From NCBI GenBank assembly GCA_049324575.1, contig JBMONI010000024.1:53144-117143 (forward strand): a stretch of DNA of 64,000 nucleotides. The letters run 5' to 3'. Every line of letters begins with the position of its first letter. Within the stretch, counting starts at the first letter, position 1. Under the pieces are notes generated by a model, which had not been told where the DNA came from, searched no databases, and saw only the letters and a program-made list of their open reading frames with translations. Source of the DNA: Candidatus Omnitrophota bacterium (lineage in GTDB: Bacteria > Omnitrophota > Omnitrophia > Omnitrophales > Aquincolibacteriaceae). This document shows, piece by piece, positions 1 to 64,000 of the stretch. Both the position numbers and the translations under genes were made by a program.

Positions 1-600
1 CGGGATCAGGGCCGGCTGGTCCGCTTTGGCATCGATGGTACCCACAAGTTTCCGGTCGCCTTCGACCTTGCCGTACAAAGCTTCGATCTGCAGCTCCGCC
101 CCGGACTCCTGAACAAGCTTATGAGATTCGTAGGCGTATTTGATCGCCGTCCACATGATCGAGACGGCAGGATGATCGACCTGGCCGACTGCAAAATCGA
201 TCGCAGTGACGAGCGCTTCATCATATTGGCCTGCTCCCAGTTTTTCTGCGCAGGTCTGGACTTTTTCGATCGTTTCTTGGATGAGGTCGAATTTATCCTT
301 GATCTGTTTGATGTAAGGATCGGTGATATCAAGCTGGCCAGTATAAAGTTTTTCGTACCCCCCGAGCGAATCCCACATCCAATCGTCCAGTTTGCTTTCC
401 CCCAACCCCTTGAGCCCTTCCACCGCTCCGTCCTCGGACATCATCGCCTCGGCCACTTCAAGCCCCAGCCCCAAAGCTCCGAGATCGTCCGAATCCGTCA
501 AAAGCCCTTTTTTGTCGTCGTCCTCCGCCCCAAGGACCGGGGAAAAGATCATCATGGCCATGAAGACGGATAGGATAAAAATAGATTTATTGTTTTTCAT
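1..600 (-). CDS. secreted hypothetical protein, partial: the N-terminal ~200 aa are visible and the gene continues past the left window edge
   Basis: Absent from the ORF track because there is no in-window stop. Hand translation of the minus strand from an ATG at ~598-600 gives MKNNKSIFILSVFMAMMIFSPVLGAEDDDKKGLLTDSDDLGALGLGLEVAEAMMSEDG...KADQPALIP. It stays open for 200 codons to position 1, has a classical cleavable signal peptide, and has an AAGGA RBS about 6 nt upstream. It lies 75 nt downstream of the giant gene stop on the same strand. Confidence 0.6.
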   Translation of the reverse strand, partial: MKNNKSIFILSVFMAMMIFSPVLGAEDDDKKGLLTDSDDLGALGLGLEVAEAMMSEDGAVEGLKGLGESKLDDWMWDSLGGYEKLYTGQLDITDPYIKQIKDKFDLIQETIEKVQTCAEKLGAGQYDEALVTAIDFAVGQVDHPAVSIMWTAIKYAYESHKLVQESGAELQIEALYGKVEGDRKLVGTIDAKADQPALIP

Positions 601-675
601 TTCATCCTTGCGTGGTTGTTATTCATTTAAAATTTTTTCGAGTTGCTCTCTGTTTTTCCTTCAATGCGTTCTCGA

Positions 676-3600
676 TCACGTTTGGAGGTTTCGAGATCCA
701 TCCGTTTGTACGGCATAACGGAAAGTCGTCGAGGTCGTCGCAAATCCGTCGTCCGTATGCCCGGTGATCTGCACTTTCCCGTAATACCCCTCCTGCGTGA
801 TAAAAACGTGAGTGGCTCCATTTGTCGAAGCGTCGACCGGACCGTTCCCGTATCCCCCCGAGGGCGCCTCCGTCAGCGCATCGTAGCTCTGAACGCTGGC
901 CTGGATCTGGGCACCTCCGTTGGTCCAGAATATATTCGTCTCGAGGTAGATATCCGCTGCCCCGCTACCGTCCATAACCGCACCCGTTGAAAAGTCGAAT
1001 CCGTCCTGGACCCCCGTATGCCCGGGGATATCATTCATCGTCGCAGTTCCCGTCCGGGGAGGCGTGGCCGGCCCCGTCGTCCCGACGCCCCCATCATCCA
1101 AAGTCTCTGAAGCTCCCGGCTGGACCGGATTTCTTTGATTCTTGGCTTCGCGGATATCGTCAATCACCGTCGAGCTTTGTCCGCTCGATTCCGCGATCTC
1201 TGGTGAAAGCGTCGCATAAAGGAGATTCCCCCGGAGATTCTTGATCCGCATCGCCCCGTCTTCCATCACGAACATCATGGTCGTGCGTCCGGTCGTTTTC
1301 TGCTCCTGTCCGGTCTTGCGCGGGACCTGGCTCTTGTCCCACTTGGTCTCGGCCACATACATATCACCCCGTTTTTCAACGCGGTCGATATAGATCTTCA
1401 AACGGATATCGGTAAAAAGCTCGAAATCAAAACGAACCCCTTCCTCGAGGAAAACCCGGTTCCCGATGAAATCCCGCGAGATAAAAGCCGCGAACCCCGT
1501 GGCATCCTGGCGCTCATAGGCGCCGGCCATATCAATAACTGTTTTCTTGAGCATGTCCGAATAGTTGAGGTCCCGGTAAATAATGCTCGTGATATTCGGG
1601 AAGAAAACAAGCTCGAATTCTTTCATCAGTTTAGTCTTGATGCGAAGCTTCGGCTCGATCTTCGAGCCCGGCATCGGAGCGATCTCGATCTGGACCGCTT
1701 GCTGAACAGGAACTTCTCTCCAAGTGCGCCCGTTATCCGAGGAGAAGAGCATTTTCTCGATCCCGTCGATATGCGAAAGCCACCCCGTCAGAAGGATCTT
1801 CCCCTCCCGTAATTGCTCCGGCAAAAGCACCACTTCGCCGTAGGCGCTCCGAAGATCATACGAATTGACCCGGGGATCGGTGAGACGGTAATCCGAAAAA
1901 AGTTTCTCTTGGCTTCTCTTTTCCATTTCAGCGTTCACTTCGTCTTCCACCTGTTGAATGACCTTGTAGGAATCGTCCCCGCCGAGCCCCGCCATGGCTT
2001 TTTTGACTTTTTCCGGGAGCGGATGATCGGGGATCCCGTACCCCGTCCCCCCTGCTCCATAATAGTCCTTCTTCGCCTTCTCAAGGGCAGCCAGGACCGG
2101 CCCCAAATCCGCGTCTTTTTTATGGTCGGTCCAAAACTGACGAAGCGCGTTTACAACGGCGCCTCGCCCGCCATCCCGATTATTCGCCGCGTTGAGGATC
2201 TCCTGATCCGCCTGCTCCATCTCCTGCAAAGCCTTTTTCATCTCTTCAAGGGCTTTGGCCGCTTTCTTGAATTTGATGGCCGTCTCCTCCTGGTTCGCGC
2301 GGGCGGAATAAACCTGCATCTCAAAACCGCTCAGATCCGGCATGGTGAATTCCGGAATCTTCCGGTCCGTGAAATACTCCGCTAAATAATCATAGTAATC
2401 GTCGAAAGCCTGCCCGTAACTTTTGTAAGCCGCTTTGAGAGCCGCAATCGCCTGCTCAAGCGCGGCGGGATCGATCTGGACCGCGGCCTGTTTCTGTCCC
2501 TGGTACTTCCCCTCTAATTCTTTCAATTCCTTTCCGAAAGCTTCGGTGTCGCGCATTAACCGCTGGGCGGCAAGGCCCGGATTCGCACCCCGGAGAAATT
2601 GCCAGGGCTGAAAGAAGACATCGTACAAGTACAGAATATCGTAAACGCTTTTCGGTACTTCAGCGCTTTGGCTCAGTTCCGTTAAAAGTTTATTGACTTC
2701 CGTTTGCCTGGAAACCACGGCTGCTTTTTTCCCCAAAGCGGCTTCATAAAGAGACAGGGCCTTGTCGATCGAGAAATCCGTCGCCTTGGGATATTTTCTG
2801 AGAAACGCCACGGCAGGATTCTGGTCAAGGCTGTTCAAGTTACTCCGCACACCTTCGGGATTCGCTTCGTAGATGCTCTTGATCATACGGTCCAGATCAG
2901 GGTCCTCGACCAAACGTTCTTTTCCGCACTGAACGGTCGAGTAGTAACCGCAGATATCCTTCCAGCCCAAACGGAGATCCCCGCCCGTTTTGATCTCATC
3001 ATAGACCCTGACCCGCTCCTCCCACACAAATTGAGGGAATTCCCAAGTAAAATCAGCCTCCCCCAAGGCTTCTTCGATTTTCTCCCGGTTGACCCCCTTT
3101 AAAAGGGACTGATATTGAACAAGCGCCGACGCAGCCTCCTTGTTTTTAGCGTCGTCATAAGCAGGTTCCTCATTCCCGGCCGGAATCTTTTCAGGAATAT
3201 CGGGCAAAGGAGCGATCCCTTGGAAATAAGGAAGTGAAGCCACTTTTTCCAAAACCCCGGAAAGCTCTTTCGCCTGGGTCTCCCACCGAAGAGCCCAGCT
3301 CAAGGCCGGCCCGAGGTCATCTTTCACTATCTGAAGCCGGTCAAGATGATCCTGTTCGATCTTTTTATAAAGCTGTTTGACCAGCCCCGCCCGGAATTCA
3401 GCATAACTCCGGTAAGCGGCATTGACCGTGTTCTCGAAACAAGCCTGCAAAGCCTCAGTGTTCGCTTTGGAGATCGCAGCAACCCGGGCCTGACAAGCGC
3501 TGTATGCGGCGCTATTGAAAGGTTTGGCGTGCCAGATCCTTTGGCATTCGTCACTTGCCGCCATATACACCTTGCTTTGCTCCTTGCTAAGATTGGTGCA

Positions 3601-5304
3601 AGGCTCCGAGGTTTTGGCATTGCTTAACGCCCAGGCATCGGGCAATATCAGACCGGACACGGGCATTTTGCCCGAAAGGACCATGTCGAATATCTTCTGT
3701 TCCATACCCTGGACTTCACTGATACTCATTCCAGCTTTCTGGGCTTCTTCGCTTTTCAGATCCTCCTTATAGTCCTCGACAAAAGTGATGACTTCATCGG
3801 GCCTCCTGTCTTCATAAACCTCCCGCGTCGCCTGGACCACGGAGTCAGCCGCTTTAGGCGGCGGAGTCCCGGCCGCCATCGTCCGGCCGCCCGAGAACCA
3901 TTTGGCATTCACATATTCGTCCTCAGTATCGATCATATCATCCTGATTTTCTTTGTAGTATTTCCGCCATCCCTGGCAGGCCTCGTTAGCGCTTTTTACG
4001 GCATTTTTGAAGGTGTCCGCATTCATCCATGCCTGCACCACATCCTTCAGCACGAGATCCCAGACTTTCTTGACAATGTCCCCGGTTTTTTTCATCTTGT
4101 CGAGCTTTTGCTGGGCCGAGGCTCGGATCGCACCGGAATCCGCCTGCGCCCGTTTTTCCCAGAAGTTCTGGATAACCTCCCGTTCATTGACGGGGGCGTT
4201 GGCGGGCAGGCTCGCAAGTTCGGTTTTCATATAACCGTACATCAATTTGTCAGACTTCCCGATCAAGACCTGGGCCTCCCCCTGAACCACTCCCTGGATC
4301 GTTCCCTCGATCGCCTTCTGGGCTGCGGCATCCTTGGTTTTATTGATCACAAGCGCCTGAAAGCCCGACTCGCTCCCGAAAAGAATGGAAAAAACGAGAT
4401 CGTCGGTGATCTTGGGAGTCAGGGCGCTGCCGCCAGCCATTTTCGCGAGATGATCCGCCATAGCCGTTTTAATCATGGGCTTGACCAGGTCCACAAGCGG
4501 GCTGATGATGTCGCCGTCAGCCAGACTCATAGCGTAGTCGACCAGTTTCGCGAGGTCCACATTCGCGATCACCTGCTCGATATAGCGGCCCATGTATTCA
4601 CCCCAGAACATGGTCGAAGCGGGCAAGTTCTGTTTTTCAGCCTTATAGACACGGACCATAAAGCGCATGTTCTTTTTGACGAGCTCCGCCCGCGCGTTTA
4701 ATTTCGAAAGCCGCTCCGTCAGCTCCTGCTGGAACGCCTGGATCTCGGGAGCGGCGTCTCCGCTATCGAGCTTATGCTGGATCTCAGTCAAGGCTTTGCG
4801 GATGGCTTCCGATTCTTCGATGATCTTTCGCGCCTCCGCGCTCAGATTCGAGTTGAGGTTCTCAACGTTCTGCCAGCTATCGCCAAAAATATCTTCGTGG
4901 CTCGCTCCGAAGATCCATTGACCGGCGTTCGCGACACTGGACAAAGCGACCGCTGCCGCCGAAAGCACGGTGGATTCTTTTGCGGCATCATCCAGCATGG
5001 CCTTCCAGCTCGAAGAGGCACGCGCATCCCGAAGCGCGAGGTCGAGGTTGCTGAGGATGCCACGCTCTTTTTGGATATTTGCGCTCAAAACCTGGGTCTT
5101 TGCATAGACATCCGGAGAAGGATTGGCTGCGAATTGCGTGTAGAGAGCTTTGAGTTCGGCCTTATGTTGGGCGATCCTGTCTTTGGTGAACTGGATCTGC
5201 TGAAGCACGAGGTCTTCCTGAGGAGAAGCCGCAAGACCCTGACCCGTGATCCCTGCGGTCATGAGAAAGCTGATGCAGAACCCTACGAACGTTTTTTTTA
5301 ACAT
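676..5304 (-). CDS. giant secreted alpha-helical/coiled-coil protein (~1542 aa) of unknown function
   Basis: ORF track 676..5469. The start was moved to the internal ATG giving MLKKTFVGFCISFLMTAGITGQGLAASP (signal peptide). Most of the protein is Lys/Glu/Ala/Gln-rich helical sequence. The C-terminal ~130 aa are Gly/Thr-rich and beta-like (…GATHVFITQEGYYGKVQITGHTDDGFATTSTTFRYAVQTDGSRNLQT). No recognisable catalytic motif. Confidence 0.8.
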   Translation of the reverse strand: MLKKTFVGFCISFLMTAGITGQGLAASPQEDLVLQQIQFTKDRIAQHKAELKALYTQFAANPSPDVYAKTQVLSANIQKERGILSNLDLALRDARASSSWKAMLDDAAKESTVLSAAAVALSSVANAGQWIFGASHEDIFGDSWQNVENLNSNLSAEARKIIEESEAIRKALTEIQHKLDSGDAAPEIQAFQQELTERLSKLNARAELVKKNMRFMVRVYKAEKQNLPASTMFWGEYMGRYIEQVIANVDLAKLVDYAMSLADGDIISPLVDLVKPMIKTAMADHLAKMAGGSALTPKITDDLVFSILFGSESGFQALVINKTKDAAAQKAIEGTIQGVVQGEAQVLIGKSDKLMYGYMKTELASLPANAPVNEREVIQNFWEKRAQADSGAIRASAQQKLDKMKKTGDIVKKVWDLVLKDVVQAWMNADTFKNAVKSANEACQGWRKYYKENQDDMIDTEDEYVNAKWFSGGRTMAAGTPPPKAADSVVQATREVYEDRRPDEVITFVEDYKEDLKSEEAQKAGMSISEVQGMEQKIFDMVLSGKMPVSGLILPDAWALSNAKTSEPCTNLSKEQSKVYMAASDECQRIWHAKPFNSAAYSACQARVAAISKANTEALQACFENTVNAAYRSYAEFRAGLVKQLYKKIEQDHLDRLQIVKDDLGPALSWALRWETQAKELSGVLEKVASLPYFQGIAPLPDIPEKIPAGNEEPAYDDAKNKEAASALVQYQSLLKGVNREKIEEALGEADFTWEFPQFVWEERVRVYDEIKTGGDLRLGWKDICGYYSTVQCGKERLVEDPDLDRMIKSIYEANPEGVRSNLNSLDQNPAVAFLRKYPKATDFSIDKALSLYEAALGKKAAVVSRQTEVNKLLTELSQSAEVPKSVYDILYLYDVFFQPWQFLRGANPGLAAQRLMRDTEAFGKELKELEGKYQGQKQAAVQIDPAALEQAIAALKAAYKSYGQAFDDYYDYLAEYFTDRKIPEFTMPDLSGFEMQVYSARANQEETAIKFKKAAKALEEMKKALQEMEQADQEILNAANNRDGGRGAVVNALRQFWTDHKKDADLGPVLAALEKAKKDYYGAGGTGYGIPDHPLPEKVKKAMAGLGGDDSYKVIQQVEDEVNAEMEKRSQEKLFSDYRLTDPRVNSYDLRSAYGEVVLLPEQLREGKILLTGWLSHIDGIEKMLFSSDNGRTWREVPVQQAVQIEIAPMPGSKIEPKLRIKTKLMKEFELVFFPNITSIIYRDLNYSDMLKKTVIDMAGAYERQDATGFAAFISRDFIGNRVFLEEGVRFDFELFTDIRLKIYIDRVEKRGDMYVAETKWDKSQVPRKTGQEQKTTGRTTMMFVMEDGAMRIKNLRGNLLYATLSPEIAESSGQSSTVIDDIREAKNQRNPVQPGASETLDDGGVGTTGPATPPRTGTATMNDIPGHTGVQDGFDFSTGAVMDGSGAADIYLETNIFWTNGGAQIQASVQSYDALTEAPSGGYGNGPVDASTNGATHVFITQEGYYGKVQITGHTDDGFATTSTTFRYAVQTDGSRNLQT

Positions 5305-5426
5305 GGCATTCCGAGAAAGCCTCACGGATAAAATACCGGATCCTTCCTGCTTGCACCGCCAACACCGGGGATCCGGCTCAAGGGGATCGGCGCCGCGGAA
5401 GGCGGAGAAATCCACGGGTCCCGATC

Positions 5427-5882
5427 TTATGAAAAAGGACTTTCTCCGCGCACCTGATAGAGCCTCCAACGGTCCTGCTCACGCGCAAAAATAAGGTCGG
5501 CGTTTCCTTCCGTCAACTGCAATTGCCCGGTCGCCCGGATCGTGGATTTTTTCTTCCAATCAATGCTTGCGACCAGACGGTCTCCCTGGAAAAAAGCGCG
5601 GTCGATGAAAAATTTAAGCTCCGCAACCGAGCGGGCACGAAAATAACTGTCTTCCGCCTGCCGGACAAAAGCAAGCCGGTCCGGAATAAAGTTCGGCGAC
5701 ACCTGTTCGGTCAACTCCGCTCGGTCAAAAATGCGGTAATACCTGAAAAGCGATCCGACCGCAAGCTGAGCGGCCGCATGGGCGTTCGGATCGAAGGCCG
5801 GAGAGGCCCCCACATTGTCCATGGTCGATTTACATCCGCTGAACAAAAGGCAAAGGATCAGAATAGTGGATCTAAGGAGCAT
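5427..5882 (-). CDS. small lipoprotein (lipobox LFSGC), unknown function
   Basis: N-terminus MLLRSTILILCLLFSGCKST is a signal peptidase II-type lipobox. The stop/start junction overlaps the upstream OMP gene at 5882, which implies translational coupling. Confidence 0.7.
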   Translation of the reverse strand: MLLRSTILILCLLFSGCKSTMDNVGASPAFDPNAHAAAQLAVGSLFRYYRIFDRAELTEQVSPNFIPDRLAFVRQAEDSYFRARSVAELKFFIDRAFFQGDRLVASIDWKKKSTIRATGQLQLTEGNADLIFAREQDRWRLYQVRGESPFS

Positions 5883-7642
5883 CAGAATGGGCTGGCGAAT
5901 TTGGTGATGACACGCGATTCATTGTAATCTTGTGTGAAATCTTCATGGTTGTAGATATTCCGCTCGTACCGGACCGTAATGCGCGATCCCCGTTTTTTGT
6001 TCACGAGGAGATCCGTCTCAAAAAAATTGCGGGTATTCAGCGAATCGCCATTCGGGGCCACGCTGTTTTGGTTTACCAGGTTATAACCGGCCCGCAAAGT
6101 GAGTCGCGTATGGAGGTCGTATTGGGTATTGAGGGAAAGCGTTCCGCTCAGGTCATTGTCATCATCGGTCTTGGTATTACGGATGTCCACGGCATAATCA
6201 CCCGAAAAATACCAACGCCGGCCGAAGACTATCGTGTCCCGGGACCCGGAAAACCCGAACCGGTTGAAATAATCACTGCTCGCCTTGCTGTTGCCCTCAT
6301 CTTCATAGGCGCGGTATTCATATCGCCCTGACACCGTCGTATTCCAGATCCGGTCGTTCACCGAAGTCCCCAGGGTCGTGGTGTAGGCCTCCACACTGTT
6401 CTGGGGATTGTCCGAGCCTCTCTGAAAATAATTCCAGTAATTGCGCAGTGAAAAGTCCCGTCTTGAATCAAAAGGCCGCAGGGTCAAGGTAATGTATTTC
6501 TCGTCATTTTCGGTCTGATAAGCCCGCGCACTGTGCTCCAAATGATCGCGATACCAGTTCTCGACCAAAGAAAGCGTCAGTTTATCGAAAGGCGTAATAT
6601 CCACCGAGAATTGATGCTGAAGCTTGTCCGGGCTGGCGGAGCCGACATCGGTGTAAAAACCCGGCTGGACCCAATAATACAAATATTTGAAGGTCACCCA
6701 TTTCGTCGTGAATTGAGGCTGGAGGCGGAAGGCGGTCCCGTAAATACTCTGATGGTCGGAATAACGGGTCGAATCTTCGTCAGCCTGGTAACGGCTGCGC
6801 GCGACCTCATAGACCATCGTGAAATACTTTTTCATCACGACCTCGCCCAGAAGCCCAACAACCGTGTTCTCGAGATCCTGGGTCACCGTCCCGGAAGGCG
6901 CAAGACGCCATCCGTTGGAACTATCGTCCTGATTGGTCACCGCCTGAGCGGCCAAACGGACCAAAGAGAACCACCAGAAATCCCGGAGGAGCGAAAGATC
7001 GAGCTGTCCGCCGGCCACATGCCGTTCATACCGGGCCGTAGTGATATCTTCCTTTTGGCTTCGGGCTGCGACAGCTTTGATCTTCTGTCCTTTGAGCGGT
7101 TCGATCTGGGCCTGAAAGCCTTCCAGTGATGCCCCTAAGGTGAATTGGCTGAACTCCGAATAAAAGTCCCCGAACTCGACACGGTTCCTGTCGTTATAAA
7201 TAGCGATGTTCAGGTCTTTCAGGCGCACATCCCGTCTTTTTTCGATCTGACGGTCATCGGTTTTCCGCATGAAAGCGCGAGACTCGATCTTGTAACCCGC
7301 CCAAAGCCTCTCCCACGCCTGAAGATTGATCTCCTGGAGGTAATCCCATCCGCGCTCGAGGAAGGACTTCGAGATGTTCCCGCTGGTATCCTGCCAGGTC
7401 ATCTGGCTCAAAATCGTTCCGCTGAGCTGCCCCGAGCGATTGGGCTGGTAGCTGCCGTAATCCTTAAAATTCACAAAGTCTTTGAGTCTTTGTTGAAAAT
7501 TCGCGGGCGGGACTTCTTCTCCCCCCTGCGAACCGGAATCCGAGGAACCCAGATAATAGACTTCGGCCGCAAAAGCGGGAAAGAAAGAAAAAATGGAAAC
7601 TAAAACGAGGGAAGCGAAAAAAACAACGAAATATTTCTTCAT
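5882..7642 (-). CDS. outer-membrane beta-barrel protein, unknown family
   Basis: ORF track 5882..7945. The start was moved to the ATG giving MKKYFVVFFASLVLVSIFSFFPAFAAEVYY (signal peptide). The sequence is Tyr/Asn/Asp/Arg/Ser-rich with alternating hydrophobic beta-strand patterns. The C-terminus ...VITKFASPF ends in Phe, typical of BAM-targeted OMPs. Confidence 0.7.
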   Translation of the reverse strand: MKKYFVVFFASLVLVSIFSFFPAFAAEVYYLGSSDSGSQGGEEVPPANFQQRLKDFVNFKDYGSYQPNRSGQLSGTILSQMTWQDTSGNISKSFLERGWDYLQEINLQAWERLWAGYKIESRAFMRKTDDRQIEKRRDVRLKDLNIAIYNDRNRVEFGDFYSEFSQFTLGASLEGFQAQIEPLKGQKIKAVAARSQKEDITTARYERHVAGGQLDLSLLRDFWWFSLVRLAAQAVTNQDDSSNGWRLAPSGTVTQDLENTVVGLLGEVVMKKYFTMVYEVARSRYQADEDSTRYSDHQSIYGTAFRLQPQFTTKWVTFKYLYYWVQPGFYTDVGSASPDKLQHQFSVDITPFDKLTLSLVENWYRDHLEHSARAYQTENDEKYITLTLRPFDSRRDFSLRNYWNYFQRGSDNPQNSVEAYTTTLGTSVNDRIWNTTVSGRYEYRAYEDEGNSKASSDYFNRFGFSGSRDTIVFGRRWYFSGDYAVDIRNTKTDDDNDLSGTLSLNTQYDLHTRLTLRAGYNLVNQNSVAPNGDSLNTRNFFETDLLVNKKRGSRITVRYERNIYNHEDFTQDYNESRVITKFASPF

Positions 7643-7859
7643 TAAAAAATCGAACGCCTTTCCGATAATGAGGTGTCGATTCAAGTTAGGGTGAAAGAAA
7701 TATATCGTAGTGGGTCCTAAAAATCCACTTAAAAATAAATTGAGGCTATTTGGGAAAAAGGATTTTTTAACTCCCGGAGACGGTACATGAACCAGCCCTT
7801 CGGGGATAGCCCGGTGTTTCCCAAAGATTTCCCGGATCGCCTTTGCCGGGGCAAGCAGG

Positions 7860-10574
7860 CTACCGCCACTTTCCCCGGTTAAAGAGCCTTGGAAATAGGA
7901 TTTTACGGAATGTTTCGATAAGGAAAATAGCCAGCCCAGGCGCAATCGCCATCCCCCATTCCGTGAGGTTCAAAGGAACCGCATAGAACACCGCTCGAAG
8001 CGGCGGCCAGTAAACAACCGCAAGCTGCAGCCCGATCGCCACAAGGATCGAGAAGAGCAACGCCCGGTTCTTGAAAAGACCGAGCCGAAAGATCGTGATC
8101 TCATCCGAGCGGGCATTCAGCGCAACGAACCATTCGAAAACAACGATGCCGCAAAAAGCGATCATCCGCGCTTCTGCCAGATCGTAAGAACGGAGCGCCC
8201 ACGAAAAGATCGCAAAAACTCCGAGGGCCAGCATCCCGGAAAGGAAAAAAATCCGCATGAGCATTCCCGGATAGATCAGACCCACCTTGGGGTCCCGGGG
8301 CGGATGCAAAAGCTCCGAACCTGTTTTGGGCTCCAATCCAAGGGGGATCGCAAGCATCGCCCCCGTAACAAGATTTACCCAGAGGATCTGGATCGGAAGC
8401 AAGGGCGCTTCTCCCAGGAAAAGCACCGTAAGCATGAGAGCGCACAATTCCCCGAAGCAGGTCGTCAGCTGAAAAAAGATCGCGTTGCGCAGCCGGTTGA
8501 ATATCACGCGCCCTTCTTCAACGGCCGCCACGATCGAAGCGAAATTGTCATCGGCCAGCACCACATCCGAAGCTTCCTTCGCAACATCGGTCCCCGTGAT
8601 CCCCATTGATATCCCAATATCAGCCGCTTCAAGAGCCGGCGCGTCGTTAACGCCATCCCCGGTCATGGCAACCACATGTGAACGGCGTTTCAAGGCTTCG
8701 ACGATCCGCAGCTTGTGAAGAGGTTCGATCCGGGCAAAGATAGACGCCTCTTCGATCTTCCGGTCCAGGTCTTCATCTTTCATCGCCGCAAGCTCGACCC
8801 CGCTGATCACTTCCGCGGAGGGGATCTCAAGTTGGGCACCGATCGCGCGAGCTGTGTCCTTATTGTCCCCGGTCGCCATCAGGACCCGGACACCTGCTTT
8901 TCGACATACGGCGATCGCTTTTTTCGCCTCCTCGCGGGGCGGATCGATCATGCCGAAAAGTCCGACAAAAACAAGCCGGCCGAGAAAATCCTGCTCAGTA
9001 AACCTTTCAGCGCCGCCCGGATAATCCTCTGCATACGCGACCGCCAGGACCCGCATCGCCTCGTTTGCCATCGCTTCCTGTGCTTTGACAATGCGCTCGC
9101 GGGCTTTTTGCTCCAACGGCTCCGAACCGCCGCGATACGCCACCCTGCCGCAAAGAGGGAGGATCTTTTCCGGCGCCCCTTTAACGCAAATGATCTTTTT
9201 ATCCTGGTCTATATGCAATGTCGCCATGTATTGGCGTTCGCTCTGGAATGGGATCTCGCCGATCCGGGGGGCCGTCTTGTCCAGAGATTCTTTCCGGATC
9301 CCCGCTTTGAGGGCGAGCACCAGCAAAGCCCCTTCGGTCGGATCCCCGAGAATGCATCCCTTCTGGCAATCGGCCATAAAAACCGCATCATTGCAAAGCA
9401 CGCTTGCGCGAAGCATCTTCATCAGGACCGGTTCCGAGAGAGGCTCGATCGGCCGCTCCTCGTGGAGAAACCGGCCCTCCGTTCTTTCCCCGATCCCTGT
9501 CACCTCCATCCAACGATCCTCAAGATAAAGTTTAGTCACGGTCATTTGATTGAGGGTCAGGGTCCCGGTCTTATCCGAGCAAATGACAGTCGCCGCCCCC
9601 AAGGTCTCCACCGCCGCCAGATTCCTCGCTACCGCATTGCGTTGAGCCATTTTGCTCATCCCCGCCGCCAGGACCACAGTAACCACCGCCGGCAATCCCT
9701 CCGGAATAGCCGAGACCGCGGCGGCAACCGCGAGAAGAAAAACATCGAGCCAATCCATGCCTCGGCTCAACCCAATGATCTTAAGCAGAACAACCGCGAA
9801 AAGCACGATCCCGAGCAGTGAGTTCCCGAGCGCATGAATGCTCCGCTGAAGCGGAGTTTTCTGGGTCTTGATCTGATGGAGTGCGGAGGATATTTTCCCG
9901 ATCTCGGTCTGCATCCCGGTGGCGGTGACGACCGCGATTGCCCTGCCGTAAGTCACAACAGTCCCCATAAAGACCATGTTCTTCCGGTCCGCGAGAGTAA
10001 GTTCATTCGCCAAAACCGCCGTGTGTTTATCTACGGGGATCGGCTCTCCCGTCAAGGCGGATTCGTTGACCTTCAATTCGAAATTTTCGATCAAACGGGC
10101 GTCCGTGGGGACTTTATCGCCCGTTTCGAGCAAGAGGATATCCCCGGGCACAATATCCCTGGAACTGACCGAAGTCGCGTTGCCTCCGCGCCGCACCTTG
10201 GCTTTCGGAACGGTCAACTCCAGGAGAGCTCCCATGGCTTTTTCGGCACGGAATTCCTGAATGAAGCCTACGCCGGCCATGATGAAGATCGCAATCAAGA
10301 TACTGGCCGCATCCAAAAGGCCTTTAAAAAAGAATTTGATCCCGGCCGCGATCAGCAAAAGATAAACGAGAGGATTCAGGAATTGTTTGATGAGAAGAAC
10401 TGCCGCAGAGGCTTTACGCCGCAGGGTGAGCTCATTCGGCCCGAACTCCTTTAGCCGTTCCCCCGCCTGAACTGGAGAAAGACCTTCCGGCGCCGTCTGA
10501 AGGACCTCTAAGGCTTTTTCCGCAGCGATTTGATAGAAGGGCTTTTCCGGATCAGCCATATTTGATTTTAGCAA
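7860..10574 (-). CDS. cation-transporting P-type ATPase (P2-type, Ca2+/Mg2+-like)
   Basis: Motifs: DKTGTLT phosphorylation site, TGDGVNDAPAL hinge and TGES-like actuator region. Ten-TM architecture and ~900 aa length. The start may be the internal M at ~10559. Confidence 0.9.
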   Translation of the reverse strand: MLKSNMADPEKPFYQIAAEKALEVLQTAPEGLSPVQAGERLKEFGPNELTLRRKASAAVLLIKQFLNPLVYLLLIAAGIKFFFKGLLDAASILIAIFIMAGVGFIQEFRAEKAMGALLELTVPKAKVRRGGNATSVSSRDIVPGDILLLETGDKVPTDARLIENFELKVNESALTGEPIPVDKHTAVLANELTLADRKNMVFMGTVVTYGRAIAVVTATGMQTEIGKISSALHQIKTQKTPLQRSIHALGNSLLGIVLFAVVLLKIIGLSRGMDWLDVFLLAVAAAVSAIPEGLPAVVTVVLAAGMSKMAQRNAVARNLAAVETLGAATVICSDKTGTLTLNQMTVTKLYLEDRWMEVTGIGERTEGRFLHEERPIEPLSEPVLMKMLRASVLCNDAVFMADCQKGCILGDPTEGALLVLALKAGIRKESLDKTAPRIGEIPFQSERQYMATLHIDQDKKIICVKGAPEKILPLCGRVAYRGGSEPLEQKARERIVKAQEAMANEAMRVLAVAYAEDYPGGAERFTEQDFLGRLVFVGLFGMIDPPREEAKKAIAVCRKAGVRVLMATGDNKDTARAIGAQLEIPSAEVISGVELAAMKDEDLDRKIEEASIFARIEPLHKLRIVEALKRRSHVVAMTGDGVNDAPALEAADIGISMGITGTDVAKEASDVVLADDNFASIVAAVEEGRVIFNRLRNAIFFQLTTCFGELCALMLTVLFLGEAPLLPIQILWVNLVTGAMLAIPLGLEPKTGSELLHPPRDPKVGLIYPGMLMRIFFLSGMLALGVFAIFSWALRSYDLAEARMIAFCGIVVFEWFVALNARSDEITIFRLGLFKNRALLFSILVAIGLQLAVVYWPPLRAVFYAVPLNLTEWGMAIAPGLAIFLIETFRKILFPRLFNRGKWR

Positions 10575-10617
10575 AAAACGCTTCTGGGCCGCAACTTGTC
10601 TTGCTCTCCGAGCGGTT

Positions 10618-12468
10618 TCAGGTCCGGCTATAGCCGCGGGCTTTGGCCTTGCGTTCGTTCTCGGTGAGGTAGCGTTTTCTCAGGCGGACATTCTTCGGAG
10701 TGATCTCGACCAGTTCATCCTTCTCGATGAACTCCAGCGCAAATTCCAGCGTCATTTCGCGGGGCGGAATAAGACGGATCGCCTCGTCGGAGCCTGCCGC
10801 GCGCATATTGGTCAGCTTTTTCTCGCGAATCGCGTTCACGACCAGGTCCGGCCCCTTATTATTAACCCCCACGATCATGCCCTCATAGAGATCGTCCCCG
10901 GGTTGTACAAAGATTTCCCCGCGTTCCTGAAGGCCCCAAAGCGCATACGCCACGGCACATCCTCCGGTCTGCGAGATCAACACGCCGACCTGCCGTTCGG
11001 GGATTTCGCCCTTGTATTTTTGGTAATCGAAAAAATTCTGACACATCACCCCCGTCCCCCGGGTCAAGAGCATCAATTCACTGCGGAACCCCAAAAGCCC
11101 CCGGGACGGGATCAGAAACTCCATGCGGATCGTTCCCACTGCGCTCGTAATCATATTTTTCATTTCGGCCTTGCGCGTCCCCAGGGCTTCGATCACGGCG
11201 CCCTGATATCCCGGATCGACCTCGATGACGACCTCCTCGACCGGCTCCAGACGCTCCCCATCCTCGATCTTCATGATGACCTCCGGACGGGAAACCTCGA
11301 GTTCATAACCCTCACGGCGCATGGTTTCGATCAGGATGGAAAGATGGAGTTCGCCCCGTCCGGACACTTTGAAGCGCTCCTCGCCCGGCACGGCTTCGAT
11401 ACGGATCCCGACATTCATCATGGCCTCATGCATCAAGCGCTCCCGGATATGGCGCGAAGTCAGGAACCTTCCCCCGTCCCGTCCTGCCAGGGGGCTCGTA
11501 TTGTGAGCGAAATTCATCGAAATGGTCGGCTCATCGATCTTGACCGCAGGGATCGCCTCGGGTTTCTCGGGCGAAGCCAGCGTATCGGCGACATGCACTT
11601 CCGAAAAACCCGTGATCGACGCAATGTCTCCCGCTTCCACCGATTCCGCCTCCACCCGTTTGAGGCCGCGGTACTTCAGGATCTTCGTCACCTTGCCCCG
11701 CTCCGTACTCCCATCGCGTTTGAGCACGATCAGCGGATCGCCGACTTTGACCTTCCCGTGGAAGATCCTCCCGATCGCCATACGGCCGACATACGAATCG
11801 TAATCCAGCATGGTCACCAGCATCTGGAACGGCTGATCGGGATCCGCGACCGGGGGAAGGACCCGGTGCAAAATAGTGTCCAGCAAGGGCTTCATGGAGA
11901 TCGACGGTTCGTCGGGCTCGAGGGAAGCCCAGCCTTCTTTGGCTGAGGCATAAACGATGGGGAAATCCAGCTGATCGTCATTAGCATTCAACTCGCAGAA
12001 AAGATCGAAGGTCATATCGACCACTTCGTGTGGCCGCGCATTCGGCCGGTCCACTTTGTTGACGACCAGGATCGGCTTCAGATGCAATTCGAGCGATTTG
12101 CGGAGCACGAATTTGGTCTGCGGCATCGGGCCATCGAAAGCGTCCACGAGCAGCAACACGCCGTCCACCATTTTCAGAACGCGTTCCACCTCGCTTCCGA
12201 AATCCGCGTGACCGGGCGTATCGACGATATTGAAAAGCGTGTTCTTATAAACAAACGACGCGTTTTTGGAAAAGATCGTGATCCCGCGCTCCTTTTCGAT
12301 GGGATTCGAGTCCATGACGGTGACTTCGCCGTCTTTGAATTCATGGGCCCCCGACTGTTTCAGGAGCGCATCGACCAGCGTGGTCTTTCCGTGGTCGACA
12401 TGCGCCACGATCGCGATATTGCGGACATCTTTTCTGCGTTTTTGGTTCGGCATAAGGTTTCCGGCCAT
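10618..12468 (-). CDS. typA: translational GTPase TypA/BipA
   Basis: N-terminus [39 protein letters not shown]. Length 616 aa and the C-terminal BipA-specific region are collinear with TypA. Confidence 0.95.
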
Positions 12469-12563
12469 TCGCAGGCCTCGATCGCTTCAAAAGAGGGCCT
12501 ATACTGAAGGGGAAAAGGGGCTTTAGCAAGACCTAAATCCAGCACGCTCCGAACGTCGCTGGC

Positions 12564-13226
12564 TTAATCAGAATGATGGCGGACTTCCTTGCCTTCCTTG
12601 AGGTAGATGACATCCTCCGCGATATTATTGGCAAGATCGCCGATCCGTTCCAGATTATGCCCGATCATCACGATATTCATTCCGGCCTTCACGATGGAGG
12701 GGTCTTTCTGCATCTTTTCGTTCACCTCGATATAGATCGCATCATTCAATCCATCGACCTCATCATCGCTCGCCAAGACACGCTGAGCCCGCTCCACATC
12801 CTCATTGATGAAGGCATCCAGCGCTTCGCGCAACATTCGCTGAGAAGCCGCTGCCATATCGGTCAAATAAGTGTCTTCAACTTTTTTCATGGGCGGATCG
12901 CCGATCAAGCGGATCGCGCGCTCCGCGATATTGACCGCATGGTCCCCGATCCTCTCAAGGTCCGTATTGATCTTGAGGATCATGGTGATGAGCCGAAGAT
13001 CGACGGCCATCGGCTGTCCGAGCGCAAGAAGGTTGTGCCCTTTATCGTCGATCTCGATCTCAAGGCGGTTCGTTTCTTTCTCCAGGCGAAACGCTTCCTC
13101 CGCCAGCTTGCGATCCCGAAGCAACACCGCCCGAGCCGCTTTTTCAATCGCCTCTTCTGCGAGAAGCCCCATGCGCAGAAGTTCCTGTTTCAATGCTTTC
13201 AACTCGTCGTGAAAATGGCGTCTCAT
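12564..13226 (-). CDS. phoU: phosphate signalling complex protein PhoU
   Basis: 220 aa with duplicated PhoU helical repeats (…DDKGHNLLALGQPMAVDLRLI… / …GMNIVMIGHNLERIGDLANNIAE…). Located directly downstream of pstB. Confidence 0.9.
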   Translation of the reverse strand: MRRHFHDELKALKQELLRMGLLAEEAIEKAARAVLLRDRKLAEEAFRLEKETNRLEIEIDDKGHNLLALGQPMAVDLRLITMILKINTDLERIGDHAVNIAERAIRLIGDPPMKKVEDTYLTDMAAASQRMLREALDAFINEDVERAQRVLASDDEVDGLNDAIYIEVNEKMQKDPSIVKAGMNIVMIGHNLERIGDLANNIAEDVIYLKEGKEVRHHSD

Positions 13227-13240
13227 CGTCAGCTCCCCCC

Positions 13241-14110
13241 TTATCCGAAGCGTCCGGTAATATAGTCTTCGGTCTCTTTTTTATCCGGCTTGGTAAAGAT
13301 CTTAGGGGTCTCGCCACATTCTATCAAAGACCCCAAATAAAAAAAGGCCGTATAATCGCTTACGCGCGCCGCCTGCTGCATGTTATGGGTGACGATCACG
13401 ATCGTGTAGTTTTTTTTCAGATCGTGGATCAATTCCTCGATCTTGGCGGTCGAGCTGGGATCCAGTGCCGAGGCCGGCTCATCCATTAAAACGATCTCCG
13501 GATTGACGGCCAACACCCGCGCGATACAAAGCCGCTGTTGTTGTCCTCCGGAAAGCTCCAAAGCCGGTTTATCCAAACGGTCTTTGACCTCTTCCCAAAG
13601 CGCGGCCCGTTTCAGACTTTCCTCCGTGACCTGGTCCAGCACCACTTTGTCCCGGATCCCATGCAGTCGCGGACCGTAGGTCACATTATCATAAATGCTT
13701 TTCGGGAACGGATTAGATTTCTGGAAAACCATCCCGACCAGCCTCCGCAACTGAACCACGTTGATCTCAGGAGCATAGATATTCACGCCCTCGATCGTCA
13801 CCGTGCCTTCGGTGCGGACTTTGGGCAGCGTATCGTTCATACGGTTCAACGCCCGAAGGAACGTGGATTTACCGCATCCGGAAGGACCGATCAAAGCCGT
13901 AACCGACCGGTCCCGGATATCCAGCTCAACGGATTTCAGCGCCCGCACTTCGCCATAGTAAACGTTCAGATCCCGGATGGAGATCTTCACCGGAGGCCGC
14001 TCCCTGGGCATAAGATCGGCTCCGTTCTGTATTTCAGTCTTGACCGGACTTCTGTTCATGATCGTCAACTCCTCCCCTTGTTCGATATCCAGATCGTCCC
14101 TAACCTGCAT
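13241..14110 (-). CDS. pstB: phosphate ABC transporter ATP-binding protein PstB
   Basis: Walker [20 protein letters not shown], signature [16 protein letters not shown], Walker [13 protein letters not shown]. The PstB-type N-terminal extension is present. Confidence 0.95.
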
Positions 14111-14209
14111 AGGCGTCTCCCTGATTGTTATGGATCAAATGAATGAAGCCACCCTTGCCGAAGAAGCTTAGGGAGGAAAGCTCCTCCAGCAAGGTTTTGG
14201 GGCAGTGTT

Positions 14210-15190
14210 TCATTGGAGCGAGACCTGCCCTGATCTCTTTCGGAAATGGATCCGCAACATGATTGCTCCCAAGTTAAGCAGAAACGTCAATGCGATCAAA
14301 ACCAAAGTCGTCCCGTATTGTAGCGGAAGCGTCTTTTCCGCATCGGTCGACTGAGTCGCCATGATAAAAATATGATACGAAAGCTCCATGAACTGATCGA
14401 AGGGATTGATCATGGGAATGAATCCAAAAAGCTTGACCATCGGAAGGCGGGGAAGGAAATAAGCGCATCCCGTAAAAAGGATCGGAGCCGTTTCCCCCGC
14501 CCCGCGACTGATCGAAAGGATGGCGCCCGTCAAAATCCCGCCGCGCGCCTGGGGAAGAACGACATCGCGGATCGTCTGCCACTTGGTCGCGCCTAAAGCG
14601 ATCGAGGCGGCCCGTTGACTTTGCGGAACGGCATTCAAGGCTTCCTCCGTGGACACGATGATCACCGGCAAGACGAGCACCGCTAGCGTCGCCGCAGCCC
14701 ATAGCATGCAAGGTTGGCCAAACAAGAGGCCGGTTTGGAGCACTTGGTCGAGGTTCTTTCCGACGAAGAGGATGAAAAAACCCACACCAAAAAGACCGAA
14801 TACGATTGAAGGAACTCCCGCGAGGTTGTTCACCGCCGCACGAATGATCCTGAAAACGATCCCCTTTCCCGCATATTCCACCAGATAGATCGCGGCCCCG
14901 ACCCCGATCGGAAGCGCCAAAAGGATCATCATCACCGTAATGGCCAAGGTCCCGAAAATGCAGGGAAAGATCCCTCCCTGGGTCATCCCTTCCACCGGCG
15001 CCTGGGTCAGGAATTCCCATGTCACCGTGCGATGCCCCAGCAGGAAAATCTTCCCCATGATAAAGATCAACGCGATCAAGGGAATGGCCGCGAAAATACG
15101 CACAACGGTTTCAAGGACCGCCTCTCCCAAATGGAAGCGCCGCATCCTCAGATCAGAAACCGCGATCACGGAAGCAAGGCTCATGGTCAC
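14210..15190 (-). CDS. pstA: phosphate ABC transporter permease PstA
   Basis: Polytopic permease with the EAA-loop region …ASIALGATKWQTIRDVVLPQARGGI… A 4-nt overlap with pstC gives operon coupling. Confidence 0.9.
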   Translation of the reverse strand: MTMSLASVIAVSDLRMRRFHLGEAVLETVVRIFAAIPLIALIFIMGKIFLLGHRTVTWEFLTQAPVEGMTQGGIFPCIFGTLAITVMMILLALPIGVGAAIYLVEYAGKGIVFRIIRAAVNNLAGVPSIVFGLFGVGFFILFVGKNLDQVLQTGLLFGQPCMLWAAATLAVLVLPVIIVSTEEALNAVPQSQRAASIALGATKWQTIRDVVLPQARGGILTGAILSISRGAGETAPILFTGCAYFLPRLPMVKLFGFIPMINPFDQFMELSYHIFIMATQSTDAEKTLPLQYGTTLVLIALTFLLNLGAIMLRIHFRKRSGQVSLQ

Positions 15191-16191
15191 ATCCTCAACC
15201 GGCCGCGCATCCGGTTCAAAATAAGTTCAGAGACAAGATTGACGAAGAAGGTCAGCGTAAAAAGGACCGCCCCCACAACAAAGAGAGCATAGTAGTGTTC
15301 CGTATCGCGCGCGACCGCACCCAATTCGGCCGCGATATTGGCGGTCATGGTCCTGACGCTCGAAAAAATATTACCGGTCACGAGCGCGGCATTCCCGGTG
15401 GCCATCACCACGATCATGGTCTCGCCCAAGGCCCGCCCGAACCCAAGAATGACCGCCGCCGAGATCCCCGAGACGGCGGCCGGCACCACGGTCCCCCAGA
15501 TCGTCTGCCATTTTGTCGCCCCCAGAGCGAGTGACGCATCTCGAAGTTCCTTGGGAACCGCCCTGAGCGCATCTTCGGAGATCGTAATGATGATCGGGAG
15601 GACCGCAAGCGCGACTCCCAGAGCCCCTACAAACGCGTTGAGGCGGAAGCGTGTATGAAAAACATGTTGGACGAAACTGGCCACCACGGCGAGCATGAAG
15701 AATCCGAGGACCACGGACGGAATGCCGGCCAGCAGTTCCAGGGTCGGTTTCAGAGTCTCGCGGACCTTCGGAGAAGCGATCTCGGCAAGATAGATCGCGG
15801 TCCCGATCCCGAAGACCGACGCCATCAGGGTCGCCGGAAGCGCGACGAGAAAACTCCCGCAAAAAAGCGGGACCAGCGAATATTTGGGGACTTCCGAAAC
15901 GGCCTGCCACATCAGTTTAAAGACATTCCTTTCCTCCCATTCATCGAAAACCCATTTTCCGACGAGATCGAGCGGGCTGGCCGTCTTGAAAAAGAAAACC
16001 GCTTCTTTGAAAAGAAAAATAAAAATCAAAGCAATAATAAGGACCGAAGAAATGCCGGCCACCACAAAAAAACGTTCCATCGCCCATTCCCCCGGAAGCA
16101 CCTCTTTCTTTCCGAGAAAGGTCCGGACACGAGACGGCCCCCCCCCCGCTCCGGGGGGGGCTTCCCGCTTCGACTCGTTTCTGTGGATCAT
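15187..16191 (-). CDS. pstC: phosphate ABC transporter permease PstC
   Basis: …ASLALGATKWQTIWGTVVPAAVSGI… paralogous to PstA. ORF track 15187..16248; the start was placed at the internal M (MIHRNESK) to avoid a 40-nt overlap with pstS, so the start is uncertain. Confidence 0.85.
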   Translation of the reverse strand: MIHRNESKREAPPGAGGGPSRVRTFLGKKEVLPGEWAMERFFVVAGISSVLIIALIFIFLFKEAVFFFKTASPLDLVGKWVFDEWEERNVFKLMWQAVSEVPKYSLVPLFCGSFLVALPATLMASVFGIGTAIYLAEIASPKVRETLKPTLELLAGIPSVVLGFFMLAVVASFVQHVFHTRFRLNAFVGALGVALAVLPIIITISEDALRAVPKELRDASLALGATKWQTIWGTVVPAAVSGISAAVILGFGRALGETMIVVMATGNAALVTGNIFSSVRTMTANIAAELGAVARDTEHYYALFVVGAVLFTLTFFVNLVSELILNRMRGRLRM

Positions 16192-16207
16192 AAGATTCAC
16201 CGGCTTT

Positions 16208-17080
16208 TTACGAGGTTTTGAGAGGAATATATCCGACCTCTTCAACAACCTGCTGACCTTCGGCGCTCAGGATCCAATCCATGTATTGCTTGATCTTCCC
16301 TTTGGGTTTAAACCCGGAATACATGTAGAGATATCGCGCGATCGGGTAACGTCCCGACCAAGCCGCTTCATAGTCCAGCTTTCCATCGGCTTTAACGGGG
16401 TTCACCGCCGGCGACTGATCATCTTTTTTCACCGAAAGGATCCTGAGCTGCGACTGGCCGACAAAGTAAGCCGCCCCCCCGTAGCCGATCCCGCCGGCAT
16501 CTTTACTGACGGCATTCGTGACCGCGCTAGTGCCGGGCATGGTCTGGCAATCCGGCGCGTAATCCTGGTTCTTCAGAACATGTTCCTTGAAGAACACGTA
16601 GGTGCCGCTATTGGATTCACGGCAATAGCGCAGGATCGGAGCGTCACTGCCTCCGACTTCTTTCCAATTATTGATCTTGCCGGCGTAGATCCCCATCAGC
16701 TGTTTCATGGTTAGTTCCGCTACGGGATTGTCGGCATGGACGACCACAGCAAGGCTATCGAATGCCACCTTGAACTCCTCGGGATAATAGCCCGCCTGCT
16801 TGGCCTTATCTATTTCCGACGATTTGATGGGGCGGGATGCGTTGGCAAGATCCGTCGTTCCGTTGATCAAGGCCGCGATCCCGGTCCCGGAACCGCCGCC
16901 TGTCACCTGGATCGCCACATCCGGGTTCTTCTGCATGTACTTCTCGGCCCATCGCTGGCCAAGGATCACGATCGTGTCCGATCCTTTCACGGTGATATTA
17001 TCCGCGGCCCAAGCCAAGGATGCGAATGGCAGCAGGACCGCCAAACCGGCCATGATTGATTTTACGATGTTCTTTTTCAT
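16208..17080 (-). CDS. pstS: phosphate ABC transporter substrate-binding protein PstS
   Basis: Signal peptide MKKNIVKSIMAGLAVLLPFASLAWA. Periplasmic binding-protein fold motifs (SGSGTG-like GGGSGTGIAALINGTTDLANASR). GGAGG RBS upstream of the internal ATG (track ORF 16208..17161). Confidence 0.9.
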   Translation of the reverse strand: MKKNIVKSIMAGLAVLLPFASLAWAADNITVKGSDTIVILGQRWAEKYMQKNPDVAIQVTGGGSGTGIAALINGTTDLANASRPIKSSEIDKAKQAGYYPEEFKVAFDSLAVVVHADNPVAELTMKQLMGIYAGKINNWKEVGGSDAPILRYCRESNSGTYVFFKEHVLKNQDYAPDCQTMPGTSAVTNAVSKDAGGIGYGGAAYFVGQSQLRILSVKKDDQSPAVNPVKADGKLDYEAAWSGRYPIARYLYMYSGFKPKGKIKQYMDWILSAEGQQVVEEVGYIPLKTS

Positions 17081-17114
17081 TGGATATTTCCTCCGTTCGC
17101 TATTTGATACTGCG

Positions 17115-18563
17115 TTAGAACTTCCAGACCAGGTCCATCTGGAACCGCCGGGTCTCTTCATCGCGAACCCCGGCCGTTCCCGTCGTCAGATTATTGACGA
17201 AGAAAGCCGCCGCATTGAGTGAGAGAAAATCCGTCAGCCCGTAGCCCGCCTTAAAAACACTGCCGCGCTTATTCGAATGCCCGGTGCCAAAATCGCTGTC
17301 ATTGAAAGCCCCGACCACGGAATTGGCCTCGATCCGTTTGTAGGCATAGCTGAGCTCCCAGTCGCCTTTCTTCTGGATACCGCCGACCTTCGTGCCGAGT
17401 GCCCAGGCCAGGCCTTCGTCATACTGTGTGTTCGCGGAATCCGCCGTCGTATTCACCGCCACGTCAAAATACGGCCGGAGAGGCACCCCCATCGGATAAA
17501 ACGCCAACTCGTTGTAGGACTCGATCACGTTGAACCGGGAATCCAGGCTTCCGGTCACGCCGTCGTAATTGGAGTTCCCGCGAGCCAGTGACGTTGTCCC
17601 GATAAGGTAATTGCCGTTCAAATGATAGTCGTTGTAGTTATAGAACGAGAAAGCGCTGAGAAAATCGATCGGCCGTTCCATGAAGGGCGTATAAGCGATG
17701 GCATTGACCCCGACCTGGAAGGCATACAGTTCCGCGTCAGCATCGTCCGAAGCCGCGGTATCCTCATCCAGCACGAACTGCCCCGCCAAACCGTACGCGT
17801 TGATATCGATCTCCTCTCCGTCCAGGACATTCAGATCGATCTTCTCGTAAACGCCTTCCGGCTTCACGTCACGGTCCCAGATCATGTCCGACGAACCTTT
17901 TTCGAAGGGATTATCGAATTTACCACCCGCGATCGTGACTTTTTCGATCGGGCCCACCTGCATGAATTTCGGACTGTATTTCGCATAGGCCTTCTCGATC
18001 ATGATGTCCTTGAAATTGAACAGATTGTCAAACGTCGCATTGGTAGAGGTCGGATCGACGTTCGTCCCCGAAGAGGTCGCCCCGGAGGCCAGCGCGAAAC
18101 CCACGTCCATCTCATCGCTCAGTTTCTTCTCAAATCCAAAACGAAGGCGGAAACGAAACCGGTTCTGAGAATCGCTTTCCGCGGTCGTCCCGTTGGTATA
18201 GTCGAACGCTTCGTAGCGAAGGCGGAGATCCCCTTTGAACTTCAGGTCCTTCAGCCATTTATTGGCGCCGCCAAGCGCATTCCCTAGACGTTCGTTGAAT
18301 TCGTAATCCGACATGGGCGGAGTCGCCTCTCCGGAAGCCGGAGCCGCCATTTGAACATTGCCGCCCTGGATCTGGCGAAGTTTATCGTCCTGCTTTGCGA
18401 TTGTGGCATTTTGCTGTGCGATCGTCTTCTGCATGTCTGTGATCTGCTTCTGCAGATCATTGATCATGCCGGCGATCTGGCCCTCATCCGCGCGGAGAAG
18501 ACCTCCCCCCAACATACTGAGGAGCGTCAACGCGCCCACGAACATGATTGCATTCGGTTTCAT
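17115..18563 (-). CDS. putative outer-membrane porin, OprO/OprP-like by context
   Basis: Signal peptide MKPNAIMFVGALTLLSMLGGGLLRA, an N-terminal coiled-coil segment (…LQKQITDMQKTIAQQNATIAKQDDKLRQIQ…) and a Tyr/Gly/Asn-rich beta-barrel body. C-terminal …DLVWKF. It sits first in the pstSCAB-phoU operon. The family assignment is inferred, not proven. Confidence 0.55.
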   Translation of the reverse strand: MKPNAIMFVGALTLLSMLGGGLLRADEGQIAGMINDLQKQITDMQKTIAQQNATIAKQDDKLRQIQGGNVQMAAPASGEATPPMSDYEFNERLGNALGGANKWLKDLKFKGDLRLRYEAFDYTNGTTAESDSQNRFRFRLRFGFEKKLSDEMDVGFALASGATSSGTNVDPTSTNATFDNLFNFKDIMIEKAYAKYSPKFMQVGPIEKVTIAGGKFDNPFEKGSSDMIWDRDVKPEGVYEKIDLNVLDGEEIDINAYGLAGQFVLDEDTAASDDADAELYAFQVGVNAIAYTPFMERPIDFLSAFSFYNYNDYHLNGNYLIGTTSLARGNSNYDGVTGSLDSRFNVIESYNELAFYPMGVPLRPYFDVAVNTTADSANTQYDEGLAWALGTKVGGIQKKGDWELSYAYKRIEANSVVGAFNDSDFGTGHSNKRGSVFKAGYGLTDFLSLNAAAFFVNNLTTGTAGVRDEETRRFQMDLVWKF

Positions 18564-18640
18564 AAGATTTCCCTCCAATGAGATTGTCGCTTTGGTCATG
18601 GTTGCCCGCCTTCAAGAGACTTAAACGGCTTCTGCAAACG

Positions 18641-18660
18641 ATCTTCGAATATCTTCGAAG
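18641..18660. promoter_or_regulatory. perfect 10-bp tandem direct repeat ATCTTCGAAT/ATCTTCGAAG, candidate response-regulator (PhoB-like) operator upstream of the porin-pst operon
   Basis: Read directly. It lies ~80-100 nt upstream of the porin start on the minus strand, in the phoR-porin intergenic region. Direct-repeat half-sites with ~10-11 bp periodicity are the architecture of OmpR/PhoB-family sites. Confidence 0.3.
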
Positions 18661-18905
18661 ACACGGTTAGCTTAGATCCCTCATGTCTGAGGAAAATGAA
18701 GGCCAAGTAAAATCTGTGTAAAGGAAAAGGCGAAACGAAGCTGTCCCGCGCCGCAGGAAGGAAGAATCAAAATATGCCCGCAGGAGAAAGCGTAGGGTCC
18801 TTTGAAGAGGCCAAGGCCTCCCTTGGCATGTTCAAGGCAAAATTGGGCTCACACGTCCGTTCGAGGACGTCGAGGCTGGCTTTCAAACGAGGGAGAGAAA
18901 TTTGA

Positions 18906-20693
18906 TCAGGAAGCCGCAGGCAGGGTAAAGGAAAAAACGGAGCCTTGCCCCAACCGGCTCGAGCAATGGACCGCGCCGCTGTGGGCCTCAATGATATGCT
19001 TGACGATGGCAAGCCCAAGCCCGGTCCCGCCCAATTCCCGGGAACGGGCTTTGTCGGCACGGAAAAACCTTTCGAAGATCCTCGGGATCACCTTTTCCGG
19101 GATCCCGATCCCCGTATCCTCGATCTCAACACGAACGATCGCTCCATCCCGGCAGGCCGAGAAACGGATCAAGCCGCCCTCTTTGTTGAATTTGACCGCA
19201 TTATCGACAAGATTGACGAGCACTTGCTGCAATCGGTCAGGATCGGCAGAAACAAAGATCGCCGGTTCTGCGCCGATCGCATTATCGATCCGGATCTTTT
19301 TTCTCGCGAGAGATGGCGCCGAGGCTTCAAGGACTTTTCCGATCTCCGCCCGGAGATCGAGCCGCTTACAGCTCAGCGGGACCTCCCCGGATTCGATCTT
19401 CGAAAGCTCCAGCAGATCGTCGATCAGCCGGGTCAAACGGTCCGTATCCTCCTGCATCATCTGCAAGAAATGTTTTTCCTGCTCGCGCCCCGATGAAAGC
19501 TCCGTCAATAACGTCTCCAGGAACCCTCTAATCGAAGTCAGCGGCGTCCGAAGCTCATGAGAAACGTTCGCCACAAAATCCCTGCGCAGGTTTTCGAGCC
19601 GCCGAACGTCCGTCACATCATGAAGAACGAGAATCCCACAAAGGGCCCCTTCCGTCTTGGAGATCCCGATCGCATTTCCGCGGAGGACCGACCGTTCCGG
19701 AAGCCCCAGTTCGATCTCTTGAGCCACGACGCCGCTCGACTGGACGGCCTCGCGCATCATTTGATCGATCTTCGGATTGCGGGTGATCTCCATCAGGCTC
19801 CGCCCGATCATTTGATCGTGGGAGGTCCGGAACATCTTCGCCACCGCCGGATTGGCCATCAGAACGCAGTTCGCCCGATCCACGGCCAGCACCCCTTCGA
19901 TCATATGATCAAGCACCGCGCCTAATTTTGTTTTTTCGATCTCAAGTTCCTCAATCCTTTTCTGAAGAGCAGCGGCCATTCGGCGCATCGAGGTCGCAAG
20001 GACATTCAGTTCGTCGCTGTCCATAGCCGCCGCAGCCGAGGTCAGATCGCCGGCCCCGTAGCGGCGGGCCGCTTCGACCAGTTCTCCCACACGCCGGGTC
20101 AAACGCCCCCCCATCAAGATCCCGATCACCAGGATCACGGCAATACCCGCCGCCGCGCCAACCAGCATCGGCTTGCGGATCGCGTTGTAAAGCATATGAA
20201 CGTGATGGAGCGGCACGGCAACCCGCATCACCCCCGCCAATCGCCCTTCATCCAGGATGGGCCCCGCGACATAAAGCATTTCGCGGTTCAGAGTCATGCT
20301 AAAACGGACACTCGCACCGATCCTGCCCTGCAAAGCTTCACGCACTTCAGGACGGCTTGCATGATTCTCCATTTGGGTCAACGCTTCAAAGGTCTCTTCG
20401 GAATCCCCCAGGACCGTCCCTTCCGCGTCAATAAGAGTGAGCCGTAAGCCGACATCGCTCCCCAGCTCGTGGGTCAGTGCGAACACTTCCTCCGTTCTTT
20501 TTTCGGTCAAGAGTTTGCCTGGGATCGTATGCGCAAGGAGCCGCACTTCGGTCTTCATGGAGTCCTGAAGCTGCGCAAGCATTTGCTGTTTGAGAGCCTT
20601 AAAGAGGAAAATGCCGGTAAGAATGTAGATCAAAATAAAAAGACTGAGATAAGCCGCAATAACACGCTTTCTAAATCCAAGCGCCAAGAACAT
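18906..20693 (-). CDS. phoR: sensor histidine kinase, PhoR-like (TM-HAMP-PAS-HisKA-HATPase)
   Basis: H-box FVANVSHELRTPLTSIRG. N and G boxes (…VNLVDNAVKF…, DTGIGIPEKVIPRIFERFFR, GGTGLGLAIVK). Overlaps the stop of the upstream OmpR-family RR. Confidence 0.85.
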   Translation of the reverse strand: MFLALGFRKRVIAAYLSLFILIYILTGIFLFKALKQQMLAQLQDSMKTEVRLLAHTIPGKLLTEKRTEEVFALTHELGSDVGLRLTLIDAEGTVLGDSEETFEALTQMENHASRPEVREALQGRIGASVRFSMTLNREMLYVAGPILDEGRLAGVMRVAVPLHHVHMLYNAIRKPMLVGAAAGIAVILVIGILMGGRLTRRVGELVEAARRYGAGDLTSAAAAMDSDELNVLATSMRRMAAALQKRIEELEIEKTKLGAVLDHMIEGVLAVDRANCVLMANPAVAKMFRTSHDQMIGRSLMEITRNPKIDQMMREAVQSSGVVAQEIELGLPERSVLRGNAIGISKTEGALCGILVLHDVTDVRRLENLRRDFVANVSHELRTPLTSIRGFLETLLTELSSGREQEKHFLQMMQEDTDRLTRLIDDLLELSKIESGEVPLSCKRLDLRAEIGKVLEASAPSLARKKIRIDNAIGAEPAIFVSADPDRLQQVLVNLVDNAVKFNKEGGLIRFSACRDGAIVRVEIEDTGIGIPEKVIPRIFERFFRADKARSRELGGTGLGLAIVKHIIEAHSGAVHCSSRLGQGSVFSFTLPAAS

Positions 20694-20695
20694 CC

Positions 20696-21391
20696 CTAAG
20701 CCCCCTCGCAATCGAAACGGTATCCCACATTTTTGATCGTAATGATCCGGTCGGCCTCAGTTTTGATCTTTTTGCGAAGTTGTCCGACATGCATATCGAC
20801 GGTACGCGTTTCGATATTAAGCGATTCATCGTAACCCCACACATGCCCTAAAAGATATTCGCGCGAAAGAGCGCGGCCTTCCGCTTCCATCAAACTCCTG
20901 AGGAGATCGTATTCTTTCGAAGTAAGCTCGATGGGCTTGCCTTTCAAAGAAGCTAGGTGTTTTCCCGTATCAAGCTCGAGAGTCCCCGCTTTGAAGATCC
21001 GATCCTTGGGTTTTTCCTTCGCACGGCGCAAGATCGCCTTGACCCTGGCCACAAGCTCACGCGGGCTAAAGGGTTTGGTGATGTAATCGTCGGCCCCCAC
21101 TTCAAAACCCACGATCTTATCGACCTCTTCCCTTTTCGCCGTAAGCATGACGACCGGAATCGTTGCGGTCTTGTAATTTTGCTTAAGGATTTTGCAGATC
21201 TCAATCCCTTCGAGGCCGGGCAGCATCAAATCGAGAATAATAAGATCGGGAAGTTCGCGCCGGATCTTCTCAAGACCCTCGTCCCCCCGGATCGAAAAGA
21301 GGACGCGGAACCCTTCTTTTTCAAGATTGTATTTGACAAGCTCAACGATGTTTTTTTCGTCTTCGACGACGAGAATTGTCGGTTTGGCCAT
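20696..21391 (-). CDS. phoB: OmpR/PhoB-family response regulator (REC + winged helix)
   Basis: ILVVEDEKNIVELV…, phospho-acceptor D in LIILDLMLPG, MLTAK. C-terminal trans_reg_C (…TRTVDMHVGQLRKKI…). Confidence 0.9.
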   Translation of the reverse strand: MAKPTILVVEDEKNIVELVKYNLEKEGFRVLFSIRGDEGLEKIRRELPDLIILDLMLPGLEGIEICKILKQNYKTATIPVVMLTAKREEVDKIVGFEVGADDYITKPFSPRELVARVKAILRRAKEKPKDRIFKAGTLELDTGKHLASLKGKPIELTSKEYDLLRSLMEAEGRALSREYLLGHVWGYDESLNIETRTVDMHVGQLRKKIKTEADRIITIKNVGYRFDCEGA

Positions 21392-21484
21392 AACCGTCCC
21401 TCCCGCCTAGAATCCATCTTTCCCGGGCGAGGGTCAAGTAAAGAACTTGTAAAAAACGGCGTTCCCGTCAGGAAAAACGCGCGT

Positions 21485-22063
21485 TCAGAGCTCCCGCACC
21501 GTCACTTTTTTCATCTCGATCGTGCTGAGCGGCTTGTCCTGACGGTCTCGGGGCGCATTGACGATCTTGGTCACGACATCCATCCCCGCGGTCACCTTTC
21601 CGAAAATCGAATGCCGGTTATCCAGCCAAGGCGTTGCGGCAACGGTAATGAAGAACTGACTTCCATTCGTGTTGGGACCCGCATTCGCCATCGAGAGAAT
21701 GCCCGGCTGGTCATGCTTGAGGTCCGGTGAAAATTCATCCTCGAATTGATAGCCGGGGCCGCCCCGCCCGGTCCCGGTCGGATCGCCGGTCTGGACCATA
21801 AAGTCCGGGATCACGCGATGAAAAATGATCCCGTCATAAAAACCCTTCTTCGCAAGGTCCGTAAAATTCTTCACCGTGCGGGGCGCTTTGTCGTTGAAAA
21901 GTTCCGCTTCGATCGTTCCGAGGGTCGTTTCAATGCTCACTTTCACGATGGCAGGCTCCTTGGTTTGTGCCGGAGGCAGATCGGCCGAGGCCCCAGAAGC
22001 CCACGCCATGATCCCCCAAATACCAACGGCGGTTGATAAAAAAAAGAAACAGTTCCTATTCAT
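21485..22063 (-). CDS. secreted cyclophilin-type peptidyl-prolyl cis-trans isomerase
   Basis: [31 protein letters not shown] and the [17 protein letters not shown] cyclophilin signature. Signal peptide after the internal start [27 protein letters not shown]. Confidence 0.9.
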
Positions 22064-22136
22064 CCATGCAATCCCTTTTGCGACGCGCATTCTACCACAG
22101 ATCCCCACAAGCAAACCCGGACATTCGCCGCAGCGC

Positions 22137-23984
22137 TCATGCCTTCGGAGCAAGCTTGTCGATCGTCTCCTGCAAAGCGCACCATTCCTCTTCGGCCTCT
22201 TCCAGAGCGACCTGAAGCTCTTTCAGTTTCGCATTCCTCTCGCGCGAAAAGTGAAGCGGATTATGCGACATCGCCTCAAGCAGTTTATCCCGCTCGCGCG
22301 CATAATGATTCATCCGCTGTTCGATTTTTTCCATTTTTTTCTTGAGCTTGGAAAGTTCGGACCGCACCGCGCGCGCGGAAAGCGCTTCGCCGGAAGCGAG
22401 CGCATTCGAAACGGCCGTCCGTGTCTCGGTCGGCGCGGAAGCCTTCTCTTGATGGCGCGGGCCGGCTGGCTCCGCCTCCTTGGCATGCTCGGTTTCTCCC
22501 TGGGCGATCATCTCGAGATGATAGACATAATCCTCATAGATCCCCGGATAGCGGCGGACCGCCCCGTTCTTGACCTCCAGGATCTGGGTCGCCACCAGAT
22601 TCACAAAGGTCCGGTCGTGGCTGATGAAAAAAACGGTCCCTGAGAACCTTTTCAACGCATGCCCGAGCGCCTCTACGGTCTCGAAATCAAGATGGTTGGT
22701 CGGTTCATCAAGAAGCAGGACATGGCATTTGGAGAGCAGGAGGCCGGCAAGCACAAGACGCGCCCGCTCGCCGCCGCTCAGGACCCGGACCTTCTTTTTC
22801 ACATCATCGCCTTTAAAAAGAAAACAGCCGGCCATGGTAAGGATCTCCTGGCTTGTGACCTCCGGCGCGCTCTCCCGCAGAAGATGGGCGTAAATATCGT
22901 CCTCGGCATGAAGTGACGAGAACACATGCTGGGCATAATAGGCGACCCGCAATCCGCTTCCCCAGCGGAAACCACCCTCCCGCGGCGCAAGATCCCCTGC
23001 GATCGTCCTGAGAAATGTCGTCTTCCCCTGCCCGTTATCCCCCAAGACTGCGACATGCTCCCCGCGGTCGATATCGAAAGCGATCCCCCGAGCCACCTCT
23101 TTTTCAGGATACCCGATCGTCAGATCATCACAGGAAAGCGCGAGCCCCGCTTTCCGCTCGACCTCCGGGATATAGATACGGACCGAGCTCACCTGATGCG
23201 CGATCTCGATCGTTTTTAACTTCGAGAGCTGCTTCATTTTCGACTGGGCACGGGAAGCCGTCGACGCCTTGGCTTTGAACCGGTCGATAAAGACCTGCAG
23301 TTGGTCGCGTTTTTTCTGAATGCCCCGGTTATAAGCCTGCTTCCGCGCGTTTTCTTCTTCCTTGAACTCGAAATACTCCTCGATATTGCCCGGATAGAGG
23401 ATGAGCCTTCCCGCTTCAAGTTCGAGCGTATGATCGCAGGTCCGCTTCAGGAATTCACGATCGTGCGAAACGATCAGGTACCCGCCGCCGAAATCGAGCA
23501 GGAAATTCTCCAGAAGGATCATCGTGCTTAAGTCCAGATAATTGCTCGGCTCGTCGAGCAAAAGAAAATTGGGACGCCCGATCAACATCGCCGCAAGTTT
23601 CACGCGGGTCTGGTAGCCTCCCGGAAGGCTCCGGACCAAAACGCCGAGCAGGTCCTGATGGAGCTGGAAGCGAGCGCCGGTCATTCCGCATTCCCAAGGC
23701 TCCGCGCCCGTTTTTCGGACCAAATAGTCCAGGACCGTTTCGCCGTCGCCGAAATCGTCATGTTGTTCGAGGTAGCCCAGCTTGAGCTCGGAATTCCTGA
23801 CGATCGCCCCCTCGTCAGAGGTCTCATGGCCGGTGATAATGCGGCAAAGCGTGGATTTGCCCGCCCCGTTACGGCCGATCATTCCGATCTTTTGATCGTC
23901 TGCAAAAGAGGCGCTCGCCCCGTCGAGGATCACCGCGGCCCCATAGGCTTTGTGGATATTGTTGATCTGAAGAAGAACGGCCAT
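22137..23984 (-). CDS. ABC-F family ATPase (Uup/EttA-like; two ABC domains plus C-terminal coiled coil)
   Basis: Two Walker A motifs (GRNGAGKST; GDNGQGKTT) and two LSGGE signatures (one as [12 protein letters not shown]). Inter-domain linker and C-terminal coiled coil (…[23 protein letters not shown]). No TMD. Confidence 0.9.
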
Positions 23985-24012
23985 AAAAAATATCGATCCC
24001 CTAACAAAACGG

Positions 24013-24036
24013 TAGGGCAGGTTTAAACCTGCCCTA
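24013..24036. repeat. 24-bp perfect palindrome TAGGGCAGGTTTAAACCTGCCCTA, a hairpin/terminator-like element
   Basis: Read directly. It sits between the 24185..25402 gene stop and the ABC-F start. A sister element is at 35443..35468. Confidence 0.4.
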
Positions 24037-24184
24037 CAGGCTTTTCCGACAGAAGTCATCCTGAGCGAAGTCCCGCCCCAGGCAGGACGCGGTCGAAGGA
24101 TCTCGCGAATGAAACCCTTCCATCCCGCCCTATAACAGCGGAGCTCCTCTCAGAGTAAGCGGGATTGGAACAATCCCATGTTCC

Positions 24185-25402
24185 TTATTTGAACAATACG
24201 AATTCCCGGACTTTGATGTTGTAAAGGACCCCGGCCATCGTAACGCCCGATTCGACCTTGCCGGCGTTCAGGATCTCGGCCGAATCGCATCCCTGGGCCT
24301 TCATGATCTCGCGCACACGCGCCATGACCTTGTCGCTCAGGTCCCCGCTCGTCAGCACATCGTAGGCGGTCGCGAAACTCAATGTCTTTCCCTGCTTGAG
24401 CCCGATCCCTTCGGGCGTAACCAGGATCTCCGCCTGGGCAGGCCCCCCTTTGAAACTCTCGGCAATGATCTCGGCCTCGTGAAGGATCTTGTAGGCAGCA
24501 AGCCCGCCCTGGGCCCCGGCCGCGATCCGCAAGATCCCCTCCTTCCCGCGAACAGCCTTCAATTTCTCCAGGTAAAAACGGAAATAGGTCACTTCCCGCG
24601 GCGTGTAGTAAGGATGGTTCAGGATCCCGTCCACCGTAACCGGAGAGATCCCGATCGCCAGCAGCGCCTGCTTGTTCGCGGCAAAAATATCGCGGCGGTT
24701 CGCGCTGTCCACGAATTCGTCGGCCGCGGTATTGAGGCTTCCGGCGGTCAGCGTAAGCGAAACAAGCGCCGCGACCGGGATCAGGAGTTTCGCGACCATC
24801 ACCGCGCCTTTGCCGCCCATTTGGGCCTTGGCCATTCCGTCCAGCTTGGTCTGAAGATAGGGATTACGGGAATAGACGTCCACGCCCATTTTCTTGGCGA
24901 GATCGCGTTTGGTGGATCCGGTCATGCGCTCGCCAAAGGACATTTTCTCGCCTTCTTCTTTTTCTTCGAACATCCGCCCGATCCGGCTGCCGAGTTTTTT
25001 CGTGGCCGAGCCGATCCCCGCCGCCGACTCCTTTGGCCGGGTCACAAGATTCTTGATACCGGTCCCCGTGTCTTTGATCGATTCCACCGCTCCCTCGCCG
25101 AACCCGCCCTCCGCCTCTGAGTCCTTCAGCATCTCGAGCGCCTGGATCTCCTTGACGGCTTTGCGCAGATCGGCCAATCCTTCCTCCGTATATTCCCCGT
25201 GCGGCGCGGTGATCTGGAATCTGAGGAATCCCGGATTGCTGGCAGACGCTTTGACGGAGGTCACGGAATAGCGCTGAATGCCTTGCGGCAAAAAATTTTT
25301 CGGAAGATCGAGATCCTTCAGCGAAGCGTAATTGCCCCCGGTGGTCAGTACGAAGGCCAGGAAAAGAGCGATCCAAGAACAGGTTTTTTCATATTTTGCC
25401 AT
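24185..25402 (-). CDS. secreted hypothetical protein (405 aa), last gene of the tolC-macA-macB cluster
   Basis: Signal peptide MAKYEKTCSWIALFLAFVLTTGGNYASL. No recognisable motif. Begins 92 nt downstream of macB on the same strand. Confidence 0.6.
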   Translation of the reverse strand: MAKYEKTCSWIALFLAFVLTTGGNYASLKDLDLPKNFLPQGIQRYSVTSVKASASNPGFLRFQITAPHGEYTEEGLADLRKAVKEIQALEMLKDSEAEGGFGEGAVESIKDTGTGIKNLVTRPKESAAGIGSATKKLGSRIGRMFEEKEEGEKMSFGERMTGSTKRDLAKKMGVDVYSRNPYLQTKLDGMAKAQMGGKGAVMVAKLLIPVAALVSLTLTAGSLNTAADEFVDSANRRDIFAANKQALLAIGISPVTVDGILNHPYYTPREVTYFRFYLEKLKAVRGKEGILRIAAGAQGGLAAYKILHEAEIIAESFKGGPAQAEILVTPEGIGLKQGKTLSFATAYDVLTSGDLSDKVMARVREIMKAQGCDSAEILNAGKVESGVTMAGVLYNIKVREFVLFK

Positions 25403-25493
25403 AAGAGCCTCCGCCCGTTGGGAACAAGACCATTCTACTCCACCGAGGAATAACGATTAAGCGATTTTTAGGCCCTTGAACCGGCGCCCCGGA

Positions 25494-27449
25494 TCATTCG
25501 TAACGCAAGGCCGTGATGGGATCAAGCCGGGAAGCGGTCTTGGCCGGCCAAAGACCGAAAAGGATCCCGACCCCGACGGAAAAAACAAAGGACAAAAACA
25601 CGGAATCAAGCTGGATCACGGTCGCCCAGCCCGCCGTCAAGGTGATCGTCCAGGAGACCGCCATCCCGAGGAGCATGCCCGCGATCCCTCCGAAAAACGT
25701 AACGACGACGGATTCGACCAGAAATTGGACGAGGATATCCGCCGAGGTCGCCCCGAGCGCTTTCCGCAGGCCGATCTCGCGCGTCCTTTCGGTCACCGAA
25801 ACCAGCATGATGTTCATGATCCCGATCCCTCCGACCAAAAGCGAGATCGCCGCGACGGTCCCGAGCAACACGGAAAAGGTCTTCGTGGTCCCTGAAAGCG
25901 CCTCCTGGATCTGCGTGTTATCGCGGATCGTGAACGTATCTTCCTTGCCTTCGGGGATCCGGTACCTTCGGCGGATCATTTCGGCGATCTGCTCCTGAAC
26001 CTCCGGGATCCGCTTGGGATCGGCCACCTGCACTTCAACCTGGTCGAGATATTGGCGGCTGAGGACACGGTACATCGCTGTTTCAAGCGGGATCAGGATC
26101 ATATCATCCCGGTCCCGGAACGCATCCGCCCCCAGGCTGGGCAGGACGCCGATCACCTGGAATTCGGTCCGGTTGATCTTGATCGTCTCCCCGATCACCG
26201 GCCCCTCGCCCAAAAGCTCCCGAACGATCGTCGCTCCCACGACCGCAACGCGACGCCGTTTCTTGTTCTCGTCCGCGGTGAAAAAGCGCCCTTCGGTCAG
26301 CTGGATCTCGCGCATGGGCACATATTCGGGCATCGTGCCCAGGATCCGCGTATTCCAGTTCTCACTCGTGTACTCGATCTGCCCCTGTCCCGACACTTGA
26401 GCGCCCACATACCGGACGCCTTCGATCCCGGACCGGATCGCCGCGACATCTTCAAGCGCAAGCCGGGTCACCGCCCCTTGTTCGAGGGCGATCCCGCGCG
26501 ACTTCTCGGAGCCCGGACGGATCGACAGGATATTGGTTCCGAATCGAGAAAGCTCCTGCATCACCGATTCGCGCGCGCCGCGGCCCAAGGCAAGCATGGC
26601 GATCACGCAGCCGACCCCGATCAGCACGCCGAGCATGGAAAGCAGCGAACGCATCTTGTGCGCAAGGATCGTCTCGAGCGCCTGACCGAAATACTCGGCG
26701 ATATCCCGGACCGAAAACTTTTCGCGGGGAACTTCGGGGACCGCAAGCGGCGCGCCCTCCCGTCCCGCCGCCTCTCCTTTTTTTTCATCCGATTCGATCT
26801 TTCCGTCCATCATACGGAGGATGCGCGTTGCGTGCCGCGCGACCGCATCGTCGTGTGTCACCACGATCACGGTCTGCCCCTGGGCATGGCGGTCGCTCAG
26901 GATCTTCATGATCTCTTCGCGGGCATGAGAATCCAGATTCCCGGTCGGCTCGTCCGCCATGAGGATACGGGGCCGGTTCACAAGCGCGCGCGCAATGGCG
27001 ACCCGCTGCTGCTGTCCCCCGGAAAGCTCATTGGGACGATGGTTCGTGCGATCCTTCAATCCCACATGAGCGAGCGCTTCAAGCGCATCGGTAAAACCCC
27101 CTTCGCGGGCGGTTTTGGAATAGAAACGGGCAAGGAGGACATTGCTGGCGGCCGTCCGGCGGGCCAGGAGATTGAATTGCTGAAAGACGAAACCGATCGC
27201 CTGATTCCTGAGCAGCGCAAGCTGCTCCTCCGTAAGGCGGGTCACATCGGCCCCCGAAAAATACAGGCCCCCCTCATCCGGACGGTCCAGAAGACCCAGG
27301 ATGTGCATAAGCGTGGACTTGCCCGACCCCGACGGTCCCATGATCGCGACGAATTCACCCTCGCGGATCTCGAGCGACACGCCTCGCAGGGCGTGGACCG
27401 AGACCGTCCCGATCCGGTATTTCTTGTGAAGATTTTGCGCGGTGATCAT
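25494..27449 (-). CDS. macB: MacB-type ABC transporter (fused ATPase + FtsX-like permease)
   Basis: N-terminal ABC ([41 protein letters not shown]). Then a large periplasmic domain and four TM helices of the MacB_PCD/FtsX type. 4-nt overlap with macA. Confidence 0.9.
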
Positions 27450-28435
27450 CCCCGGGGCCGCTCGGAGGACCGGCTGCGGTTCGGTGAAAGCGGGTTGGTC
27501 TTTTTCTCAGTGGCGCGCCGGCGGACGATGAGGACTTCATCGCCTTCCTGAAGTCCTTCGAGAACCTCGGTCGACCGGCCGTCCGTTTCCCCGAGCCGGA
27601 CCCGGACCGGAGCGATCGCTCCCCCGAACCGGGAGCGGTAAACCGCGAACACACCTTCCTGCGAAGCACCGGCCGTCTCCCCTTTCCATTCACTGACCGC
27701 TTCCGAGGGGATCAAAAGCACGTCTTTCTTCTCGAGAACAATGAACGTGAGCGTGGCCGTCATCCCGCTCCGGAAATGCTCGGGAACTTTTTCCGGAAGA
27801 ATATCCACCGGGTACATGCTGACGTTGTTGACGATCCGGCTTTCGAAGGCCACATGATCGACCTTGGCCGGAGTCCGTTCTCCCGGATACGCATCCAAAC
27901 GGACCTCCACCGGCTGTTCCAGCTTAACCAACGCCAGGTCGGTCTCATCGACCAGGGCTTCGACGATCAATCGGTCGGCGAGCACGATCACCGCTTCCGA
28001 AGCTGTGACTGTCTGACCGGGCTCTACAGCACGAAGGATGACCGTCCCGTCCAGCGGCGCCACGAGCGGCGCCCGCTTGTAGGCATCTTCCCAGCGCTGG
28101 ACCGCCTCCGGCCCCTGCGAGCGGGCGACATCCAGCAGCGCCGCGCGGTCCGAGGAACTCATCCAGGCGAGGATCTGCCCCTGCTTCACGGTCTGGCCTT
28201 CGCGGACAAGCACCTCCTCGATCCGTCCCGCGATGGAAGGTTTGATCTCGATCCGGTTCTGGGGTTTGACTTCCCCGGTCGAAGAGATCGTCACCGACAG
28301 GTCTCCGCGCCCGGCCTTGGCTTTCCGGATCACTTCAAAACCCTCGGTCCGGGAAGAACAATTCGTCAGGACCACGATCAACGCGATCCCGAGTCCCGCT
28401 CCAGCGATCACCCATTTTGACAACTTATTTTTCAT
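27446..28435 (-). CDS. macA: periplasmic adaptor (membrane fusion protein), MacA/HlyD family
   Basis: N-terminal anchor, biotinyl/lipoyl-like hairpin-forming coiled segment and beta-barrel region. Sits between the tolC-like and macB genes with overlaps. Confidence 0.85.
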   Translation of the reverse strand: MKNKLSKWVIAGAGLGIALIVVLTNCSSRTEGFEVIRKAKAGRGDLSVTISSTGEVKPQNRIEIKPSIAGRIEEVLVREGQTVKQGQILAWMSSSDRAALLDVARSQGPEAVQRWEDAYKRAPLVAPLDGTVILRAVEPGQTVTASEAVIVLADRLIVEALVDETDLALVKLEQPVEVRLDAYPGERTPAKVDHVAFESRIVNNVSMYPVDILPEKVPEHFRSGMTATLTFIVLEKKDVLLIPSEAVSEWKGETAGASQEGVFAVYRSRFGGAIAPVRVRLGETDGRSTEVLEGLQEGDEVLIVRRRATEKKTNPLSPNRSRSSERPRG

Positions 28436-29750
28436 TCAGCGCCTCTTCCAAAGTAAGTCCGCGGGCCCCTTCCCACCCAGCTTGCCTTCTTAATGCATCG
28501 GCAAGACTGGTCACATAGTTGCGTTCAGAATCCGCAAGCTCCTGCTCGGCGATATCGAAATCCTGGAAATTGACAAGTCCGCTCGAGTATTGCGAACGGA
28601 CGATCCCGGCCCGCTCCCGGGCCGCCTCGAGAAAGGCCCGCCGAACGTCGACCGCTTCGAGGGCGTCCCGGAAGTCGATCCAGGCGGACGAAAGATCCGT
28701 GATGGCTTCGTCCCGGGCGCTTCGCGCCGTCTCAAAAGCCGCCCGGTAATCGGCATTCGCCTCGAGGATCCCCAACACCGTCTCCCCTCCCCGGAAAAGA
28801 GGAAGATCGACCCGAAGCCGCAAACTCGCATCGTCCCGCATTTCAGAGGACCGGACGCCGGAATATCCATAATCGAAAGAGCCGGTCACATCCGGCCAAA
28901 GCCCGGACTGCGAAACCGCGATCCCGGCTTTCAGGGCCTCCGCGTTCTTGATCAGCCGCTGGACCGACGGCACGGATTCCGCCAGGTTCGGATAATTCCC
29001 GGGTTTTTCCGTTTTTTCCGGAAGCAGCGGTTCCAGGTTCTCTTCGACCCGGATCGCCTCCGAGAAATGCCCTCCCAGATGCCTCCCGAGAGCGAGGGAT
29101 TTCTGTTCGATCTGACGTTCGCTCTGGCGGACATTGAATTCCGCCTGGTCCGCGATCGCCTTTGCGCGCAGCATCGCTCCTTTGTTCTCCCGCCCCGCTT
29201 CGTAGCGCATGCGGATCAACTCCGCATTCTCCCGGCGCCGTTTCGCGATCTCGCGCGTGACCGCAAGCAGCTGGTATTCTTCCATCGTCGCGATATAGGC
29301 CGAACGGAGAGAAAGCCGGATCTCGGCGCTTTTCTCGAAATAGGCCCACCGCTCGGCTTCCCATTCCCGCTTGGCCTTGAGGAAATCCGCCGTATTCTCG
29401 AAACCGCTGAAGAAGGTCTGATCGACGCTCAGCCCCAGATCCAGATCGTCTTCCATGGGCCGGGTCCCCGTCGTCCGCGAACGGCTCCGCGTCAGGCTTC
29501 CGTCGGCCGAAGGCAGGAAATCGGCGATCGTTTGATTGCGGTTGTGCTTCTTGGACTGAAGGCTCTGGCGGGCTTCGATGAGGTCCGGATGGTCCCGAAG
29601 CGCGATCTCGACGGCGCGGCGCCAGTGGAGAGGCCCCTCGTCGGAAGGGCCTTGCAAGATCTTGGCTTCGGGAAGGCGCGTATGAAGACAGCCGGTGAAA
29701 AGCAACACTGAAAGCAAGAACGCTTTTTGTATCACTGCTTTGAGGATCAA
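28425..29750 (-). CDS. TolC/OprM-family outer-membrane efflux protein (lipoprotein-type)
   Basis: Lipobox LLFTGC. Two-fold repeated alpha-helical/beta structure repeat typical of outer membrane factors. First gene of the efflux operon. Confidence 0.85.
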   Translation of the reverse strand: MILKAVIQKAFLLSVLLFTGCLHTRLPEAKILQGPSDEGPLHWRRAVEIALRDHPDLIEARQSLQSKKHNRNQTIADFLPSADGSLTRSRSRTTGTRPMEDDLDLGLSVDQTFFSGFENTADFLKAKREWEAERWAYFEKSAEIRLSLRSAYIATMEEYQLLAVTREIAKRRRENAELIRMRYEAGRENKGAMLRAKAIADQAEFNVRQSERQIEQKSLALGRHLGGHFSEAIRVEENLEPLLPEKTEKPGNYPNLAESVPSVQRLIKNAEALKAGIAVSQSGLWPDVTGSFDYGYSGVRSSEMRDDASLRLRVDLPLFRGGETVLGILEANADYRAAFETARSARDEAITDLSSAWIDFRDALEAVDVRRAFLEAARERAGIVRSQYSSGLVNFQDFDIAEQELADSERNYVTSLADALRRQAGWEGARGLTLEEALNEK

Positions 29751-29843
29751 GGCAAAAATCCTTTCGGTTCCGCGAAATTATAGCAAGCCGGAGATCAAAC
29801 AGGCACCTTTTTCATCCGGCCGCAAAGCGTATGGCAAGATCCC

Positions 29844-31478
29844 TCAGGCCGGTTTCCGGCTCCGGAGAACCGAAAAGGCTTCGAAGGCGATCACCGCGGA
29901 AACCGCGATCATCACGATCGCGATCCCCGCGATCAGATAATCGGGATCCGGCCTGCCGCCCGACCGGCGATGCAGAGCGCTAACGCATTGGAAGACAAAG
30001 GCCGCGATCGTGGTCAAAAGCATCAGCACCGCCGGGATCAGGGTCGCCCAGAACGAACGGCCCCGGTGGAGCAGCCAGCACGAAGTGACAAGCAACGCGA
30101 GCCCCGCGATCAGCTGATTGGCCGCTCCGAACGCGGGCCAGATCCGGTTCCACTGGCCGGTGAGAGCGAGCGCCGCGCTGACCGTGATCACGATCAAAGT
30201 CGACACATACTTGTTCTTGATCCCGAAAAGTTCGCTGGTGAGGTAACGGCCGATACGGGTGGATGCATCCAGGGTCGTCAGCACAAAAGCATTCAGCACC
30301 AGGACCGCAAAAGGTCCCCCGTAGTCCCCGAAGATCGGTCGGGTGATTGCCCCAAAGCCCCGTCCGAAGACCTGGATCGGTCCCGCGGCGCGCAGCGTTC
30401 CGCTGAGCTCCGCATGCGAGAGCCCGGCCGCCACGGCGATAATCACGAGCACCGCGACGAAGCCTTCGAGCAGCATGCCCCCATAGGTGATGCGGAGCGC
30501 ATATTTTTCGGAGGGGATCTGCTTCGAACTGGTCCCCGAAGAGACCAGGGAATGGAACCCCGAGATCGCCCCGCAAGCCACGGTCACAAACAACATCGGC
30601 CAAAGCCAGCCAGCGTCTTTCCAATCCGCGGGAGCGAAGGCGCGGGCGAACGGGCTCGTGAAATCCGGATGCGTGATCAGAACGCCCGCGGTCCCAAGGG
30701 CCACCGCCGCAAATAGCAGATAGCTCGCGATGTAATCACGCGGCTGTAAAAGAAGCTGGACCGGCAGAACCGAGGCAAAAAAACAGTAGACCAGAAGCGA
30801 CAGGATCCACACGGTCAAAGGTTCCAGGCCCGCCACCATCCCCAGCTTGACCGGGACCTTGGTCCCGAGCCAAAGGAGAAAGACCAAGAGACCGACCCCG
30901 AGCCCCGTCACCAGGTTCATATTCCATTCCCGCCGGTAGGCCAGCCATCCGACCAGCATCGCCACCGGGATCAATCCATAGGACGGCAGGACCGCATCCG
31001 GCTCGGCGATGAAAGTCTGGGCCGTAAAAAGGGAGAACACCGCCACGATCAGGATCAGGGCGAGCCAGATGAAGATCAGGAAAAGAAGGCGCGCCCGTTT
31101 CGAGATCTCCGCGCACGCGATCTCCCCCACCGAATTGCCGCGCGAGCGGATGCTGACGATGAGGGTCGAAAAATCATGAACGCCGCCGAGGAAGGCCGAA
31201 CCGAAAAGGACCCAAAGGAGCGCGGGCCCCCATCCCCAGTACGCGCAGGCAAGGACCGGACCGATAACCGGGCCTGCACCCGCGATCGCCGAAAAATGAT
31301 GGCCGAAAAGGACCATCCAGTTCTTGGCGGGAACAAAGTCAACGCCGTCGGACTGTTCATGTGCAGGAGTCTTCCGGTTCTCATCCACGCCGAAAAGACG
31401 CGACAGATACCGCCCGTAAAAACGATAAGCCACGGCCATCCCGAGGATCGCGGCGGCAAGGATCCAAATGGAATTCAT
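29844..31478 (-). CDS. cstA: carbon starvation protein CstA (peptide/pyruvate transporter family)
   Basis: MNSIWILAAAILGMAVAYRFYGRYLSRLFGVDENRKTPA…FGHHFSAIAGAGPVIGPVLA is the conserved CstA N-terminus. Polytopic, ~545 aa. Confidence 0.9.
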   Translation of the reverse strand: MNSIWILAAAILGMAVAYRFYGRYLSRLFGVDENRKTPAHEQSDGVDFVPAKNWMVLFGHHFSAIAGAGPVIGPVLACAYWGWGPALLWVLFGSAFLGGVHDFSTLIVSIRSRGNSVGEIACAEISKRARLLFLIFIWLALILIVAVFSLFTAQTFIAEPDAVLPSYGLIPVAMLVGWLAYRREWNMNLVTGLGVGLLVFLLWLGTKVPVKLGMVAGLEPLTVWILSLLVYCFFASVLPVQLLLQPRDYIASYLLFAAVALGTAGVLITHPDFTSPFARAFAPADWKDAGWLWPMLFVTVACGAISGFHSLVSSGTSSKQIPSEKYALRITYGGMLLEGFVAVLVIIAVAAGLSHAELSGTLRAAGPIQVFGRGFGAITRPIFGDYGGPFAVLVLNAFVLTTLDASTRIGRYLTSELFGIKNKYVSTLIVITVSAALALTGQWNRIWPAFGAANQLIAGLALLVTSCWLLHRGRSFWATLIPAVLMLLTTIAAFVFQCVSALHRRSGGRPDPDYLIAGIAIVMIAVSAVIAFEAFSVLRSRKPA

Positions 31479-31494
31479 CGTCCCGATCTCCGAT

Positions 31495-32238
31495 TCACCC
31501 GGTTGACGAAGCTTCTTCCGTCTTCGAAGCGGCAAGCCCCTGGATCAATTCCCCCACCACTTGGGTCAAAGCGCTGTTCTTCGAAGAAGCCGGGGGATCC
31601 CCGGTCACGGGACCCGTCCCGGGCGGAGGAGGTCTTTGAAAAGGCGGATGGCGATGATAAGTCCCCAGCGCCGGCCTATCGTAAGCCGATGCCACGCTCC
31701 CTTGCGATGGCGCCGCATAAGCGTTCGAGGTCGGGACCTGAGATTGCGCCGCCCCTTGAGCGGCCGGTGGATAGGCCGAAGCAAGGGTCGCGATCGGCGC
31801 TGTTTCGACAAACGCCGCCGGCAGAGGCTCTTTTTCCGGAATAAGATCGAAATCGATCCTCGTCGTCGCCTGGCGCATGATCCTCACCGTTTTAGCCGCC
31901 TCTTCGTGAAGCGGCGCCGTTACCCTCACCTTATATTCCCCTTCGGGAAGATCCTCGACGAGATAGAGCCCTTGTTTATCGGTCTCCACCGAAGCGACCA
32001 CGGACCCGCTGGCACCCGATATCTCGATCGGAACCTGCCAAAGAGGCTTGGCAATGTTGCGGTCCTGGACCGTCCCTTCGAGTGTTCCGGTCTTCGGCGT
32101 GAAAAAATTCGCCTTCAGGGAGTAGACCCCTCCGGCGACTGTGATGATCCCTGCCATGATGGCAATGATCAGATTCAGCATCTGAAGATGGGTCAGCGCC
32201 CGGTGCGGCGGGCTCGGGTTCGGATTGAAAGCACTCAT
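31495..32238 (-). CDS. membrane-anchored protein with carboxypeptidase-regulatory-like (CarbopepD_reg) beta-sandwich domain
   Basis: One TM (LNLIIAIMAGIITVAGGVYSL). Then …GTLEGTVQD…VETDKQGLYLVEDLPEGEYKVRVTA… typical of CarbopepD_reg_2. Pro/Ala-rich tail. Confidence 0.5.
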   Translation of the reverse strand: MSAFNPNPSPPHRALTHLQMLNLIIAIMAGIITVAGGVYSLKANFFTPKTGTLEGTVQDRNIAKPLWQVPIEISGASGSVVASVETDKQGLYLVEDLPEGEYKVRVTAPLHEEAAKTVRIMRQATTRIDFDLIPEKEPLPAAFVETAPIATLASAYPPAAQGAAQSQVPTSNAYAAPSQGSVASAYDRPALGTYHRHPPFQRPPPPGTGPVTGDPPASSKNSALTQVVGELIQGLAASKTEEASSTG

Positions 32239-32425
32239 TCGATCGATCGGGGAAACAAGGTCCCTCAGAGCTTTCTCATGTTTATTTGTGTTTCGGGAAC
32301 GCTAAAAAACCTATCGAGGAACCTATTATAGTCAAAACTTCCCCGTTTGTCTTGGATCGGATCTTAATGAAGCTTCGCGCAGGGAAAGCGGGCCTTGACC
32401 GGGGGTTTGAACCCGGTCCGGCGCC

Positions 32426-32818
32426 TTATTGTGAGCCGCGGGAGACTTTATAAAACCGGAAAAGCGAGGAACGATGGCGGGCCGTCCATCGGTAGGCCGT
32501 TTCCATGAGCCATCGAAGCCAAGGGAATTTTTCGTAAGCAGCTAAACAGCACCGATGCTGTCCGGCAAGCGAAAGAGCTTTCAGGACCGCATGCGCCCCG
32601 GAATAAACCGTCCCTTGCGGCAAGAGAAGCTGGACCGCTTCCCGGCACTGGGCCTCGGTGACTTGGGGGTAAGCAGCAAGCCTTTTCTGATAAGGTTCAT
32701 AGCGCACGTGATCGCCTGTTTTCCGGCGCCATTTTTCAATCCAGTGCCGGCAAAACCCGCAATCATTGTCATACAGCATGACCGGACATTCTTCCGGGAT
32801 TGACTTTGTATTCTTCAA
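32426..32818 (-). CDS. DCC-family (DUF393) thiol-disulfide oxidoreductase
   Basis: MLYDNDCGFCRHWIEKW… matches the DCC1-like CxxC N-terminus. Confidence 0.65.
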   Translation of the reverse strand: MKNTKSIPEECPVMLYDNDCGFCRHWIEKWRRKTGDHVRYEPYQKRLAAYPQVTEAQCREAVQLLLPQGTVYSGAHAVLKALSLAGQHRCCLAAYEKFPWLRWLMETAYRWTARHRSSLFRFYKVSRGSQ

Positions 32819-32833
32819 AACGGAGGTCCGCGC

Positions 32834-33403
32834 TTAGGCCGGCGTGATCTTATTGAAACGAGAGCCTTCCAGGGTCAAATTGCCCATAAAACCTTTTTGA
32901 TCGAGCACAAAAGCAACGATCGGCTGATTGGTTTTCGTGGTATCCACCGATCCATCCACGCCGAGGGTCACCAACGCAACGGAGCCATCCACACCGACCT
33001 GCCATCCGTCCCCTTCCTGAAAATCCTTGAGCGCGCTCTCTTCCATGAATAAGAGATAAACTCTCCGGGCCTGCCCTCCGAACTGGAAGCCCAGAGAACC
33101 GCCGATCGTATTGTAATAGTCGACCGTGACTCCCGCGATTTGAAGTGCTCCGGTTCCATATTCCCCTCCCACCACGAATCCGGCCTTGATCACGGAAGGA
33201 AAGACGAGAACCCCTTTCGCCTTGGCCAACATGTCCTTAGCCCCAGGAACTTCTTTCTCGAAATAATCGAGCGCCGTTTTCACGCTCGCATCGATCTCCA
33301 GCGCCGATTTTGCGCAGGCCGGCGGAGCCAAAATCGCCAAGCTCAAAAAAAACGATCCCGCGAAAAAAAAGCTCGCAGACCCCCGAAGCATCGGCTTCAT
33401 CAC
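32834..33403 (-). CDS. SYLF (Ysc84/DUF500) domain lipoprotein
   Basis: Signal/lipobox (…APPACAKS). GVLVFPSVIKAGFVVGGEYGTGAL…GGSLGFQFGGQ…GWQVGVDGS pattern of SYLF lipid-binding domains. Confidence 0.65.
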   Translation of the reverse strand: MMKPMLRGSASFFFAGSFFLSLAILAPPACAKSALEIDASVKTALDYFEKEVPGAKDMLAKAKGVLVFPSVIKAGFVVGGEYGTGALQIAGVTVDYYNTIGGSLGFQFGGQARRVYLLFMEESALKDFQEGDGWQVGVDGSVALVTLGVDGSVDTTKTNQPIVAFVLDQKGFMGNLTLEGSRFNKITPA

Positions 33404-33583
33404 AACCTCCTTTGGACGCGTCAGCCGCTGACTCCCGAAGCAAGGACCGCGCTCAAAAAATCCGCTCCGGGACCTTCTTTTTGGGATTGGATTTTACCCC
33501 ACCACTTTAATCTGTTAGCGTTCCGCGTCCAGAGGCCAAGCCGGGCTTTTTTAGACTTTTTTCTCCCTAGGACCGTTCCAATA

Positions 33584-35044
33584 TTACGTTCTCATCTGGG
33601 CGACCACTCGCTGGAACCCGGCCAGATCTTCCTTGTTCGCCAGCACCAGCAGGACATCCCCGCCCTCGATCACCGTCGAACCGGAAGGCACGAGGAATTT
33701 CCCTTCCCGCGACACGAGGACAATAAGGCATTTCTCGGGAACACCCAATCCGCCGATCTTCCTCCCCACCGCCTCCGACTCATAGGGAATGATCACGTCC
33801 GTCAATTCGGCATCGATCGCCTCGGTTTTCTCGAATTCGATGGGGTAATTGATCTTGGTAACCCAAGGCACATCCAGTTTCAATACTTTGGCGAGCATTT
33901 GGATAGTCCCGCCCTGGATAAAAACCGAAGCCAAGACAACGAAAAAAACGACATTAAAGATCGTATCGGCCTGCGGGATCCCGGCCATGAAAGGAAAGGT
34001 CGCCAGGATGATCGGCGCCGAGCCTTTGAGCCCGACCCAGGCGATCATGGCCTTTTTCCGCAAGCTGAACTTGAACGGCAAGAGGCACAACAGAACGCTG
34101 ACAGGCCGGGCGACCAGCATCAGCAGAACGGTGAGAAGCAATCCGGCCCCCATCAAGGGGACGATATGGGAAGGGAACACAAGAAGTCCGAAAGTCACGA
34201 ACATGACGATCTGCATGAGCCAGGCCAAGCCGTCATGGAACCTCATGATCATTCTTTTGTTGGAAAACTCTTCCCGTCCCAAGATCAGGCCGGCCAGATA
34301 AACGGCGAGGAATCCGTTGCCTTTCAAAAAATAAGCGGCCACGTAAGTCAGCAAGACCAGGGAGATCATAATGACCGGATACAGTCCTTCGTATTCCAAT
34401 TTCAACCGTTTCACGAGAAAAACGATCACCTTGGCCATGAGAAATCCGACCAGGGCCCCCATCCCCATATCGATAAAAAACCTCGGGATCAAACCCAGCG
34501 CGGTGGAGCCCTTGACCGTCAGCAGGCCGATAAAGCTGACGGTCAGGAAAACGGCCATGGGGTCATTGCTTCCGGATTCGAACTCCAGGAGGGGTTTCAA
34601 AGGCGGTTTGAGGCTGACCCGCTTCGACCGAAGAATGCTGAATACAGCAGCGGCATCCGTCGAAGAGACGATCGAACCCAGGAGCAGCCCTTGCAGGAAG
34701 GAAAACTTCAAAATATAAACCGCGAAAAGCCCCACGATGGCCGCGGTCAGGAACACCCCTAACGTAGCGAGCAAGATCCCCGGTGCGATCACCGGCTTGA
34801 TCTCTTTCCAATTTGTGTCGAAACCGCCGGAGAAAATAATGAAGATCAACGCGAGGATCCCGATCGACTTCGCCACCTCGGCGTTATCAAAATAGATCTT
34901 GCCGATCCCCTCGGAACCCGCGAACATCCCGATGAACAAAAAGATGAGCAGAACGGGGATCGCGAACCGGTCCGAGACCTTGCTGGAGATCACGCTGACA
35001 AAGATCAGAAGCGCGACCCCCAATAAAATATTTTCTAATACCAT
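33584..35044 (-). CDS. NhaP-type monovalent cation:proton antiporter (CPA1) with C-terminal TrkA-C domain
   Basis: 12-13 TM helices. Na_H_Exchanger motifs (…ESGSNDPMAVFLT…). C-terminal regulatory domain (…VIIPYESEAVGRKIGGLGVPEKCLIVLVSREGKFLVPSGSTVIEGGDVLLV…). Confidence 0.85.
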   Translation of the reverse strand: MVLENILLGVALLIFVSVISSKVSDRFAIPVLLIFLFIGMFAGSEGIGKIYFDNAEVAKSIGILALIFIIFSGGFDTNWKEIKPVIAPGILLATLGVFLTAAIVGLFAVYILKFSFLQGLLLGSIVSSTDAAAVFSILRSKRVSLKPPLKPLLEFESGSNDPMAVFLTVSFIGLLTVKGSTALGLIPRFFIDMGMGALVGFLMAKVIVFLVKRLKLEYEGLYPVIMISLVLLTYVAAYFLKGNGFLAVYLAGLILGREEFSNKRMIMRFHDGLAWLMQIVMFVTFGLLVFPSHIVPLMGAGLLLTVLLMLVARPVSVLLCLLPFKFSLRKKAMIAWVGLKGSAPIILATFPFMAGIPQADTIFNVVFFVVLASVFIQGGTIQMLAKVLKLDVPWVTKINYPIEFEKTEAIDAELTDVIIPYESEAVGRKIGGLGVPEKCLIVLVSREGKFLVPSGSTVIEGGDVLLVLANKEDLAGFQRVVAQMRT

Positions 35045-35228
35045 GGCCTTGCCACTCCCGTTGAGATCGTCTCAATTATTCTAACCGATGCAGGCAACCG
35101 AGTCTTTACTCAAGAAGGACAAGCCCCGCCTCGAAAGCCCCCCCCCCTCTAGAAGCGGATCAAAATAACACACAAAAGCACCTTTGATCAAACACCGGAG
35201 GTTTGATGAGGGTGCGGTACCAGCAATA

Positions 35229-35258
35229 AAAAAACCCCGCCAAAAGGCGGGGCTTTTT
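35229..35258. terminator. bidirectional rho-independent terminator (AAAAACCCCGCCAAAAGGCGGGGCTTTTT)
   Basis: GC-rich 7-bp stem with a 4-nt loop flanked by A-run and T-run. Immediately 3' of tRNA-Glu on the minus strand. Confidence 0.7.
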
Positions 35259-35260
35259 AT

Positions 35261-35338
35261 TGGCGTCCCTAACGGGATTTGAACCCGTGTCGCCAGAATG
35301 AAAATCTGGTGTCCTAGACCAAGCTAGACGATAGGGAC
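35261..35338 (-). tRNA. tRNA-Glu (anticodon UUC)
   Basis: Minus-strand sequence GTCCCTATCGTCTAGCTTGGTCTAGGACACCAGATTTTCATTCTGGCGACACGGGTTCAAATCCCGTTAGGGACGCCA. Cloverleaf with 7-bp acceptor stem, anticodon loop TTTTCAT (UUC), TPsiC arm GGGTTCAAATCCC, encoded CCA. Similar to bacterial tRNA-Glu. Confidence 0.9.
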
Positions 35339-35442
35339 GCGAAGGAAAGGAATTATACTGAGAGAATGAGGTCCAGGAAAGCTCTATCTTCAATAGGATC
35401 CGTGCCCGGAGCTACGGCTTTGAAAGACCTCTCTCTAAAACT

Positions 35443-35468
35443 GTAGGGCACGTTTAAACGTGCCCTCC
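35443..35468. repeat. palindrome GTAGGGCACGTTTAAACGTGCCCT, sister of the element at 24013
   Basis: Read directly. Located between the stop of the 2886-aa gene and tRNA-Glu. Confidence 0.4.
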
Positions 35469-35525
35469 CTTAGTGTATTGTCCTTAGTGGGCAAACGAAG
35501 ACTGTGGGCAATCCCCAATAAAGGG

Positions 35526-38500
35526 TTAGGCTGCGGTCGAGATCAGAAGATCGATCCTGGCCCGTTCAAGGATCCCGAGGACCGCGTTGAATTCGCCCGG
35601 AGCGTCGGCTTCAGCATCGTGGACGGCGTAGGATTCTCCGGGCTGTGCCTCAAGAAGCGACCGCACGACGACCATCATATGGGCGGCAAGCCGCGATGGA
35701 GAACGGCCGGAAGAATACTTCCATACACGCGCAATTCCCGCGCGCCTTTCGACACGCCCCACGGAATCTTCATCCAGAAGGACCGCATGGGACCCCACCA
35801 GCCGTGTTTGCGGAAGCGAAGCCATCACACGGCGTTCCGCGTTATCCCCCACGACCTGAAATTGTCCCGGCGCCGGGACAATTCCCGCCTGTTGAGCTTT
35901 GGCAAGGATCCGCGCCTGATAAAAAGCCGCAAAGGCTGCATCATAACCCGTAAGGTTCAACCGAAGCTCCGCACGGGTCAGGACCACAGCCCCAAGCACG
36001 GCGGGCAAATATTCGGCAAGTTGATCGAGTTCGGCCCCACGGAGGAGCGGCAAGCGCACATGGGCCGTTCGCCCTTCTTCGCGAGGTTCCGCGACAGCAG
36101 AAGGTCGCGCCGATAGGAAACGCGAATCGGCCAGCCAAGGTTGAAGAAGATCCACTAATTCCGCGTTATCGACCGAGGCCGCCCCAGGCTCATCCGCAAG
36201 CAAGGCAAGGACCGCCCCCTCCCGCTCGTCCCCGGTCATTTCGAGAGGAAGAAGCACTCCAGGCGCAAAGTCCGTGATACGAACTTCCGCCCCTCCGGGG
36301 AAATCATTCCGCAAAACCGTTTTCCATTCCGAGGTCGAGGGGATCGAACGCACTTCCGCGCGCGGTCCCAGGACTTCATCATGCTCAATCCCGGTTTTGC
36401 CGAGAAGTTCTTTGATGTAGCCGACCATTTCTTCTTTGACCGATTCCGCCACAGGCTCTCCGCCCCTGTTGATGAAAAGCGTCAGGGTATCCGTCAAATA
36501 TCCCTTGCCGTAAAAGAGCCCGACAATATTGATCCCGAATTTCTCGAATAGCCCCTGGGTCGCAAGATAGACGAAATTCTCCCAGCGGGTCACCCGGATG
36601 TTGAGAACGCTTGTCGGAACCATGGCTTTTCCTGTCATGCCTTCCACTTCGAACTGCGTGTCACGGGCAAAAGTGGCTTCCGTCATCGGGCTGTTCCCGG
36701 AATCGACAAAACGCTCAAAGTGGCCCGAGTGCCCCTGTCCGGCAAAGATCTCGCGAAGGATCGCCGCATGAGTTCCGGGTTCGGATTCCGCCGCCAGGAG
36801 CCGGTTCAGATCCTCTTCCAGCGCCCTCTGTTCTTTACCGGAAATATCCTGACCGGCTTTCAGCCGGATCAAAAGCCTTTTGAAGACCATGGGACCGTAG
36901 GCACTGACCCGCGCGCTTTCGACCACGATGTCACGCGAAGCCAGAACCCCGGTCAAGCTCGCGAAAAGGCCGGGACGATCCCCCTTGAACCCGAAAATGA
37001 TCTCCCGGTAAGAATCCGGCAAGCCTTCGACCTTCGCCACCGAGATCTTGGCGGGCCGGGAAGCGATCTTGACATGCGCAAAAAACAAAAGCTGCTTCAG
37101 GACCGCGTCCTCGCTCAGACTGTGAACATATTCCGGACGGAAGTGCCCCAAATATTCCTTGATCAGTTCCCTGTAATTTTCCGGAGAAAAAAGCGCCTTC
37201 AGCGCCGTTTTTTCATCCTCGGACGCATGGCTTTGTCCCAAATACTCGTTCAAATACCGGACCCCCAAAGGAGTTCCGTCACGAACGAGAAGCAATTGCG
37301 CCTCAAGGTCCGGAATAAATGCCCTCGCCCATTCGAATCGAAGTTCCCGCACTTCGTCTTCAGCCGTCTGAAAAGCCACCGCCTCCAACCGCCCGGCGCT
37401 TAAAGCGTGGGACGCCGCCAGATAAGCCTTTTCCATCTGCGTGATCGAAAAACCGCCGTTATGCATCATCGCGGGCTCGATCTCCGCCGGGATCTCCGCG
37501 ATCTTGCGGACAGCGACCATTAAATAGAGCAGCTTGAGGTTCTCCGGAGTATCCCGATGGACCCGCGCAAGAAACTCCTCCGCGATCTTCTCCGCCCCGT
37601 TGGAAAGCAGATCGCGCATCGCGATCATTTCATTCGCCCCGTCGACCAGCGCAAGGATGGCCTCGCGCTCGGGATCGCTGAGCCGCGGAATATCGCTCAA
37701 ATACGCCCTCCGATCGAAAGCATCGAAATCGGCCAAAAAGATCGCAAAACGCAGGATGCGGCGCAGCGACGCATCCGCTACGACCTCCTCATAGATCTTC
37801 GGTAATTGATAGAGCTGGTAGCGGCTGGTGCTGAGGATATCGTTCAGGATCTGATACGCCCGGTTGACCATCATATCCGCGGAATAGAAATCATCCGGAT
37901 TCGGGAATCTGCCGCTCAATTTTTCGTAGCCCGGAGCCATGAGCCGCAGAAAAGTCGTCGTATGCTGATAACGCCAAAAGGTGTAATAAATAGCCTCCTC
38001 AAGGCTGAAAAGATCATACAGACCATTCGCCTGAAGTTCCTGCGCCGCGGCATGATGTCCCGCCATCAGCGAACGCGCCTTGGACAGAAGCATGAGCAGT
38101 TCCTGGCTGGGCCCGATATGGCGTTCGGTCGCGATCTGAAAAGCCGTTGCGATCCGTCCCGAAGATGCGGCGTACCGTTCGGCGCTCGTCACGGGCGAAG
38201 GATAAAGCTGATCGGCTTGGTCAAAAACAAAACCTGCTCTGGGAGAGAAACGGAAACCGATCCGGTTCCTGCTCACAAGATCCTCATTGACTCTACGTGA
38301 AGCGCCATAAACAGGCGCATACTGTAATTTCACGATCTCGGGGACCGCCCGGGTCACAAGGACAAAGACGTTATTGATGTGGTGATAATAGTCCCTAAAA
38401 AATTCCCGCGACAGACTCTCTTGCGAAATTTCCGTCGCCACGTCTCTTCCCAGCGCCGCATGAAACCTCCCGACGAATTCGAGGACTATTTCCGGGTAGA

Positions 38501-41500
38501 TCTTACGGCGCTTCGGATAATGTTCATTGAAGACCGCTTCGGCCCGGGAAAGAAAAAGATAGGATTCTTCCAGTTTAGCCGCGAGCGCCTCGTCGACGAG
38601 CGTACCCGGCGCGCCTCCGATCTCGAACCGAAGATAGCGCAACATTTCGGTCATATCGGCCTGCGTCACCTCGCGTCCCGCCGAAAGCCTGTCCCTTTCC
38701 TGCGGAACAAAGACCTGCAGAGTCTCTTTAAGAAAACGCAGATCTTCCATCGTTCCGATGCCGTTACGAGGATCCAGAAGCCGTGGCCGCAAAGACATCA
38801 TCGCGCCCTGCTCCTTATACCGCCCCTGAAATCTCGCCCAAGGCCCCAAAAAGTTCATGAACGGCGCCAGCAATCCGTTGACCGCACCCCGGACAAGGTC
38901 ATCGGTCACATCCGACAACGCTTCGTAGTACGGATCGGTCGACCGGAGTTCCGACCGGAAATTCTCCAGGATCCCCGCAGTAATACGGATCTCCGGAACA
39001 CGGTTGGCCGGAACGCCGACTGAGATCGACACTTTGGAGAACTTTTTTCGAAGGTATTGAAGGAAATCCAGGAAAGCCGGATCCGAGGCAAGGGCTCCGC
39101 AAAAACAAAGATCTTTGGGCCGGTCCAAGGGATGCTGGACGTTATAATCATCCTCGGTCTGAGTCCAATCGATGATGCCGCGAAGAAGGTCCGGCCGCAG
39201 CTGGCCAAACTGATTTTCAGAGCCCGGATCATCCCGCGTGATCTCGATCTCATCTCCTTCTTCCTCCTCCCCCCTGACCAGAGAACTCAAATGCCCCGAC
39301 CATATGGACTCTTCATAGTCATTCGTCCCAAAGCTGAAAAATTGCGCGAAAGGATGCCGGACGATCGCCCGCCGATTCGCCACGGCCTCCCGTAACTCGA
39401 TCATGGCTCCATACTCGATCGTACTGCCCAGAGCCTGAGCCTCGACCGGGCGTCCTTCGGGCCCGCTCTCGATGAATTCCTTGGCGATCTCCTGGGCTTC
39501 CCGGTGCACTTCTTCGAGATAATCCAGATCGTATTCGTTCGCGACCATGGGAAAAAGAATCTGAACCAAAGGATGTTCTTTACCGAATTTTTCCGTATGC
39601 AGAATGATCGAGGCCATTTGCAAAGCAAGCAATTTGCGCCCCATCGGGGTCCGGTAGAACTGAAGTCCGGAAAGGTCCCGGGTCCGCTTGTCGAACCGGT
39701 TCAGGATTTTTCCGATAAATTTCGGACTCACAGACCGCAGGTTCGACAATTCTGTCCGGATCGCGGCCTCTTCCTTCCCTTGAAAGATCGGGATCCCAAG
39801 ATCAACACGGATATGGCGGACAAGCGGCATAAGGTCCGAAGAACCCGGATCGCGGAAAACCGCCTCCAATCGCTTTTCGACGTCTTCCCGGATCCCGTTC
39901 CAATACCCTTGGCGGTCCAGGGACTTCCCCGATTCACGAAGGATCTCGACCTGCTTATCCGACTCCAGATCGAAGGTCCGAAAAACGACCGTTTTTCCGT
40001 TCAACACCCGGTTCTGAAGGATCGGTTCATATTCGTAAAGCATCAGCTGCAGGATCTCCGAAACGGAAGACGCAGAGGCCTGAAGCTCGCCATCCTGGAT
40101 CACGGCTTCCCGTATGCAACCCAGGATCTTTTTGAGAAGCTCATGGCTCATAAATTCCGTACGGATCAGGGCGATCCCATCCGACATATTCTTTTCGTCG
40201 ATCGGATCACGCGGAGTCATATTCGCCCGGACCTTCATCGTCACCGGCAAGCGGATCTCCTTACCGTACATCACCGCCCTCGCCTTATCCAAAGCCTGCT
40301 TCCGGGCGACCTCCGGCATTCTTTCAGGCGTAGGATGCACATAAAGAACCGCGCTCTTCCGCTCGTCGGATTCGATCACGATCGGGTCCCCGACCTGAAT
40401 GCGGCCAACTTGCTCGACCACCTTTTCGTCAGCCCCGTTCAACAGGACCAGCACCGGTCGATTCGGCAAGCCCTGCGCGATGAGAACTCCGTGGGAATTA
40501 TGCGTTGCCTTCTTGAAAGCGATCCCCTCGATCCGGCTCCCGATCCGGTCCCACAACTCCTGCAGTTCGGGCCCCGCCACTTCACCGTCGATCAGGAGGA
40601 TGAACCGATCCTCCTGCTGGCCCTCCAGGATCTCGGCATAATAACCTTCCCGCATATCTACGATCTTTTTTTCCATTCCTTTTTCGATCGCCACGTCGAT
40701 CTTTTCGATCGCTTCGTTGAGGAATACATAAAGATCATATTTCGTATCCAGCTCTTTTTGCATAAACTCATCCACTTTTTCGTCCATGGCCTTCATCCCC
40801 GCCACCGCTCCCAGGACCCCTAAATATTCACGGTACATCGTGGCAGCGAAATGCTCGTAAAGGAATTGTGTCACCGAAATATTGCGAAAGGTCATCTGGC
40901 TCTTGGTTTGTTGCCCGCTTTCTTTGCTGAGGTCCAGCAAGTCCGTCATCGCCTGAATAAAGGCTTGGTAATAAGAACGGTCCGGATCGATCGCCGCAAG
41001 GTTCTGCATCGAGCGATGGGCTTTGTGCACCTCCGCCTGTTTGGCCTTGTAAAGTTGCGCGATTTCTCGCCCGCCGGGTTGATCTTCCCCGCCTAACTCG
41101 CTCAGGCGTCTGCGCAAATACAAAGCCTCTTTTCCCGAAGCCTTCTTTTTTGCCTTCCAGCCTTCGCGGACCTTCTTGAGCCGTTCGAGCCGAGCGACCT
41201 CAGCGGTCTCGCGATGCAAAAGAGCGTCAACGACTTCGGCCGCTTTTTGGATCTGGTCTTCAGCCGCTTCATGGATCCCCGCTTCGGCGCTTTCCACGAC
41301 CGGACGCACCGACAAAAGATGCTCCACCGATCGATCCGCCAATACCAAAGAAGCCTTCGTATCCTCAAGCAGTTGCAACGTATCCGCAGAAGGTTCGCCG
41401 AACTCTTCCCGCTCTCTTGCGGCCTTCTCCTTCGCCGCTCCGGCAGCCCGCCGGCAACGATCCCGCATGCTGTCCGCTCGTTCGAGAGAGAGATGGATCA

Positions 41501-44183
41501 GGCGCCGGATCCGCGACCGCTGGCCCGAAAATTGGGCCGGATCCGATGCGATCTCTCCGATCTCGCGCCGCCATTCGGAAAATTCGCTCTCCCGCTTGTC
41601 GAAATATTGCCGATCCCATTCATCCCCATATCCCCGGACCTGGAGAACAAGCTCTCCAAGCGTTTCCATGGCGGACCCCAGCGAGGCCATAAGACTCTCC
41701 GCTTGTTCACGCCCCCATCCTTCCGTCTTTTCTTCGACCAGGACAGCGTAAAAACGCGTCTTGAGATAAATAAAACGCAGAAGGTCCTTGACCATTTCTT
41801 CGGGAACCCCGGTAAGATCGATCTCACTGAAATATTTCCGGTTTTTTTCAGCTGCCGGATGTTCGAGGGCGTCTTGAAATGTAAAATTGGGCGTGATCAG
41901 CCCGGCTGTTTCTCCTTGCGCAACCGCTTCCTCAAGATCCGAAATGATCTTCGCCGAAACATGCCGGATCCAGCGAACAACACGCTCACTATCGGCCCCT
42001 TGATGTTTCATCTGGAAAAAGCGGATCACTTCAGGAATGACGTTATGATAAAAGATCTCGATCTCAAGCGGGAGCTTCGAAGGCTCCACCGGCGTTTCGA
42101 TAATACGGAACTTCGTCTTTGGCATGGTGATCATCTTTCCGTAAGCGGCCTGTTGAGCGATGATCCCGACCCCGCCTTCGATCACCATCTCCTGAGGCGG
42201 CGCCGAGCGAAGTTCGGCGCGGATAGGCCGCATCCGGATCTCACGCGCCGGCTGGAGGATCCGGTACCCGCGCGGATCGGCCGAAGTCAGGGTCTGCGAG
42301 AGGTTCGAGGTCTTCCGGGACACAACTTTTCCGGGAATTTTGGAGGAAAATCCAGGAGCCGCGTCGGACCGTTCCGTCCCGGCACCGTCGGCACGGCGCG
42401 TAGTTTTAAAAACCGGATGGGTGTGAAGGATCTCTTGGATCCGCGTTTGAAGATCACCCGCTGAAGCCCTTTTTTGCTTTTCGAGGGCCGGAAGCGCGAC
42501 CTCAACCAGCTCGCGATAAAAAAGTTTTTGCTGTTTCGTGTCGAGAAAAGCCGGGGCCGGGAGGCCGCGCGGCGCTTCGGCGTTCTTCCCCGTCATGACT
42601 TTTTCATAAGAAGCCGCATGACCTGGGTCTCCCGCGACGGGAAGAACGACCGCATGAGGGATCTTCCACTCACCCAGGATCTCTCCGATCCCCGTGCGGT
42701 GAAAGCCGCCCGTAACCAATACGGCAACACCGGCGCGGCCTTTGGGACCAGCCCGCTCAAGCAGCCGGGCCGCCAGGGCCCGGTCTCGTGCTTTGGCGGC
42801 ACGGTAGAAATCCTCAGCGGTCCGGATCCATACCGCCAGATCCCCGACGGAAGCGTTCTTTTGCATCGATCGGGCGAGCCAGCGATGGATCAAGCCACGG
42901 CGCATTTGATAGATCTCATGTTCCCGTTCGGTCAGTCCAGTCGAAAGAAGCTTTTCGAGAAGTTCCGCGTCCTTGATCCGGCGAAGGAAGCGCTCTTCCG
43001 GATAGCTTTTCGTGAGGGTGCGGATCAGGGCCTCTTCGAGCTTTGCGATCTCTTCAAAAAAAGCTTCGGCGTCGATCTCCTCGAGATAGACAGGGGTCAT
43101 CAGGCTCCCTACGAAATGCGGAAAGGCTTCAAGCCGAAGGCCCCGGCCAACCGCCATTCGATGGAGTTGCCGGACCCAGACCCTTCTGAGCTTGGGCGCC
43201 GGACCGGCCCCGGGAACTTCCGGGCGTTCCGGATTCAAGACCGGATCCACGCGAGCCAGGATCTCAAGATCCGCCTTGGACGCATTTTTTGACAAACGTT
43301 CCTTCAGCTGTTTCCACTCGTCACGGGCCCTGCCCTCCTCCGCATCCTTGGCGATCTGCTGGATCTTTTGGAACCGGGCCCTATGCGGAAAGCGGAATTG
43401 CTCGACGGGATCCGCCAGATCGATCTTGAGGAGGCGTGAAACTTTTTCCGAAAGAAGCTTTAAATAGGCCGCGAGGTCCGAAGATCCGCCGGCGCCGAGG
43501 GCCAAAGAGTATTTCCCCTCTTTCAGGCGTCGTCTTTCCCGAAGGAAATCCCGGAGTTCCGGATCCAAGATCCGCGAGCCTTCCCGATCGAGTTCATCAC
43601 GGATCGCGGACAGGGCCCGATGGATATCCTCCCTGGCATCCGCCAAAGCGAGATACGCGCCATAATTCGCACGATAAAGGCGCGGGGCTTCAAGGCCTTC
43701 GATCCTGACCGTTCTCCGCCCGCCGGTGTCCCTGTAATGGAGCCAGCCAAAAAGCTCGGCCCCGCTCAGTTCCCCTTTTTCGAGAAGATCGGCCACCACC
43801 GCGTCCCCGGCTTCGGGATATCCGGGAACCAGATCGTAATATTCCGGATGGAGCGGCCCCACGGCGCCTTCGACGCCAATGACCAGGGACGGATATTCCC
43901 GGTGTAAAACCTTCAGGATCTCCGCGATATGGACCTGCGCCGAGGGATTCGCATGGGCATCATTGATATGGATCACGAAAGGTCCGCCAGAGGAGGCCGG
44001 TTCCGGCAACGGCTGGACCTCGACGCTTCCGAATTCCCGCGGAAGTGAAAGCAGCTTCGTGAGAACTTCCGCATAGGGTCCCGCCGGGGATACGCCCCTT
44101 TCCGCCGCAGTCGCTAAAGGCGAAATTACGAAGGTCAGAAGCGTAAAAAATGCCGTTATTTTTTTTAGGTTCCGGTTTTGCAT
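35526..44183 (-). CDS. giant multidomain protein (~2886 aa): signal peptide/anchor + Tiki/TraB/erythromycin-esterase-like domain + Enzyme-I/PPDK-like PEP-utilizing phosphotransfer module + GlnD-like ACT regulatory region
   Basis: ORF track 35526..44240; start set at MQNRNLKKITAFFTLLTFVISPLATAAE (signal peptide or N-terminal anchor). N-terminal domain has FVIHINDAHAN … VLVTGGFHRTGI, resembling the GxxH / GAGH motif pair of TraB/PrgY/Tiki/ChaN. Central module: phosphohistidine-like KKATHNSHGVLIAQGLPNRPVLV, then TIM-barrel motifs GIALIRTEF…, …FSFGTNDYEE…, …CFCGALASDP…, collinear with PEP-utilizers mobile + C domains of EI/PPDK/PEP synthase. C-terminal third: …LLYLMVAVRKIA… and the ACT-like …IIFGFKGDRPGLFASLTGVLASRDIVVESARVSA…, as in GlnD. 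Long helical linkers between modules. Confidence 0.85.
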   Translation of the reverse strand: MQNRNLKKITAFFTLLTFVISPLATAAERGVSPAGPYAEVLTKLLSLPREFGSVEVQPLPEPASSGGPFVIHINDAHANPSAQVHIAEILKVLHREYPSLVIGVEGAVGPLHPEYYDLVPGYPEAGDAVVADLLEKGELSGAELFGWLHYRDTGGRRTVRIEGLEAPRLYRANYGAYLALADAREDIHRALSAIRDELDREGSRILDPELRDFLRERRRLKEGKYSLALGAGGSSDLAAYLKLLSEKVSRLLKIDLADPVEQFRFPHRARFQKIQQIAKDAEEGRARDEWKQLKERLSKNASKADLEILARVDPVLNPERPEVPGAGPAPKLRRVWVRQLHRMAVGRGLRLEAFPHFVGSLMTPVYLEEIDAEAFFEEIAKLEEALIRTLTKSYPEERFLRRIKDAELLEKLLSTGLTEREHEIYQMRRGLIHRWLARSMQKNASVGDLAVWIRTAEDFYRAAKARDRALAARLLERAGPKGRAGVAVLVTGGFHRTGIGEILGEWKIPHAVVLPVAGDPGHAASYEKVMTGKNAEAPRGLPAPAFLDTKQQKLFYRELVEVALPALEKQKRASAGDLQTRIQEILHTHPVFKTTRRADGAGTERSDAAPGFSSKIPGKVVSRKTSNLSQTLTSADPRGYRILQPAREIRMRPIRAELRSAPPQEMVIEGGVGIIAQQAAYGKMITMPKTKFRIIETPVEPSKLPLEIEIFYHNVIPEVIRFFQMKHQGADSERVVRWIRHVSAKIISDLEEAVAQGETAGLITPNFTFQDALEHPAAEKNRKYFSEIDLTGVPEEMVKDLLRFIYLKTRFYAVLVEEKTEGWGREQAESLMASLGSAMETLGELVLQVRGYGDEWDRQYFDKRESEFSEWRREIGEIASDPAQFSGQRSRIRRLIHLSLERADSMRDRCRRAAGAAKEKAAREREEFGEPSADTLQLLEDTKASLVLADRSVEHLLSVRPVVESAEAGIHEAAEDQIQKAAEVVDALLHRETAEVARLERLKKVREGWKAKKKASGKEALYLRRRLSELGGEDQPGGREIAQLYKAKQAEVHKAHRSMQNLAAIDPDRSYYQAFIQAMTDLLDLSKESGQQTKSQMTFRNISVTQFLYEHFAATMYREYLGVLGAVAGMKAMDEKVDEFMQKELDTKYDLYVFLNEAIEKIDVAIEKGMEKKIVDMREGYYAEILEGQQEDRFILLIDGEVAGPELQELWDRIGSRIEGIAFKKATHNSHGVLIAQGLPNRPVLVLLNGADEKVVEQVGRIQVGDPIVIESDERKSAVLYVHPTPERMPEVARKQALDKARAVMYGKEIRLPVTMKVRANMTPRDPIDEKNMSDGIALIRTEFMSHELLKKILGCIREAVIQDGELQASASSVSEILQLMLYEYEPILQNRVLNGKTVVFRTFDLESDKQVEILRESGKSLDRQGYWNGIREDVEKRLEAVFRDPGSSDLMPLVRHIRVDLGIPIFQGKEEAAIRTELSNLRSVSPKFIGKILNRFDKRTRDLSGLQFYRTPMGRKLLALQMASIILHTEKFGKEHPLVQILFPMVANEYDLDYLEEVHREAQEIAKEFIESGPEGRPVEAQALGSTIEYGAMIELREAVANRRAIVRHPFAQFFSFGTNDYEESIWSGHLSSLVRGEEEEGDEIEITRDDPGSENQFGQLRPDLLRGIIDWTQTEDDYNVQHPLDRPKDLCFCGALASDPAFLDFLQYLRKKFSKVSISVGVPANRVPEIRITAGILENFRSELRSTDPYYEALSDVTDDLVRGAVNGLLAPFMNFLGPWARFQGRYKEQGAMMSLRPRLLDPRNGIGTMEDLRFLKETLQVFVPQERDRLSAGREVTQADMTEMLRYLRFEIGGAPGTLVDEALAAKLEESYLFLSRAEAVFNEHYPKRRKIYPEIVLEFVGRFHAALGRDVATEISQESLSREFFRDYYHHINNVFVLVTRAVPEIVKLQYAPVYGASRRVNEDLVSRNRIGFRFSPRAGFVFDQADQLYPSPVTSAERYAASSGRIATAFQIATERHIGPSQELLMLLSKARSLMAGHHAAAQELQANGLYDLFSLEEAIYYTFWRYQHTTTFLRLMAPGYEKLSGRFPNPDDFYSADMMVNRAYQILNDILSTSRYQLYQLPKIYEEVVADASLRRILRFAIFLADFDAFDRRAYLSDIPRLSDPEREAILALVDGANEMIAMRDLLSNGAEKIAEEFLARVHRDTPENLKLLYLMVAVRKIAEIPAEIEPAMMHNGGFSITQMEKAYLAASHALSAGRLEAVAFQTAEDEVRELRFEWARAFIPDLEAQLLLVRDGTPLGVRYLNEYLGQSHASEDEKTALKALFSPENYRELIKEYLGHFRPEYVHSLSEDAVLKQLLFFAHVKIASRPAKISVAKVEGLPDSYREIIFGFKGDRPGLFASLTGVLASRDIVVESARVSAYGPMVFKRLLIRLKAGQDISGKEQRALEEDLNRLLAAESEPGTHAAILREIFAGQGHSGHFERFVDSGNSPMTEATFARDTQFEVEGMTGKAMVPTSVLNIRVTRWENFVYLATQGLFEKFGINIVGLFYGKGYLTDTLTLFINRGGEPVAESVKEEMVGYIKELLGKTGIEHDEVLGPRAEVRSIPSTSEWKTVLRNDFPGGAEVRITDFAPGVLLPLEMTGDEREGAVLALLADEPGAASVDNAELVDLLQPWLADSRFLSARPSAVAEPREEGRTAHVRLPLLRGAELDQLAEYLPAVLGAVVLTRAELRLNLTGYDAAFAAFYQARILAKAQQAGIVPAPGQFQVVGDNAERRVMASLPQTRLVGSHAVLLDEDSVGRVERRAGIARVWKYSSGRSPSRLAAHMMVVVRSLLEAQPGESYAVHDAEADAPGEFNAVLGILERARIDLLISTAA

Positions 44184-44347
44184 ATTTGAGTAAAGCCCAT
44201 TCTCCCGATCGATCATCCCCTCAACACACCCCTCCCCCAAAAGCCTCCGAAATGGGGACTACGAATCTGCTATCGTTATGCGGAAATTTCATGAACGAAT
44301 GAAAGGATACCTGAAGGAATTCAAAATATCAAATCGAAATCGCGTCC

Positions 44348-44372
44348 TAACTCATTATTTTAAAATGAGTTA
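44348..44372. promoter_or_regulatory. 25-bp AT-rich near-perfect palindrome TAACTCATTATTTTAAAATGAGTTA (9-bp arms), candidate operator ~165 nt upstream of the giant gene
   Basis: Read directly, in the 307-bp intergenic region between the REC-GGDEF-EAL stop and the 2886-aa gene start. Too AT-rich to be a strong intrinsic terminator. Confidence 0.3.
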
Positions 44373-44490
44373 CAAAGTTTCGCTCCCTCTTCCGGCAGCA
44401 TACGGCCTTCCGAGGGATCGCTCGAGGGTCATGGAAGCGTCGGGAAGGGCCCCGGACATGCCGTCCCGGGAGATGGCTTTTTCTTTAAGA

Positions 44491-46140
44491 TCAGCCGGGT
44501 TCTCCCCACAAAAATCCTTGCCCGTAGGGAACCCCGATAGATCTCAGGATCTTAAGGTCTTCCGGGCTCTCGATGCCCTCGGCAATGATCTTGGCATGGA
44601 AACTCCTTAAAACGCTCAAAAGCCGGGCGAGCATTTCACGCCGGTCAGGGTCCTGGCTGATATTCTGCACGAACTTCTTGTCGATCTTGATCACATCGGG
44701 CTGAAGCACGATCAAGCTTTCAAGGCTGCTGCGCCCGAACCCTACGCCATCGATCGCCAACAGGATCTTCTGGGCCTTGAGATTTTCGACCGCAGGGACC
44801 AGCAACGAGGGATCGCCCAGGATCTGCTGCTCGCTGATCTCGACGCACCAGGACCGGCCCGGAGAAGTTGTGGGGAAAAATCGCGCAAATTTCTCCGGCG
44901 AGAATTTCGACAGCGTGGACGGAAAAAGATTAATATGCTTGTAGGCTTCCTGAGAAACCCGGGAAGCGGCCGCGACGGACTTTTCGAGACAGCGCTCATC
45001 CACCCTCGAAAGGATGTTATTCTCCTTGCTAAGATGAAAAAAATCGTTCGGCATTTCAAAACCCAGGATGCTGGACCTGGAAAGGAACTCATACCCATCG
45101 ACCCGGCCCGTCGCCAGCTCACAGATCGGCTGCTTGACCGCACGCAAACAATTCCCTTCCCAAAGCATCTCAACGACATGGTCCGGGGGCATCTCCCCGG
45201 GGCCGCCGGTGCTGACCCGGTTCTTTCCGAGCCGCTTGCTCCGGGCCAAGGCTTCATGCGTTTCCTCCAGAAGCCGATCAACGGTTGCGATCTTTCGATC
45301 AGCGCTTACACTTGCAAAACTCGCGGTCACCCGCACCGAGATATCGTTGGAAATGGGGATGGTGGCCTGAGCGATCGCGCGACGCACCCTCTCGGAAAAG
45401 TGCAACCCTTCGGCCAGGCGGGTATTCGGCAAGAGGAGAATAAACTCATCGCCTCCCACGCGAGCCACGTAATCGGATTCGCGGACCGTCCCCCTCATGA
45501 TCTTGGCCACCCGTTGCAGCACCGCATCCCCGGCCGCATGGCCGTGCGCGTCATTGATCGATTTGAAATCGTCCAAGTCAATGAGGATCACAGAAAGATT
45601 CGTCCCCTCGCGGCCGGAAAGCCGGATCTCACGGGACAGCATGCGCTGGAGGCCTCGGCGGTTCAGAAGTCTCGTGAGCGGATCGAGGATCGATAGCTTT
45701 TCGAGATGCATGTTGGCTTCTTCCATCTGCTTTTTCTGGCGATTCCGCTCCACGGCATGCGCGACCGTGCGAAAGATCGTTTTCCCGACGATCTCCCCTT
45801 TGACGACATAATCCTGGGCCCCCTGCCGGACGGCTTCCAGCGCGACATGCTCGTCATCGTTCCCGCTGAGGATCACACAAGGAATGTCCGGATGGGCGGC
45901 GGCCAGCCACTCGAAAGTCCCGATCCCCTGACTGTCCGGCAAGCCAAGGTCGAGGAGCACCGCATCGAAGGCCCCTTCCTGAAGCGCTCTATGAGCTTCC
46001 TCCAGGGAATGGACATGGGTCATCTCGTAGGAAATGGGATCATCCAACTTCGAAGCAAGTTGGAGGAACCGCACAAAATCGGGGTCGTCATCGACCAGAA
46101 GTATTTTGATGGTCACCGGCTGGACATCATAGGCTAGCAT
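44491..46140 (-). CDS. response-regulator receiver + GGDEF + EAL protein (c-di-GMP turnover)
   Basis: REC (KILLVDDDPDFVRF…AVLLDLGLPDSQG). GGDEF (…LTRLLNRRGLQ…RVGGDEFILLL). EAL (QPICELATGRVDGYEFLSR…, …KIDKKFV…). GAGGTG RBS before the internal ATG (MLAYDVQ). Confidence 0.9.
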   Translation of the reverse strand: MLAYDVQPVTIKILLVDDDPDFVRFLQLASKLDDPISYEMTHVHSLEEAHRALQEGAFDAVLLDLGLPDSQGIGTFEWLAAAHPDIPCVILSGNDDEHVALEAVRQGAQDYVVKGEIVGKTIFRTVAHAVERNRQKKQMEEANMHLEKLSILDPLTRLLNRRGLQRMLSREIRLSGREGTNLSVILIDLDDFKSINDAHGHAAGDAVLQRVAKIMRGTVRESDYVARVGGDEFILLLPNTRLAEGLHFSERVRRAIAQATIPISNDISVRVTASFASVSADRKIATVDRLLEETHEALARSKRLGKNRVSTGGPGEMPPDHVVEMLWEGNCLRAVKQPICELATGRVDGYEFLSRSSILGFEMPNDFFHLSKENNILSRVDERCLEKSVAAASRVSQEAYKHINLFPSTLSKFSPEKFARFFPTTSPGRSWCVEISEQQILGDPSLLVPAVENLKAQKILLAIDGVGFGRSSLESLIVLQPDVIKIDKKFVQNISQDPDRREMLARLLSVLRSFHAKIIAEGIESPEDLKILRSIGVPYGQGFLWGEPG

Positions 46141-46316
46141 CACGCACCTCTTTTCTATTGCAGAAGTGCACAGGATCAAGACTCAGGGACACCCACAAAC
46201 CCAAAACACCCTTTTCCAAGACCTACGTTTCGGCAGCTTCTTTCCACGGCTTCAGAAAGCTCACGCCCCTTTTGACAATGTCGTCACCGTCAGGCAGCGC
46301 ATGATGAATCCTGCTT

Positions 46317-46634
46317 TCACAAAAGAGCATTGATCTTTGCCGCACACAAAAAATCATTATCCGAAAGACCCCCGATCGAATGCGTCGAATACCGCACCTG
46401 GCAGGTTTTATAACCGAACTCGATCTCCGGGTGATGATTTTCCCGGTTTGCGATCCATGCGACCGCGTTCACAAAGGGAACCGTCTCGGCATAATTTTTG
46501 AAAAAGAACGTCCGGACGATCTCCCCATGCTCATGACGCCATCCGGGGATTTGCTCGAGCAGAACACGGATCTCGGCCTCGCTCTTCGGTTTCACGCCGC
46601 CTTCACAAGGAACACACTTTTGGGTCAGGTCCAT
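46317..46634 (-). CDS. pterin-4-alpha-carbinolamine dehydratase (PCD/DCoH family)
   Basis: 105 aa. …FKNYAETVPFVNAVAWIANRENHHPEIEFGYKTCQVRYSTHSIGGLSDNDF… is collinear with the PCD [EDKH]-x3-H-H-P motif region. Confidence 0.85.
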   Translation of the reverse strand: MDLTQKCVPCEGGVKPKSEAEIRVLLEQIPGWRHEHGEIVRTFFFKNYAETVPFVNAVAWIANRENHHPEIEFGYKTCQVRYSTHSIGGLSDNDFLCAAKINALL

Positions 46635-46709
46635 TGGAGCCTCCGTTTCAACATTTTACGGATCTTTTCCCCTTCGATAAGACCGGCAGCCCTGTCCGCT
46701 CGGCCGCGC

Positions 46710-47141
46710 TCAGTTCCACTGCGTCTTGGGAAGCAGTTTTTCGATCGCGTGAATGACATCCAAGGGATGGAACGGCTTTCGAAGAAAGGCGTTGATCCCG
46801 CATATCTCCATGAGCGGTAATTTGTCACCCTTAAAAAAACCGCTGACGGCAATGATCGGGATATTGCCCCCCTCCGGGAGATCCCGGATCTCATGAGCGA
46901 CCTCAAATCCGCTTTTTTCCGGCATTTTGATATCCAGCAGGACCAGTTCCGGACGGATCTTACGCACGACATCCAAGACCCTCAGCGGGTCCTGGACCGC
47001 AACCGTCTGGTACCCGCTTAACGCCAGCAGTTCGCTGAGCTCTTGAAGGAAAATTTCGTCGTCATCGACCACCACGACGGCCTTCGTCCTCAATTCTCGA
47101 TCGTCCAAAGTTTCCATCCCATTCACGCTTTCTTTATTCAT
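46710..47141 (-). CDS. single-domain CheY-like response regulator (receiver only), paralog A
   Basis: VVVVDDDEIFLQELSELLALSGYQTVAV…LVLLDIKMPEKSGFEV…IIAVSGF… ~60 % identical over the receiver core to the 52908..53309 product. Confidence 0.85.
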   Translation of the reverse strand: MNKESVNGMETLDDRELRTKAVVVVDDDEIFLQELSELLALSGYQTVAVQDPLRVLDVVRKIRPELVLLDIKMPEKSGFEVAHEIRDLPEGGNIPIIAVSGFFKGDKLPLMEICGINAFLRKPFHPLDVIHAIEKLLPKTQWN

Positions 47142-47576
47142 AGGGTTTCTAAGTCTTTTTGCCGCTTCGCTTCTTTATCCGAACCCCAGTTTTTCCGTTC
47201 CTGCATCATTCGCCACCGCATCCTTTTGCCGTCCTTCTTCTCCCGAAAGCATAACGTCATTTGTCTTTTCGGAATTTCATCGTTTCGCCGCAGCACGGTT
47301 GTTTTTTCCTTGAAGCTTCTCCGCATTTCCCGCATTCATAAAGCGATGTTTTTTTGCCTTTGCCTTGCCGAAGATGCTTCGCCATAACCCCGACCTCCTT
47401 TTCCTGCCCTTATCATATACCGAAGCCTCTCAAGGCCCATGGGCTGATTCCGGGATTTGCTGACTTTTTTCCCATCCGCGGAAACCCTTGAAAACAAAGC
47501 CCCGATGGGCCTCGGAAGGGATAGAGGGAAGCATTCTGGGCTTTCCGATGGACGAAGGATAAGGTTTGAAAAACGG

Positions 47577-47984
47577 TCAGGACCCGCCCAGCAATTTCCT
47601 GACCGTCGTCAGAAACTCTTCGACCGAGTAGGATTTACTGATGACCGCGTCCGCCCTCTGCAGATCGAAGGCCAACGGACTGTCGCCGGGTTCCATTTGT
47701 TGGGTCAGAAAACGGTGCACGACAGGATCCGCGCTGAAAATAGCGACCTTGGGCACTGCCGTTTCGGGAGAATAGCTCTTCATGTTCTTCAAAAGTTCGA
47801 GTCCGCTGAAATGAGGCACTTTGATATCCAGAAGGACCAGGTCATAATTGCCCTTGGCGATCATGGCCTTTCCGCGGATCCCGTCGAACGCCATGTCAAC
47901 CCCATATCCCTCCGCGGCAAGGGCTTCCGCCAATTCTTCGCACAAAACTTCATCATCATCCATCACGAGGACTCTCTTTTTCAT
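47577..47984 (-). CDS. single-domain response regulator receiver, cognate partner of the downstream multi-PAS kinase
   Basis: MKKRVLVMDDDEVLCEELAEALAAEGYGVDMAFDG…LVLLDIKVPHFSGLEL. Its ATG overlaps the kinase stop (ATGA). Track ORF 47577..48095 trimmed to the internal start. Confidence 0.85.
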   Translation of the reverse strand: MKKRVLVMDDDEVLCEELAEALAAEGYGVDMAFDGIRGKAMIAKGNYDLVLLDIKVPHFSGLELLKNMKSYSPETAVPKVAIFSADPVVHRFLTQQMEPGDSPLAFDLQRADAVISKSYSVEEFLTTVRKLLGGS

Positions 47985-50900
47985 GGCGGTCCGCTCTCCC
48001 CAAGGACCGGCAAAACGACCGTGATCGTCGTGCCCTTCCCTTCTTCGCTCGCCACGTCGATACGGCCCCCGTGATTCGCCACGATCTGTTGGCAAACCGT
48101 CAGGCCCAGCCCTGTCCCCTTGGTCTTGGTCGTGAAAAACGGCTCATGGATCTTGGAAAGATTTTCTCGGCTGATCCCGCAGCCGTTGTCCTCGAACCGG
48201 ACGGCAACCTCGCGGCCTTCATTCTCATACCCGGCTCCGACCACGATCCTTCCGTTCTTATTCGAAACCGCATCCACGGCATTGATCAAAATATTGTGGC
48301 AGACTTCTTTGACTTGGAAAGGGTCGAACTTGAACACTTTGCCGCGGATGTTTTCATAGTTCTTCACCCATTCAATCGCGTGTTCCCCCGCCCCGTGCTT
48401 CACCGCCTCGATACATTCCTCCAAAAGATCAAAAAGATCCGCCTCTTCCCAAACGGGCTTCCGGATGCGGGAATAAAACAAGAGGTTATTGATGATCTGA
48501 TCCGACTCCGCCACTTTTTTCTCGATGTGGATAAGATGCTTCTCGAGAAGCGGACCGGGGGCTTTTTGCTTGATGTTATAGGATGCGATACGGATCGCCC
48601 CAAGCGGCGTCCGCAATTCATGCGCCACGGTCGCGGCCAGGGCGCCAATGTCGGAAAGCCGTTTAGCTCTCTCAAGCTCGGTCTGGGCGCGGAACAACTC
48701 GTCGGTCCTTTCCTGGACCAGTTTTTCAAAGGTTTCCTTGTCCCGTTTCAGGATCTCTTCGGCTTTCTTCCGGTCCGTGATATCGATACAAATACCGGTC
48801 ATACGCTTTGGCTGTCCATGGTCATCGTAGAGGGTATTGCCCATTGCACTGATCCACCGCACTTCTCCGCCCGGTAAAACGATCCTATATTCATTCTGAA
48901 GCGGAATGCGGTCGCGAATAGCTTGATCGATCTTTGCTTCGGCCGCGGCACGGTCCTCGGGATGGAGCGCTTTTTTCCAGACCTCAAAAGAGCTCTCCCG
49001 GGAGGACGGATCCAGCCCAAAAAGAAAAAAGAACTCCGGCGACCAGGTGAGTTCCCCGGTCTTCAAGTCCCAATCCCAGATCCCCGCTCGGGCGGCCTGC
49101 TGCGCAAGGACCAGCCTTTCGTGAGCTTGACGCAGCGCTTCCTCCGCATGCTTTCGGTCGGTGATGTCCTGGGTGATGCCGAATCCGCCGGTGAATTTTC
49201 CGTGCTCATCGAATTCCAGATAGGCTTTCTCACGCACCCACTTGACGTGGCCGGAAACCACGATCCGGTGTTCGACCTCATAGGGCTTGCCGGTCAGTCC
49301 TGCCTTCCACTCGCGATCCACGAATTCACGGTCCTCGGGATGAACGCATTCCATAAAGGTTTCATAACTCATCGGAGCGCCCAGCGGGACGCCGAAAATG
49401 CGATGGTTTTCCTCCGACCACGTCAGAACATTGCGCCGCATATCCAGACGCCAGCTCCCCACATGCGCGACCGCCTGCGCATGGCTCAGGTCCTGCTGGC
49501 TTTTCCAGAGCGCTTCTTCGGCACGCTTGATCTCGGTAATATCCACGCTGAAACCGATGATCCCGATCATTTCGCCCTTTTCATTCACATAAGGCACTTT
49601 GTTGGTGCTCACGATCTTTCTTTCCCCTCTTGCCTCCATCGCTTCGACGATCCCGTATTTCGGCTGACCGGAGGCCAACACCGCACGATCGTCCTGCCAA
49701 TAGGCCTCCGCTTGCTCTTTCGGATAAAGGTCGAAAACGGACCGGCCCTCCAGTTGCTGTTTGGGCAACCCCATCATCTCTTCAAACTTCTTGTTCGTCC
49801 GGATAAAGCGGTTTTCTTTGTCCTTATAAAAGATCATCGCAGGCACGGAATCGAGGATCGTCTGAAGTTCGGCTTTCTTACTTTCGGCCTGGGCAGTCCG
49901 CTCCCGGACCAGGTCTTCCAAATGCGCACGATGTTCGGCTAATTCCGCCTCCGCCCTTTTACGATCCGTAATATCAATCCCTATTTCAAGCACCAATCGG
50001 GCGCCGTCGGTGTCGGTAAAAGGAAGCGCGTGCACCTCATAATCGCGTCCGTCCGGCCCGGTCCATTCCCCGAAATAAGGCCGGCCGGAGCGGAGCGTCT
50101 GGAAGATCTCGCAATTTTCGCAGCGGTCCCTCTGGTTGAAGATACACTCGTAGCATCGCCGTCCATGATCTTTTCCGAAGTGCTCGCGGAAGAATTTATT
50201 GGCGAAAGACACTTCCTTGCAGCCTTCCGACAGGAGCACCACATAGACCGGAAGCGTTTCCAGAACCTCGAAGAGCCGCTTCCGCTCAGCGATCGCCGCC
50301 GCTGAAAACTTTTTCAGTTTTCCGGACATTTGATCGAAAGCCCGGGAAAGCTGACCGATCTCATCGTTCGACGAGGACCCGATCTGATATTCCCAATTCC
50401 CGTTTCCAATGATCTCCGTGCCGCGGGTAAGACGCTGAAGCGGCTTCGAGATCGATCGCATCAGGGAAAGCGCCAAAAAACCGCTCAGCGCGATCACGAC
50501 CACAAGAAAAACGGCCACCTGATTTCGTAACCGGCGGATATCCGCAAAGGCTTCCCGGCGATCGATCTTGGCCACCAGGCCCCAATCGAGCGTCGGGATA
50601 TGGCGCCATGCCGCCACCACTTCCCGGCCACGGTAATCGATGTCGGCACCAACGCCTCTCGGCTCCTGTATGGCTTTCTGGATAGGGCCCCCAAGCGCAT
50701 CCCCGAGTCGGATACGCCTTTCCAAGGCTGCGCGGGGGTCATGACGAAGGGGGTTTAAAAAGATCACCTGATCCCCGAGCTTTTTCCCGATCAAAGTCTC
50801 TCCGGTCTTTCCCAGGCCGGTCACATCCTGGATCATTCGGTAAAAGGGCGCGAGATCCGCCTCAAAAACGATCCACCCGATCGGCAAACCGTCCGGATCT

Positions 50901-51439
50901 AAAAGCGGCGCCGTTGCCCGGACCGCGAGATGTTGGCGGGAAGGTTCATGCACCAACACATCGGAAATAAAAGCCCCTTCGTCCTGACCTTCGTGGATCT
51001 TCCGCTGACGTTCCGCGAGTTCTTTCAGAAAGTCTTCTTCGAAATGACGGGGATGGCTCGCATAGATCGGATCGCCGTCAAGGTCGAGGAGAATAATGGC
51101 GGATAACCGCCAGACCCGGGTCGCTTTTTGCAGGATCTCGTCGAGTATTTTCGTGGCCACCGCAGTCTCTGAAGCGGACGGTTCCCCGGCAAAGCGCGCG
51201 CAAATGGAAAAGTTCTTTCGGACCGAATGGTCGGCCTGAATGATCCCGAGGTCCGCTTTAATCGACGCAAAATACGCTTCGATATTTTCCGCTTTCAAGT
51301 CCGCAATGCTTTGAAGATGGGCAAAAACCTCGCCGCGCATCGACCTTTCATAATTACGAAAGGTCAGGAAGGTAATGAAAACGAGAGGAAGAAGGCAACA
51401 TCCCAGGAATAAGAAGATCAGCTTCGAGCGTATTGACAT
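47981..51439 (-). CDS. multi-sensor histidine kinase (TM + extracytoplasmic sensor + HAMP + four or more PAS/PAC + HisKA + HATPase_c)
   Basis: N-terminal TM MSIRSKLIFLFLGCCLLPLVFITFLTF. Second TM ~300 then HAMP. Repeated PAS/PAC units (…RFIRTNKKFEEMMG…, …HPEDREFVDREW…, …HPEDRAAAEAKI…). H-box ATVAHELRTPLGAIR. N/G boxes (HNILINAVDA…, DNGCGISRENLSKIHEPFFTTK, GTGLGLTVCQ). Confidence 0.9.
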   Translation of the reverse strand: MSIRSKLIFLFLGCCLLPLVFITFLTFRNYERSMRGEVFAHLQSIADLKAENIEAYFASIKADLGIIQADHSVRKNFSICARFAGEPSASETAVATKILDEILQKATRVWRLSAIILLDLDGDPIYASHPRHFEEDFLKELAERQRKIHEGQDEGAFISDVLVHEPSRQHLAVRATAPLLDPDGLPIGWIVFEADLAPFYRMIQDVTGLGKTGETLIGKKLGDQVIFLNPLRHDPRAALERRIRLGDALGGPIQKAIQEPRGVGADIDYRGREVVAAWRHIPTLDWGLVAKIDRREAFADIRRLRNQVAVFLVVVIALSGFLALSLMRSISKPLQRLTRGTEIIGNGNWEYQIGSSSNDEIGQLSRAFDQMSGKLKKFSAAAIAERKRLFEVLETLPVYVVLLSEGCKEVSFANKFFREHFGKDHGRRCYECIFNQRDRCENCEIFQTLRSGRPYFGEWTGPDGRDYEVHALPFTDTDGARLVLEIGIDITDRKRAEAELAEHRAHLEDLVRERTAQAESKKAELQTILDSVPAMIFYKDKENRFIRTNKKFEEMMGLPKQQLEGRSVFDLYPKEQAEAYWQDDRAVLASGQPKYGIVEAMEARGERKIVSTNKVPYVNEKGEMIGIIGFSVDITEIKRAEEALWKSQQDLSHAQAVAHVGSWRLDMRRNVLTWSEENHRIFGVPLGAPMSYETFMECVHPEDREFVDREWKAGLTGKPYEVEHRIVVSGHVKWVREKAYLEFDEHGKFTGGFGITQDITDRKHAEEALRQAHERLVLAQQAARAGIWDWDLKTGELTWSPEFFFLFGLDPSSRESSFEVWKKALHPEDRAAAEAKIDQAIRDRIPLQNEYRIVLPGGEVRWISAMGNTLYDDHGQPKRMTGICIDITDRKKAEEILKRDKETFEKLVQERTDELFRAQTELERAKRLSDIGALAATVAHELRTPLGAIRIASYNIKQKAPGPLLEKHLIHIEKKVAESDQIINNLLFYSRIRKPVWEEADLFDLLEECIEAVKHGAGEHAIEWVKNYENIRGKVFKFDPFQVKEVCHNILINAVDAVSNKNGRIVVGAGYENEGREVAVRFEDNGCGISRENLSKIHEPFFTTKTKGTGLGLTVCQQIVANHGGRIDVASEEGKGTTITVVLPVLGESGPP

Positions 51440-51578
51440 CGCAATGCGGTCCTTACTTGCGAGCGCGAACCCGCCTTTTTTTAGTCATGTTCATAACGGT
51501 ATTTCTTGCCCCCCCTTATCCGACACGAGACCGAACCGTCCAGCAGCAGTCCTTCGGATAAAGAAAAATCGAAAAATA

Positions 51579-52367
51579 TCAGCGTCTTCTTTCGGAGCGC
51601 TTTTGTTTGCCTTTTCCTTTTCGAGCCGCCGGACGAGAAGCCAAGGAGCGTTTTCCCGTCTTCTTCTGGCGAAATTCCGTGGGGGTCTTCTTGGTAAAAC
51701 GTTTGAATTGACGGATAAAGGATTCCGGGTTTTCATAGCCGAGCTTGTAGGCGATCTGGCTCACATTCCCGTCACTGCCGCGGGCCAAAAGGGTTTTTGC
51801 TTTTTCGATCTTGAGTTTGATCCGATACTGCACATAGCTTTCCCCGGTCTCTTCTTTAAAGAGCCGGCTAAGGTACTTCGGGCTCAAGCAGACGGCTTGC
51901 GCCGCGTCTTCCAGATTGGTTTTTTTGAAACAGTTCCGTTCAATAAAGCGTTTTACTTTCTCGATCTTACCGTGCGTGCTCGCCGTATCGATATCGCTCC
52001 CCGCATGTTGCTTTTCCAGGATCGTTTCCACCATGGCCCGGATCTTTTTGGGATCGGCCGGTTTCTCGATATAGTCGTCGGCATGGCCTTTAAGCGCTTC
52101 GATCGCCGTATCTTTGTCGCTGTAACCGGTCATGATGATGATCCCCAGGGCCGGATCGGTTCGTTTGATCTCACGAAGGACATCGATCCCCCCGCGGCGG
52201 GGCATCCGGACATCCAAGATGACCAGATCAATGGCATTGGCTTTGCGGATCATATCCACGGCTTCCTGTCCATTGGCGGCTTCCAGAACGCGATATTCGG
52301 AAAAGAGATCTTTCATCTCTTCCCTGAATTCCTTATCATCATCGACGACCAACAGAGTTTCCGTCAT
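51579..52367 (-). CDS. response regulator with AraC-type HTH output domain
   Basis: REC (MTETLLVVDDDKEFREEM…LVILDVRMPRRGG…IIMTGY). C-terminal HTH_AraC (…AQAVCLSPKYLSRLFKEETGESYVQYRIKLKIEKAKTLL…IAYKLGYENPESFIRQFKRFTKKTPTEFR). Confidence 0.85.
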   Translation of the reverse strand: MTETLLVVDDDKEFREEMKDLFSEYRVLEAANGQEAVDMIRKANAIDLVILDVRMPRRGGIDVLREIKRTDPALGIIIMTGYSDKDTAIEALKGHADDYIEKPADPKKIRAMVETILEKQHAGSDIDTASTHGKIEKVKRFIERNCFKKTNLEDAAQAVCLSPKYLSRLFKEETGESYVQYRIKLKIEKAKTLLARGSDGNVSQIAYKLGYENPESFIRQFKRFTKKTPTEFRQKKTGKRSLASRPAARKGKGKQKRSERRR

Positions 52368-52907
52368 GGTACTGTCCCTTTTTTCTTCAGGAAAACCCGC
52401 AACCCTTTCTCCTCGGACCATAAGCCATCCTCATGGTCCGACCTAGGATACCCCAAACGCTCCCCCAAGTCCCATCCCCAGGCACCAGGAGACTTTCCGA
52501 GATCGATCCGAAGGCTAGCGTGTATATAACTACCATGAATCGAGAGTGGAAAAAAGTGATTTTGCTCCCCCGTCTCCCTCCGATTTCCATTCTCTGACCT
52601 CTCACCATGACGGCGCATTGCCCACTCGCTTCTTATTCGTCAAACGGCGCTCCCTTCTCAAAGAAATACCTTCCGCTTTTCGCTTTTCTGTAATGGAAAT
52701 ACGGTGAAAAAACCGGGATTTTCCGTAGAAATAAGTCAGTAAAAAGCCGAACCCGCTTCTAGACTCTGAAACCCCTGGAGCCGCATAATGCAGGGCGTTT
52801 GGAAGAGACGTATGCAGAAACAATACCGCCCGGCCCAGGCCGTGGCCAAAGAGAAAGGCGCAGGTTATTTCCATGTTGCCGCGTGATAGTTTCTCACTTT
52901 TGATAAA

Positions 52908-53309
52908 ATGGAGGCCGACATGATGCAAGAGACGGACAATGCGATCATGGTCGTCGACGATGATGAGATCTTCCTGGAAGAGCTTAGCGAATCTCTGGCC
53001 TTAAGCGGTTACAACATGATCGCCGTCAGCGATCCCACCGAGGTCATTGATCTGGCATCCGGGCTGAAACCCAAACTGATCCTGTTGGATATCAATATGC
53101 CGGGGAAGACCGGACTGGAGATCATCCGCGAGATCGGAAAACTCCCGGAATTCGACGATGTTCCCGTGATCGTGATGAGCGGCTTCTTCCAAGATGAGCT
53201 CATGCTGCTCAACGAAATTCGCGGGATCAAGCGACTCGTCAAGAAACCTTTCGGTTTAGCGGACATCCTCGGGATCATTCGGGACACCCTCAAAGGAATC
53301 CCGGCCTGA
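52908..53309 (+). CDS. single-domain CheY-like response regulator, paralog B
   Basis: IMVVDDDEIFLEELSESLALSGYNMIAV…LILLDINMPGKTGLEI…IVMSGF… GGAGG RBS favours the ATGATG start at ~52920. Confidence 0.85.
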   Translation: MEADMMQETDNAIMVVDDDEIFLEELSESLALSGYNMIAVSDPTEVIDLASGLKPKLILLDINMPGKTGLEIIREIGKLPEFDDVPVIVMSGFFQDELMLLNEIRGIKRLVKKPFGLADILGIIRDTLKGIPA

Positions 53310-53381
53310 AGAGAATTCTCACGAGGACACGGACGGCCCTAGGAGGTTTGCGTTGAATCCATTACGATCGAGCCGGATGCC

Positions 53382-54839
53382 ATGAAACTGTCAAAGACAA
53401 TCCATTACGCGACGCTCTCGGCCGCTTTTGTCGGATTCGTTTTTACTCTTTTTATCAGCCACACCTTCGTCCATTTGCACCGGTCCTTCACAATGGCCCA
53501 CTATGAACGCGTGATCAGCGAAAACGCCTTTTATCTCCATTCCCTTCTCTCCGGTCCGAACCCGCTTTCCGCCCTGTCTCCGCTGCCGCCCCAGGAGGGA
53601 TCTTTTTTTGACAAGATCGATCTCCTCCTTTCGCAGTCCCAGGGCCTGAGTAAAGACGATGAAGAGAAAAAGACGCTCGCCGCGATGCAAAAGGACCTTC
53701 GTGGATCACAGCAGTATTTGTCTCAGCTCACAAGCCCCGCCCTGGGCAAAGACCCCGCGGCCCTTGCCGCTTTTCGGGAAAAAGTCTCGGCTCCGATCAC
53801 CCAGATCCGAGACGAAGCCGGCCGGCTTGTCGAGCGTTATGAAGAAGCGGTCCGCGCACGGCTTCACATCGCCCAGGGGGTCACGGTCTTTTTTCTTTTC
53901 CTTCTCTTGGGATTTACCGCCATCGCTATCCTTTGGTCTCACCTCTACTTGTTCCGTCCTTTAAGAGCGCTGGAGATCGGCGCCGAGAAGATATGGGAAG
54001 GTGATTTTCAATACCGCCTGGACTCAACACGCCCGGATGAGATCGGTCATTTATCCCGGACCATGAAGAAAATGACGGACCATTTACTCGACCTCCAGAA
54101 AAGGATCGAACAAGAAGCCCAGCAAAAACTGCAGGCCCAGCACGAACTGCTCGATATCCAGGAGATCGAACGGAAGCGGATGGGCCAGGACCTTCACGAC
54201 GGGATCGCTCAGCGGCTGGTCGGTATTTCCTTCATGGCTCAGCTCGCCGAGGGGAAATTATCTCAGCAAAAGCCTCTCGATGCGGGGGATCTGAAAAATT
54301 TGACCGAGGAGATCAAAAAAACACTTGAGGAAACCCGGCAGCTCGCCCATGGTTTTTATCCTGTCGATCTTCAGCATTGCGGTCTCGCGCCGGCACTGCG
54401 CAATCTGGCCCAGACCTTTGAATCGACTTTTCGGATCCAATGCGATTTCACTTGCCCCGAAGACCGTATTGTCGAAGATCCGGATATCGAGGCGCACCTT
54501 TATCGCACAGCCCAAGAGGCCATGCAAAATGCGATCCGACACGGCGGGGCCAAGGAGATCCGCATTGAATACGGGAAACGGCAAGACACCGCCTTTTTAT
54601 CGATCGCCGACAATGGGAAAGGATTTTCGCCCGGCACGGAGGGCATTCAGCGGGGGATCGGTTTTCGAAGCATGTATTACCGAGCGGCTCTGATCCACGG
54701 CACTATTTCCGTCGAAACGCGAAAGAACCGGGGCACGAGGATCACGGTACGATGCCCCCTGAAGCTCCCTCATCCCCATCCGGACATCGATACGACCCCG
54801 CATCTTGTGATCAACGCGGACAAAACTCCGTCCCTCTGA
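53382..54839 (+). CDS. sensor histidine kinase, NarX/UhpB/DegS class (HisKA_3 + HATPase_c)
   Basis: Two TM segments flanking a ~130-aa sensor domain. HAMP-like linker. H-box ERKRMGQDLHDGIAQRLVGISF (HisKA_3). ATPase N/G boxes (…AIRHGGAKEIRIEY…, DNGKGFSP…, GIGFRSMYYRAAL…). Confidence 0.85.
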   Translation: MKLSKTIHYATLSAAFVGFVFTLFISHTFVHLHRSFTMAHYERVISENAFYLHSLLSGPNPLSALSPLPPQEGSFFDKIDLLLSQSQGLSKDDEEKKTLAAMQKDLRGSQQYLSQLTSPALGKDPAALAAFREKVSAPITQIRDEAGRLVERYEEAVRARLHIAQGVTVFFLFLLLGFTAIAILWSHLYLFRPLRALEIGAEKIWEGDFQYRLDSTRPDEIGHLSRTMKKMTDHLLDLQKRIEQEAQQKLQAQHELLDIQEIERKRMGQDLHDGIAQRLVGISFMAQLAEGKLSQQKPLDAGDLKNLTEEIKKTLEETRQLAHGFYPVDLQHCGLAPALRNLAQTFESTFRIQCDFTCPEDRIVEDPDIEAHLYRTAQEAMQNAIRHGGAKEIRIEYGKRQDTAFLSIADNGKGFSPGTEGIQRGIGFRSMYYRAALIHGTISVETRKNRGTRITVRCPLKLPHPHPDIDTTPHLVINADKTPSL

Positions 54840-54887
54840 GAGAATCTAGATTTTTTTTGAGATCGGGAAAAAAACCCAGGCGGTCTT

Positions 54888-55649
54888 TTATTCGTTCTGG
54901 ACCCAATGCATCGCCATGCGGATCAATTCCATGTTATTCTTCAGATTGAATTTGACCTTGATCCGCGCGCGGTAGGTTTCGATCGTCTTAACGCTCCGGT
55001 GAAGCTGCTGGGCGATCGCAACCGTCGTCGCCCCTTCACCGATAAGCCGGAAAACTTCCAATTCACGGTCGCTGAGGGACTCCATCGGCGTGAGATTGGC
55101 CTGGCCCATGTATTTTTTCTCGAGGATATGCTCCATCATCCGGTCGCTGAGGTAGATCTGGCCTTCCAGGATCTTGCGGATCGCGATGGCGATCTTTTCA
55201 ACCGCTTCTTGTTTCGTCACATAGCCCCGGGCGCCTTCCCGCAGGACCCGTTCCGCATAAAGCAGTTCGTCATGCATCGACAGAACCAGGGCCGGGACTT
55301 CGGGATGGTCCACTTTCAAGACTTTTAAGAACTCGATCCCGCTCGATCCGTTGAGGGAAATGTCTACGATCACCAGATCGGGTTTTTCGGCCGCCATCAT
55401 GGTCAGCGCCTTGGGATAATCTTCCGCCTCGCCACAAACCGTCATATCGGCTTGGGAGTTAATGAACTCCGCGATACCGCGCCGGATAATGGGATGGTCG
55501 TCAAGGATCAGGATCTTCGCCCGTTTGGAGGCATTGAAAGAGCCCCGGGGCATGGCGGCCGAAGGATCCTTTTTCGCATGCATGCCGGGAAAAGGCTCTC
55601 TCGGAGTTTCTTTTTTTTCTTGCTTGGGAATATCCATCGTTTTTTTCAT
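54888..55649 (-). CDS. NarL/FixJ (LuxR-type HTH) response regulator, cognate of the HisKA_3 kinase
   Basis: REC (ILILDDHPIIRRGIAEF…LVIVDISLNGSSGIEF). C-terminal GerE/LuxR HTH (LSDRELEVFRLIGEGATTVAIAQQLHRSVKTIETYRARIKVKF). ~40-aa Lys/Pro-rich N-terminal extension. Confidence 0.9.
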   Translation of the reverse strand: MKKTMDIPKQEKKETPREPFPGMHAKKDPSAAMPRGSFNASKRAKILILDDHPIIRRGIAEFINSQADMTVCGEAEDYPKALTMMAAEKPDLVIVDISLNGSSGIEFLKVLKVDHPEVPALVLSMHDELLYAERVLREGARGYVTKQEAVEKIAIAIRKILEGQIYLSDRMMEHILEKKYMGQANLTPMESLSDRELEVFRLIGEGATTVAIAQQLHRSVKTIETYRARIKVKFNLKNNMELIRMAMHWVQNE

Positions 55650-55964
55650 CGCATCACCTATCCCCTAGGGGGATCTGCGCGGTTACGACTCGGTTCAAAA
55701 AAAACCAGAAGAACCTATTCTCTTACACAGGTCCGAAACACGGCATTATCATACCTGAAAATACAGTTTCTGATATAGGGAATTACCCTGAAAAAGGTCG
55801 GGGAAAACCTGATAAAAAGGGGCCTCGGACGAGGCTCCCGAAGGAAAAAAACAAGGGGAAGGTACGCTATGCAAACCGGCCGTTTCACTGAACCTGTCTG
55901 CCCCTTCCCCTTTGTTTTCATCTTCCCGCCCCGTTGCCGCCGAGCGGGAAAAAACGATTCGTTC

Positions 55965-58900
55965 TTAGTTGCTCACCGTAAAAACCACCGGGATCGCATG
56001 ATCACCCGTATCGTCCGTATAAACCATGCTCAGGGTATACGTGCCGTTTGTAAGCGTGCGCGTATCAAACCCGCTGGTACCGTCCCCGTTGGGACCTCCC
56101 CACGTAAAAGGCGGCGTATAGACCTTCCCGGATTTCGTTCCGTTCAGATAATACGCCACTTTCCGGATCCCCGGATTCAGCGTGAGGTTCGGCTGGATCA
56201 TGACCGTCCCGCTCACCGTCTGACCTTCCGTAACACCGCAGATCGCCGTCGTGCAGGAAGCCGCAGGCGGAGACGCCGTCGTCAGGGTCGAGATCGCGGC
56301 CTGTGCCGCCTGATTCCCCGCCGCATCCTTCGACTTCACACGGAATTCATACACCGTGCTTGGGGCCAATCCGCTCAACGTCATTGAATGGTTGGTCACC
56401 AGCGCCGGATCGACGCTCGTCACCGACCAATTCGCGGTCCCTTGGACGCGGTATTCCACCAGGGAATCGCTGGCCTCATCCGTCGTCCATTGGATCGTGG
56501 CGCCGGTCTCGGTCACATTCGCCGAGGTCACCGCGCTGATTACCGGTACGGTCGTATCCGGAGCCGGAACCACGGCATTTTTCACCGTAAAGCTGATTTG
56601 AACCCCGTGATCACCCGTCGCATCGGTATACCCCATCGCCAGCGTGTAATTTCCGTCCGCAAGGGTACGCGTGTCAAATCCCGTCGTCCCATCCCCGCTC
56701 GGCCCGCCCCACAAAAAGGGCGCCTGATATACTTTCCCGGATTTTGTTCCGTTCAAATAATAGGCGACCTTGCGAATACCCGGATGGAGCGTGAGATTGG
56801 GACCGATATTCACCATCCCGCTCACGATAGCACCCTCGGCCACTCCCACGAAATCCCCTGTCGAGGGAACGGTTGTATCGGCCGTCGTCAGGGTCGAGAT
56901 CGCGGCCTGCGTTGCCTGATTCCCCGCCGCATCCTTCGACTTCACGCGGAATTCATACACCGTGCCCGGAACCAACCCGCTCAGCGTCATCGAATGGCTG
57001 GTCACCAGCGCCGGATCGACGACTGTCGCCGACCAATCCGCGGCCCCTTGGACGCGATATTCCACCAGAGAATCGCTAGCCTCATCCGTCGCCCATTGGA
57101 TCGTGGCACCGGTTTCGGTCACATCCGCCGAAGTCACCGCGCTGATCACCGGAGCGGCCGTATCCGCCGGCGTTAAGGTCGTCAGGGTCGAGATCGCGGC
57201 CTGCGTTGCCTGATTCCCCGCCGCATCCTTCGACTTCACGCGGAATTCATATACCGTACCCGGAACCAACCCGTTCAACGTCATCGAATGGCTGGTCACC
57301 AGCGCCGGATCGACGACTGTCGCCGACCAATCCGCGGCCCCTTGGACGCGATATTCCACCAGAGAATCGCTGGCCTCATCCGTCGCCCATTGGATCGTGG
57401 CGCCGGTTTCGGTCACATCCGCCGAAGTCACCGCGCTGATCACCGGAGCGGCCGTATCCGAAGCCGTATTGCTGACAACAAAGGATACCGACATGCTATG
57501 ATCCCCTGTGCTATCGGTATACCCCATCGCCAAAGTATAGTTCCCGTCCGAAAGCGTGCGGGTATCGAATCCTGTCGTTCCATCCCCGCTCGGCCCGCCC
57601 CACAAATACGGCGAGGCGTACACTTTTCCGGACTGGGTCCCATTCAGATAATAGGCGGCTTTCCGGATATCGGGATGCACATAAAGATTCGGCCCGATGT
57701 TCACCACGCCGCTGACCGTGGCCCCTTCGGTCACTCCGACATAGTCCCCTGTCGGTGCCGGATTCGCCGTTGTAAACGTCGCGATCGTAGCCTGAGTGGC
57801 CAAATTCCCCGCCGCATCCCTGGATTTCACACGAAATTGATAGACCGTACTTGCGATCAGCCCGTTCAGGTTGATCGAATGATTCGTCACCCAGGAAGGC
57901 TGCAGGCTTGTCGCAAGCCAATCGCTGTCCCCCTGGACACGATACTCGACCTGCGAATCACTGGGTTCATGAGTGGCCCAGGTGATCGTCGCGCCGTTTG
58001 AAGTGACATTGCTTACCGCCACCGCACTGATCAGAGGCGCTTCCGTATCCGGAGGAAGATTCATCACCGAGAAGCTAACGCTCATCTCATGGGTCTCGGC
58101 CGCCCCATAACAAAGGGCATTCAGGGTGTAATCCCCATTTTCGAGCGTCCGGGTATCCAATCCGCTGGTTCCATTTCCGGAAATACCTCCCCAATAAAAA
58201 GGAGACTGATCGACATCGCCCGAGCTTACGCCGTTCAGCAAATAGACAACCCGGTTAAGATCCGTATGGATCTGGAGATTCGGACCAATCTGGACCGTTC
58301 CGCTGACCGTCGCACCGTTCTGAACACCGGTAAATTCCGGCTGGACACCGCCGGTGCTTCCGAATTCGTACGCGCCAATATCGACACTGCTGCCGGCAAC
58401 CCGCTCATGGCCATCGAGATCCGAAGTTCCGAGCGGATAGACCATCGAACCGGCATCAATCGCGGGACTGCCGGATTGAAGGTGGAAATCCCTGCCGCTC
58501 AAGTCCACAAGCCGCGGATCCACGAACTGGCTTGTCGAACTGAGAGTAAAACCCGCAGGGTGATTGGGGTCATACCAAATATTGTTGCTCTCCGTCATCG
58601 AACCGCCATCCCGCACATAGAGCGCGCCTGAAGCGAGGTTGCGAACGATAATGGAGTTTTGCAGCGTTGTGCTTGAAGCTCCCCCATCGTTATCGATGCG
58701 GATATCGGCGGTTTCGTTGTTCGCAAAAGTGGTGTTGATAAACGTGATCTGCCCCATGCGATTGTTGACCCCATAACCTTCTCCCGCAACAGGGTCCCCA
58801 ACGAAGACTTTTGCGTCATGAGACAAGGAATCCTTCACCACGATCCCGGATCCCCAGACCTTGAAGTTGTTCTTGTTGCCGTAGACTTCGACATTCTCCA

Positions 58901-59954
58901 TCAGCACGTTCGTCGCTTTCACGTCAAAACCGCCGTCCCAATTGTCATAGGACTTGACGTTCCGGACCGTGATCCGGTTGCCGAATTCCAAAATGAACCC
59001 GTCGCCGTTGCGGTATCTCGTCTCAAATCCCGAGTAAACGTCTTTCGATCCGCTCACGTCGATATTCTCATAGAGAATGTCGGTCGGAGTGACCCCGGTG
59101 GTCGCTTCCGTGCGGAAACCGTTACGGCTATTGGTCACGACGGCATTGCGGACCGTCACGTGATCGCCGCCGTTGATCAGGACCGCAAAATGGTTACGGT
59201 CGGCCCGGAGCCCGTCGATCTCGATATAAGAACTGTTCGGACCGACGGTCACGGCCGCCCGCAGATTATTCACTGTCAAATTATTGAAATGGATGTAATC
59301 TTGGCCGTTGGTATTGAAAGCCGGGTTGTAATTAGCGGCGACCGTATATCCACTGATCGTCGTTGTGGTCGTGCCTTCGATCACCACGTTGCCCAGACCC
59401 TGAATCGTGATCGGAGCATCCGCGGTCCCCGAGGTTGAAAACACCGCCCCGCTTCCCGGCTGCTGGTAAGTTCCCTCCATGATATAGAGAGTATCTCCGG
59501 CCTGAAGCTGCGAGACCGCGTAGGAGATGCTTCCATAAGGATCCGCCTCGGATCCATCTCCTTGATCACTGCCGGTTGCCGATAGATAGAACGACCGCCC
59601 TTGCGTCGTCAAGGCGGCGGTCGGCGCGCTGAGCGGCCCGGCCATGAAGAAGTCTTCAGTCGGGGCAGGCTCCGTTTGCGCGCTTGTTTCGGAAACTGTC
59701 TCTTGAAGCGGCTCGTCCAAGGCAACCGTCGGCGTTTGAGGATTAATCAGCTCATCCGCGGTCGGAGGCGGGACTTCGGCCCGCACATAGTCGGCCAACG
59801 TCACTTGACCCAGAAAAAGAGCCGCGACGGCTGTTGAAAGGATCTTCCGTGACTGGCTCAGGACCTTTTTCCGGATCTTGTTTTTCCCGCGGAGGGATTC
59901 CTTGCTCTCTTTTTCACGAAGCTCGTCTTGCTCTGCAATGATGGTGAATGTCAT
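55965..59954 (-). CDS. giant cell-surface protein: N-terminal anchor, right-handed parallel beta-helix (pectate-lyase/NosD-like) domain, then alternating Ig-like and fibronectin-type-III repeats
   Basis: Start moved to MTFTIIAEQ…; hydrophobic anchor ILSTAVAALFLGQVTLA. Beta-helix region with Asn/Thr ladders (…NNRMGQITFINTTFANNETADIRIDNDGGASSTTLQNSIIVRN…) ending in the DIGAYEFG motif. Four ~95-aa modules of type …GxTVSGxVxIGPNLxxHP…YYLNGTKSGKV…WGGPSGDGTTGFDTRTL…SVxFxVxN alternate with five FN3-like modules (…PVISAVTSADVTETGATIQWATDEASDSLVEYRVQG…TVYEFRVKSKDAAGN…). Two FN3 copies are ~98 % identical. Confidence 0.85.
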   Translation of the reverse strand: MTFTIIAEQDELREKESKESLRGKNKIRKKVLSQSRKILSTAVAALFLGQVTLADYVRAEVPPPTADELINPQTPTVALDEPLQETVSETSAQTEPAPTEDFFMAGPLSAPTAALTTQGRSFYLSATGSDQGDGSEADPYGSISYAVSQLQAGDTLYIMEGTYQQPGSGAVFSTSGTADAPITIQGLGNVVIEGTTTTTISGYTVAANYNPAFNTNGQDYIHFNNLTVNNLRAAVTVGPNSSYIEIDGLRADRNHFAVLINGGDHVTVRNAVVTNSRNGFRTEATTGVTPTDILYENIDVSGSKDVYSGFETRYRNGDGFILEFGNRITVRNVKSYDNWDGGFDVKATNVLMENVEVYGNKNNFKVWGSGIVVKDSLSHDAKVFVGDPVAGEGYGVNNRMGQITFINTTFANNETADIRIDNDGGASSTTLQNSIIVRNLASGALYVRDGGSMTESNNIWYDPNHPAGFTLSSTSQFVDPRLVDLSGRDFHLQSGSPAIDAGSMVYPLGTSDLDGHERVAGSSVDIGAYEFGSTGGVQPEFTGVQNGATVSGTVQIGPNLQIHTDLNRVVYLLNGVSSGDVDQSPFYWGGISGNGTSGLDTRTLENGDYTLNALCYGAAETHEMSVSFSVMNLPPDTEAPLISAVAVSNVTSNGATITWATHEPSDSQVEYRVQGDSDWLATSLQPSWVTNHSINLNGLIASTVYQFRVKSRDAAGNLATQATIATFTTANPAPTGDYVGVTEGATVSGVVNIGPNLYVHPDIRKAAYYLNGTQSGKVYASPYLWGGPSGDGTTGFDTRTLSDGNYTLAMGYTDSTGDHSMSVSFVVSNTASDTAAPVISAVTSADVTETGATIQWATDEASDSLVEYRVQGAADWSATVVDPALVTSHSMTLNGLVPGTVYEFRVKSKDAAGNQATQAAISTLTTLTPADTAAPVISAVTSADVTETGATIQWATDEASDSLVEYRVQGAADWSATVVDPALVTSHSMTLSGLVPGTVYEFRVKSKDAAGNQATQAAISTLTTADTTVPSTGDFVGVAEGAIVSGMVNIGPNLTLHPGIRKVAYYLNGTKSGKVYQAPFLWGGPSGDGTTGFDTRTLADGNYTLAMGYTDATGDHGVQISFTVKNAVVPAPDTTVPVISAVTSANVTETGATIQWTTDEASDSLVEYRVQGTANWSVTSVDPALVTNHSMTLSGLAPSTVYEFRVKSKDAAGNQAAQAAISTLTTASPPAASCTTAICGVTEGQTVSGTVMIQPNLTLNPGIRKVAYYLNGTKSGKVYTPPFTWGGPNGDGTSGFDTRTLTNGTYTLSMVYTDDTGDHAIPVVFTVSN
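56880..57480. repeat. near-identical ~297-bp tandem duplication (two FN3-module copies) inside the surface-protein gene; a third diverged copy lies at ~56300..56600
   Basis: Identical peptides at a 99-aa offset (TAAPVISAVTSADVTETGATIQWATDEASDSLVEYRVQGAADWSATVVDPALVTSHSMTL[N/S]GLVPGTVYEFRVKSKDAAGNQATQAAISTLTT). The plus-strand antisense ORFs 56873.. and 57206.. also repeat the same peptide 333 nt apart. Confidence 0.8.
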
Positions 59955-60581
59955 TTTCAAATTCTCCTTTTTTGAATTTACAAAGCTCAAGGAGAACGAA
60001 ATGTCAGAGGCAAGTGCAGGAACGATAGAGGTGCGTAAGATATGTCTGAATGAAACCGTCAGAACCGCGAAACCTTCACCTGCTTGACAACCGCGTTCTT
60101 CCTGTCAAGAACTTCAGATTTGCGATCTCGAACGATTTGGCTGGATGAGCTCTCGAGGTCTATCCCTTTTGGGATCAAATCTTCCAAACTTTTGAAAAAG
60201 CTTTGTACGTATCAGAAGATATCCGTATCTTCCGTACAACGAAACCCTACACGAGGTCCGTAAAAATATCAAGGGTCTGGAAAAAAAATAATTTTATTAT
60301 CCTTGGATGAATTACCCTAACTTCTTTGTATATATTGCGTTATAAAAATAGAAAGAATATATGTTTTCTGTTCATTAATTATTAAAAACTAACTTTTTGG
60401 AACATAAGTCAGGTAGGCCCGAATAGATGTCGGTATTTTTTGTAAGGATTTTACGCTGGTATTTATCGGGGAAAATCAGAGTTCTTGGAAGGGCCTCGCA
60501 AACAGGGTGCTGGAATCCCCAGAGCGGAGAGGAAAAACCGGAAACAACGATCCGAAAACCGATCTCAGCCGTTCGGCGCTC

Positions 60582-61505
60582 TTATGAGAATCCCTTGGCG
60601 AGACGGCGCAAACGCGGACGGATCTCCCACATAAAATTATGGACGATCGGCTTTGGCAAATAGGTCAGCAGATGGTAATAAAGAGTTTTAAGCGAAAATT
60701 TCCCCAGAATCTTCCGGAGCCTTTGAATTTCATCGCGCGCGGCCCGAAGCTCTCCCTGCTTAAGAAAAAGCGAAAGTCTCCAGGTGTGATACTGCCGCAT
60801 CAGAAGGCCTTTGGAGCCGCCGTGCTCCAGGCATCCGGTATCTTTAAAGGAGGTGTAATTCGCATCATGGATCCGGTAATAAACCAAAAACCTGGGAAGC
60901 ATGATCAAAGAAACGCCGAAACGGATGAAGCGCTTCCACATCTCCGTATCTTCGGACAATTTCCGGTCCTCATCCGGATAGCCTCCGACCTGTTCCCATA
61001 CCCGCCTCGGAAAGCTTGTCGCCGAGTGATAAAGAAAATTCTCATACTGCATCATGCGTGTGATCGTAGACGCCGGCGGCAAACGGATATCCAAGACCGT
61101 ATTTCCTTTTCCGCTGATCACCGTGACCCAACAAGAAACAAAACAATAGCCGTGCGGCAGTGTTTCAATAAAACCCCGCAGTGTTTCCAGATAATCCCGG
61201 GCGAAAAGATCATCACAGTCCAACCGGACGATCCACTCGCCGCGAGACTCCCGGATCCCCCGGTTCAGACTTTTTGCGATCCCCAGATTTTCTTCATTGC
61301 GGACAGGGCGGATATTCGGATGGGCCGCCGCGTAACGAGCCAAGATCGTGGGGGTTTTATCCTGCGACATATCATCGACCACGACCAGCTCCCAATCCCG
61401 GAACGGCTGAGCGAGCACGCTATCGATGGCCGCTGAGAGAAAATTCTCGCCGTTATAAACGGGGATGACCACCGAAAAAAAAGGCCGGGATGGATCTGGA
61501 CTCAT
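60582..61505 (-). CDS. family-2 glycosyltransferase (GT-A fold)
   Basis: FFSVVIPVYNGENFLSAAIDSVLAQPFRDWELVVVDDMSQDKT… with DxD. Its ATG overlaps the epimerase stop (ATGA). Confidence 0.85.
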   Translation of the reverse strand: MSPDPSRPFFSVVIPVYNGENFLSAAIDSVLAQPFRDWELVVVDDMSQDKTPTILARYAAAHPNIRPVRNEENLGIAKSLNRGIRESRGEWIVRLDCDDLFARDYLETLRGFIETLPHGYCFVSCWVTVISGKGNTVLDIRLPPASTITRMMQYENFLYHSATSFPRRVWEQVGGYPDEDRKLSEDTEMWKRFIRFGVSLIMLPRFLVYYRIHDANYTSFKDTGCLEHGGSKGLLMRQYHTWRLSLFLKQGELRAARDEIQRLRKILGKFSLKTLYYHLLTYLPKPIVHNFMWEIRPRLRRLAKGFS

Positions 61506-62521
61506 GCGGCCACCACCCCTGCCTTCCTCCGGGAAAGCAGCCAATCGACAAAATGTTCGATCCCGGTCTCGAAATCCGTGACCGGGAAATAACCGAACAG
61601 ACGGCGCGCCTTGCTAATATCGGCGTACGTTCGCTCTACATCGCCCGGCTGATGCGGCAGGCGGCGGATGCGCGCTTTCTTGCCCAGAACCCGCTCCAGA
61701 CAATCGATCATCTCAGCCAACGAAACCATGCGGGATTCCCCGAGGTTCACGATCTCATAGACCGGCAGGGTCTGCTTTGCCTCGGTAAGCCAGCGCAATG
61801 CCCCCAGGATCCCGCTCACGCAATCATCGATATAAGTATAGTCTCGCCGGGATTCTCCGTCCCCGAAAACGGGGATCTCTTGTCCGTCCAGGATCAGCTT
61901 TGCAAATTTATGGATCGCAAGATCGGGACGCTGGCGGGGCCCATAGACCGTAAAGAACCGCAGGCAGGCGATCCGCATCGCAAAATGGTGGTAATAACTA
62001 TGGCACAGTAGTTCACCGGCTTTTTTCGTAGCCGCATAGGGCGAGATTGGATAATCGACACAATCGGTTTCGGCAAAAGGGACCTTCGGATTATTGCCGT
62101 AGACGGAGGACGAGGAGGCAAAAAGCAAGTGCCGGATCTTCATCGCCGCGCATGCCTCCAGCAGGACCTGGGTCCCCACGATATTGGCGTCGGTATAATA
62201 CAAAGGTTCCTGCAAGGAGGGGCGGACCCCCGCCATCGCGGCCAAATGGATCACGCCCAACGGCCGTTCGCGTTGGAGGAGGCCAAACAGCCCGGTTTTA
62301 TCCCGAATATCCCCCACAACACTGGTGAAATTCCCATGCGCATCCCGCTCCTTCACCGCCCGGATATTGTCTTCCTTGATCTTGCGATCATAAAAGGCAT
62401 TGAAATTGTCGTAGGAAACTACACGATATCCGTGCTGGAGCAATCGCCCACAGACATGGGATCCGATAAAACCCGCACCGCCTGTCACCAGGACACATCC
62501 GAGACCATTACGGCTTATCAT
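61502..62521 (-). CDS. NAD-dependent nucleotide-sugar epimerase/dehydratase (extended SDR; UDP-glucuronate/UDP-GlcNAc 4-epimerase-like)
   Basis: VLVTGGAGFIGSHVCGRLL Rossmann motif. YxxxK (…YAATKKAGE…). 339 aa. Similar to the WbpP/Cap1J/LpsL class. Confidence 0.85.
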   Translation of the reverse strand: MISRNGLGCVLVTGGAGFIGSHVCGRLLQHGYRVVSYDNFNAFYDRKIKEDNIRAVKERDAHGNFTSVVGDIRDKTGLFGLLQRERPLGVIHLAAMAGVRPSLQEPLYYTDANIVGTQVLLEACAAMKIRHLLFASSSSVYGNNPKVPFAETDCVDYPISPYAATKKAGELLCHSYYHHFAMRIACLRFFTVYGPRQRPDLAIHKFAKLILDGQEIPVFGDGESRRDYTYIDDCVSGILGALRWLTEAKQTLPVYEIVNLGESRMVSLAEMIDCLERVLGKKARIRRLPHQPGDVERTYADISKARRLFGYFPVTDFETGIEHFVDWLLSRRKAGVVAA

Positions 62522-62583
62522 TGAGGCCCCTCCTCTTTCCGCACAATCATCTTCCGCGGCACCCCATCATGATCTTGTTCGAA

Positions 62584-63618
62584 TCAGTGGCACCATTTTT
62601 CCGTTTTATACCGTTTGAGGACATCGACCATCGGCCGTCTCACGGGATAAGGCAAATACCCAAGCCATGCATAGATCCTTGCCGAATTGAACATAGGAAC
62701 ATCCATCCGCTTCATCGTTTCAAGAAGCGACTTCACATCCTTCCAAAGCTTGGGTTTGGAAGCTGATAACATATTCAGAAAACTGTGGTCAAAAATCCGC
62801 GAAAGATGCCTTTGCATATAATTCCAGCTTTTTTTCCTGGCGCGTTCCACCCAGGCCCTATCCTTGGGGTCCGTCGATTCCTCTTCAATCCGTTTTAAAA
62901 GATCCTTAATGACCTTTCTCACGCCAAGATTGGTTTGGATATCTTTCCCAAGTTCTGCACTATAGGTGGAGGTTTCAGAACCCGGATGCGTCCGGATACA
63001 GGCAAGACACCTCTTATCATAAAGGCTCAATCCCCTAGACCCCACCTTGGCCCAGGCAAGCAGATCGGAATGCCACGCTGAAGGAAAGGAAGAGATTCCC
63101 CCTTCTTCGATCAAGGTCCGGCGGTGGAACAGGATCCCTGAAATGCTCATTTTGAAGAATTGCCGTTCCTGGGAAAATAAGCTGCCCAAAAATTCCGCGG
63201 GACGCATGACCTCTTTGGCATCGGGATCCATCCGCACGAGTTTTCCCGCTTCATCAATGATCTTGAACCGGCAACGGATCAAAGTCGCCTGCGGATGCTC
63301 TTGCGCGCGCCGCAACAAAACAGGCAGATATTCCTTGTGCAGGATATCATCATCGCACAAGTAGACCATCCATTCCCCTTGAGCGGCATTGAGCAGCGTA
63401 TTGAACTTTTCGATCAACGGAGTCTCGGGGGGCAACCGGAGATAACGCACCTTGCCTTGTGTCAAGTAGGGCTCGACTTTTTTCATGACGCCCTCCCGAT
63501 CCGACGAATCCCCAATGAGGATTTCATAATCTTCAAAATCCTGACCGACCGCTCCGTCCAGGGCTTCTCCCAAAAATTTCGTCCGGTTTTTTGTCGGAAT
63601 CGCAATCGTCGCTTTCAT
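62584..63618 (-). CDS. family-2 glycosyltransferase
   Basis: MKATIAIPTKNRTKFLGEALDGAVGQDFEDYEILIGDSSD…DDDILHKEYL (GT2 N-terminal nucleotide-binding region with DDD). Confidence 0.8.
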   Translation of the reverse strand: MKATIAIPTKNRTKFLGEALDGAVGQDFEDYEILIGDSSDREGVMKKVEPYLTQGKVRYLRLPPETPLIEKFNTLLNAAQGEWMVYLCDDDILHKEYLPVLLRRAQEHPQATLIRCRFKIIDEAGKLVRMDPDAKEVMRPAEFLGSLFSQERQFFKMSISGILFHRRTLIEEGGISSFPSAWHSDLLAWAKVGSRGLSLYDKRCLACIRTHPGSETSTYSAELGKDIQTNLGVRKVIKDLLKRIEEESTDPKDRAWVERARKKSWNYMQRHLSRIFDHSFLNMLSASKPKLWKDVKSLLETMKRMDVPMFNSARIYAWLGYLPYPVRRPMVDVLKRYKTEKWCH

Positions 63619-63622
63619 GACA

Positions 63623-64000
63623 TCACCGGTATATCCGGACCGCTGGGATTGGAACCACGAATTTCCCGCCCCAAGTGCGGATCCATGACATTTGGCTCAT
63701 GATTTCCTGGCGAAGATTCCACGCCAGGATCAACAGAAAGTCCGGGCGTTTCGTTCGGATAAAATCCGGTGCAACGATCGGGATCCGGCTGCCCGGAAGA
63801 TAACGGCCCTGTTTGTAGGGGCTTACATCCGCGGTTGCCGGAAGCAACTCTCTTGTGATCTTGCAATAATTAAGAAGGGTGTTCCCTTTCGCGGGAGCCC
63901 CGTAGCCCAAAACGATTTTTTTGTCTTTCTTGGCGTTCCGCAAAAATGCGAGCAATCCCTGTCTGATTCCGGCTATGCGGGATGCGAACTGCTGATAGGT
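63623..64000 (-). CDS. C-methyltransferase (C-terminal domain visible), partial: the N-terminus lies beyond the right window edge
   Basis: …KIVLGYGAPAKGNTLLNYCKI…YLPGSRIPIVAPDFIRTKRPDFLLILAWNLRQEIM… matches the C-terminal domain of NDP-hexose C-methyltransferases (TylC3/Methyltransf_14 type). The reading frame stays open to position 64000. Confidence 0.6.
   Translation of the reverse strand, partial: TYQQFASRIAGIRQGLLAFLRNAKKDKKIVLGYGAPAKGNTLLNYCKITRELLPATADVSPYKQGRYLPGSRIPIVAPDFIRTKRPDFLLILAWNLRQEIMSQMSWIRTWGGKFVVPIPAVRIYR

Follow-up and report, generated by a model that had tools for sequence, protein, structure and literature searches.

Organization of the gene cluster

The window, i.e., the whole stretch of DNA that was analyzed, comprises 64,000 nucleotides of contig JBMONI010000024.1 from a Candidatus Omnitrophota bacterium, and its cassette genes are all located on the minus strand. 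The gene for an outer-membrane β-barrel protein (OMP; 5882-7642, 586 aa, terminus ...KFASPF) is followed by that for a small exported NTF2-fold protein (5427-5882, 151 aa), which carries the lipobox LFSG|C and whose start codon shares the final base of the OMP stop (1-nt overlap at position 5882). The gene for the giant G1 (676-5304, 1542 aa) starts 122 nt past the stop of the lipoprotein gene, and that for G2 starts at position 600, 75 nt past the G1 stop, its reading frame leaving the window at the left edge after the first 200 aa (1..600, G2N type). The same four starts were placed by an independent gene caller on the matching Logan contig, and the coordinates and junctions of the original prediction proved correct when re-derived. 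The left-edge reading frame continues as expected: G2 is complete on Logan contig L002 (14705-19294), where it encodes 1529 aa and is followed by a 1344-aa paralogue (G3) and a 1536-aa ORF. The cassette therefore extends beyond the four-gene operon initially proposed, and its presumed fourth product, described as a separate Asp/Glu-rich protein, represents the first 200 aa of the 1529-aa paralogue of G1.

All four N termini encoded in the window look Sec-like, with basic residues and a hydrophobic core preceding either AxA or the lipobox; these signal peptides were assigned by eye from the sequence, and the export signals postulated earlier were thus recovered on re-analysis. Scans of the four products against Pfam and NCBIfam gave nothing above threshold. 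Upstream of the OMP gene, reading of the sequence revealed an AT-rich spacer of 217 nt (7643..7859, minus strand), which is likely to be a candidate promoter region of the cassette. No minus-strand site was found when this spacer was scanned for the sigma-70 consensus; the promoter and terminator scan was uninformative, since its counts were near those of shuffled sequence.

The outer-membrane barrel

Following a signal peptide (MKK...PAFA|AEV), the OMP begins with the conserved motif AEVYYLG and a short helix, and it ends with a C-terminal Phe. The AlphaFold2 model displays a barrel of 26 strands (pLDDT, 89.4) which is wide and has a polar, conserved lumen, while all of its outer loops (13/13) are no longer than 17 aa. 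Conservation per position was 3.08 bits for lumen-facing residues versus 2.43 bits for lipid-facing residues and 2.44 bits for loops. Several extracellular loops rank among the most conserved segments of the barrel, which suggests a protein partner.

A relationship to any secretion pore was not detected, either with Pfam/NCBIfam or in scans of the family members. Specifically, with its 26 strands and without POTRA domains the barrel does not belong to Omp85 (BamA/TamA/TpsB), and it could be assigned neither to the fimbrial ushers nor to LptD. TonB-dependent receptors possess a 22-strand barrel, an N-terminal plug domain, and a TonB box; the OMP gave no Pfam match to Plug or TonB_dep_Rec, and the plug domain is absent from its model. 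Pfam BBP2_2 (PF10082) was matched by 3/38 members of the barrel family, with a best E value of 1e-5 and without a match for the protein of the window, and a distant relationship within the membrane β-barrel clan is plausible. More distant relatives feature AMIN domains and weak matches to SlpA_C, a hint of origins in membrane tethering and not in secretion.

The small NTF2 protein and the common module of the giants

G1, G2, and G3 have only a C-terminal module in common, the identity being 44 to 50% (49% for G2 versus G1). This module comprises 410 aa in three domains, i.e., a β-sandwich, an NTF2-like domain, and a HmuY-like domain, in place of the small Gly/Thr-rich β domain previously assigned to the C terminus of G1. 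Domain 1 (1576..1890, minus strand; residues 10 to 114 of the AlphaFold2 module model, pLDDT of >90) contains the Asp-box-like motif S-x-D-x-G-R-T-W, whose residues S59, D61, G63, R64, T65, and W66 are invariant in alignment A1; weak matches to Pfam BNR were obtained for 2/25 module members. Domain 2 (1228..1563, minus strand) is NTF2-like and paralogous to the small lipoprotein. Domain 3 (679..1056, minus strand; terminus ...FRYAVQTDGSRNLQT) is preceded by a two-helix connector and a disordered linker and was assigned a HmuY-like fold from structure matches, the Pfam HmuY model (PF14064) being matched below threshold only.

The NTF2-like fold is an α+β cone in which three helices pack on a curved sheet, and both the small protein and module domain 2 can be placed in the NTF2-like superfamily. 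BLASTP comparison of the small protein with the NTF2 domains of G1, G2, and G3 gave E values of 5e-9 to 3e-7, which by sequence identifies it as a paralogue of the NTF2 domain in each giant's module. Neither this paralogy nor the common NTF2 plus HmuY-like module of the giants had been noticed in the original prediction. The designation of the small protein as a lipoprotein holds for this genome, where the lipobox is present; only about one-third of the orthologues possess a lipobox, and lipidation, judged from these motifs, is a property of this genome rather than a conserved one, which weakens an analogy to LptE.

Hydrophobic pockets are common in NTF2 folds, and in Bacteroidota, outer-membrane barrels have surface-exposed partners with the HmuY fold, proteins of the HmuY family being binders of haem or porphyrin. 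This background, together with the fold matches and the wide barrel with its polar and conserved lumen, would accord with ligand capture and uptake, the NTF2 and HmuY-like domains binding a lipid, porphyrin, or other hydrophobic ligand that the barrel imports. Such a system would resemble HmuY-HmuR but work independently of TonB, or it would be an LptD-like lipid-handling barrel, suiting host-dependent nanobacteria, and host dependence has indeed been proposed for Omnitrophota (PMC10066038). We nevertheless consider it unlikely: in the HmuY-like domain, no His, Met, or Cys suited as an axial haem ligand is conserved, the fusion of a binder to helical regions of 1,000 aa in three versions is hard to explain, and the barrel has neither a plug domain nor a TonB box and is not accompanied by a co-conserved inner-membrane transporter. 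Likewise, the lack of conserved ligand residues makes a haemophore role of the HmuY-like domain unlikely. A phage or mobile origin is also unlikely, as no relatives of the module were found in IMG/VR.

Conservation of the cassette in related genomes

The cassette recurs at 34 other genome loci, far above chance. Synteny was counted for the 29 related loci with sufficient flanking sequence: the small NTF2 gene directly follows the barrel gene in 27/29, and module-bearing giants adjoin the barrel gene in 22/29; giants with the module also occur elsewhere, at 1 to 3 per genome. At three loci (L030, L032, and L003) the small gene is missing and its place immediately after the barrel is taken by a module-bearing protein, while two others (L009 and L028) encode the barrel and the small protein with no module-bearing protein within approximately 10 kb. 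Barrel, small protein, and giants are thus co-localized in nearly every related genome, and the earlier proposal of a conserved unit, for which scattered orthologues would have been damaging, is borne out. Clustering of all ORFs over 35 loci identified only the small NTF2 and the module-bearing families as co-conserved with the barrel; an energy source, a chaperone, an inner-membrane transporter, an ABC transporter, or an MFP was not among the co-conserved families of these loci. The P-type ATPase, which had been considered as possibly linked to the cassette, is absent from 34/34 related loci and was discarded as a member, and BipA is located nearby in only 2 of the 34.

Close homologues all come from one phylum, Omnitrophota, to which the cassette is mainly restricted, and some barrel relatives match the models Porin_4 or OMP_b-brl. 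Both observations would be expected if the OMP were a general porin and its adjacency to the NTF2 family merely inherited gene order within one phylum with no functional link. This explanation is very improbable, however, because the flanking genes vary between loci while the two families stay together across 37 to 52% identity, and the link of barrel and NTF2 protein is kept even for distant barrels (E values of 1e-59 to 1e-95). Further points against a porin are the overlap of the barrel and small-protein genes, the paralogy of the small protein to a domain in each giant, and the fact that a 26-strand barrel without loops would leave an unregulated hole in the membrane. The association with NTF2 proteins does not extend to the AMIN-type distant barrel relative, whose neighbor is a CARDB protein.

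N-terminal regions of the giants

In all giants, a signal peptide is present, the most conserved stretches are the N-terminal head and the C-terminal module, and a low-complexity linker joins the helical region to the module. For G1, the signal peptide and N-terminal region (G1N type; 1918..5304, minus strand) comprise approximately 1,130 aa with 8 Cys. The N-terminal ~1,100 residues are rich in A, E, K, and L, and in nearly all 50-aa segments of G1 the propensity for helix is higher than that for sheet, indicating that this region is probably helical; the coiled coil of the original prediction is to be regarded as putative. The N-terminal regions of the giants also contain 1.6 to 2.2% Trp and conserved stretches of globular appearance. 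G1N-type orthologues are present at L007 (53% identity) and L008 (40% identity). A comparison of the G2N and G3N profiles with hhalign revealed no homology (probability, 8%); by sequence comparison, the N-terminal regions of G1, G2, and G3 are unrelated. Searches of Pfam and of PDB sequences returned no match for G1N. The PDB matches obtained with G1 and with the OMP, G2N, and G3N profiles as queries were compositional helical ones only (e.g., apolipoprotein A-I and designed helix bundles) and were rejected. As the giants have putatively cleavable N-terminal signal peptides, neither barrel nor RTX domains were found in them, and no ABC transporter or MFP is co-conserved, they could not be assigned to autotransporters or T1SS substrates.

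Long, helix-prone N-terminal regions are also what would be expected of a periplasmic tether or scaffold, in which giants retained in the periplasm attach by their module to the small NTF2 protein or to the periplasmic side of the barrel, their helical arms spanning or organizing the periplasm, comparable to the outer-membrane tethers Omp-α/Omp-β of Thermotoga or SlpA/OmpM. The peptidoglycan-binding AMIN domains and weak SlpA_C matches of the distant barrel relatives point in this direction, as do the lack of a co-conserved energy source or chaperone for translocation and the fold matches to the NTF2 domains of the periplasmic cell-shape enzymes Csd6, Pgp2, and Bd1075. On the other hand, no SLH, AMIN, OmpA-like, or other domain binding peptidoglycan or the inner membrane was found in the giants, the conservation of extracellular barrel loops points to a partner located outside, the presence of three unrelated types of N-terminal head per genome is more easily reconciled with displayed payloads, and the HmuY fold otherwise occurs in surface proteins. 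Overall, a tether appears rather unlikely, if less so than ligand uptake.

Model of cassette function

The original prediction that the huge helical proteins have an outer-membrane partner of their own is still the best reading. Its direct support comes from the folds, the paralogy of small protein and module, the tight synteny of the two families, and conservation in the barrel's lumen and loops. From these we infer plugging, docking, translocation, surface exposure, and payload function, and propose, with confidence just short of even, that the cassette encodes a self-contained barrel-and-plug station for docking or exporting helical surface proteins with a C-terminal tag. Barrels this large are known to need globular plugs, as in LptD/LptE (10.1101/2025.10.16.682720, 10.1101/2023.01.02.522452). 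In the proposed station, the ~26-strand barrel would reside in the outer membrane with loops too short to close its lumen, and the small NTF2 protein would be made in fixed proportion from the overlapping gene and plug or cap the barrel. G1, G2, and G3, exported via Sec, would engage the barrel via their common C-terminal address module, whose NTF2 domain may either replace the small NTF2 protein or pair with it. This engagement would dock the giant at the outer membrane, i.e., the three-domain tail probably docks the giants at the barrel, and the rest of the molecule would probably pass through it. The variable helical N-terminal region, in G1 the putative G1N payload, would then form a displayed coat or adhesion layer, held by a Gly-rich tether that is flexible. 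A more specific version, namely, a hitherto undescribed two-family "barrel plus NTF2-tag" display or secretion system in which a non-Omp85 barrel of 26 strands, gated by the small NTF2 protein, recognizes the C-terminal NTF2/HmuY-like module and exports or anchors interchangeable helical proteins of ~1,500 aa as the surface coat or host-contact layer of Omnitrophota nanobacteria, is possible but doubtful. The same facts also fit a periplasmic tether.

Comparison with known systems

In agreement with the original prediction, no known family that would explain the gene set (BamA/TamA/TamB, usher, TpsB, autotransporter, or T1SS) was detected. LptD combines an N-terminal β-jellyroll (OstA) domain with a 26-strand barrel and has LptE as its partner. 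The cassette resembles this pair in that a ~26-strand barrel is accompanied by a small (lipo)protein which is exported and possibly fills the lumen, in that the two genes are putatively expressed as a unit, and in the short barrel loops, which necessitate a plug. MtrB-MtrA-MtrC differs, as CxxCH haem motifs are absent from the translations of the cassette partners the barrel has no match to Pfam MtrB_PioB, and identity is ~10%. A single barrel gene adjoining one or more very large genes for Sec-exported cargo with a common recognition domain is reminiscent of TpsB/TpsA. TpsB, however, belongs to Omp85 and combines 16 strands with POTRA domains, compared with 26 strands and no POTRA in the cassette barrel; recognition in TPS relies on an N-terminal, β-helical domain, whereas the common domain set of the cassette is C-terminal. 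Fimbrial ushers have a 24-strand barrel with an internal plug and adjacent genes for chaperone and pilins. Unlike FimD/PapC, the cassette barrel lacks the plug and the N- and C-terminal usher domains, the cassette encodes neither a chaperone nor a pilin-like subunit, and identity is 8 to 10%. In contrast to HmuY-HmuR, the cassette barrel does not belong to the TonB-dependent receptors, and the HmuY-like domain forms the tail of a 1,500-aa protein, whereas HmuY is a free lipoprotein.

With the T9SS CTD/PorV and Slam/T11SS systems the cassette shares a conserved C-terminal β domain on otherwise unrelated large exported proteins, which may be an address for an outer-membrane barrel. The cargo CTD of the T9SS is an 80-aa Ig-like domain matching TIGR04183/Por_Secre_tail; no NCBIfam or Pfam match to Por_Secre_tail was obtained for the cassette products. 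The cassette differs from both systems in its barrel of 26 rather than 14 or 36 strands, in its tag, a three-domain module of 410 aa, and in that none of their components is present among the cassette products.

Omnitrophota are widespread and uncultured, and many have been proposed to be ultra-small and host dependent or predatory (PMC10066038). In the literature on the phylum, attention has focused on genes for >10,000 aa, and the cassette has no described function there. The cassette bears on how Omnitrophota build their envelope and contact other cells. If correct, the proposed station would represent a new way of placing very large proteins at the surface of diderm cells; it would reveal which proteins an entire phylum carries on its surface, and the C-terminal module would be a short sequence tag predicting displayed proteins. 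Even if it served in periplasmic tethering or in uptake, the cassette would provide three new protein families and a testable pair of barrel and partner.

Gene organization of the cassette

The original prediction had mapped the four genes at the left edge of the window correctly: all lie on the minus strand, with junctions as described. The gene for the outer-membrane β-barrel protein (positions 5882 to 7642; 586 residues, C-terminal Phe) shares the last base of its stop codon with the first base of the gene for a small protein (5427 to 5882; 151 residues, lipobox LFSG↓C). The stop codon of the latter is followed after 122 nt by the start of a giant gene, G1 (676 to 5304; 1,542 residues), and 75 nt separate the G1 stop codon from a fourth gene, which starts at 600 and leaves the window at its edge. 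Judged by eye, the N termini of all four products are Sec-like, as anticipated, and Pfam and NCBIfam gave no match for any of them. An exact-sequence look-up located the cassette genes on a 60-kb Logan contig as well, where the left-edge ORF extends to 1,529 residues; the fourth product, previously regarded as an Asp/Glu-rich secreted protein, is the N terminus of a second giant, G2. The supposed four-gene set is longer, G2 being followed by a third giant, G3 (1,344 residues). Downstream of G3 and outside the window, the Logan contig carries a 1,536-residue ORF (gene-caller length; contig positions 23644 to 24629) with a signal peptide and CarboxypepD_reg/CARDB matches; its first 328 residues show no similarity to the C-terminal module described below. 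The genes upstream of the cassette are Pst/PhoU, BipA, and a P-type ATPase; the ATPase, earlier considered a possible partner, is absent from all 34 related loci. The barrel protein is 100% identical to a protein of a metagenome-assembled genome (MAG) labelled Candidatus Omnitrophota.

C-terminal module and small NTF2 protein

According to BLASTP, G1, G2, and G3 have only their last ~410 residues in common (44 to 50% identity), and the middle of this module is homologous to the 151-residue small protein (E values of 5e-9 to 3e-7). In the AlphaFold2 model of the module, based on 25 sequences (pLDDT of 85.8), the first domain is a β-sandwich whose S-x-D-x-G-R-T-W motif is invariant; the NTF2-like cone comes next, and a two-helix connector and a disordered linker then lead to a β domain at the C terminus. 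Searching PDB sequences with a profile gave a concordant result (8b6a, E value of 2e-4), while Pfam HmuY and SnoaL_3 were matched below threshold only. Since the HmuY-like C-terminal domain contains no conserved His, Met, or Cys, HmuY-type haem ligation is unlikely. The designation of the small protein as a lipoprotein applies to the protein in the window but to only about a third of its orthologues; those lacking a lipobox have ordinary signal peptides. At or near their C terminus, small NTF2 proteins (L004, L009, L028, L040, and positions 5427 to 5450 of the window) conserve a G-(D/E/N)-(N/S/D)-P-F motif, which could be a docking peptide; the equivalent position of the module reads R-G-N-L-(I/L)-Y-A-T-L-S-P-E. 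No relatives of the module were found in viral contigs.

Conservation and synteny

The barrel and the NTF2 domain form a two-family unit: the wide barrel is always accompanied by proteins with this particular domain, either standing alone or within the C-terminal tail of exported giants that are otherwise unrelated. For the barrel, 65 close homologues (37 to 52% identity) were found, the named ones nearly all from Omnitrophota MAGs, and only 24 proteins of the module family were retrieved from a database of 5.8 billion. The synteny analysis covered 34 loci of GTDB species representatives, 29 of them with enough flank. The proposed co-localization was borne out, the small NTF2 gene directly following the barrel gene in 27 of the 29. 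Adjacent module-bearing proteins, one to three per locus and mostly of ~1,200 to 1,740 residues with a few of ~450 to 500, occur in 22 loci; two further loci end inside the start of such a gene, and in L030, L032, and L003, where the small gene is missing, the barrel is directly followed by a module-bearing protein. Only L009 and L028 have none within ~10 kb downstream. When all ORFs of 35 loci were clustered, only two families proved co-conserved, namely the barrel and the NTF2/module proteins; the next commonest occurs in no more than five loci. That this reflects nothing more than inherited adjacency to a porin appears very improbable; the cassette is genuine, conserved, and uncharacterized, and belongs to the cell envelope.

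An exhaustive profile search for barrel relatives yielded 337 cluster representatives. Distant barrels (E values of 7e-95 and 9e-59) still adjoin a module-bearing 1,094-residue protein or an overlapping NTF2 lipoprotein, and a still more distant, AMIN-domain relative has no NTF2/module neighbor. Distant superfamily members (P0143, P0144, and P0173; L043) have AMIN or TPR domains at the N terminus and match SlpA_C weakly, and the gene after one of them encodes a CARDB protein, not an NTF2 protein, which suggests that the barrel family is broader and re-used with different partners. One Omnitrophota MAG (GCA_015231405.1) has two barrel loci, L003 (contig 22) and L027 (contig 6); one holds the complete cassette, including three giants, and the other is a minimal pair of barrel and 448-residue module-only protein with no small NTF2 gene, directly downstream of a 2,391-residue fusion ORF (B12-binding, radical SAM, PHP).

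N-terminal regions of the giants

The N-terminal regions of ~940 to 1,130 residues are rich in Ala, Glu, Lys, and Leu, and their helix propensity is higher than their sheet propensity in almost all 50-residue windows of G1 and in most of those of G2 and G3. At least three types (G1N, G2N, and G3N) exist, each recurring in other genomes. Profiles of G2N and G3N are not homologous to one another (hhalign probability of 8%), and against the PDB they gave nothing beyond compositional similarity to helical proteins. Conservation peaks in an N-terminal head of 200 to 300 residues and in the module, and is lower in between. Ahead of the module, G2 and G3 have a low-complexity Gly/Pro/Gln linker; that of G2, ~100 residues long (GPGGQGGPGG…; residues ~1000 to 1110, Logan contig positions ~17700 to 18050), lies between the helical region and the module, that of G3 covers residues ~900 to 940, and that of G1 is much shorter. 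The linker has the appearance of a flexible tether whose length varies. A head, a helical region, a flexible linker, and an anchor module describe the giants better than "coiled coil." In Omnitrophica CG1_02_44_16 (L004/L016, 8103 to 11521), a G3N-type giant appears broken up into three successive ORFs (92, 532, and 506 residues); pseudogenization, programmed frameshifting, or misassembly could account for this.

Predicted barrel structure and proposed docking of the giants

The AlphaFold2 model of the barrel, based on 38 sequences (pLDDT of 89.4), features 26 strands, with the conserved motif AEVYYLG and a single short helix ahead of the barrel, and all loops of at most 17 residues. With faces assigned by hydrophobic alternation, conservation stands at 3.08 bits for lumen-facing positions, among them many invariant Arg, Glu, and Asp, compared with 2.43 for lipid-facing positions and 2.44 for the loops as a whole; several extracellular loops rank among the most conserved segments. 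A barrel of this predicted width without long loops would be an open hole. NTF2 proteins commonly dimerize. As a mechanism, a barrel-and-plug station would be the most parsimonious: the small NTF2 protein would occupy or cap the barrel, the homologous domain of the giants would take the same site or dimerize with the small protein, and each giant would thereby be docked by its module at the outer membrane. According to two preprints, large barrels such as LptD require a globular plug (10.1101/2025.10.16.682720; 10.1101/2023.01.02.522452).

Such docking with display of the giants at the surface is our leading, though tentative, reading, display being favored by the head-to-anchor-module layout, by the HmuY-like fold, and by the conservation of extracellular loops. 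The cassette might instead serve as a periplasmic tether, a less probable arrangement, and a ligand-capture and uptake system seems rather unlikely. The proposed filling of a large barrel by a partner makes LptD/LptE and MtrB/MtrA the closest functional parallels, and cargo with a common recognition domain is reminiscent of two-partner secretion, T9SS, and Slam. Tests for membership in Omp85/TpsB, ushers, LptD, TonB-dependent receptors, autotransporters, and T9SS cargo were negative. The cassette is a new combination of known folds; that it constitutes a separate pathway for display or secretion at the outer membrane is possible but doubtful. Papers on Omnitrophota giant genes deal with ORFs above 10,000 residues linked to T2SS-like loci; this cassette is not described in them.

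Other genes in the window

A 2,904-residue ORF (35526 to 44240, minus strand), whose sole Pfam match is PEP-utilizers_C in mid-protein (residues 1552 to 1731, E value of 6e-14), lies directly upstream of a tRNA-Glu gene (35261 to 35338). On the same strand (44491 to 51439 and 55965 to 59990), a REC-GGDEF-EAL protein is encoded near a 1,152-residue dCache-HAMP-PAS histidine kinase and, farther along, a secreted-looking 1,341-residue protein with fn3/bacterial Ig repeats.

Follow-up and report, generated by a model that had tools for sequence, protein, structure and literature searches.

An Enzyme I- and GlnD-like cassette in a giant modular protein of a large Omnitrophota family

The window that we analysed, a 64-kb stretch of Omnitrophota DNA, contains on its minus strand a coding sequence of 2,885 amino acids plus stop (35526-44183), uninterrupted from its ATG; the frame is open further upstream, up to a TTG at 44240, with an alternative ATG at 44216-44214. 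As an earlier note made from the sequence had claimed, this is a real, single open frame for a giant protein, and both neighbours named there were found, a REC-GGDEF-EAL gene at 44491-46179 and tRNA-Glu at 35261-35338. The palindromic element proposed upstream is also present. Read directly from the sequence, the 307-bp upstream intergenic region holds a perfect 9-bp inverted repeat, TAACTCATT-N7-AATGAGTTA (44348-44372, no strand assigned), which a repeat search with a minimum length of 10 missed and which was found by eye. The window contains no second member of the protein family besides the query, and PADLOC defence models returned no match. All protein features below are on the minus strand.

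The unusual length of the protein, and the fact that such domain combinations often stem from misassembly, could speak for a chimeric assembly, for separate genes joined by a frameshift or for a decaying gene; the earlier note had raised the first two itself. However, an independent Logan assembly contains a 2,816-aa copy (P0001) with 99.96% identity by BLASTP, a relative of ~30% identity (P0002) is collinear with the query across 2,600 aa (aa 9-2605), and GC content runs smoothly across the gene without a break, which together rule out a chimeric open reading frame. Conservation of catalytic residues extends to every module, and the family head and tail lie at their respective ends. The artefact or decaying-gene explanation is effectively refuted.

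The chain begins with a Sec-type signal peptide or signal anchor (aa 1-27; 44103-44183), MQNRNLKK-ITAFFTLLTFVISPLATA-AE. Its hydrophobic stretch (aa 9-27) is the sole hydrophobic segment of the whole protein and is preceded by R4, K7 and K8 and followed by an AxA site (ATA, then AE), bearing out the signal-peptide character that had been ascribed to the first ~30 residues. The feature is family-wide: 180 of 188 complete N termini have a hydrophobic segment, and in these 180 the n-region has a mean net charge of +2.9 and the next 15 residues one of -0.9. A class III (prepilin) signal was considered and dismissed because a G-F-T-L-x-E-type motif is missing. The positive n-region, the AxA site and the lack of a second hydrophobic segment predict export of the entire chain, rather than a protein tethered to the membrane, as had been suggested, with its body in the cytoplasm; the side of the membrane on which it would act is likewise inferred. 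Export is hard to reconcile with the use of PEP, a cytoplasmic metabolite, by the Enzyme I (EI)-like module described below.

Behind the signal peptide lies a head module (aa ~46-600; 42384-44048), in which the earlier note had seen a Tiki/TraB-like domain with a GxxH...GGFH motif pair. By sequence, the head profile had no meaningful match among solved structures, and a fold search was needed; this recovered the characteristic fold of the TIKI/TraB/PrgY/ChaN/erythromycin-esterase superfamily, with RRSP and HopBA1 among the matches. Every superfamily Pfam model placed the head below threshold; scores for Cofac_haem_bdg were 14.6-18.6 bits, short of its cut-off of 27.7, and just 5 of 25 relatives matched it at all. 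The head resembles the superfamily in its alpha/beta core with a parallel sheet, in the invariant His that follows strand 1, and in a Glu after strand 2, an Arg and a G-G-F-H past the last strand, and its key residues are nearly without exception in the family (H77, E105 and R466 each in 190 of 190 relatives, H495 in 189 of 190). These residues correspond to the 2His/2Glu plus Arg set of the TIKI superfamily (PMC6254334), with the mapping to RRSP and Bcr135 made by fold position, not superposition. Fold and His/Glu/Arg/His set are thus both confirmed, and with the set intact the head is probably an active hydrolase, although it could instead be an esterase or, like ChaN, a binding domain. Placement of the domain behind a signal peptide is shared with TIKI and ChaN. 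The query-type head is further set apart by a helical insert of ~310 aa (aa 167-478), which divides its core into two parts (aa 52-165 and 486-515), and by its constant place at the start of longer proteins, reaching at least 7,839 aa.

The centre of the protein is occupied by the EI-like module (aa 1186-1780; 38844-40628). Pfam PEP-utilizers_C (PF02896) matched with an E value of 5.7e-14 and a score of 52.4 bits, well above its cut-off of 22.8, and the family profile matched the E. coli EI structures 2kx9/2hwg at 7e-31, covering EI residues 175-568. All of the motifs previously quoted in support of an EI/PPDK-type PEP-utilizing module are present (ATHNSH at 1226-1231, GIALIRTEF at 1336-1344, FSFGTNDYEE at 1616-1625 and CFCGALASDP at 1693-1702), and the assignment is confirmed. 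As in Enzyme I of the PTS, a phospho-His swivel domain is followed by a PEP-binding TIM barrel. The swivel domain aligned to EI residues 175-313, with an invariant His, H1231 (40491-40493), falling on EI His189 and kept in 26 of 26 relatives. Of the two His in ATHNSH, it is the second that is conserved, whereas the first, H1228, occurs in 1 of 26. The barrel retains the Arg/Arg/Glu/Asn-Asp/Arg/Cys set of EI as R1341, R1402, E1596, N1621/D1622, R1650 and C1695; R1341, R1402, E1596, D1622 and R1650 are found in 24-26 of 26 relatives and C1695 in 22. The Pfam model for the mobile domain, PF00391, did not match the query.

The module also departs from EI in several ways. Its barrel has a ~90-aa insert (aa ~1415-1502) that is found in the query and P0002 and is missing from the other seven aligned sequences. 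Where EI has a compact HPr-binding subdomain, the query has ~530 mostly uncharacterised residues upstream of the phospho-His domain (aa 660-1185; 40629-42206), to which only P0002 aligns and which had no Pfam or PDB sequence match. In relatives, the counterpart of this region is motif-free and continuous with the EI cassette, and the region is possibly an enlarged form of the helical subdomain at the N terminus of EI. Regular-expression and PDB sequence searches of aa 655-1300 brought up neither the canonical N-terminal strand of EI nor its HPr-binding subdomain; the stretch MVIEGGVGIIAQQAAYGKMITM bears what we take to be a resemblance to the EI N terminus. In contrast to EI and PtsP, the module is embedded in a signal-peptide-bearing frame of 2,885 aa, and neither the protein nor the 64-kb window encodes an HPr-like acceptor (HPr or NPr). 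In two relatives, P0005 and P0006, HPr is part of the same polypeptide, and in relatives HPr with its His (GLHLMPA) and a REC domain lie downstream of the cassette.

The EI-like module is directly followed by a GlnD/GlnE/CCA-enzyme-like unit (aa 1781-2375; 37059-38843), which is helical apart from a beta-hairpin, and then by two ACT domains (aa ~2378-2465, 36789-37052; aa ~2503-2595, 36399-36677). The likeness to GlnD, GlnE and class-II CCA/A-adding enzymes lies in the nucleotidyltransferase-type helical neck and body, the HD-like region and the two ACT domains in order, the latter in the C-terminal arrangement of GlnD; the AlphaFold2 model of the unit was built from 7 sequences. The GlnD-like HD/ACT region proposed earlier holds for the unit and for both ACT domains, but its HD part is degenerate. 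The metal ligands are lost (FYSADMM and FLADFD in the query), and comparison of the family consensus and the query with the HD region of 3wfp shows Asp in place of the first His and AD in place of HD. Scores over the ACT region are also far below the cut-offs of the GlnD NCBIfam equivalogs (20.5 bits where the cut-off is 959, and 19 bits where it is 519), and no G-S...D-x-D nucleotidyltransferase motif was recognised on reading the query sequence. With the HD part degenerate and no such motif seen, the unit looks regulatory rather than enzymatic and is probably a pseudo-enzyme. In both the query and PtsP (EI-Ntr, GAF plus EI) a small-molecule sensor is fused to EI, although the query has an ACT/GlnD-type sensor on the C-terminal side and PtsP an N-terminal GAF domain. 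Metabolite-gated phosphotransfer of the PtsP kind, as first suggested from the sequence, is still the best reading of the central cassette.

This architecture, taken at first for a one-off, is shared. With a limit of E<=1e-3 the head matched 10,062 clusters (at 50% identity), nearly all from Omnitrophota, and with E<=1e-30 it still matched 6,968; it was N-terminal in all 150 best matches listed. Genomic matches to the family numbered 275, nearly all in Omnitrophota metagenome-assembled genomes and several per genome; named homologues and loci were mostly from Omnitrophota, with a few from Elusimicrobia and many labelled only as uncultured bacterium. Among the 191 family proteins that we examined, at least 21 have the GlnD-like unit directly after EI. 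Searches for homologues with the C-terminal half and with the cassette were near-empty and missed even P0001, which we attribute to a limit of the word index rather than to absence; their single match, P0192, has EI and none of the family modules. The query belongs to a very large and seemingly undescribed family of giant proteins, found mainly in Omnitrophota, whose head, C-terminal tail and inter-module motif are not covered by Pfam or NCBIfam and were not found in the searchable literature.

Giant proteins of this phylum have been catalogued in two preprints, as 'Archaeovorins' of >=30,000 aa (West-Roberts et al. 2023) and as 'multi-enzyme metabolic clusters' of >=10,000 aa (Nielsen and Lui 2026), and proteolytic processing has already been suggested for them. 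These proteins are like the query in their phylum, in having a signal peptide and in lining up enzyme domains of metabolism and signalling, some of them of the pyruvate phosphate dikinase type; likewise, the chain of EI, GlnD-like unit and two ACT domains is of Omnitrophota origin, has a hydrophobic N terminus and brings several enzyme-type domains together. They differ in having many transmembrane helices, against one hydrophobic segment in the query, and in being described at the level of Pfam content only. At 2,885 aa the query is under both size limits, and in neither preprint did we find a mention of the head, the tail at the C terminus, the R[SA]E[VLAIM]R motif or the EI/GlnD-like cassette.

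Cargo domains of the family include EI, HPr, REC, TIM, GAPDH, UDP-glucose dehydrogenase, CsrA, sigma-70 region 4 and SecA. All are cytoplasmic in type and the cargo requires PEP, ATP, NAD or UDP-sugars, as would be expected if the protein worked as an unprocessed single chain with an inner-membrane anchor and a cytoplasmic body; EI would then use cytoplasmic PEP, the head and C-terminal module would be regulatory or scaffolding, and the inter-module motif would be a preferred linker. West-Roberts et al. similarly doubted the predicted localisation of glycolytic domains in giant Omnitrophota proteins. This explanation nevertheless appears unlikely to us: by the positive-inside rule, the charge distribution of the 180 N termini and the AxA-like site put the body outside the cytoplasm. 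The TIKI, ChaN and PrgY relatives of the head are also typically extracytoplasmic.

The five-residue motif R-[SA]-E-[VLAIM]-R occurs 661 times in the 191 family proteins against 12.3 expected, a 54-fold enrichment, although 68 of the 191 lack it. Inside module interiors there are 9 copies where 158 were expected (p = 5e-64), and the first copy in a protein lies at a median of aa 693, directly past the head. Elsewhere in the family, motifs at 1160 and 1437 of P0051 enclose a complete TIM domain (1172-1432), a motif at 948 of P0037 is followed by UDP-glucose dehydrogenase from 960, and copies in P0006 lie between two HPr-like domains. The query has four copies. RAELR (aa 655-659; 42207-42221) is in a low-complexity linker behind the head; RSELR (aa 1743-1747; 38943-38957) falls within the EI segment near the end of the barrel and is not conserved in relatives; RAEVR (aa 2608-2612; 36348-36362) lies beyond the second ACT domain in a disordered linker (pLDDT <50 for model residues 826-840); and the fourth, at aa 2737, is inside the C-terminal module. 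Codons vary synonymously among copies, which indicates that selection acts on the peptide and led us to reject a nucleotide-level signal. A neutral linker would not hold such a motif across proteins of ~25% identity, which counts against the single chain.

The C terminus is equally distinctive. A conserved module (aa ~2678-2869) is followed by an amphipathic helix and the tail LLISTAA-COOH (35529-36152 in all). This ~190-aa module is at the extreme C terminus of 30-41 of the 191 family proteins. The last residue is Ala in 140 of 191, with A, S or Q at position -2 in 131 of those 140, and 29 of 37 closed genomic open reading frames end in x-Ala; a single chain leaves this terminal Ala unexplained. 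The C-terminal module, the [A/S/Q]-Ala tail and the R-[SA]-E-[VLAIM]-R motif are new here as family-wide features. Both the C-terminal elements and the motif had been missed earlier, and together they point to the logic of a precursor or polyprotein.

We propose, at about even confidence, that the query is a modular precursor of a PEP-driven, ACT-gated phosphotransfer sensor in which the motifs are candidate cut sites. The common frame consists of a Sec-type signal peptide, a ~570-aa head, interchangeable cargo separated by motifs, and a C-terminal amphipathic helix whose last residues read x-[A/S/Q]-Ala-COOH, with the 190-aa module ahead of the tail helix in the query's subfamily. Cargo in the query is a single cassette (aa ~660-2607) between RAELR (655) and RAEVR (2608). 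In this cassette, the EI-type phosphotransferase would autophosphorylate from PEP on His1231, and the GlnD-like unit with its two ACT domains would gate it upon a small-metabolite signal, much as a GAF domain gates EI in PtsP. The phosphate would probably be handed to an HPr-like acceptor encoded outside the query protein and the window, given the HPr and receiver domains downstream in the chains of relatives. On the simplest reading the motifs would be processing or docking sites, and the cassette would be released from the precursor, possibly by the head. Several observations count against this reading: the cytoplasmic PEP set against predicted export, the position of motif copies 2 and 4 inside modules, and the motif-free third or so of the family. 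The lack of HPr in 64 kb, the unmatched PF00391 model, the barrel insert, the basis of only 7 sequences for the AlphaFold2 model and the absence of a conserved adjoining protease or secretion gene weigh on the same side.

The amphipathic helix and small-residue end of the C terminus may resemble HlyA-type secretion signals. This would suit a secreted effector precursor, exported whole and delivered to a host or prey, whose modules would be freed by the head or a host factor and whose EI/ACT part would disturb PEP-dependent signalling in the host. MARTX toxins offer the analogy: among the several effector domains that they deliver is RRSP, a protease of TIKI fold. The family-wide signal-peptide-type N terminus (180 of 188), the RRSP and HopBA1 fold matches of the head, and modular cargo with paralogue expansion to several copies per genome all fit such a role, as does the lifestyle of Omnitrophota, which have been inferred to be host-dependent or predatory and to have giant surface proteins (PMC10066038; preprints). 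However, unlike MARTX autoprocessing toxins, the query has no RTX repeats, cysteine protease domain or type I secretion genes, and Pfam and PADLOC revealed no other toxin or defence signature. Among 79 family loci there was no conserved protease or secretion gene adjoining; neighbours are housekeeping genes, with dnaX in 15 loci and recR in 7; an ABC transporter also adjoins in 7. A Sec signal peptide is not normally found on type I substrates, and TIM or UDP-glucose dehydrogenase would be no obvious weapons. We consider an effector improbable, more so than the single chain.

The precursor that we favour may be extended, as a doubtful but far-reaching possibility, to thousands of Omnitrophota polyproteins obeying one grammar: a signal peptide, a TIKI-fold protease head, R[SA]E[VLAIM]R cleavage sites and an x-[A/S/Q]-Ala tail recognised by a partner or by the head itself, which would free TIM, UDP-glucose dehydrogenase, HPr, receivers and EI/ACT units outside the cytoplasm or in a host cell. 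To our knowledge, Omnitrophota have no cultured model except one episymbiont. If our reading of the cassette is true, it would represent a new mode of gating for an EI-type phosphotransferase, in which an ACT/GlnD-like sensor ties PEP to amino-acid or nitrogen status. The frame outweighs this single protein in importance, with a head found in ~10,000 clusters, a conserved tail at the C terminus, and a motif of five residues placed between modules and on the borders of whole enzymes. The motif thereby offers a concrete, sequence-level prediction on whether the giant proteins of Omnitrophota, already catalogued, are cut up.

The giant gene that the earlier note placed at 35526-44183 is an uninterrupted ORF on the minus strand, encoding 2,885 aa plus a stop when counted from the ATG at 44183. 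Its frame stays open 5' of this codon as far as a TTG at 44240, and two ATG starts 11 codons apart are possible (44214-44216 and 44181-44183). The upstream ATG would add 11 residues and has, 4 nt ahead of it, a GAGGGG resembling a Shine-Dalgarno site; the signal peptide is retained with either start. A chimeric ORF was rejected because GC is even along the gene (0.53-0.60), 2,816 residues recur at 99.96% identity in an independent Logan assembly, and a 4,288-aa relative (P0002, 30% identity) is collinear with aa 9-2605. The neighbours also proved to be those described, with a REC-GGDEF-EAL gene upstream (44491-46179) and tRNA-Glu downstream (35261-35338), where a Na+/H+ exchanger gene is found as well. 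What the earlier note called a palindromic upstream element proved to be an inverted repeat with perfect 9-bp arms, TAACTCATT-N7-AATGAGTTA, at 44348-44372, ~120 bp past the REC-GGDEF-EAL stop and ~165 bp ahead of the giant gene start. As no T-run follows it, it would more likely be an operator than a terminator. The stretch 44491-54839 is dense in signalling genes, encoding the REC-GGDEF-EAL protein, a Cache-HAMP-PAS histidine kinase (1,152 aa), a REC-AraC regulator and a HAMP-HisKA_3 kinase, and also a pterin-4a-carbinolamine dehydratase.

Searching with the full protein retrieved 71 homologues, all alike only over the first 500-600 residues and otherwise carrying different cargo. This cargo includes metabolic enzymes (UDP-glucose dehydrogenase, TIM, glutamate dehydrogenase, phosphoglucomutase, hexokinase, GAPDH, transaldolase and glycosyltransferases) as well as signalling and other domains (HPr, receiver domains, GGDEF, kinases, CsrA, sigma-70 region 4 and SecA). 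A word-indexed protein search with sub-regions returned nothing or one match and missed even a 99.96%-identical entry (P0001), so its negatives do not indicate absence. A profile of the shared N-terminal head matched 10,062 clusters at 50% identity with E<=1e-3, and 6,968 with E<=1e-30; in every one of the best 150 of the 10,062 matches the head is N-terminal, in proteins of 487-7,839 aa. Searching one genome per GTDB species with one peptide pattern yielded 275 matches that were confirmed. The named taxa among them are Omnitrophota MAGs, many others being titled only 'uncultured bacterium', and several matches share one genome. In the 79 loci kept, the match starts an ORF of at least 792 aa wherever the stop falls within the locus. 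Ten loci (L007, L008, L009, L018, L020, L040, L044, L063, L068 and L071) hold two members within 20 kb, directly adjacent in at least some cases (for example, L018 and L063), which suggests paralogue expansion through local duplication. Separately, dnaX adjoins the family gene in 15 of the 79 loci (for example, L033, 1494-3327) and recR in 7, which suggests an orthologous member whose setting among housekeeping genes is conserved.

The head (aa ~46-600) had been called a TraB/Tiki-type domain, an assignment upheld by its predicted fold and conserved residues. Sequence models gave only ChaN at E 0.034 and a weak match at most in 5 of 25 relatives, and solved structures gave no match by sequence. 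An AlphaFold2 model built with 25 relatives in the alignment was confident (pLDDT 83.7, pTM 0.77) and has an alpha/beta core (aa 52-165 and 486-515) interrupted by a ~310-residue helical insert. H77, E105 and R466 are present in 190 of 190 relatives and H495 in 189; placed as they are after the core strands, they match the catalytic residues (2His/2Glu plus Arg) described for this superfamily (PMC6254334). The head thus looks like an active hydrolase with a putative peptide or ester substrate.

Beyond the head, many family members share a short motif, R-[SA]-E-[VLAIM]-R, which occurs 661 times in 191 proteins, where shuffles predict 12.3; one or more copies are present in 123 of them and three or more in 82. 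Its codons vary synonymously, so selection acts at the peptide level. The first copy lies just past the head (median aa 693), copies are spaced by a median of 290 aa, and only 9 fall inside four delimitable modules, compared with 158 expected (p = 5e-64). In the 2,345-aa relative P0051, a complete, highly conserved TIM domain (aa 1172-1432, Pfam E 2.8e-75) has a motif on either side, 12 residues ahead of it at 1160 and 5 residues past it at 1437. The UDP-glucose dehydrogenase of P0037, which starts at 960, comes after a motif at 948, and in P0006 each of two HPr-like copies is followed by one (3090 and 3187). The cassette of the giant protein lies between RAELR (655) and RAEVR (2608); of its other copies, RSELR (1743) is not kept in relatives, and RAELR (2737), within the C-terminal module, is probably a chance occurrence. 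No other credible gene in the 64-kb window encodes the motif. A minus-strand ORF at 676-5469 (1,597 aa) has no Pfam match at E<=0.001 and lacks both head and motif, and a minus-strand gene at 55965-59990 encodes a probable surface protein of 1,341 aa, made up of repeats of the fibronectin type III and bacterial Ig-like kinds.

The C-terminus is also shared. In 30-41 of the 191 proteins the chain closes with a ~190-aa module (aa ~2678-2869 in the giant protein), and the last residue is Ala in 140 of the 191, against 9% Ala in the background. Of these 140, 131 have A, S or Q at position -2, and hydrophobic residues at -5, -8, -11/-12 and -15 outline an amphipathic helix; the giant protein ends in RIDLLISTAA. 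Among closed ORFs read stop-to-stop straight from genomes, 29 of 37 have the x-Ala end, and most of those without it have masked sequence or appear truncated. The shortest of the 191 with both head and C-terminal module, P0090 (1,199 aa) and P0110 (1,106 aa), have ~350-400 residues between the two and are possible simple test cases for a head-tail interaction.

The cargo of the giant protein is a cassette at aa ~660-2607. Its first 530 residues (aa 660-1185) had no detected relative other than P0002. The PEP-utilizing phosphotransfer module proposed earlier is found at aa 1186-1780 (minus strand), where PEP-utilizers_C scores over the Pfam threshold and a nine-relative profile matches E. coli Enzyme I (EI) at 7e-31 across EI residues 175-568, comprising the phospho-His domain and PEP-binding barrel. 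Matches to PEP synthase (6e-20) and PPDK (1.6e-10) are weaker, which by profile comparison makes the module EI type, not PPDK type. Of the two His in ATHNSH, the second, H1231, aligns with EI His189 and is kept in 26 of 26 relatives, but the first in only 1. Of the 26 relatives, 24-26 retain the barrel residues R1341, R1402, E1596, N1621/D1622 and R1650, and 22 retain C1695; a ~90-aa barrel insert is common to the giant protein and P0002.

Directly after it lies the GlnD-like unit (aa 1781-2620, minus strand), a seven-sequence profile of which matched a class-II nucleotidyltransferase neck and HD region (3wfp) at E 7e-4 and ACT domains of acetolactate synthase small subunits at E 0.012-0.57. 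The claimed GlnD-like order is real, running from a nucleotidyltransferase-type helical body through an HD-like region to two ACT domains, but the HD metal ligands are gone (FYSADMM, FLADFD). As no nucleotidyltransferase motif was recognised on reading the unit either, we read it as a putative regulatory pseudo-enzyme. The earlier note knew of no described protein with this architecture; the EI module is present in 26 of the 191 family proteins, and in 21 the GlnD-like unit directly follows. Downstream of the cassette, relatives carry HPr with its His kept (GLHLMPA) and a receiver domain; one or two HPr-like domains with the active-site His occur (P0006 aa 2980-3187; P0005 aa 2666-2765). The giant protein is the shortest form, with head, cassette and C-terminal module.

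The predicted location of such a chain conflicts with its cargo. The sole hydrophobic segment (aa 9-27) is preceded by three basic residues and followed by ATA|AE. A comparable segment occurs in 180 of 188 complete family N-termini, with a mean net charge of +2.9 in the n-region and -0.9 over the following 15 residues, the signature expected of a Sec signal peptide or N-in signal anchor. With no second hydrophobic segment, this predicts export of the whole chain, at odds with cargo whose substrates are cytoplasmic; the same paradox was raised for larger Omnitrophota giants in two preprints (West-Roberts et al. 2023; Nielsen and Lui 2026). Because of this conflict we retain two alternatives. 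A cytoplasmic, anchored single-chain sensor would give the cargo domains the substrates they require, but the N-terminus foretells export, and we consider it unlikely. A secreted effector precursor would agree with the predicted export but seems less probable still.

Judged by its conserved residues, the cassette has everything Enzyme I needs for self-phosphorylation from PEP, fused to a degenerate GlnD scaffold that bears two ACT domains predicted to bind a ligand. On the favoured reading it would be a phosphorelay driven by PEP, with a metabolite gating its first step and PtsP as a functional parallel; the domain calls of the earlier note stand, and its interpretation is upheld in part, for the PtsP-like reading. 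Giant multi-enzyme, signal-peptide-bearing Omnitrophota proteins are known at catalogue level, with processing proposed (West-Roberts et al. 2023; Nielsen and Lui 2026). Neither the motif nor the head was found in the searchable literature, and the head/motif/tail grammar, the family size and the EI plus GlnD-like(ACT) cassette appear to be new. The shared frame of signal peptide, head, motif and tail suggests a precursor whose two ends would be recognised and whose motifs would serve as cutting or docking sites, with the head as the obvious candidate for the cutting enzyme.

Follow-up and report, generated by a model that had tools for sequence, protein, structure and literature searches.

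We have analyzed a single long gene and its surroundings in a window of 64,000 nucleotides (the whole stretch of Omnitrophota DNA studied here, with positions counted from its first letter). The gene is complete. It occupies positions 55965..59954 of the minus strand, stop codon included, and encodes a protein of 1329 aa that matches NCBI MFZ5802832.1 exactly. An AAGGAG ribosome-binding site can be read from the sequence 8 nt 5' of the ATG (59964..59969, minus strand). This ORF is a real gene, and its sole annotation in the source MAG is "fibronectin type III domain-containing protein". The domain order of the product is a predicted signal peptide, a Pro/Thr linker, a right-handed beta-helix, and a tail of modules in the order Ig-FN3-Ig-FN3-FN3-Ig-FN3-Ig. 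All features within the gene are given below on the minus strand, apart from the tandem duplication, to which no strand applies.

Residues 1-54 (59793..59954) comprise a long basic n-region and an h-region, ILSTAVAALFLGQVTLA, as judged from the sequence and from the N-termini of homologs; the hydrophobic segment itself spans aa 38-54. TLA|DY is the likely signal-peptidase I site of a cleavable Sec signal peptide, and corresponding putative cleavage sites, AFA|V and SWA|D, can be read from the sequences of homologs. No lipobox Cys occurs in aa 1-54, and no SLH, cell-wall anchor, autotransporter, TPS or other anchor domain is found among the Pfam and NCBIfam matches. The C-terminus of the protein is formed by Ig module 4 (...VVFTVSN) and lacks a C-terminal sorting signal. 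A sequence-only reading of this locus had described an N-terminal hydrophobic anchor; the hydrophobic stretch is present, but it resembles a cleavable Sec signal peptide rather than an anchor. It is followed by a low-complexity Pro/Thr/Glu/Ala linker (aa 55-115; 59610..59792), which is found in all close homologs and varies in length.

Residues 116-533 (58356..59609) form a right-handed parallel beta-helix, a fold shared with Pel9A, the PL9 pectate lyase of Dickeya (Erwinia) chrysanthemi (PDB 1RU4). The helix terminates in a choice-of-anchor Q cap, ...DIGAYEF (NF041518, 42.6 bits against a curated cut-off of 25, aa 489-531). The pectate-lyase-like fold that had been proposed is correct: an AF2 model of the helix with Ig module 1 has a pLDDT of 91.7, and 1ru4 is the first-ranked PDB match to a broad profile, with an E value of 2e-35 and the whole helix covered. 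PF13229 (Beta_helix) scored 42.1 bits against a gathering threshold of 25.9 when the helix was scanned alone and was missed in the whole-protein scan, and PF22842 (Pel9A-like_beta_helix) is recorded for close homologs. Comparison of the 13-member family with 1ru4 by hhalign gave a probability of 97.1% and an E value of 5e-11 over 240 columns; with the narrow family profile and HMMER, significance was confined to the N-terminal cap. The two proteins have in common the N-terminal cap G-x-D-x-N-x-G-S...AGD and the C-terminal cap D-L/I-G-A-F/Y-E. Similarity to Pel9A is nevertheless only distant, and the protein fails the curated PL9 equivalog model for PelN (NF041899): its score of 28.1 bits is far below the cut-off (740), and the match is limited to the N-terminal cap (aa 105-165).

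The putative active site, placed by alignment to Pel9A, lies in three coils, YRNGDGFILE, NWDGGFDVKA and GNKNNFKVWG (aa 314-368; 58851..59015). These coils carry D318, D340, D344 and K365, and the three motifs recur in ~40 further family representatives. In Pel9A, D209, D233 and D237 are the Ca2+ ligands and K273 is the catalytic base (PMC10992409). D340, D344 and K365 correspond to Pel9A D233, D237 and K273 in every alignment (HMMER, MAFFT and hhalign); they are invariant in 13 of 13 close family members and present in ~16 of 49 sequences of a wider beta-helix set. The counterpart of Pel9A D209 depends on the method: the broad-profile HMMER alignment pairs it with the invariant D318, as does one-coil stacking, since D318 precedes D340 by 22 residues (one coil); MAFFT and hhalign pair it with the variable S308. 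Where Pel9A has D234, the family has Gly, Ala or Ser, and the loop preceding Lys273 in Pel9A is 13 residues shorter in the protein here. Invariant acidic residues of the family are D318, E323, D340, D344 and E353, while an invariant His column and the epimerase motif DPH(D/E) are both absent among the 13 members. The sequence-only reading had suggested testing for a lyase active-site groove; alignment shows a putative Asp/Asp/Lys set of the Pel9A type. Its invariance at 43-57% identity, set against its variability in the wider group, argues for retained chemistry and not for binding alone.

The tail contains four Ig-like modules: module 1 (aa 538-632; 58059..58343), module 2 (aa 734-828; 57471..57755), module 3 (aa 1031-1126; 56577..56864) and the C-terminal module 4 (aa 1234-1329; 55968..56255). 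Interleaved with these are FN3 module 1 (aa 633-729; 57768..58058), module 2 (aa 830-927; 57174..57467), module 3 (aa 928-1025; 56880..57173) and module 4 (aa 1130-1226; 56277..56567), modules 2 and 3 being the first and second copies of a tandem pair. The four conserved modules of ~95 aa noted from the sequence are indeed there and are Ig-like by module HMMs; the FN3 modules number four and not five, both by Pfam fn3 (PF00041, 122.9 bits against a threshold of 25, in 4 stretches) and by module HMMs. Sequences of the Ig module type are rare: a module-profile search gave only 3 database matches. Big_7 (PF17957) scored 30.5 bits on the whole protein against a threshold of 24.1, through Ig module 4 only. 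This module begins with C-x4-C and is the sole one to pass by itself; in single-module scans Ig modules 1 and 2 reached 17.4 and 15.0 bits. Ig module 3, modelled alone, gave an Ig-like beta-sandwich with a pLDDT of 82, and its best structural matches are CAZyme accessory beta-sandwiches, namely the Fn3-like modules of CbhA and the B1 domain of CelAly. The FN3 modules match the FN3 region of exoglucanase CbhB and the FN3 of chitinase A1. FN3 module 1 is the oldest copy (64% amino acid identity to the other FN3s, dS about 1.2), and FN3 module 4 shares 88-89% nucleotide identity with modules 2 and 3.

The near-identical FN3 duplication that had been reported was recovered by TRF (56884..57460, 2.0 copies, 97% matches) and by alignment of the copies, which places two 294-bp units at 56878..57471. 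Its period is thus 294 bp (98 aa) and not the 297 bp first given. The copies are also less than virtually identical at the DNA level: the 283-bp core holds 7 differences (97.5% identity), 6 synonymous and 1 non-synonymous, and the latter, N894 versus S992, is the N/S difference already noticed and the sole amino acid change within the 94-aa core. Between the copies dN is 0.005 and dS is 0.087; the duplication is more recent than any other event in the gene, but it is not brand new. The sequences indicate that both copies have been under purifying selection since the duplication. The linker at the copy junction, TTA ACG CCG GCG (LTPA), is unique, and AAT ACG GCT TCG (NTAS) precedes copy 1.

The repeats had also been flagged as an assembly hazard, and independent Logan k=31 contigs from the same sample (SRR32167788) do break at them, stopping at 57431 and restarting at 56337, so that the interval 56338..57430 is missing. 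This absence is what could be expected if the tandem FN3 pair, or the number of its copies, were an artefact of collapse, expansion or strain variants stitched in tandem; so is the fact that most differences between the copies are synonymous SNPs, which strain variants would show too. We consider this improbable. The Logan breaks coincide exactly with the first shared 31-mers predicted from the MAG sequence, and the junction has its own LTPA linker, which a graph cycle could not have invented. Exact repeats exceeding read length had been feared, but the longest exact runs common to both copies are 93, 74 and 58 nt, and the hazard is limited, since distinguishing SNPs at most 93 nt apart allow ordinary reads to phase the copies.

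The family to which the helix belongs comprises roughly 50 clusters, mostly from Omnitrophota, and its members range from ~400 to >1300 aa with 0-8 tail modules, including 0 to 5 Ig modules. The tails of relatives carry CAZyme accessory modules (GH115_C, Laminin_G_3, PKD and Big_7), and the same helix type is found inside proteins of 3-5 k-aa. In another Omnitrophota MAG (L006), the syntenic ortholog combines 4 Ig modules with only 2 FN3 modules, and the FN3 modules of either protein resemble one another more than they resemble those of the other ortholog. The predicted variation in repeat number therefore holds at the evolutionary scale. This ortholog comparison suggests that the FN3 modules are the labile part of the protein, being duplicated or homogenised within the gene and so altering the length of the stalk between lineages.

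The gene is preceded on the same strand by a polysaccharide-synthesis cluster that includes an EPS priming transferase, CDP-glucose pathway genes, GT2 and GT4 glycosyltransferases and an SDR, and that ends with a GT2 glycosyltransferase and the SDR as upstream neighbours (60582..62521, minus strand). Against B. cereus UDP-GlcA 4-epimerase structures the SDR reaches 227 bits, compared with no more than 155 bits against GalE enzymes; it is UDP-glucuronate-4-epimerase-like by best similarity only, with all NCBIfam scores below cut-off. No uronate-forming dehydrogenase was seen in the ~15 kb of the cluster inspected. The arrangement is fully syntenic in L006. The P0003 gene comes after the same CDP-sugar gene set, the P0001 gene overlaps a UDP-glucose/GDP-mannose dehydrogenase gene, and those of L007, L009 and L012 adjoin Wzy_C, GT4, Bac_transf or GT2 genes. 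Family members usually sit in polysaccharide-synthesis clusters; glycan genes were absent nearby at 3 of the 10 family loci examined.

The protein is best read as a Ca2+-dependent polysaccharide lyase or depolymerase that is secreted and carries its head on a stalk, a reading to which we give a probability of about 55%. It is most likely a fairly ordinary modular enzyme and not a new kind of surface protein. This reading is favoured because the Pel9A-type constellation is invariant in the family and because the family is linked to polysaccharide-synthesis clusters. The protein would be exported by its N-terminal Sec signal peptide. Its head, a distant homolog of Pel9A, would have a cleft whose walls carry D340, D344 and K365, and probably D318 as well. 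If the chemistry follows that of Pel9A and RbmB, Ca2+ bound by the aspartates would neutralise the carboxylate of a uronate, and K365 would abstract the C5 proton, so that the glycosidic bond is cleaved by beta-elimination. The eight-module tail may serve as a spacer and perhaps also as a stalk that binds polymers or cells, in the manner of the accessory modules of cellulases and other CAZymes. The likely substrate would be a surface polysaccharide or exopolysaccharide that contains uronic acid and is produced by the neighbouring cluster, the enzyme trimming or releasing the cell's own polymer; a polymer of a prey or host envelope is an alternative target. Rather doubtful is the wider proposal that the family founds a new polysaccharide-lyase family, distant from PL9 and directed at a galacturonate/deoxyhexose envelope polymer (own or prey), with expression in this lineage controlled by an undescribed structured leader RNA of ~300 nt.

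Several known systems resemble parts of this proposal. Pel9A lacks the 800-aa Ig/FN3 tail and belongs to a pectinolysis regulon, whereas the protein here comes from a non-phytopathogen and is encoded beside polysaccharide-synthesis genes. RbmB, the VPS lyase of Vibrio cholerae (PDB 9OZD), is a beta-helix lyase with a Lys general base, is stimulated by Ca2+, and cleaves the exopolysaccharide of its own producer (PMC12993940). Its chemistry and own-polymer role would, by analogy, be those proposed here, although it is only 16% identical to the protein, consists of a single domain without a stalk, and acts on a specialised gulose-containing VPS. The gene for RbmB is part of the rbm/vps clusters for the biofilm matrix, much as the gene here lies beside its own cluster, and the genes for AlgE4 and AlgG are found among those for alginate synthesis (algG in the alg operon). 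The accessory modules of C. thermocellum CbhA, of CelAly (B1) and of chitinase A1 (FN3) are serial spacers beside a catalytic domain, as here; the tail of our protein differs in interleaving 4 Ig and 4 FN3 modules.

The sequence-only reading had favoured an adhesin or S-layer-like protein. A non-catalytic stalked adhesin or glycan-binding protein, with a cleft that only binds, as in PfbA, and a head projected by the Ig/FN3 rod, seems unlikely to us but has points in its favour: adhesins typically have long arrays of Ig/FN3 modules and repeats that vary in number, this type of helix is also found within proteins of 3-5 k-aa, and attachment to other cells has been proposed for Omnitrophota, whose giant proteins are implicated in adhesion (bioRxiv 10.1101/2023.11.21.568195). 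Against this, the Asp/Asp/Lys constellation is invariant within the family, the Pfam and NCBIfam matches include neither an anchor to cell wall or membrane nor an autotransporter or TPS domain, and the linkage to glycan-synthesis genes recurs in the family. PfbA itself, a beta-helix adhesin from Streptococcus pneumoniae (PDB 3ZPP/4MR0), is attached to the cell wall as a surface protein (PMC3718772). The protein here differs from it in having no anchor motif and in keeping the Pel9A-type residues. The PfbA anchor is an LPXTG motif, and PfbA is not known to have a lyase catalytic set. A purely structural envelope role, such as that of an S-layer, is highly improbable. A large, secreted, repeat-rich protein that adjoining glycosylation genes could glycosylate would suit it, but no SLH or other S-layer domain is matched in Pfam or NCBIfam, residues of catalytic type are conserved, and the span of family lengths and tail sizes does not fit a lattice-forming subunit.

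Slightly less likely than an adhesin, in our estimate, is an enzyme of another class, either a glycoside hydrolase (depolymerase) or a C5-epimerase of the AlgG/AlgE type, acting on the polysaccharide of the neighbouring cluster. High scores are also obtained with GH families of the beta-helix fold (GH141 BT_1002, GH87, GH28, GH120 and GH136), and the five invariant acidic residues could serve a hydrolase. AlgE4 and AlgG, which are mannuronan C5-epimerases, act on polyuronate after polymerisation, but the missing DPH(D/E) motif and His indicate that the protein is not a member of their group. Both identity and profile similarity peak at Pel9A, whose Lys base is conserved; at the sequence level, it is this residue correspondence alone that separates lyase from hydrolase.

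Two non-coding features flank the gene. A weak terminator-like hairpin with a T-run lies ~120 nt past the stop codon (55823..55843, minus strand), and counts were not above those in shuffled controls. On the 5' side, alignment to the upstream region of the ortholog defines a conserved non-coding leader or regulatory region (59955..60257, minus strand). This leader of ~300 nt is 80-88% identical to the ortholog's upstream region, a degree of conservation that exceeds that of every coding sequence in the locus.

On the minus strand, the open reading frame covers window positions 55965..59990, and its ATG at 59954 lies 8 nt after AAGGAG; the gene coordinates 55965..59954 proposed by the sequence-only reading were exact. 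At the gene's 5' end there is no further in-frame start codon ahead of the hydrophobic segment. The encoded protein of 1329 aa matches the NCBI entry MFZ5802832.1 exactly ('MAG: fibronectin type III domain-containing protein [Candidatus Omnitrophota bacterium]'), comes from a contig of 216,882 bp and stands alone in its cluster at 90% identity. It opens with a basic n-region and h-region, ILSTAVAALFLGQVTLA (aa 1-54, window 59793..59954, minus strand), followed by a Pro/Thr/Glu-rich linker (aa 55-115), a beta-helix (aa 116-533) with DIGAYEF near its end (525-531), and a tail of eight modules: Ig1 (aa 538-632), FN3-1 (633-729), Ig2 (734-828), FN3-2 (830-927), FN3-3 (928-1025), Ig3 (1031-1126), FN3-4 (1130-1226) and Ig4 (1234-1329). 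Five FN3 modules had been counted earlier; this is an overcount, since Pfam finds four fn3 stretches and HMMs built from the modules give four Ig and four FN3 modules. The modules of the proposed Ig/FN3 alternation are real, but they do not alternate strictly, since two FN3 modules stand in tandem.

The N-terminus is of the secreted type. After the hydrophobic segment comes TLA|DY, where homologs carry AFA|VD, SWA|DE or LFA|ET, which suggests a Sec signal that is cleaved off and not an anchor. It could also be an uncleaved signal-anchor, since a long linker follows the segment in all relatives. The n-regions are unusually long and basic throughout the family, with about 35-55 aa ahead of the hydrophobic core (window 59793..59954; the syntenic ortholog L006 from another Omnitrophota MAG; the family proteins P0001 and P0003).

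The predicted beta-helix is upheld by structure prediction: AlphaFold2 on a 49-sequence alignment modelled it confidently (pLDDT 91.7, pTM 0.84). The scores listed for this fold are 31.7 for AlgE4, 30.1 for the PL9 pectate lyase Pel9A (with the highest identity, 22%), 29.8 for NosD, 29.3 for the Vibrio cholerae VPS lyase RbmB and 28.8 for BT_1002; several phage capsule depolymerases likewise score high. A phmmer comparison of the whole protein to the PDB was uninformative for the helix, returning only FN3 matches and one N-cap match, and the Pfam Beta_helix family, absent from the whole-protein scan, appears when the helix is scanned alone. A broad profile places Pel9A (PDB 1ru4) first, with an E value of 2e-35 and the whole helix spanned, and hhalign of a 13-member family against Pel9A gives a probability of 97.1% (E 5e-11). 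With a narrow profile, significance by HMMER is limited to the N-terminal cap, and the curated PelN model scores far under its cut-off. By these comparisons the helix is a distant PL9 relative and not a demonstrable member.

In Pel9A, Asp209, Asp233 and Asp237 bind Ca2+, and Lys273 is the base (reviewed in PMC10992409). In every alignment made, the partners of Asp233, Asp237 and Lys273 are D340, D344 and K365. All three are unchanged across the 13 close sequences but occur in only about one third of the 49-sequence beta-helix set, and are therefore not generic features of the fold. The partner of Asp209 is the invariant D318 in the broad HMMER alignment and the variable S308 by MAFFT and hhalign; D318 lies one 22-residue coil before D340, within an N-x-D-G repeat. 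An AlgG/AlgE-type epimerase was considered and rejected, as the DPH(D/E) motif is absent and there is no invariant His.

The gene follows a glycan-synthesis cluster on the same strand, which was read from a Logan contig. This cluster encodes a GT4 glycosyltransferase, an EPS polyprenyl glycosylphosphotransferase (TIGR03025, above cut-off), a GT2 glycosyltransferase, a glucose-1-phosphate cytidylyltransferase and a CDP-glucose 4,6-dehydratase (both above cut-off), a DRL_cat protein, an RmlC-like epimerase and a C-methyltransferase-type protein, with GT2, SDR and GT2 genes directly before the gene. By comparison to the PDB, the adjacent SDR reaches 275 bits with 5u4q and 227 bits with Bacillus cereus UDP-glucuronate 4-epimerase structures, whose identifiers were confirmed (PMC11519531), and no more than 155 bits with UDP-glucose 4-epimerases. 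The PDB discriminated better than NCBIfam, where every match of the SDR is below cut-off and the matches are split among GalE, LegB and RmlB. The higher scores to UDP-glucuronate than to UDP-glucose 4-epimerases suggest that the polymer of this cluster contains galacturonate.

Linkage to glycan-synthesis clusters recurs in the helix family. The gene for P0003 comes after the same CDP-sugar gene set, that for P0001 has a 10-nt overlap with a UDP-glucose/GDP-mannose dehydrogenase gene, and family loci L007, L009 and L012 are neighboured by Wzy_C, GT4, Bac_transf or GT2 genes. Near loci L005/L008, L010 and L013, no glycan genes were seen on inspection. The genes downstream, for a NarL/LuxR-type response regulator and a HisKA_3 kinase, have syntenic counterparts in L006. 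The stretch just downstream (window 44491..55649) encodes at least three single-domain receivers, an AraC-type response regulator, a dCache-HAMP-PAS kinase and a receiver-GGDEF-EAL protein; this dense signalling neighbourhood might point to a surface polymer controlled by c-di-GMP or by two-component systems. A scan for promoters and terminators gave counts not above those of shuffled controls, so that a terminator-like hairpin 3' of the gene is a weak hint only.

We consider the product to be a secreted polysaccharide-cleaving enzyme, most likely a lyase, with a probability of about 0.55. The sequence-only reading, which was largely correct in what it observed apart from some numbers, had proposed an adhesin or S-layer-like protein. 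Such a role would accord with a tail of Ig and FN3 modules, yet scans with Pfam and NCBIfam detected none of the anchor, SLH, autotransporter or sorting-signal domains that would support an S-layer or anchored adhesin. An enzyme is judged likelier; a non-catalytic adhesin is an improbable reading, though one to keep in mind, and an S-layer protein deserves hardly any credence. Another chemistry on the helix is rated as unlikely, slightly more so than the adhesin.

If the helix is a lyase, K365 would serve in Ca2+-assisted beta-elimination on a uronate-containing polymer. The target might be the cell's own polymer, as with RbmB, which acts on the polymer of its own cell (PMC12993940), or the envelope of another cell. 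The tail would be a spacer or a binder. The gene product is a modular secreted beta-helix polysaccharide lyase-like protein, of a known kind but from a poorly known phylum, the Omnitrophota, whose uncultured, ultra-small members may be predators or depend on a host. The lyase reading, if true, would provide a functional label and a testable set of catalytic residues for a family annotated merely as 'FN3 domain-containing' or 'beta-helix repeat', and would tie that family to one specific glycan cluster.

In relatives the tail is replaced or supplemented by GH115_C, Laminin_G_3, PKD and He_PIG/Big_9 modules, and the FN3 modules are similar to the ones in exoglucanase CbhB and chitinase A1. Such modules form the accessory repertoire of extracellular carbohydrate-active enzymes; the Ig fold by itself is too widespread to settle the matter. 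A profile of the Ig module found only 3 matches in a set of 5.8 billion proteins. Some Ig-like modules open with C-T-T-x-x-C-G (window 56241..56255 at the start of Ig4, modules 3 and 4 of the L006 ortholog, and modules of P0003), possibly a small disulfide loop; other Ig-like modules of the same protein are without it.

The FN3 modules show a clear, if small-scale, lineage-specific turnover inside the gene. A scan of species-representative genomes gave eight loci, several of them labelled Omnitrophota. Among these, L006 (Omnitrophota fen_1321) is syntenic, with the order GT2, SDR, GT2, ortholog, LuxR-type response regulator and histidine kinase. Its ortholog has 1163 aa, a helix 64% identical to that of the window gene and an Ig-Ig-FN3-Ig-FN3-Ig tail. 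The expectation that repeat number varies was borne out for FN3, with two copies in L006 and four in the window gene, while both orthologs have four Ig modules. FN3-2, FN3-3 and FN3-4 are 85-96% identical among themselves in amino acids and 88-96% in nucleotides (third positions 0.82-0.93); for Ig2, Ig3 and Ig4 these values are 66-78%, 64-72% and 0.40-0.47. FN3 modules share 59-69% amino acid identity between orthologs and 83% between the two inside the L006 protein. This higher identity within than between proteins indicates that FN3 modules were duplicated or homogenised inside the gene; most Ig modules are still orthologous by position. In an exhaustive profile search, the full helix turned up in about 45-50 clusters (at 50% identity), whose tails have 0-5 Ig modules and FN3 just occasionally (P0127). 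The helix family was also matched full-length in the middle of P0141 (3643 aa), P0143 (4910 aa) and P0144 (3154 aa), with E values of 1e-158 to 1e-166, and P0141 keeps the NGDGF and GNxxxFKxWG motifs. If our reading is true, this is a small clean case of domain-level concerted evolution altering the stalk length of a surface enzyme.

The tandem duplication has a period of 294 bp (98 aa) and not the 297 bp first proposed: TRF places it at 56884..57460, with 2.0 copies and 97% matches. Over a core of 283 bp the two copies, FN3-2 and FN3-3, have 7 differences, 6 synonymous and 1 non-synonymous (AAC/AGC, N894/S992), with dS 0.087 and dN 0.005. They are the youngest duplication in the gene, and purifying selection has acted while synonymous changes built up. 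Between the copies, the linker (~57165..57176, junction TTAACGCCGGCG) is L-T-P-A (TTA ACG CCG GCG), while that ahead of FN3-2 is N-T-A-S; the tandem junction is therefore unique sequence, beyond what a cycle in an assembly graph could create. Within the gene, the exact repeats that reach 31 nt or more measure 93, 74 and 58 nt between FN3-2 and FN3-3, and FN3-4 has one 32-mer in common with each of them.

Neighbouring genes are also found in Logan contigs of run SRR32167788. One contig stops at window 57431 and another begins at 56337, both 100% identical to the window, so that both sides of 56338..57430 are covered but not this interval. The contig ends fall within the 58-mer and 32-mer repeats, exactly where a k=31 graph is expected to break if the MAG sequence is correct, and the Logan data are consistent with that sequence. 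The suspected assembly hazard is thus demonstrated for small-k assembly, but it is bounded: SNPs are at most 93 nt apart, and ordinary reads are therefore able to phase the copies. For genome curation, a repeat documented as breaking small-k assemblies means that FN3 copy number in such genes needs to be checked against reads.

Directly 5' of the start codon, a candidate leader of about 300 nt (59955..60257, minus strand; ~9260..9568 in L006) is 80-88% identical between the orthologs. It is more conserved than every coding sequence compared in the locus (67-78% nt identity: 67% for the gene, 70% for the upstream GT2 and 78% for the response regulator). Its substitutions lack codon periodicity, and no ORF is common to both orthologs. 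RNAalifold gives six pairs with compensatory changes, including two hairpins, evidence that is thin because it comes from two sequences and the fold z-score is -1.67. Rfam gave no match at the gathering threshold or at E≤1, and nhmmer found no homologs in other family loci. A metagenome scan with the 19-mer CCAAATCGTTCGAGATCGC returned 27 loci, none alignable to the leader past the seed, and several of these form unrelated near-identical groups. This region, which contains the inverted repeat CTTGACA(N13)TGTCAAG, could act as a 5' leader RNA or as a control region bound by protein.

Elsewhere in the window, ORFs of 1597 aa (676..5469) and 687 aa (5882..7945), both on the minus strand, match no Pfam family at E≤1e-5. 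A 2904-aa ORF (35526..44240, minus strand) has PEP-utilizers_C as its only Pfam match, in mid-protein (aa 1552-1731). Very large, mostly unannotatable proteins such as this one are reported to be typical of Omnitrophota. TypA/BipA (10618..12468) has 616 aa in the window and in Logan and 611 aa in the NCBI annotation, a discrepancy of start codon only.

Follow-up and report, generated by a model that had tools for sequence, protein, structure and literature searches.

Introduction

Surface-polysaccharide loci of the Wzx/Wzy type, including those for EPS and group-1 capsules, are the described systems closest to the locus reported here from a Candidatus Omnitrophota bacterium. As in those loci, an EPS-type priming enzyme scoring above its curated cut-off is accompanied by several GT2 and GT4 glycosyltransferases and dedicated nucleotide-sugar genes, and Wzx, Wzy_C, the Wzc autokinase and Wza occur in sister loci; the differences are a CDP-linked C-methyl sugar branch and an uncultured phylum. 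S-layer slg clusters and Pgl systems likewise place a lipid-carrier priming enzyme and glycosyltransferases beside a large secreted protein. In contrast to them, no oligosaccharyltransferase is identifiable here in the window (the whole 64,000-nt stretch of DNA analysed) or in its extension, contig L001, sister loci carry Wza and Wzc, sequons are not enriched, and the glycan cassette varies independently of the secreted protein.

The sugar-branching enzyme of the locus resembles the TylC3 family (TcaB9, MtmC, KijD1) in its PF08421 plus PF08484 architecture and full-length similarity (E about 1e-67 to 1e-81), and it adjoins a 4,6-dehydratase supplying the required 4-keto sugar; its carrier is predicted to be CDP, from RfbF/RfbG equivalogs, rather than dTDP, and its context is a surface polysaccharide rather than an antibiotic. 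C5-methylating relatives of the 3-C-methyltransferases exist, for example NovU. The only CDP-linked C-methyl sugar known to us is CDP-vinelose of Azotobacter, and a literature search on such sugars (vinelose) returned nothing usable.

For the giant secreted protein encoded beside the sugar genes, the nearest described enzymes are Pel9A of family PL9 and RbmB, a lyase that belongs to the biofilm locus of Vibrio cholerae and acts on VPS much as we propose the giant does on the polymer of its own locus. Compared with Pel9A, the giant has ~22% identity, it keeps three of the four Ca ligands, and its conserved Lys is at best a tentative equivalent; compared with both, it is a predicted enzyme with Ig/FN3 modules, eight in all, as an addition and with a long, putatively regulatory leader. 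The mannuronan C5-epimerases AlgE4/AlgG, which are polymer-modifying and associated with uronic-acid EPS, give the best structural match of its helix, but their catalytic DPH motif is missing in the giant.

Members of the Omnitrophota have been suggested to live as predators or in dependence on hosts. Secreted multidomain carbohydrate-active enzymes and cell-wall-targeting effectors are proposed for the phylum in the literature (among others 10.1101/2023.11.21.568195), and according to a preprint its polysaccharide cassettes are hypervariable.

Results

Gene content and extension of the locus

The five co-directional minus-strand genes reported by the initial annotation are all present (Table 1). 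Pfam profiles matched each of the four described as sugar-modifying, namely a C-methyltransferase, a GT2, an SDR and a second GT2; the ATGA junction was located at 61505-61502, where the GT2 ATG overlaps the SDR stop; and the giant FN3/beta-helix protein was recovered with four FN3 matches (PF00041, E 6e-36) and beta-helix signals. The sugar genes had been placed immediately upstream of the giant, which is indeed the next gene, but a 627-bp gap separates it from the 307-aa GT2, and within this gap lie a promoter-like element that is conserved and a long leader.

Table 1. Positions of the features of the locus within the window.
Feature	Positions	Strand	Evidence
NDP-hexose 3-C-methyltransferase, 3′ end (last 125 codons; gene runs off window)	63622..64000	-	PF08484
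GT2 glycosyltransferase, 344 aa	62584..63618	-	PF00535, E 1.6e-16
SDR epimerase, 339 aa	61502..62521	-	PF01370, E 1e-58
GT2 glycosyltransferase, 307 aa, last glycan-operon gene	60582..61505	-	PF00535, E 6.6e-34
Conserved promoter-like element	60244..60272	-	Conservation
Conserved non-coding leader of giant gene, ~283 nt	59955..60237	-	Nucleotide identity across loci
Secreted multidomain giant protein, 1329 aa	55965..59954	-	Pfam and NCBIfam matches, domain map
Putative catalytic module, a right-handed parallel beta-helix resembling PL9 (Pel9A)	58359..59627	-	
Four Ig-like (Big_7-like) and four FN3 modules	55968..58328	-	
NarL/LuxR-type response regulator, downstream of giant gene	54888..55649	-	PF00072 and PF00196
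HAMP/HisKA_3 histidine kinase, convergent with response regulator	53382..54839	+	

The rightward extension that the initial annotation had called for was provided by contig L001, which is 100% identical to window positions 57431-64000 and continues the cluster with a CDP-hexose cassette, a GT4 and an EPS polyprenyl glycosylphosphotransferase (TIGR03025, 414.8 bits, cut-off 295.6), the initiating enzyme characteristic of Wzx/Wzy loci; this bears out the alternative named there, in which the genes are part of an LPS/EPS locus that extends past the window. Loci L007/L008, L034 and L035 are syntenic with that of the window, their priming transferases being 77-78% identical, and in these sister species the cluster runs on upstream into genes for a BBP2_2 barrel, Wza, Wzc, Wzx, Wzy_C and two GT4 enzymes. 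Wzc (TIGR01007, 145 bits, cut-off 108) and a Poly_export domain were found in L007, and Wzx (PF01943/PF13440) and Wzy (PF04932) in both L007 and L035; Wzx, Wzy, Wzc and Wza are read from the sister loci only, not from the source genome's own DNA. A counterpart of the 344-aa GT2 occupies the equivalent position in L007/L008 (59% amino acid identity) and is also in place in L034, L035 and L040, with only its 3′ part retained in L041, and wherever an orthologue of the 307-aa GT2 occurs (63-68% identity), the leader and the giant gene come next.

The CDP-hexose cassette and a probable uronic-acid epimerase

The partial C-methyltransferase ORF matched PF08484 with E 1.2e-48 (165 bits, profile positions 42-160 of 160). 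The full 430-aa protein, read from L001, carried PF08421, Methyltransf_23/11/12 and PF08484 and was similar to solved 3-C-methyltransferases end to end, including MtmC (4rv9, E 7e-81, residues 25-425), TcaB9 (E 2.5e-67) and KijD1, so that the assignment, which the initial annotation had staked on a profile search, held. The gene is by family an NDP-hexose 3-C-methyltransferase, for which methylation at C3 of an NDP-4-keto-6-deoxyhexose is predicted. In L001 it is accompanied by RfbF (405 bits, cut-off 300) and RfbG (497 bits, cut-off 278), by an RmlC-like protein (170 bits, cut-off 156) and by a DRL-family (DXR-II-like) oxidoreductase. The C-methyltransferase was found in the window locus and L040, none was found in L034, and the entire CDP-sugar cassette is missing from L035; the C-methyl branch is a strain-variable decoration.

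Among solved structures the SDR best matched 5u4q (E 9e-81); UGAepi of Bacillus cereus (6zl6/6zla) gave E 2e-66, and the GalE structures were weaker (E 1e-36 to 1e-44). Aligned to BcUGAepi, the SDR retains S127, S128, Y149, K153, T178 and R185, with T126 replaced by Ser, and the stretch FTVYGPRQRPD is identical. The extended-SDR Y-x3-K motif, the carboxylate-binding Thr/Ser cluster and Arg185, whose role in UGAepi is described in PMC12338863, are all present, and the alignment indicates that the SDR is probably a UDP-glucuronate 4-epimerase making UDP-galacturonate. UDP-glucose dehydrogenase genes adjoin the giant homologues of L034 and L002, and none was found within the window.

Architecture and relatives of the giant protein

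The likeliest start of the giant gene is the ATG at 59954 rather than the TTG at 59990 of the longest ORF, because the ATG and its Shine-Dalgarno (SD) sequence AAGGAGAA are conserved in five species. A signal peptide (residues ~1-60), an S/T/P linker and the beta-helix (110-532) are followed by modules in the order Ig-FN3-Ig-FN3-FN3-Ig-FN3-Ig, a region containing a 294-bp tandem duplication (56884-57460) that is 97% identical. The Ig module was modelled with a pLDDT of 78 and is taken as a generic beta-sandwich, since all its PDB matches had E values of at least 0.04 and none lay below; its identification as a recognisable carbohydrate-binding module was rejected, the PDB search giving no significant match.

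The beta-helix domain was modelled by AF2 with a pLDDT of 95.5, and its profile matched Pel9A end to end (E 2.6e-21), establishing right-handed parallel beta-helix homology over the whole length. In Pel9A we take D209, D233, D234 and D237 to be the Ca2+ ligands and K273 the catalytic base (numbering checked against the chain). Three of these four ligands, D209, D233 and D237, aligned to D318, D340 and D344 of the giant, and D234 is replaced by Gly or Ala in the giant family; K365, in NFKVWG, resembles the GFKLGG of Pel9A, its HMM column differing from that of K273. The equivalent Asp and Lys residues are invariant in 21/21 close family sequences (query included). The beta-helix subfamily numbers 72 representatives at E<=1e-30 among 1.84 billion. 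The N-domain, a pectate-lyase-fold module, looks like a polysaccharide-acting enzyme and not like a passive substrate.

In five species GT2-SDR-GT2 is followed, after ~600-700 bp, by the leader and the giant. Giant orthologues of 1359 and 1051 aa lie at the equivalent position in L034 and L035, where, as in the window, the response regulator and histidine kinase follow in matching arrangement as conserved neighbours. This synteny may partly reflect descent, because the five syntenic loci are fairly close relatives. Similarity between the helix domains does not track the cassette type, the giant of the cassette-less L035 being closest to that of the window. Among more distant homologues, that of L003 lies behind an RfbF-RfbG-RmlC-DRL-C-methyltransferase cassette and that of L002 overlaps a UDP-glucose dehydrogenase gene; no glycan genes were found in the neighbourhoods of those of L004-L006.

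A conserved leader precedes the giant gene

The promoter-like element can be read as TTGATA-17-TAGGGT or, alternatively, as an ECF-like GGAC-N17-TGTAC at 60259-60234. The block CGTGTAGGGTT together with CTTG is invariant in five species, across which similarity is nil in the AT-rich 300 bp upstream. Because a consensus promoter scan made no call there, conservation is what defines the element; a combined promoter and terminator scan performed at chance level.

Nucleotide identity of the leader to L034, L035, L040 and L041 was 79-82% over its length and 86-87.5% in the core, above the 65-77% of the flanking genes, and the core (60181..60079) is the most conserved DNA in the neighbourhood. The leader holds an anti-SD, CGTTCTCCTT, at 59998..59989, facing the SD of the giant gene at 59969..59962, and an alternative partner, AGGAAGAACG, at 60103..60094. 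A hairpin of anti-SD and SD folds in 5/5 leader sequences (-10 to -14 kcal/mol), and the consensus fold pairs the anti-SD with the upstream AAGAAGAACG instead. Covariation was weak, with five double-change pairs against 2.7±1.2 in shuffles (29/500 shuffles reach five), and the full-length fold of the window leader had z = -1.8. A small-ORF explanation was rejected, as the open frames shift between species and have no conserved start. An Rfam search of window positions 59800-60700 gave no match at E<=1; blastn and a covariance model of the core recovered just the five known copies in 433 kb of loci; no copy was found upstream of the more distant beta-helix homologues; and a JGI metagenome scan with the invariant 20-mer gave four matches, all to one unrelated coding sequence. 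A speculative and rather doubtful reading is that the leader represents a new kind of RNA acting in cis as a regulator, in the manner of a riboswitch or as a translational switch titrated by a protein, in which the anti-SD would toggle between the ribosome-binding site and the upstream AAGAAGAACG.

Discussion

We consider it probable, with moderate confidence, that the sugar genes and the giant represent an EPS locus together with a separately expressed, secreted PL9-like enzyme that most likely acts on the locus's own polymer. Gene identities, the extension of the locus, its conserved synteny, the helix fold and the invariant residues are shown by the data; the identities of the sugars, the substrate and activity of the enzyme and its regulation are inferred. 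The four sugar genes would lie at the promoter-distal end of a surface-polysaccharide locus of the Wzx/Wzy type (EPS/capsule-like), in which the polyprenyl-phosphate glycosylphosphotransferase would prime the lipid carrier and the GT4 and GT2 enzymes would assemble a repeat unit. This unit probably contains galacturonate, through the UDP-GlcA 4-epimerase-like SDR, and in this strain would also contain a CDP-activated 6-deoxy-3-C-methyl-hexose, made by a predicted route from RfbF through RfbG, the 3-C-methyltransferase and the RmlC-like epimerase to the DXR-II-like oxidoreductase, a probable ketoreductase. Wzx would flip the unit, Wzy polymerise it and Wzc/Wza export it, if the components of the sister loci are representative. 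The giant, a putative Sec-secreted PL9-like beta-helix enzyme on an Ig/FN3 stalk, would be expressed as its own transcription unit from its promoter-like element and long conserved leader, and most likely cleaves or remodels the conserved uronic-acid part of the polymer, for chain trimming, release or dispersal.

The initial annotation had suggested that the giant carries an unusual C-methylated glycan. It would then be a surface or S-layer-like glycoprotein, onto which the lipid-linked C-methyl glycan would be moved by a ligase or O-oligosaccharyltransferase, a reading that we regard as decidedly unlikely. The adjacency of glycan genes and giant in five species would suit it, as would the linker that joins the signal peptide to the helix, which is rich in Ser/Thr/Pro and in the orthologue of L034 extremely rich, and S-layer glycan clusters share the same priming-transferase, glycosyltransferase and Wzy_C logic. 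The Wzy_C-family protein of the sister loci reaches none of the curated cut-offs and might in principle act either as polymerase or as ligase/O-oligosaccharyltransferase, and it has a sub-threshold match to TIGR03097 ('putative O-glycosylation ligase, exosortase A-associated'; 42-47 bits, cut-off 188); it is, however, the only such protein and occupies the polymerase position, and Wza and Wzc in the same loci indicate export of a free polymer. Nor do the glycan genes co-vary with the giant, which is kept in L034 without the C-methyltransferase and in L035 without the CDP-sugar cassette. No STT3/PglB-type or GT-C-type transferase was found in the window or L001, and the sequon richness proposed as a check did not appear, all motifs being at shuffle level (1000 shuffles): N-x-S/T 18 against 15.1±3.3, D/E-x-N-x-S/T 2 against 1.4 and D-S/T-hydrophobic 10 against 7.5. 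The invariant acidic and basic, catalytic-type residues of the pectate-lyase-fold N-domain also speak against a mere glycan carrier. Separately, a 687-aa ORF without Pfam match had been considered as a hidden GT-C oligosaccharyltransferase and was rejected, since it carries a signal peptide, lacks a series of transmembrane helices and ends in Phe, as outer-membrane barrels do.

The giant might instead have no functional tie to the locus and serve outside the cell, as a carbohydrate-active enzyme or adhesin, in foraging on or attacking other cells, with its adjacency a matter of inherited gene order, which we judge a minor possibility though the least improbable of the alternatives. In its favour, the giant gene comes with a promoter-like element and leader of its own, the species that share the synteny are relatives, the L004-L006 homologues adjoin a Tad pilus, a giant kinase-domain protein or CsgG and not glycan genes, and the literature cited above proposes enzymes and effectors of this kind in the phylum. 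Against this, the giant keeps its place even where the neighbouring cassette and the genes past the kinase have been rearranged, two independent, more distant homologues (L002, L003) are embedded in other glycan loci, and the SDR next to it points to a uronic acid sugar, the kind of substrate on which PL9 enzymes act. Activity as an AlgE/AlgG-type C5-epimerase, acting on uronic acids after polymerisation, is highly improbable despite the structural match: the Asp-Pro-His motif is absent, because the catalytic YGFDPHE (GYGFDPHE) of AlgE4 aligns to NGDGFILE here and to ngdGiiie in the family, and the AlgE4 profile matched repeat-wise, in contrast to the end-to-end match of Pel9A. This reading was rejected on the motif YG(F/I)DPH(D/E).

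The locus also illustrates that a large secreted protein near glycosyltransferases is weak evidence for protein glycosylation. By-products of the analysis may outweigh the main finding. The leader candidate, if it is a switch, would couple production of a secreted polysaccharide-cleaving enzyme to a cellular signal; the DXR-II-like oxidoreductase in a CDP-hexose cassette may place the uncharacterised DLO clades in a functional context for the first time; and the beta-helix subfamily is small, well delimited and suited to enzymology. Hardly any members of the phylum are in culture, and for its cell-surface chemistry the locus provides a specific model open to testing, in which a predicted acidic polymer, probably with galacturonate and a strain-variable, CDP-derived C-methyl deoxyhexose, would be paired with a secreted PL9-like enzyme.

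The sugar-gene cluster is better read as part of a surface-polysaccharide locus

The initial annotation had described a sugar-gene cluster adjoining the gene of a large protein at 55965–64000, and the ORFs and Pfam assignments agreed with this; the one correction moves the large gene's start from TTG 59990 to ATG 59954, whose AAGGAGAA ribosome-binding site is kept in five species. The start of the 307-aa GT2 gene overlaps the stop of the preceding SDR (epimerase/dehydratase) gene as ATGA, and a 627-bp gap separates this GT2 gene from the large gene (3′ end 55965, minus strand). The Logan contig L001 matches window 57431–64000 at 100% identity over 6570 nt and runs on upstream in the coding direction. 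The complete 430-aa methyltransferase that it carries, with PF08421 and PF08484, matched the solved sugar 3-C-methyltransferases MtmC (E 7e-81), KijD1 and TcaB9 end to end, and therefore the C-methyltransferase assignment of the initial annotation holds.

Features of the cluster, of its extension in contig L001 (numbered in gene order), and DRL homologues in other loci
Sequence	Feature	Coordinates	Strand	Support
Window	C-methyltransferase 3′ end, last 125 codons; runs off the window	64000..63622	-	PF08484, C-terminal domain, E 1.2e-48
Window	GT2, 344 aa	63618..62584	-	Pfam GT2, E 1.6e-16
Window	SDR, NAD-dependent epimerase/dehydratase, 339 aa	62521..61502	-	Pfam, E 1e-58
Window	GT2, 307 aa	61505..60582	-	Pfam GT2, E 6.6e-34
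Window	Promoter-like block, then ~283-nt non-coding leader of the large gene	59955-60272	-	Conserved in five Omnitrophota species
L001, 1	GT4			
L001, 2	Polyprenyl glycosylphosphotransferase (priming enzyme)			TIGR03025, 415 bits, cut-off 296
L001, 3	122-aa ORF, then weak GT2			
L001, 4	Glucose-1-phosphate cytidylyltransferase RfbF			405 bits, cut-off 300
L001, 5	CDP-glucose 4,6-dehydratase RfbG			497 bits, cut-off 278
L001, 6	DRL-family oxidoreductase, 455 aa (beyond the window's right end)	5611-6978		
L001, 7	RmlC-like epimerase			170 bits, cut-off 156
L001, 8	Complete C-methyltransferase, 430 aa			PF08421+PF08484
L003	DRL homologue	1917-3230		
L034	DRL homologue	6478-7890		
L040	DRL homologue	436-1767		

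Sister loci from related Omnitrophota (L007/L008/L034, L035, L040 and L041) were collinear with the window, with priming transferases 77–78% identical (compared in L007/L008/L034 and L035) and a last GT2 63–68% identical to that of the window. In these loci, genes for a second GT4, a Wzx flippase and a lone Wzy_C-family protein, for which polymerase and ligase are indistinguishable by sequence, lie upstream of the GT4 and the priming transferase; L007 further encodes a Wza-type export protein, a BBP2_2 barrel and a Wzc-type autokinase that scores above the TIGR01007 cut-off. The alternative offered initially, a polysaccharide locus continuing off the window, is thus supported by a Wzx/Wzy continuation, seen in sister species only, which the initial annotation had named as evidence against protein glycosylation. 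The last three genes (GT2-SDR-GT2), a gap of ~600–700 bp and the orthologue of the large gene were kept in the sister loci (in L041, only the 3′ part of the first GT2), and in the window, L034 and L035 the next genes encode a LuxR-type response regulator and a HisKA_3 kinase. The nucleotide-sugar cassette varied between loci: DRL, RmlC and C-methyltransferase are present in the window genome and L040, L034 has RfbF, RfbG, RmlC, an extra GT2 and DRL with the methyltransferase absent, and L035 wholly lacks the CDP cassette. Polysaccharide cassettes have been described as population-variable regions in the Omnitrophota phylum (recent preprint).

The initial annotation favored glycosylation of the large protein by the cluster, possibly with a C-methylated glycan. 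The conserved adjacency of the glycan genes and this protein, together with its Ser/Thr-rich linker, is in keeping with such a role, but glycosylation does not explain the data well, because the glycan cassette changes between loci independently of the protein, neither the window nor L001 encodes an STT3/PglB or GT-C enzyme, and a search of the protein for acceptor motifs (sequons) found no enrichment. The cluster is better read as belonging to a surface-polysaccharide locus that extends past the window.

The large protein resembles PL9 enzymes

The domain order of the large protein is signal peptide, Ser/Thr/Pro linker, beta-helix (110–532) and Ig-FN3-Ig-FN3-FN3-Ig-FN3-Ig; Pfam detected four FN3 domains (E 6e-36) plus Ig-like matches, and NCBIfam a 'choice-of-anchor Q' domain with weak PelN/LIC10774 matches at the N-terminus. 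Orthologues of 1359 aa (L034) and 1051 aa (L035), and truncated ones in L040 and L041, were 54–72% identical to the window protein. The gene carries a recent FN3 duplication (56884–57460, a 294-bp tandem repeat, 2.0 copies, 97% identical), which yields two near-identical modules; module number varies among orthologues (1329, 1359 and 1051 aa).

Matches of the beta-helix included NosD, a Klebsiella K1 depolymerase and many tailspike depolymerases, with adhesins ranked lower. A profile of 54 family members aligned to Pel9A residues 10–398 (E 2.6e-21; numbering checked against the chain, chain + 25), placing NGDGF opposite the Pel9A MADGF (D209) and WDGGFD opposite DDGFD (D233, D234, D237), while the Pel9A GFKLGG (K273) resembles NFKVWG yet falls in an insertion of the HMM alignment; in Pel9A, the four Asp residues are Ca2+ ligands and K273 is the catalytic base. 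D318, D340, D344, K346 and K365 were invariant in 21 close family sequences including the query, and E323 was found in 20, although close members share merely 43–57% identity with the window protein. An AlgE-type epimerase was rejected, as the catalytic YGFDPHE of AlgE4 is absent from the beta-helix.

The beta-helix belongs to a small subfamily, with 72 representatives at E<=1e-30 among 1.84 billion. Among its more distant members, two lie inside a glycan locus and three do not: the L003 homologue stands directly behind an RfbF-RfbG-RmlC-DRL-C-methyltransferase cassette with acyl/acetyl-transferases, and the L002 homologue gene overlaps a UDP-glucose dehydrogenase gene. In L003 (4568–9629), FkbH-like, small ACP-like, MBOAT and hexapeptide-transferase genes come between the CDP-sugar/C-methyltransferase cassette and the beta-helix gene, and by analogy with alginate these acylation-type genes hint at O-acylation of the polymer. 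L005 encodes two paralogous beta-helix proteins of this subfamily (10001–11794 and 13424–15340; 42% identity to the window domain) beside a gene whose >7400-aa product combines NUDIX, histidine-phosphatase and protein-kinase domains.

Both catalytic residues (Tyr and Lys) are kept in the SDR, as are the carboxylate-binding Thr/Ser cluster and Arg185, the residue that binds the carboxylate of UDP-GalA (PMC12338863). It matched the Klebsiella protein 5u4q (E 9e-81) and the Bacillus cereus UDP-glucuronate 4-epimerase 6zl6/6zla (E 2e-66) far better than GalE. Polygalacturonate and rhamnogalacturonan are substrates of PL9 enzymes, so a galacturonate-containing polymer and the adjoining PL9-like domain would form a coherent pair. 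The best explanation of the large protein is a secreted, PL9-like putative enzyme active on polysaccharide, which is regulated separately and accompanies the locus.

A candidate regulatory RNA precedes the large gene

In the gap before the large gene, the first ~300 bp are AT-rich and unconserved; conservation in five species covers the last ~320 bp. The leader was 79–82% identical to those of four relatives, rising to 86–87.5% in a 104-nt core (60181..60079), whereas the flanking coding genes reached merely 65–77%. It contained no conserved ORF, gave no match in an Rfam search and was single-copy in the fetched loci. At its 3′ end, all five sequences fold into a 9–10-bp hairpin in which GUUCUCCUU pairs with the Shine-Dalgarno sequence; in the full-length consensus fold, the GUUCUCCUU stretch pairs with the upstream AAGAAGAACG instead (helix 8, 100% paired). 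These mutually exclusive pairings have the layout of a candidate translational switch. Because covariation across the five sequences was only suggestive and a wider search for copies beyond the fetched loci failed, finding none, the leader is left as a candidate new cis-regulatory RNA.

A DXR-II-like oxidoreductase lies within the CDP-hexose cassette

DRL/DXR-II homologues of 437–470 aa occurred in four loci, each embedded in a CDP-glucose 4,6-dehydratase/RmlC-like cassette, with RfbF beside the DRL gene in three of them (L040 is cut upstream). The L001 oxidoreductase matched the Brucella DRL structure 3upl (E 4e-57). The DLO clades of this family were described as uncharacterised (PMC3847144), and the cassette may point to a function for them, either CDP-4-keto-6-deoxyhexose reduction or a rearrangement.

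Other genes and overall significance

Very long proteins have been reported for the Omnitrophota phylum, and a 2904-aa ORF (35526–44240, minus strand) had as its sole Pfam match the PEP-binding domain of PEP-utilising enzymes (residues 1552–1731, E 6e-14). Pfam gave nothing significant for two further minus-strand ORFs (676–5469, 1597 aa; 5882–7945, 687 aa). The shorter of the two shows an internal signal-peptide-like start (MKKYFVVFFASLVLV...) and a C-terminal Phe as in outer-membrane beta-barrels; it was the only long Pfam-less ORF suspected of encoding a GT-C-type enzyme and was dismissed on these barrel features. Between the two large proteins (2904 aa and 1329 aa) lies a dense signalling block (44491–55649) encoding an RR-GGDEF-EAL protein, a 1152-aa dCache/HAMP/PAS histidine kinase, an AraC-type response regulator, a HisKA_3 kinase and a LuxR-type regulator, of which only the last two are kept beside the large gene in sister loci.

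Because every component belongs to known families, interest in the main finding is modest; two parts merit a further look, the candidate leader RNA and the DXR-II-like oxidoreductase inside the CDP-hexose cassette.
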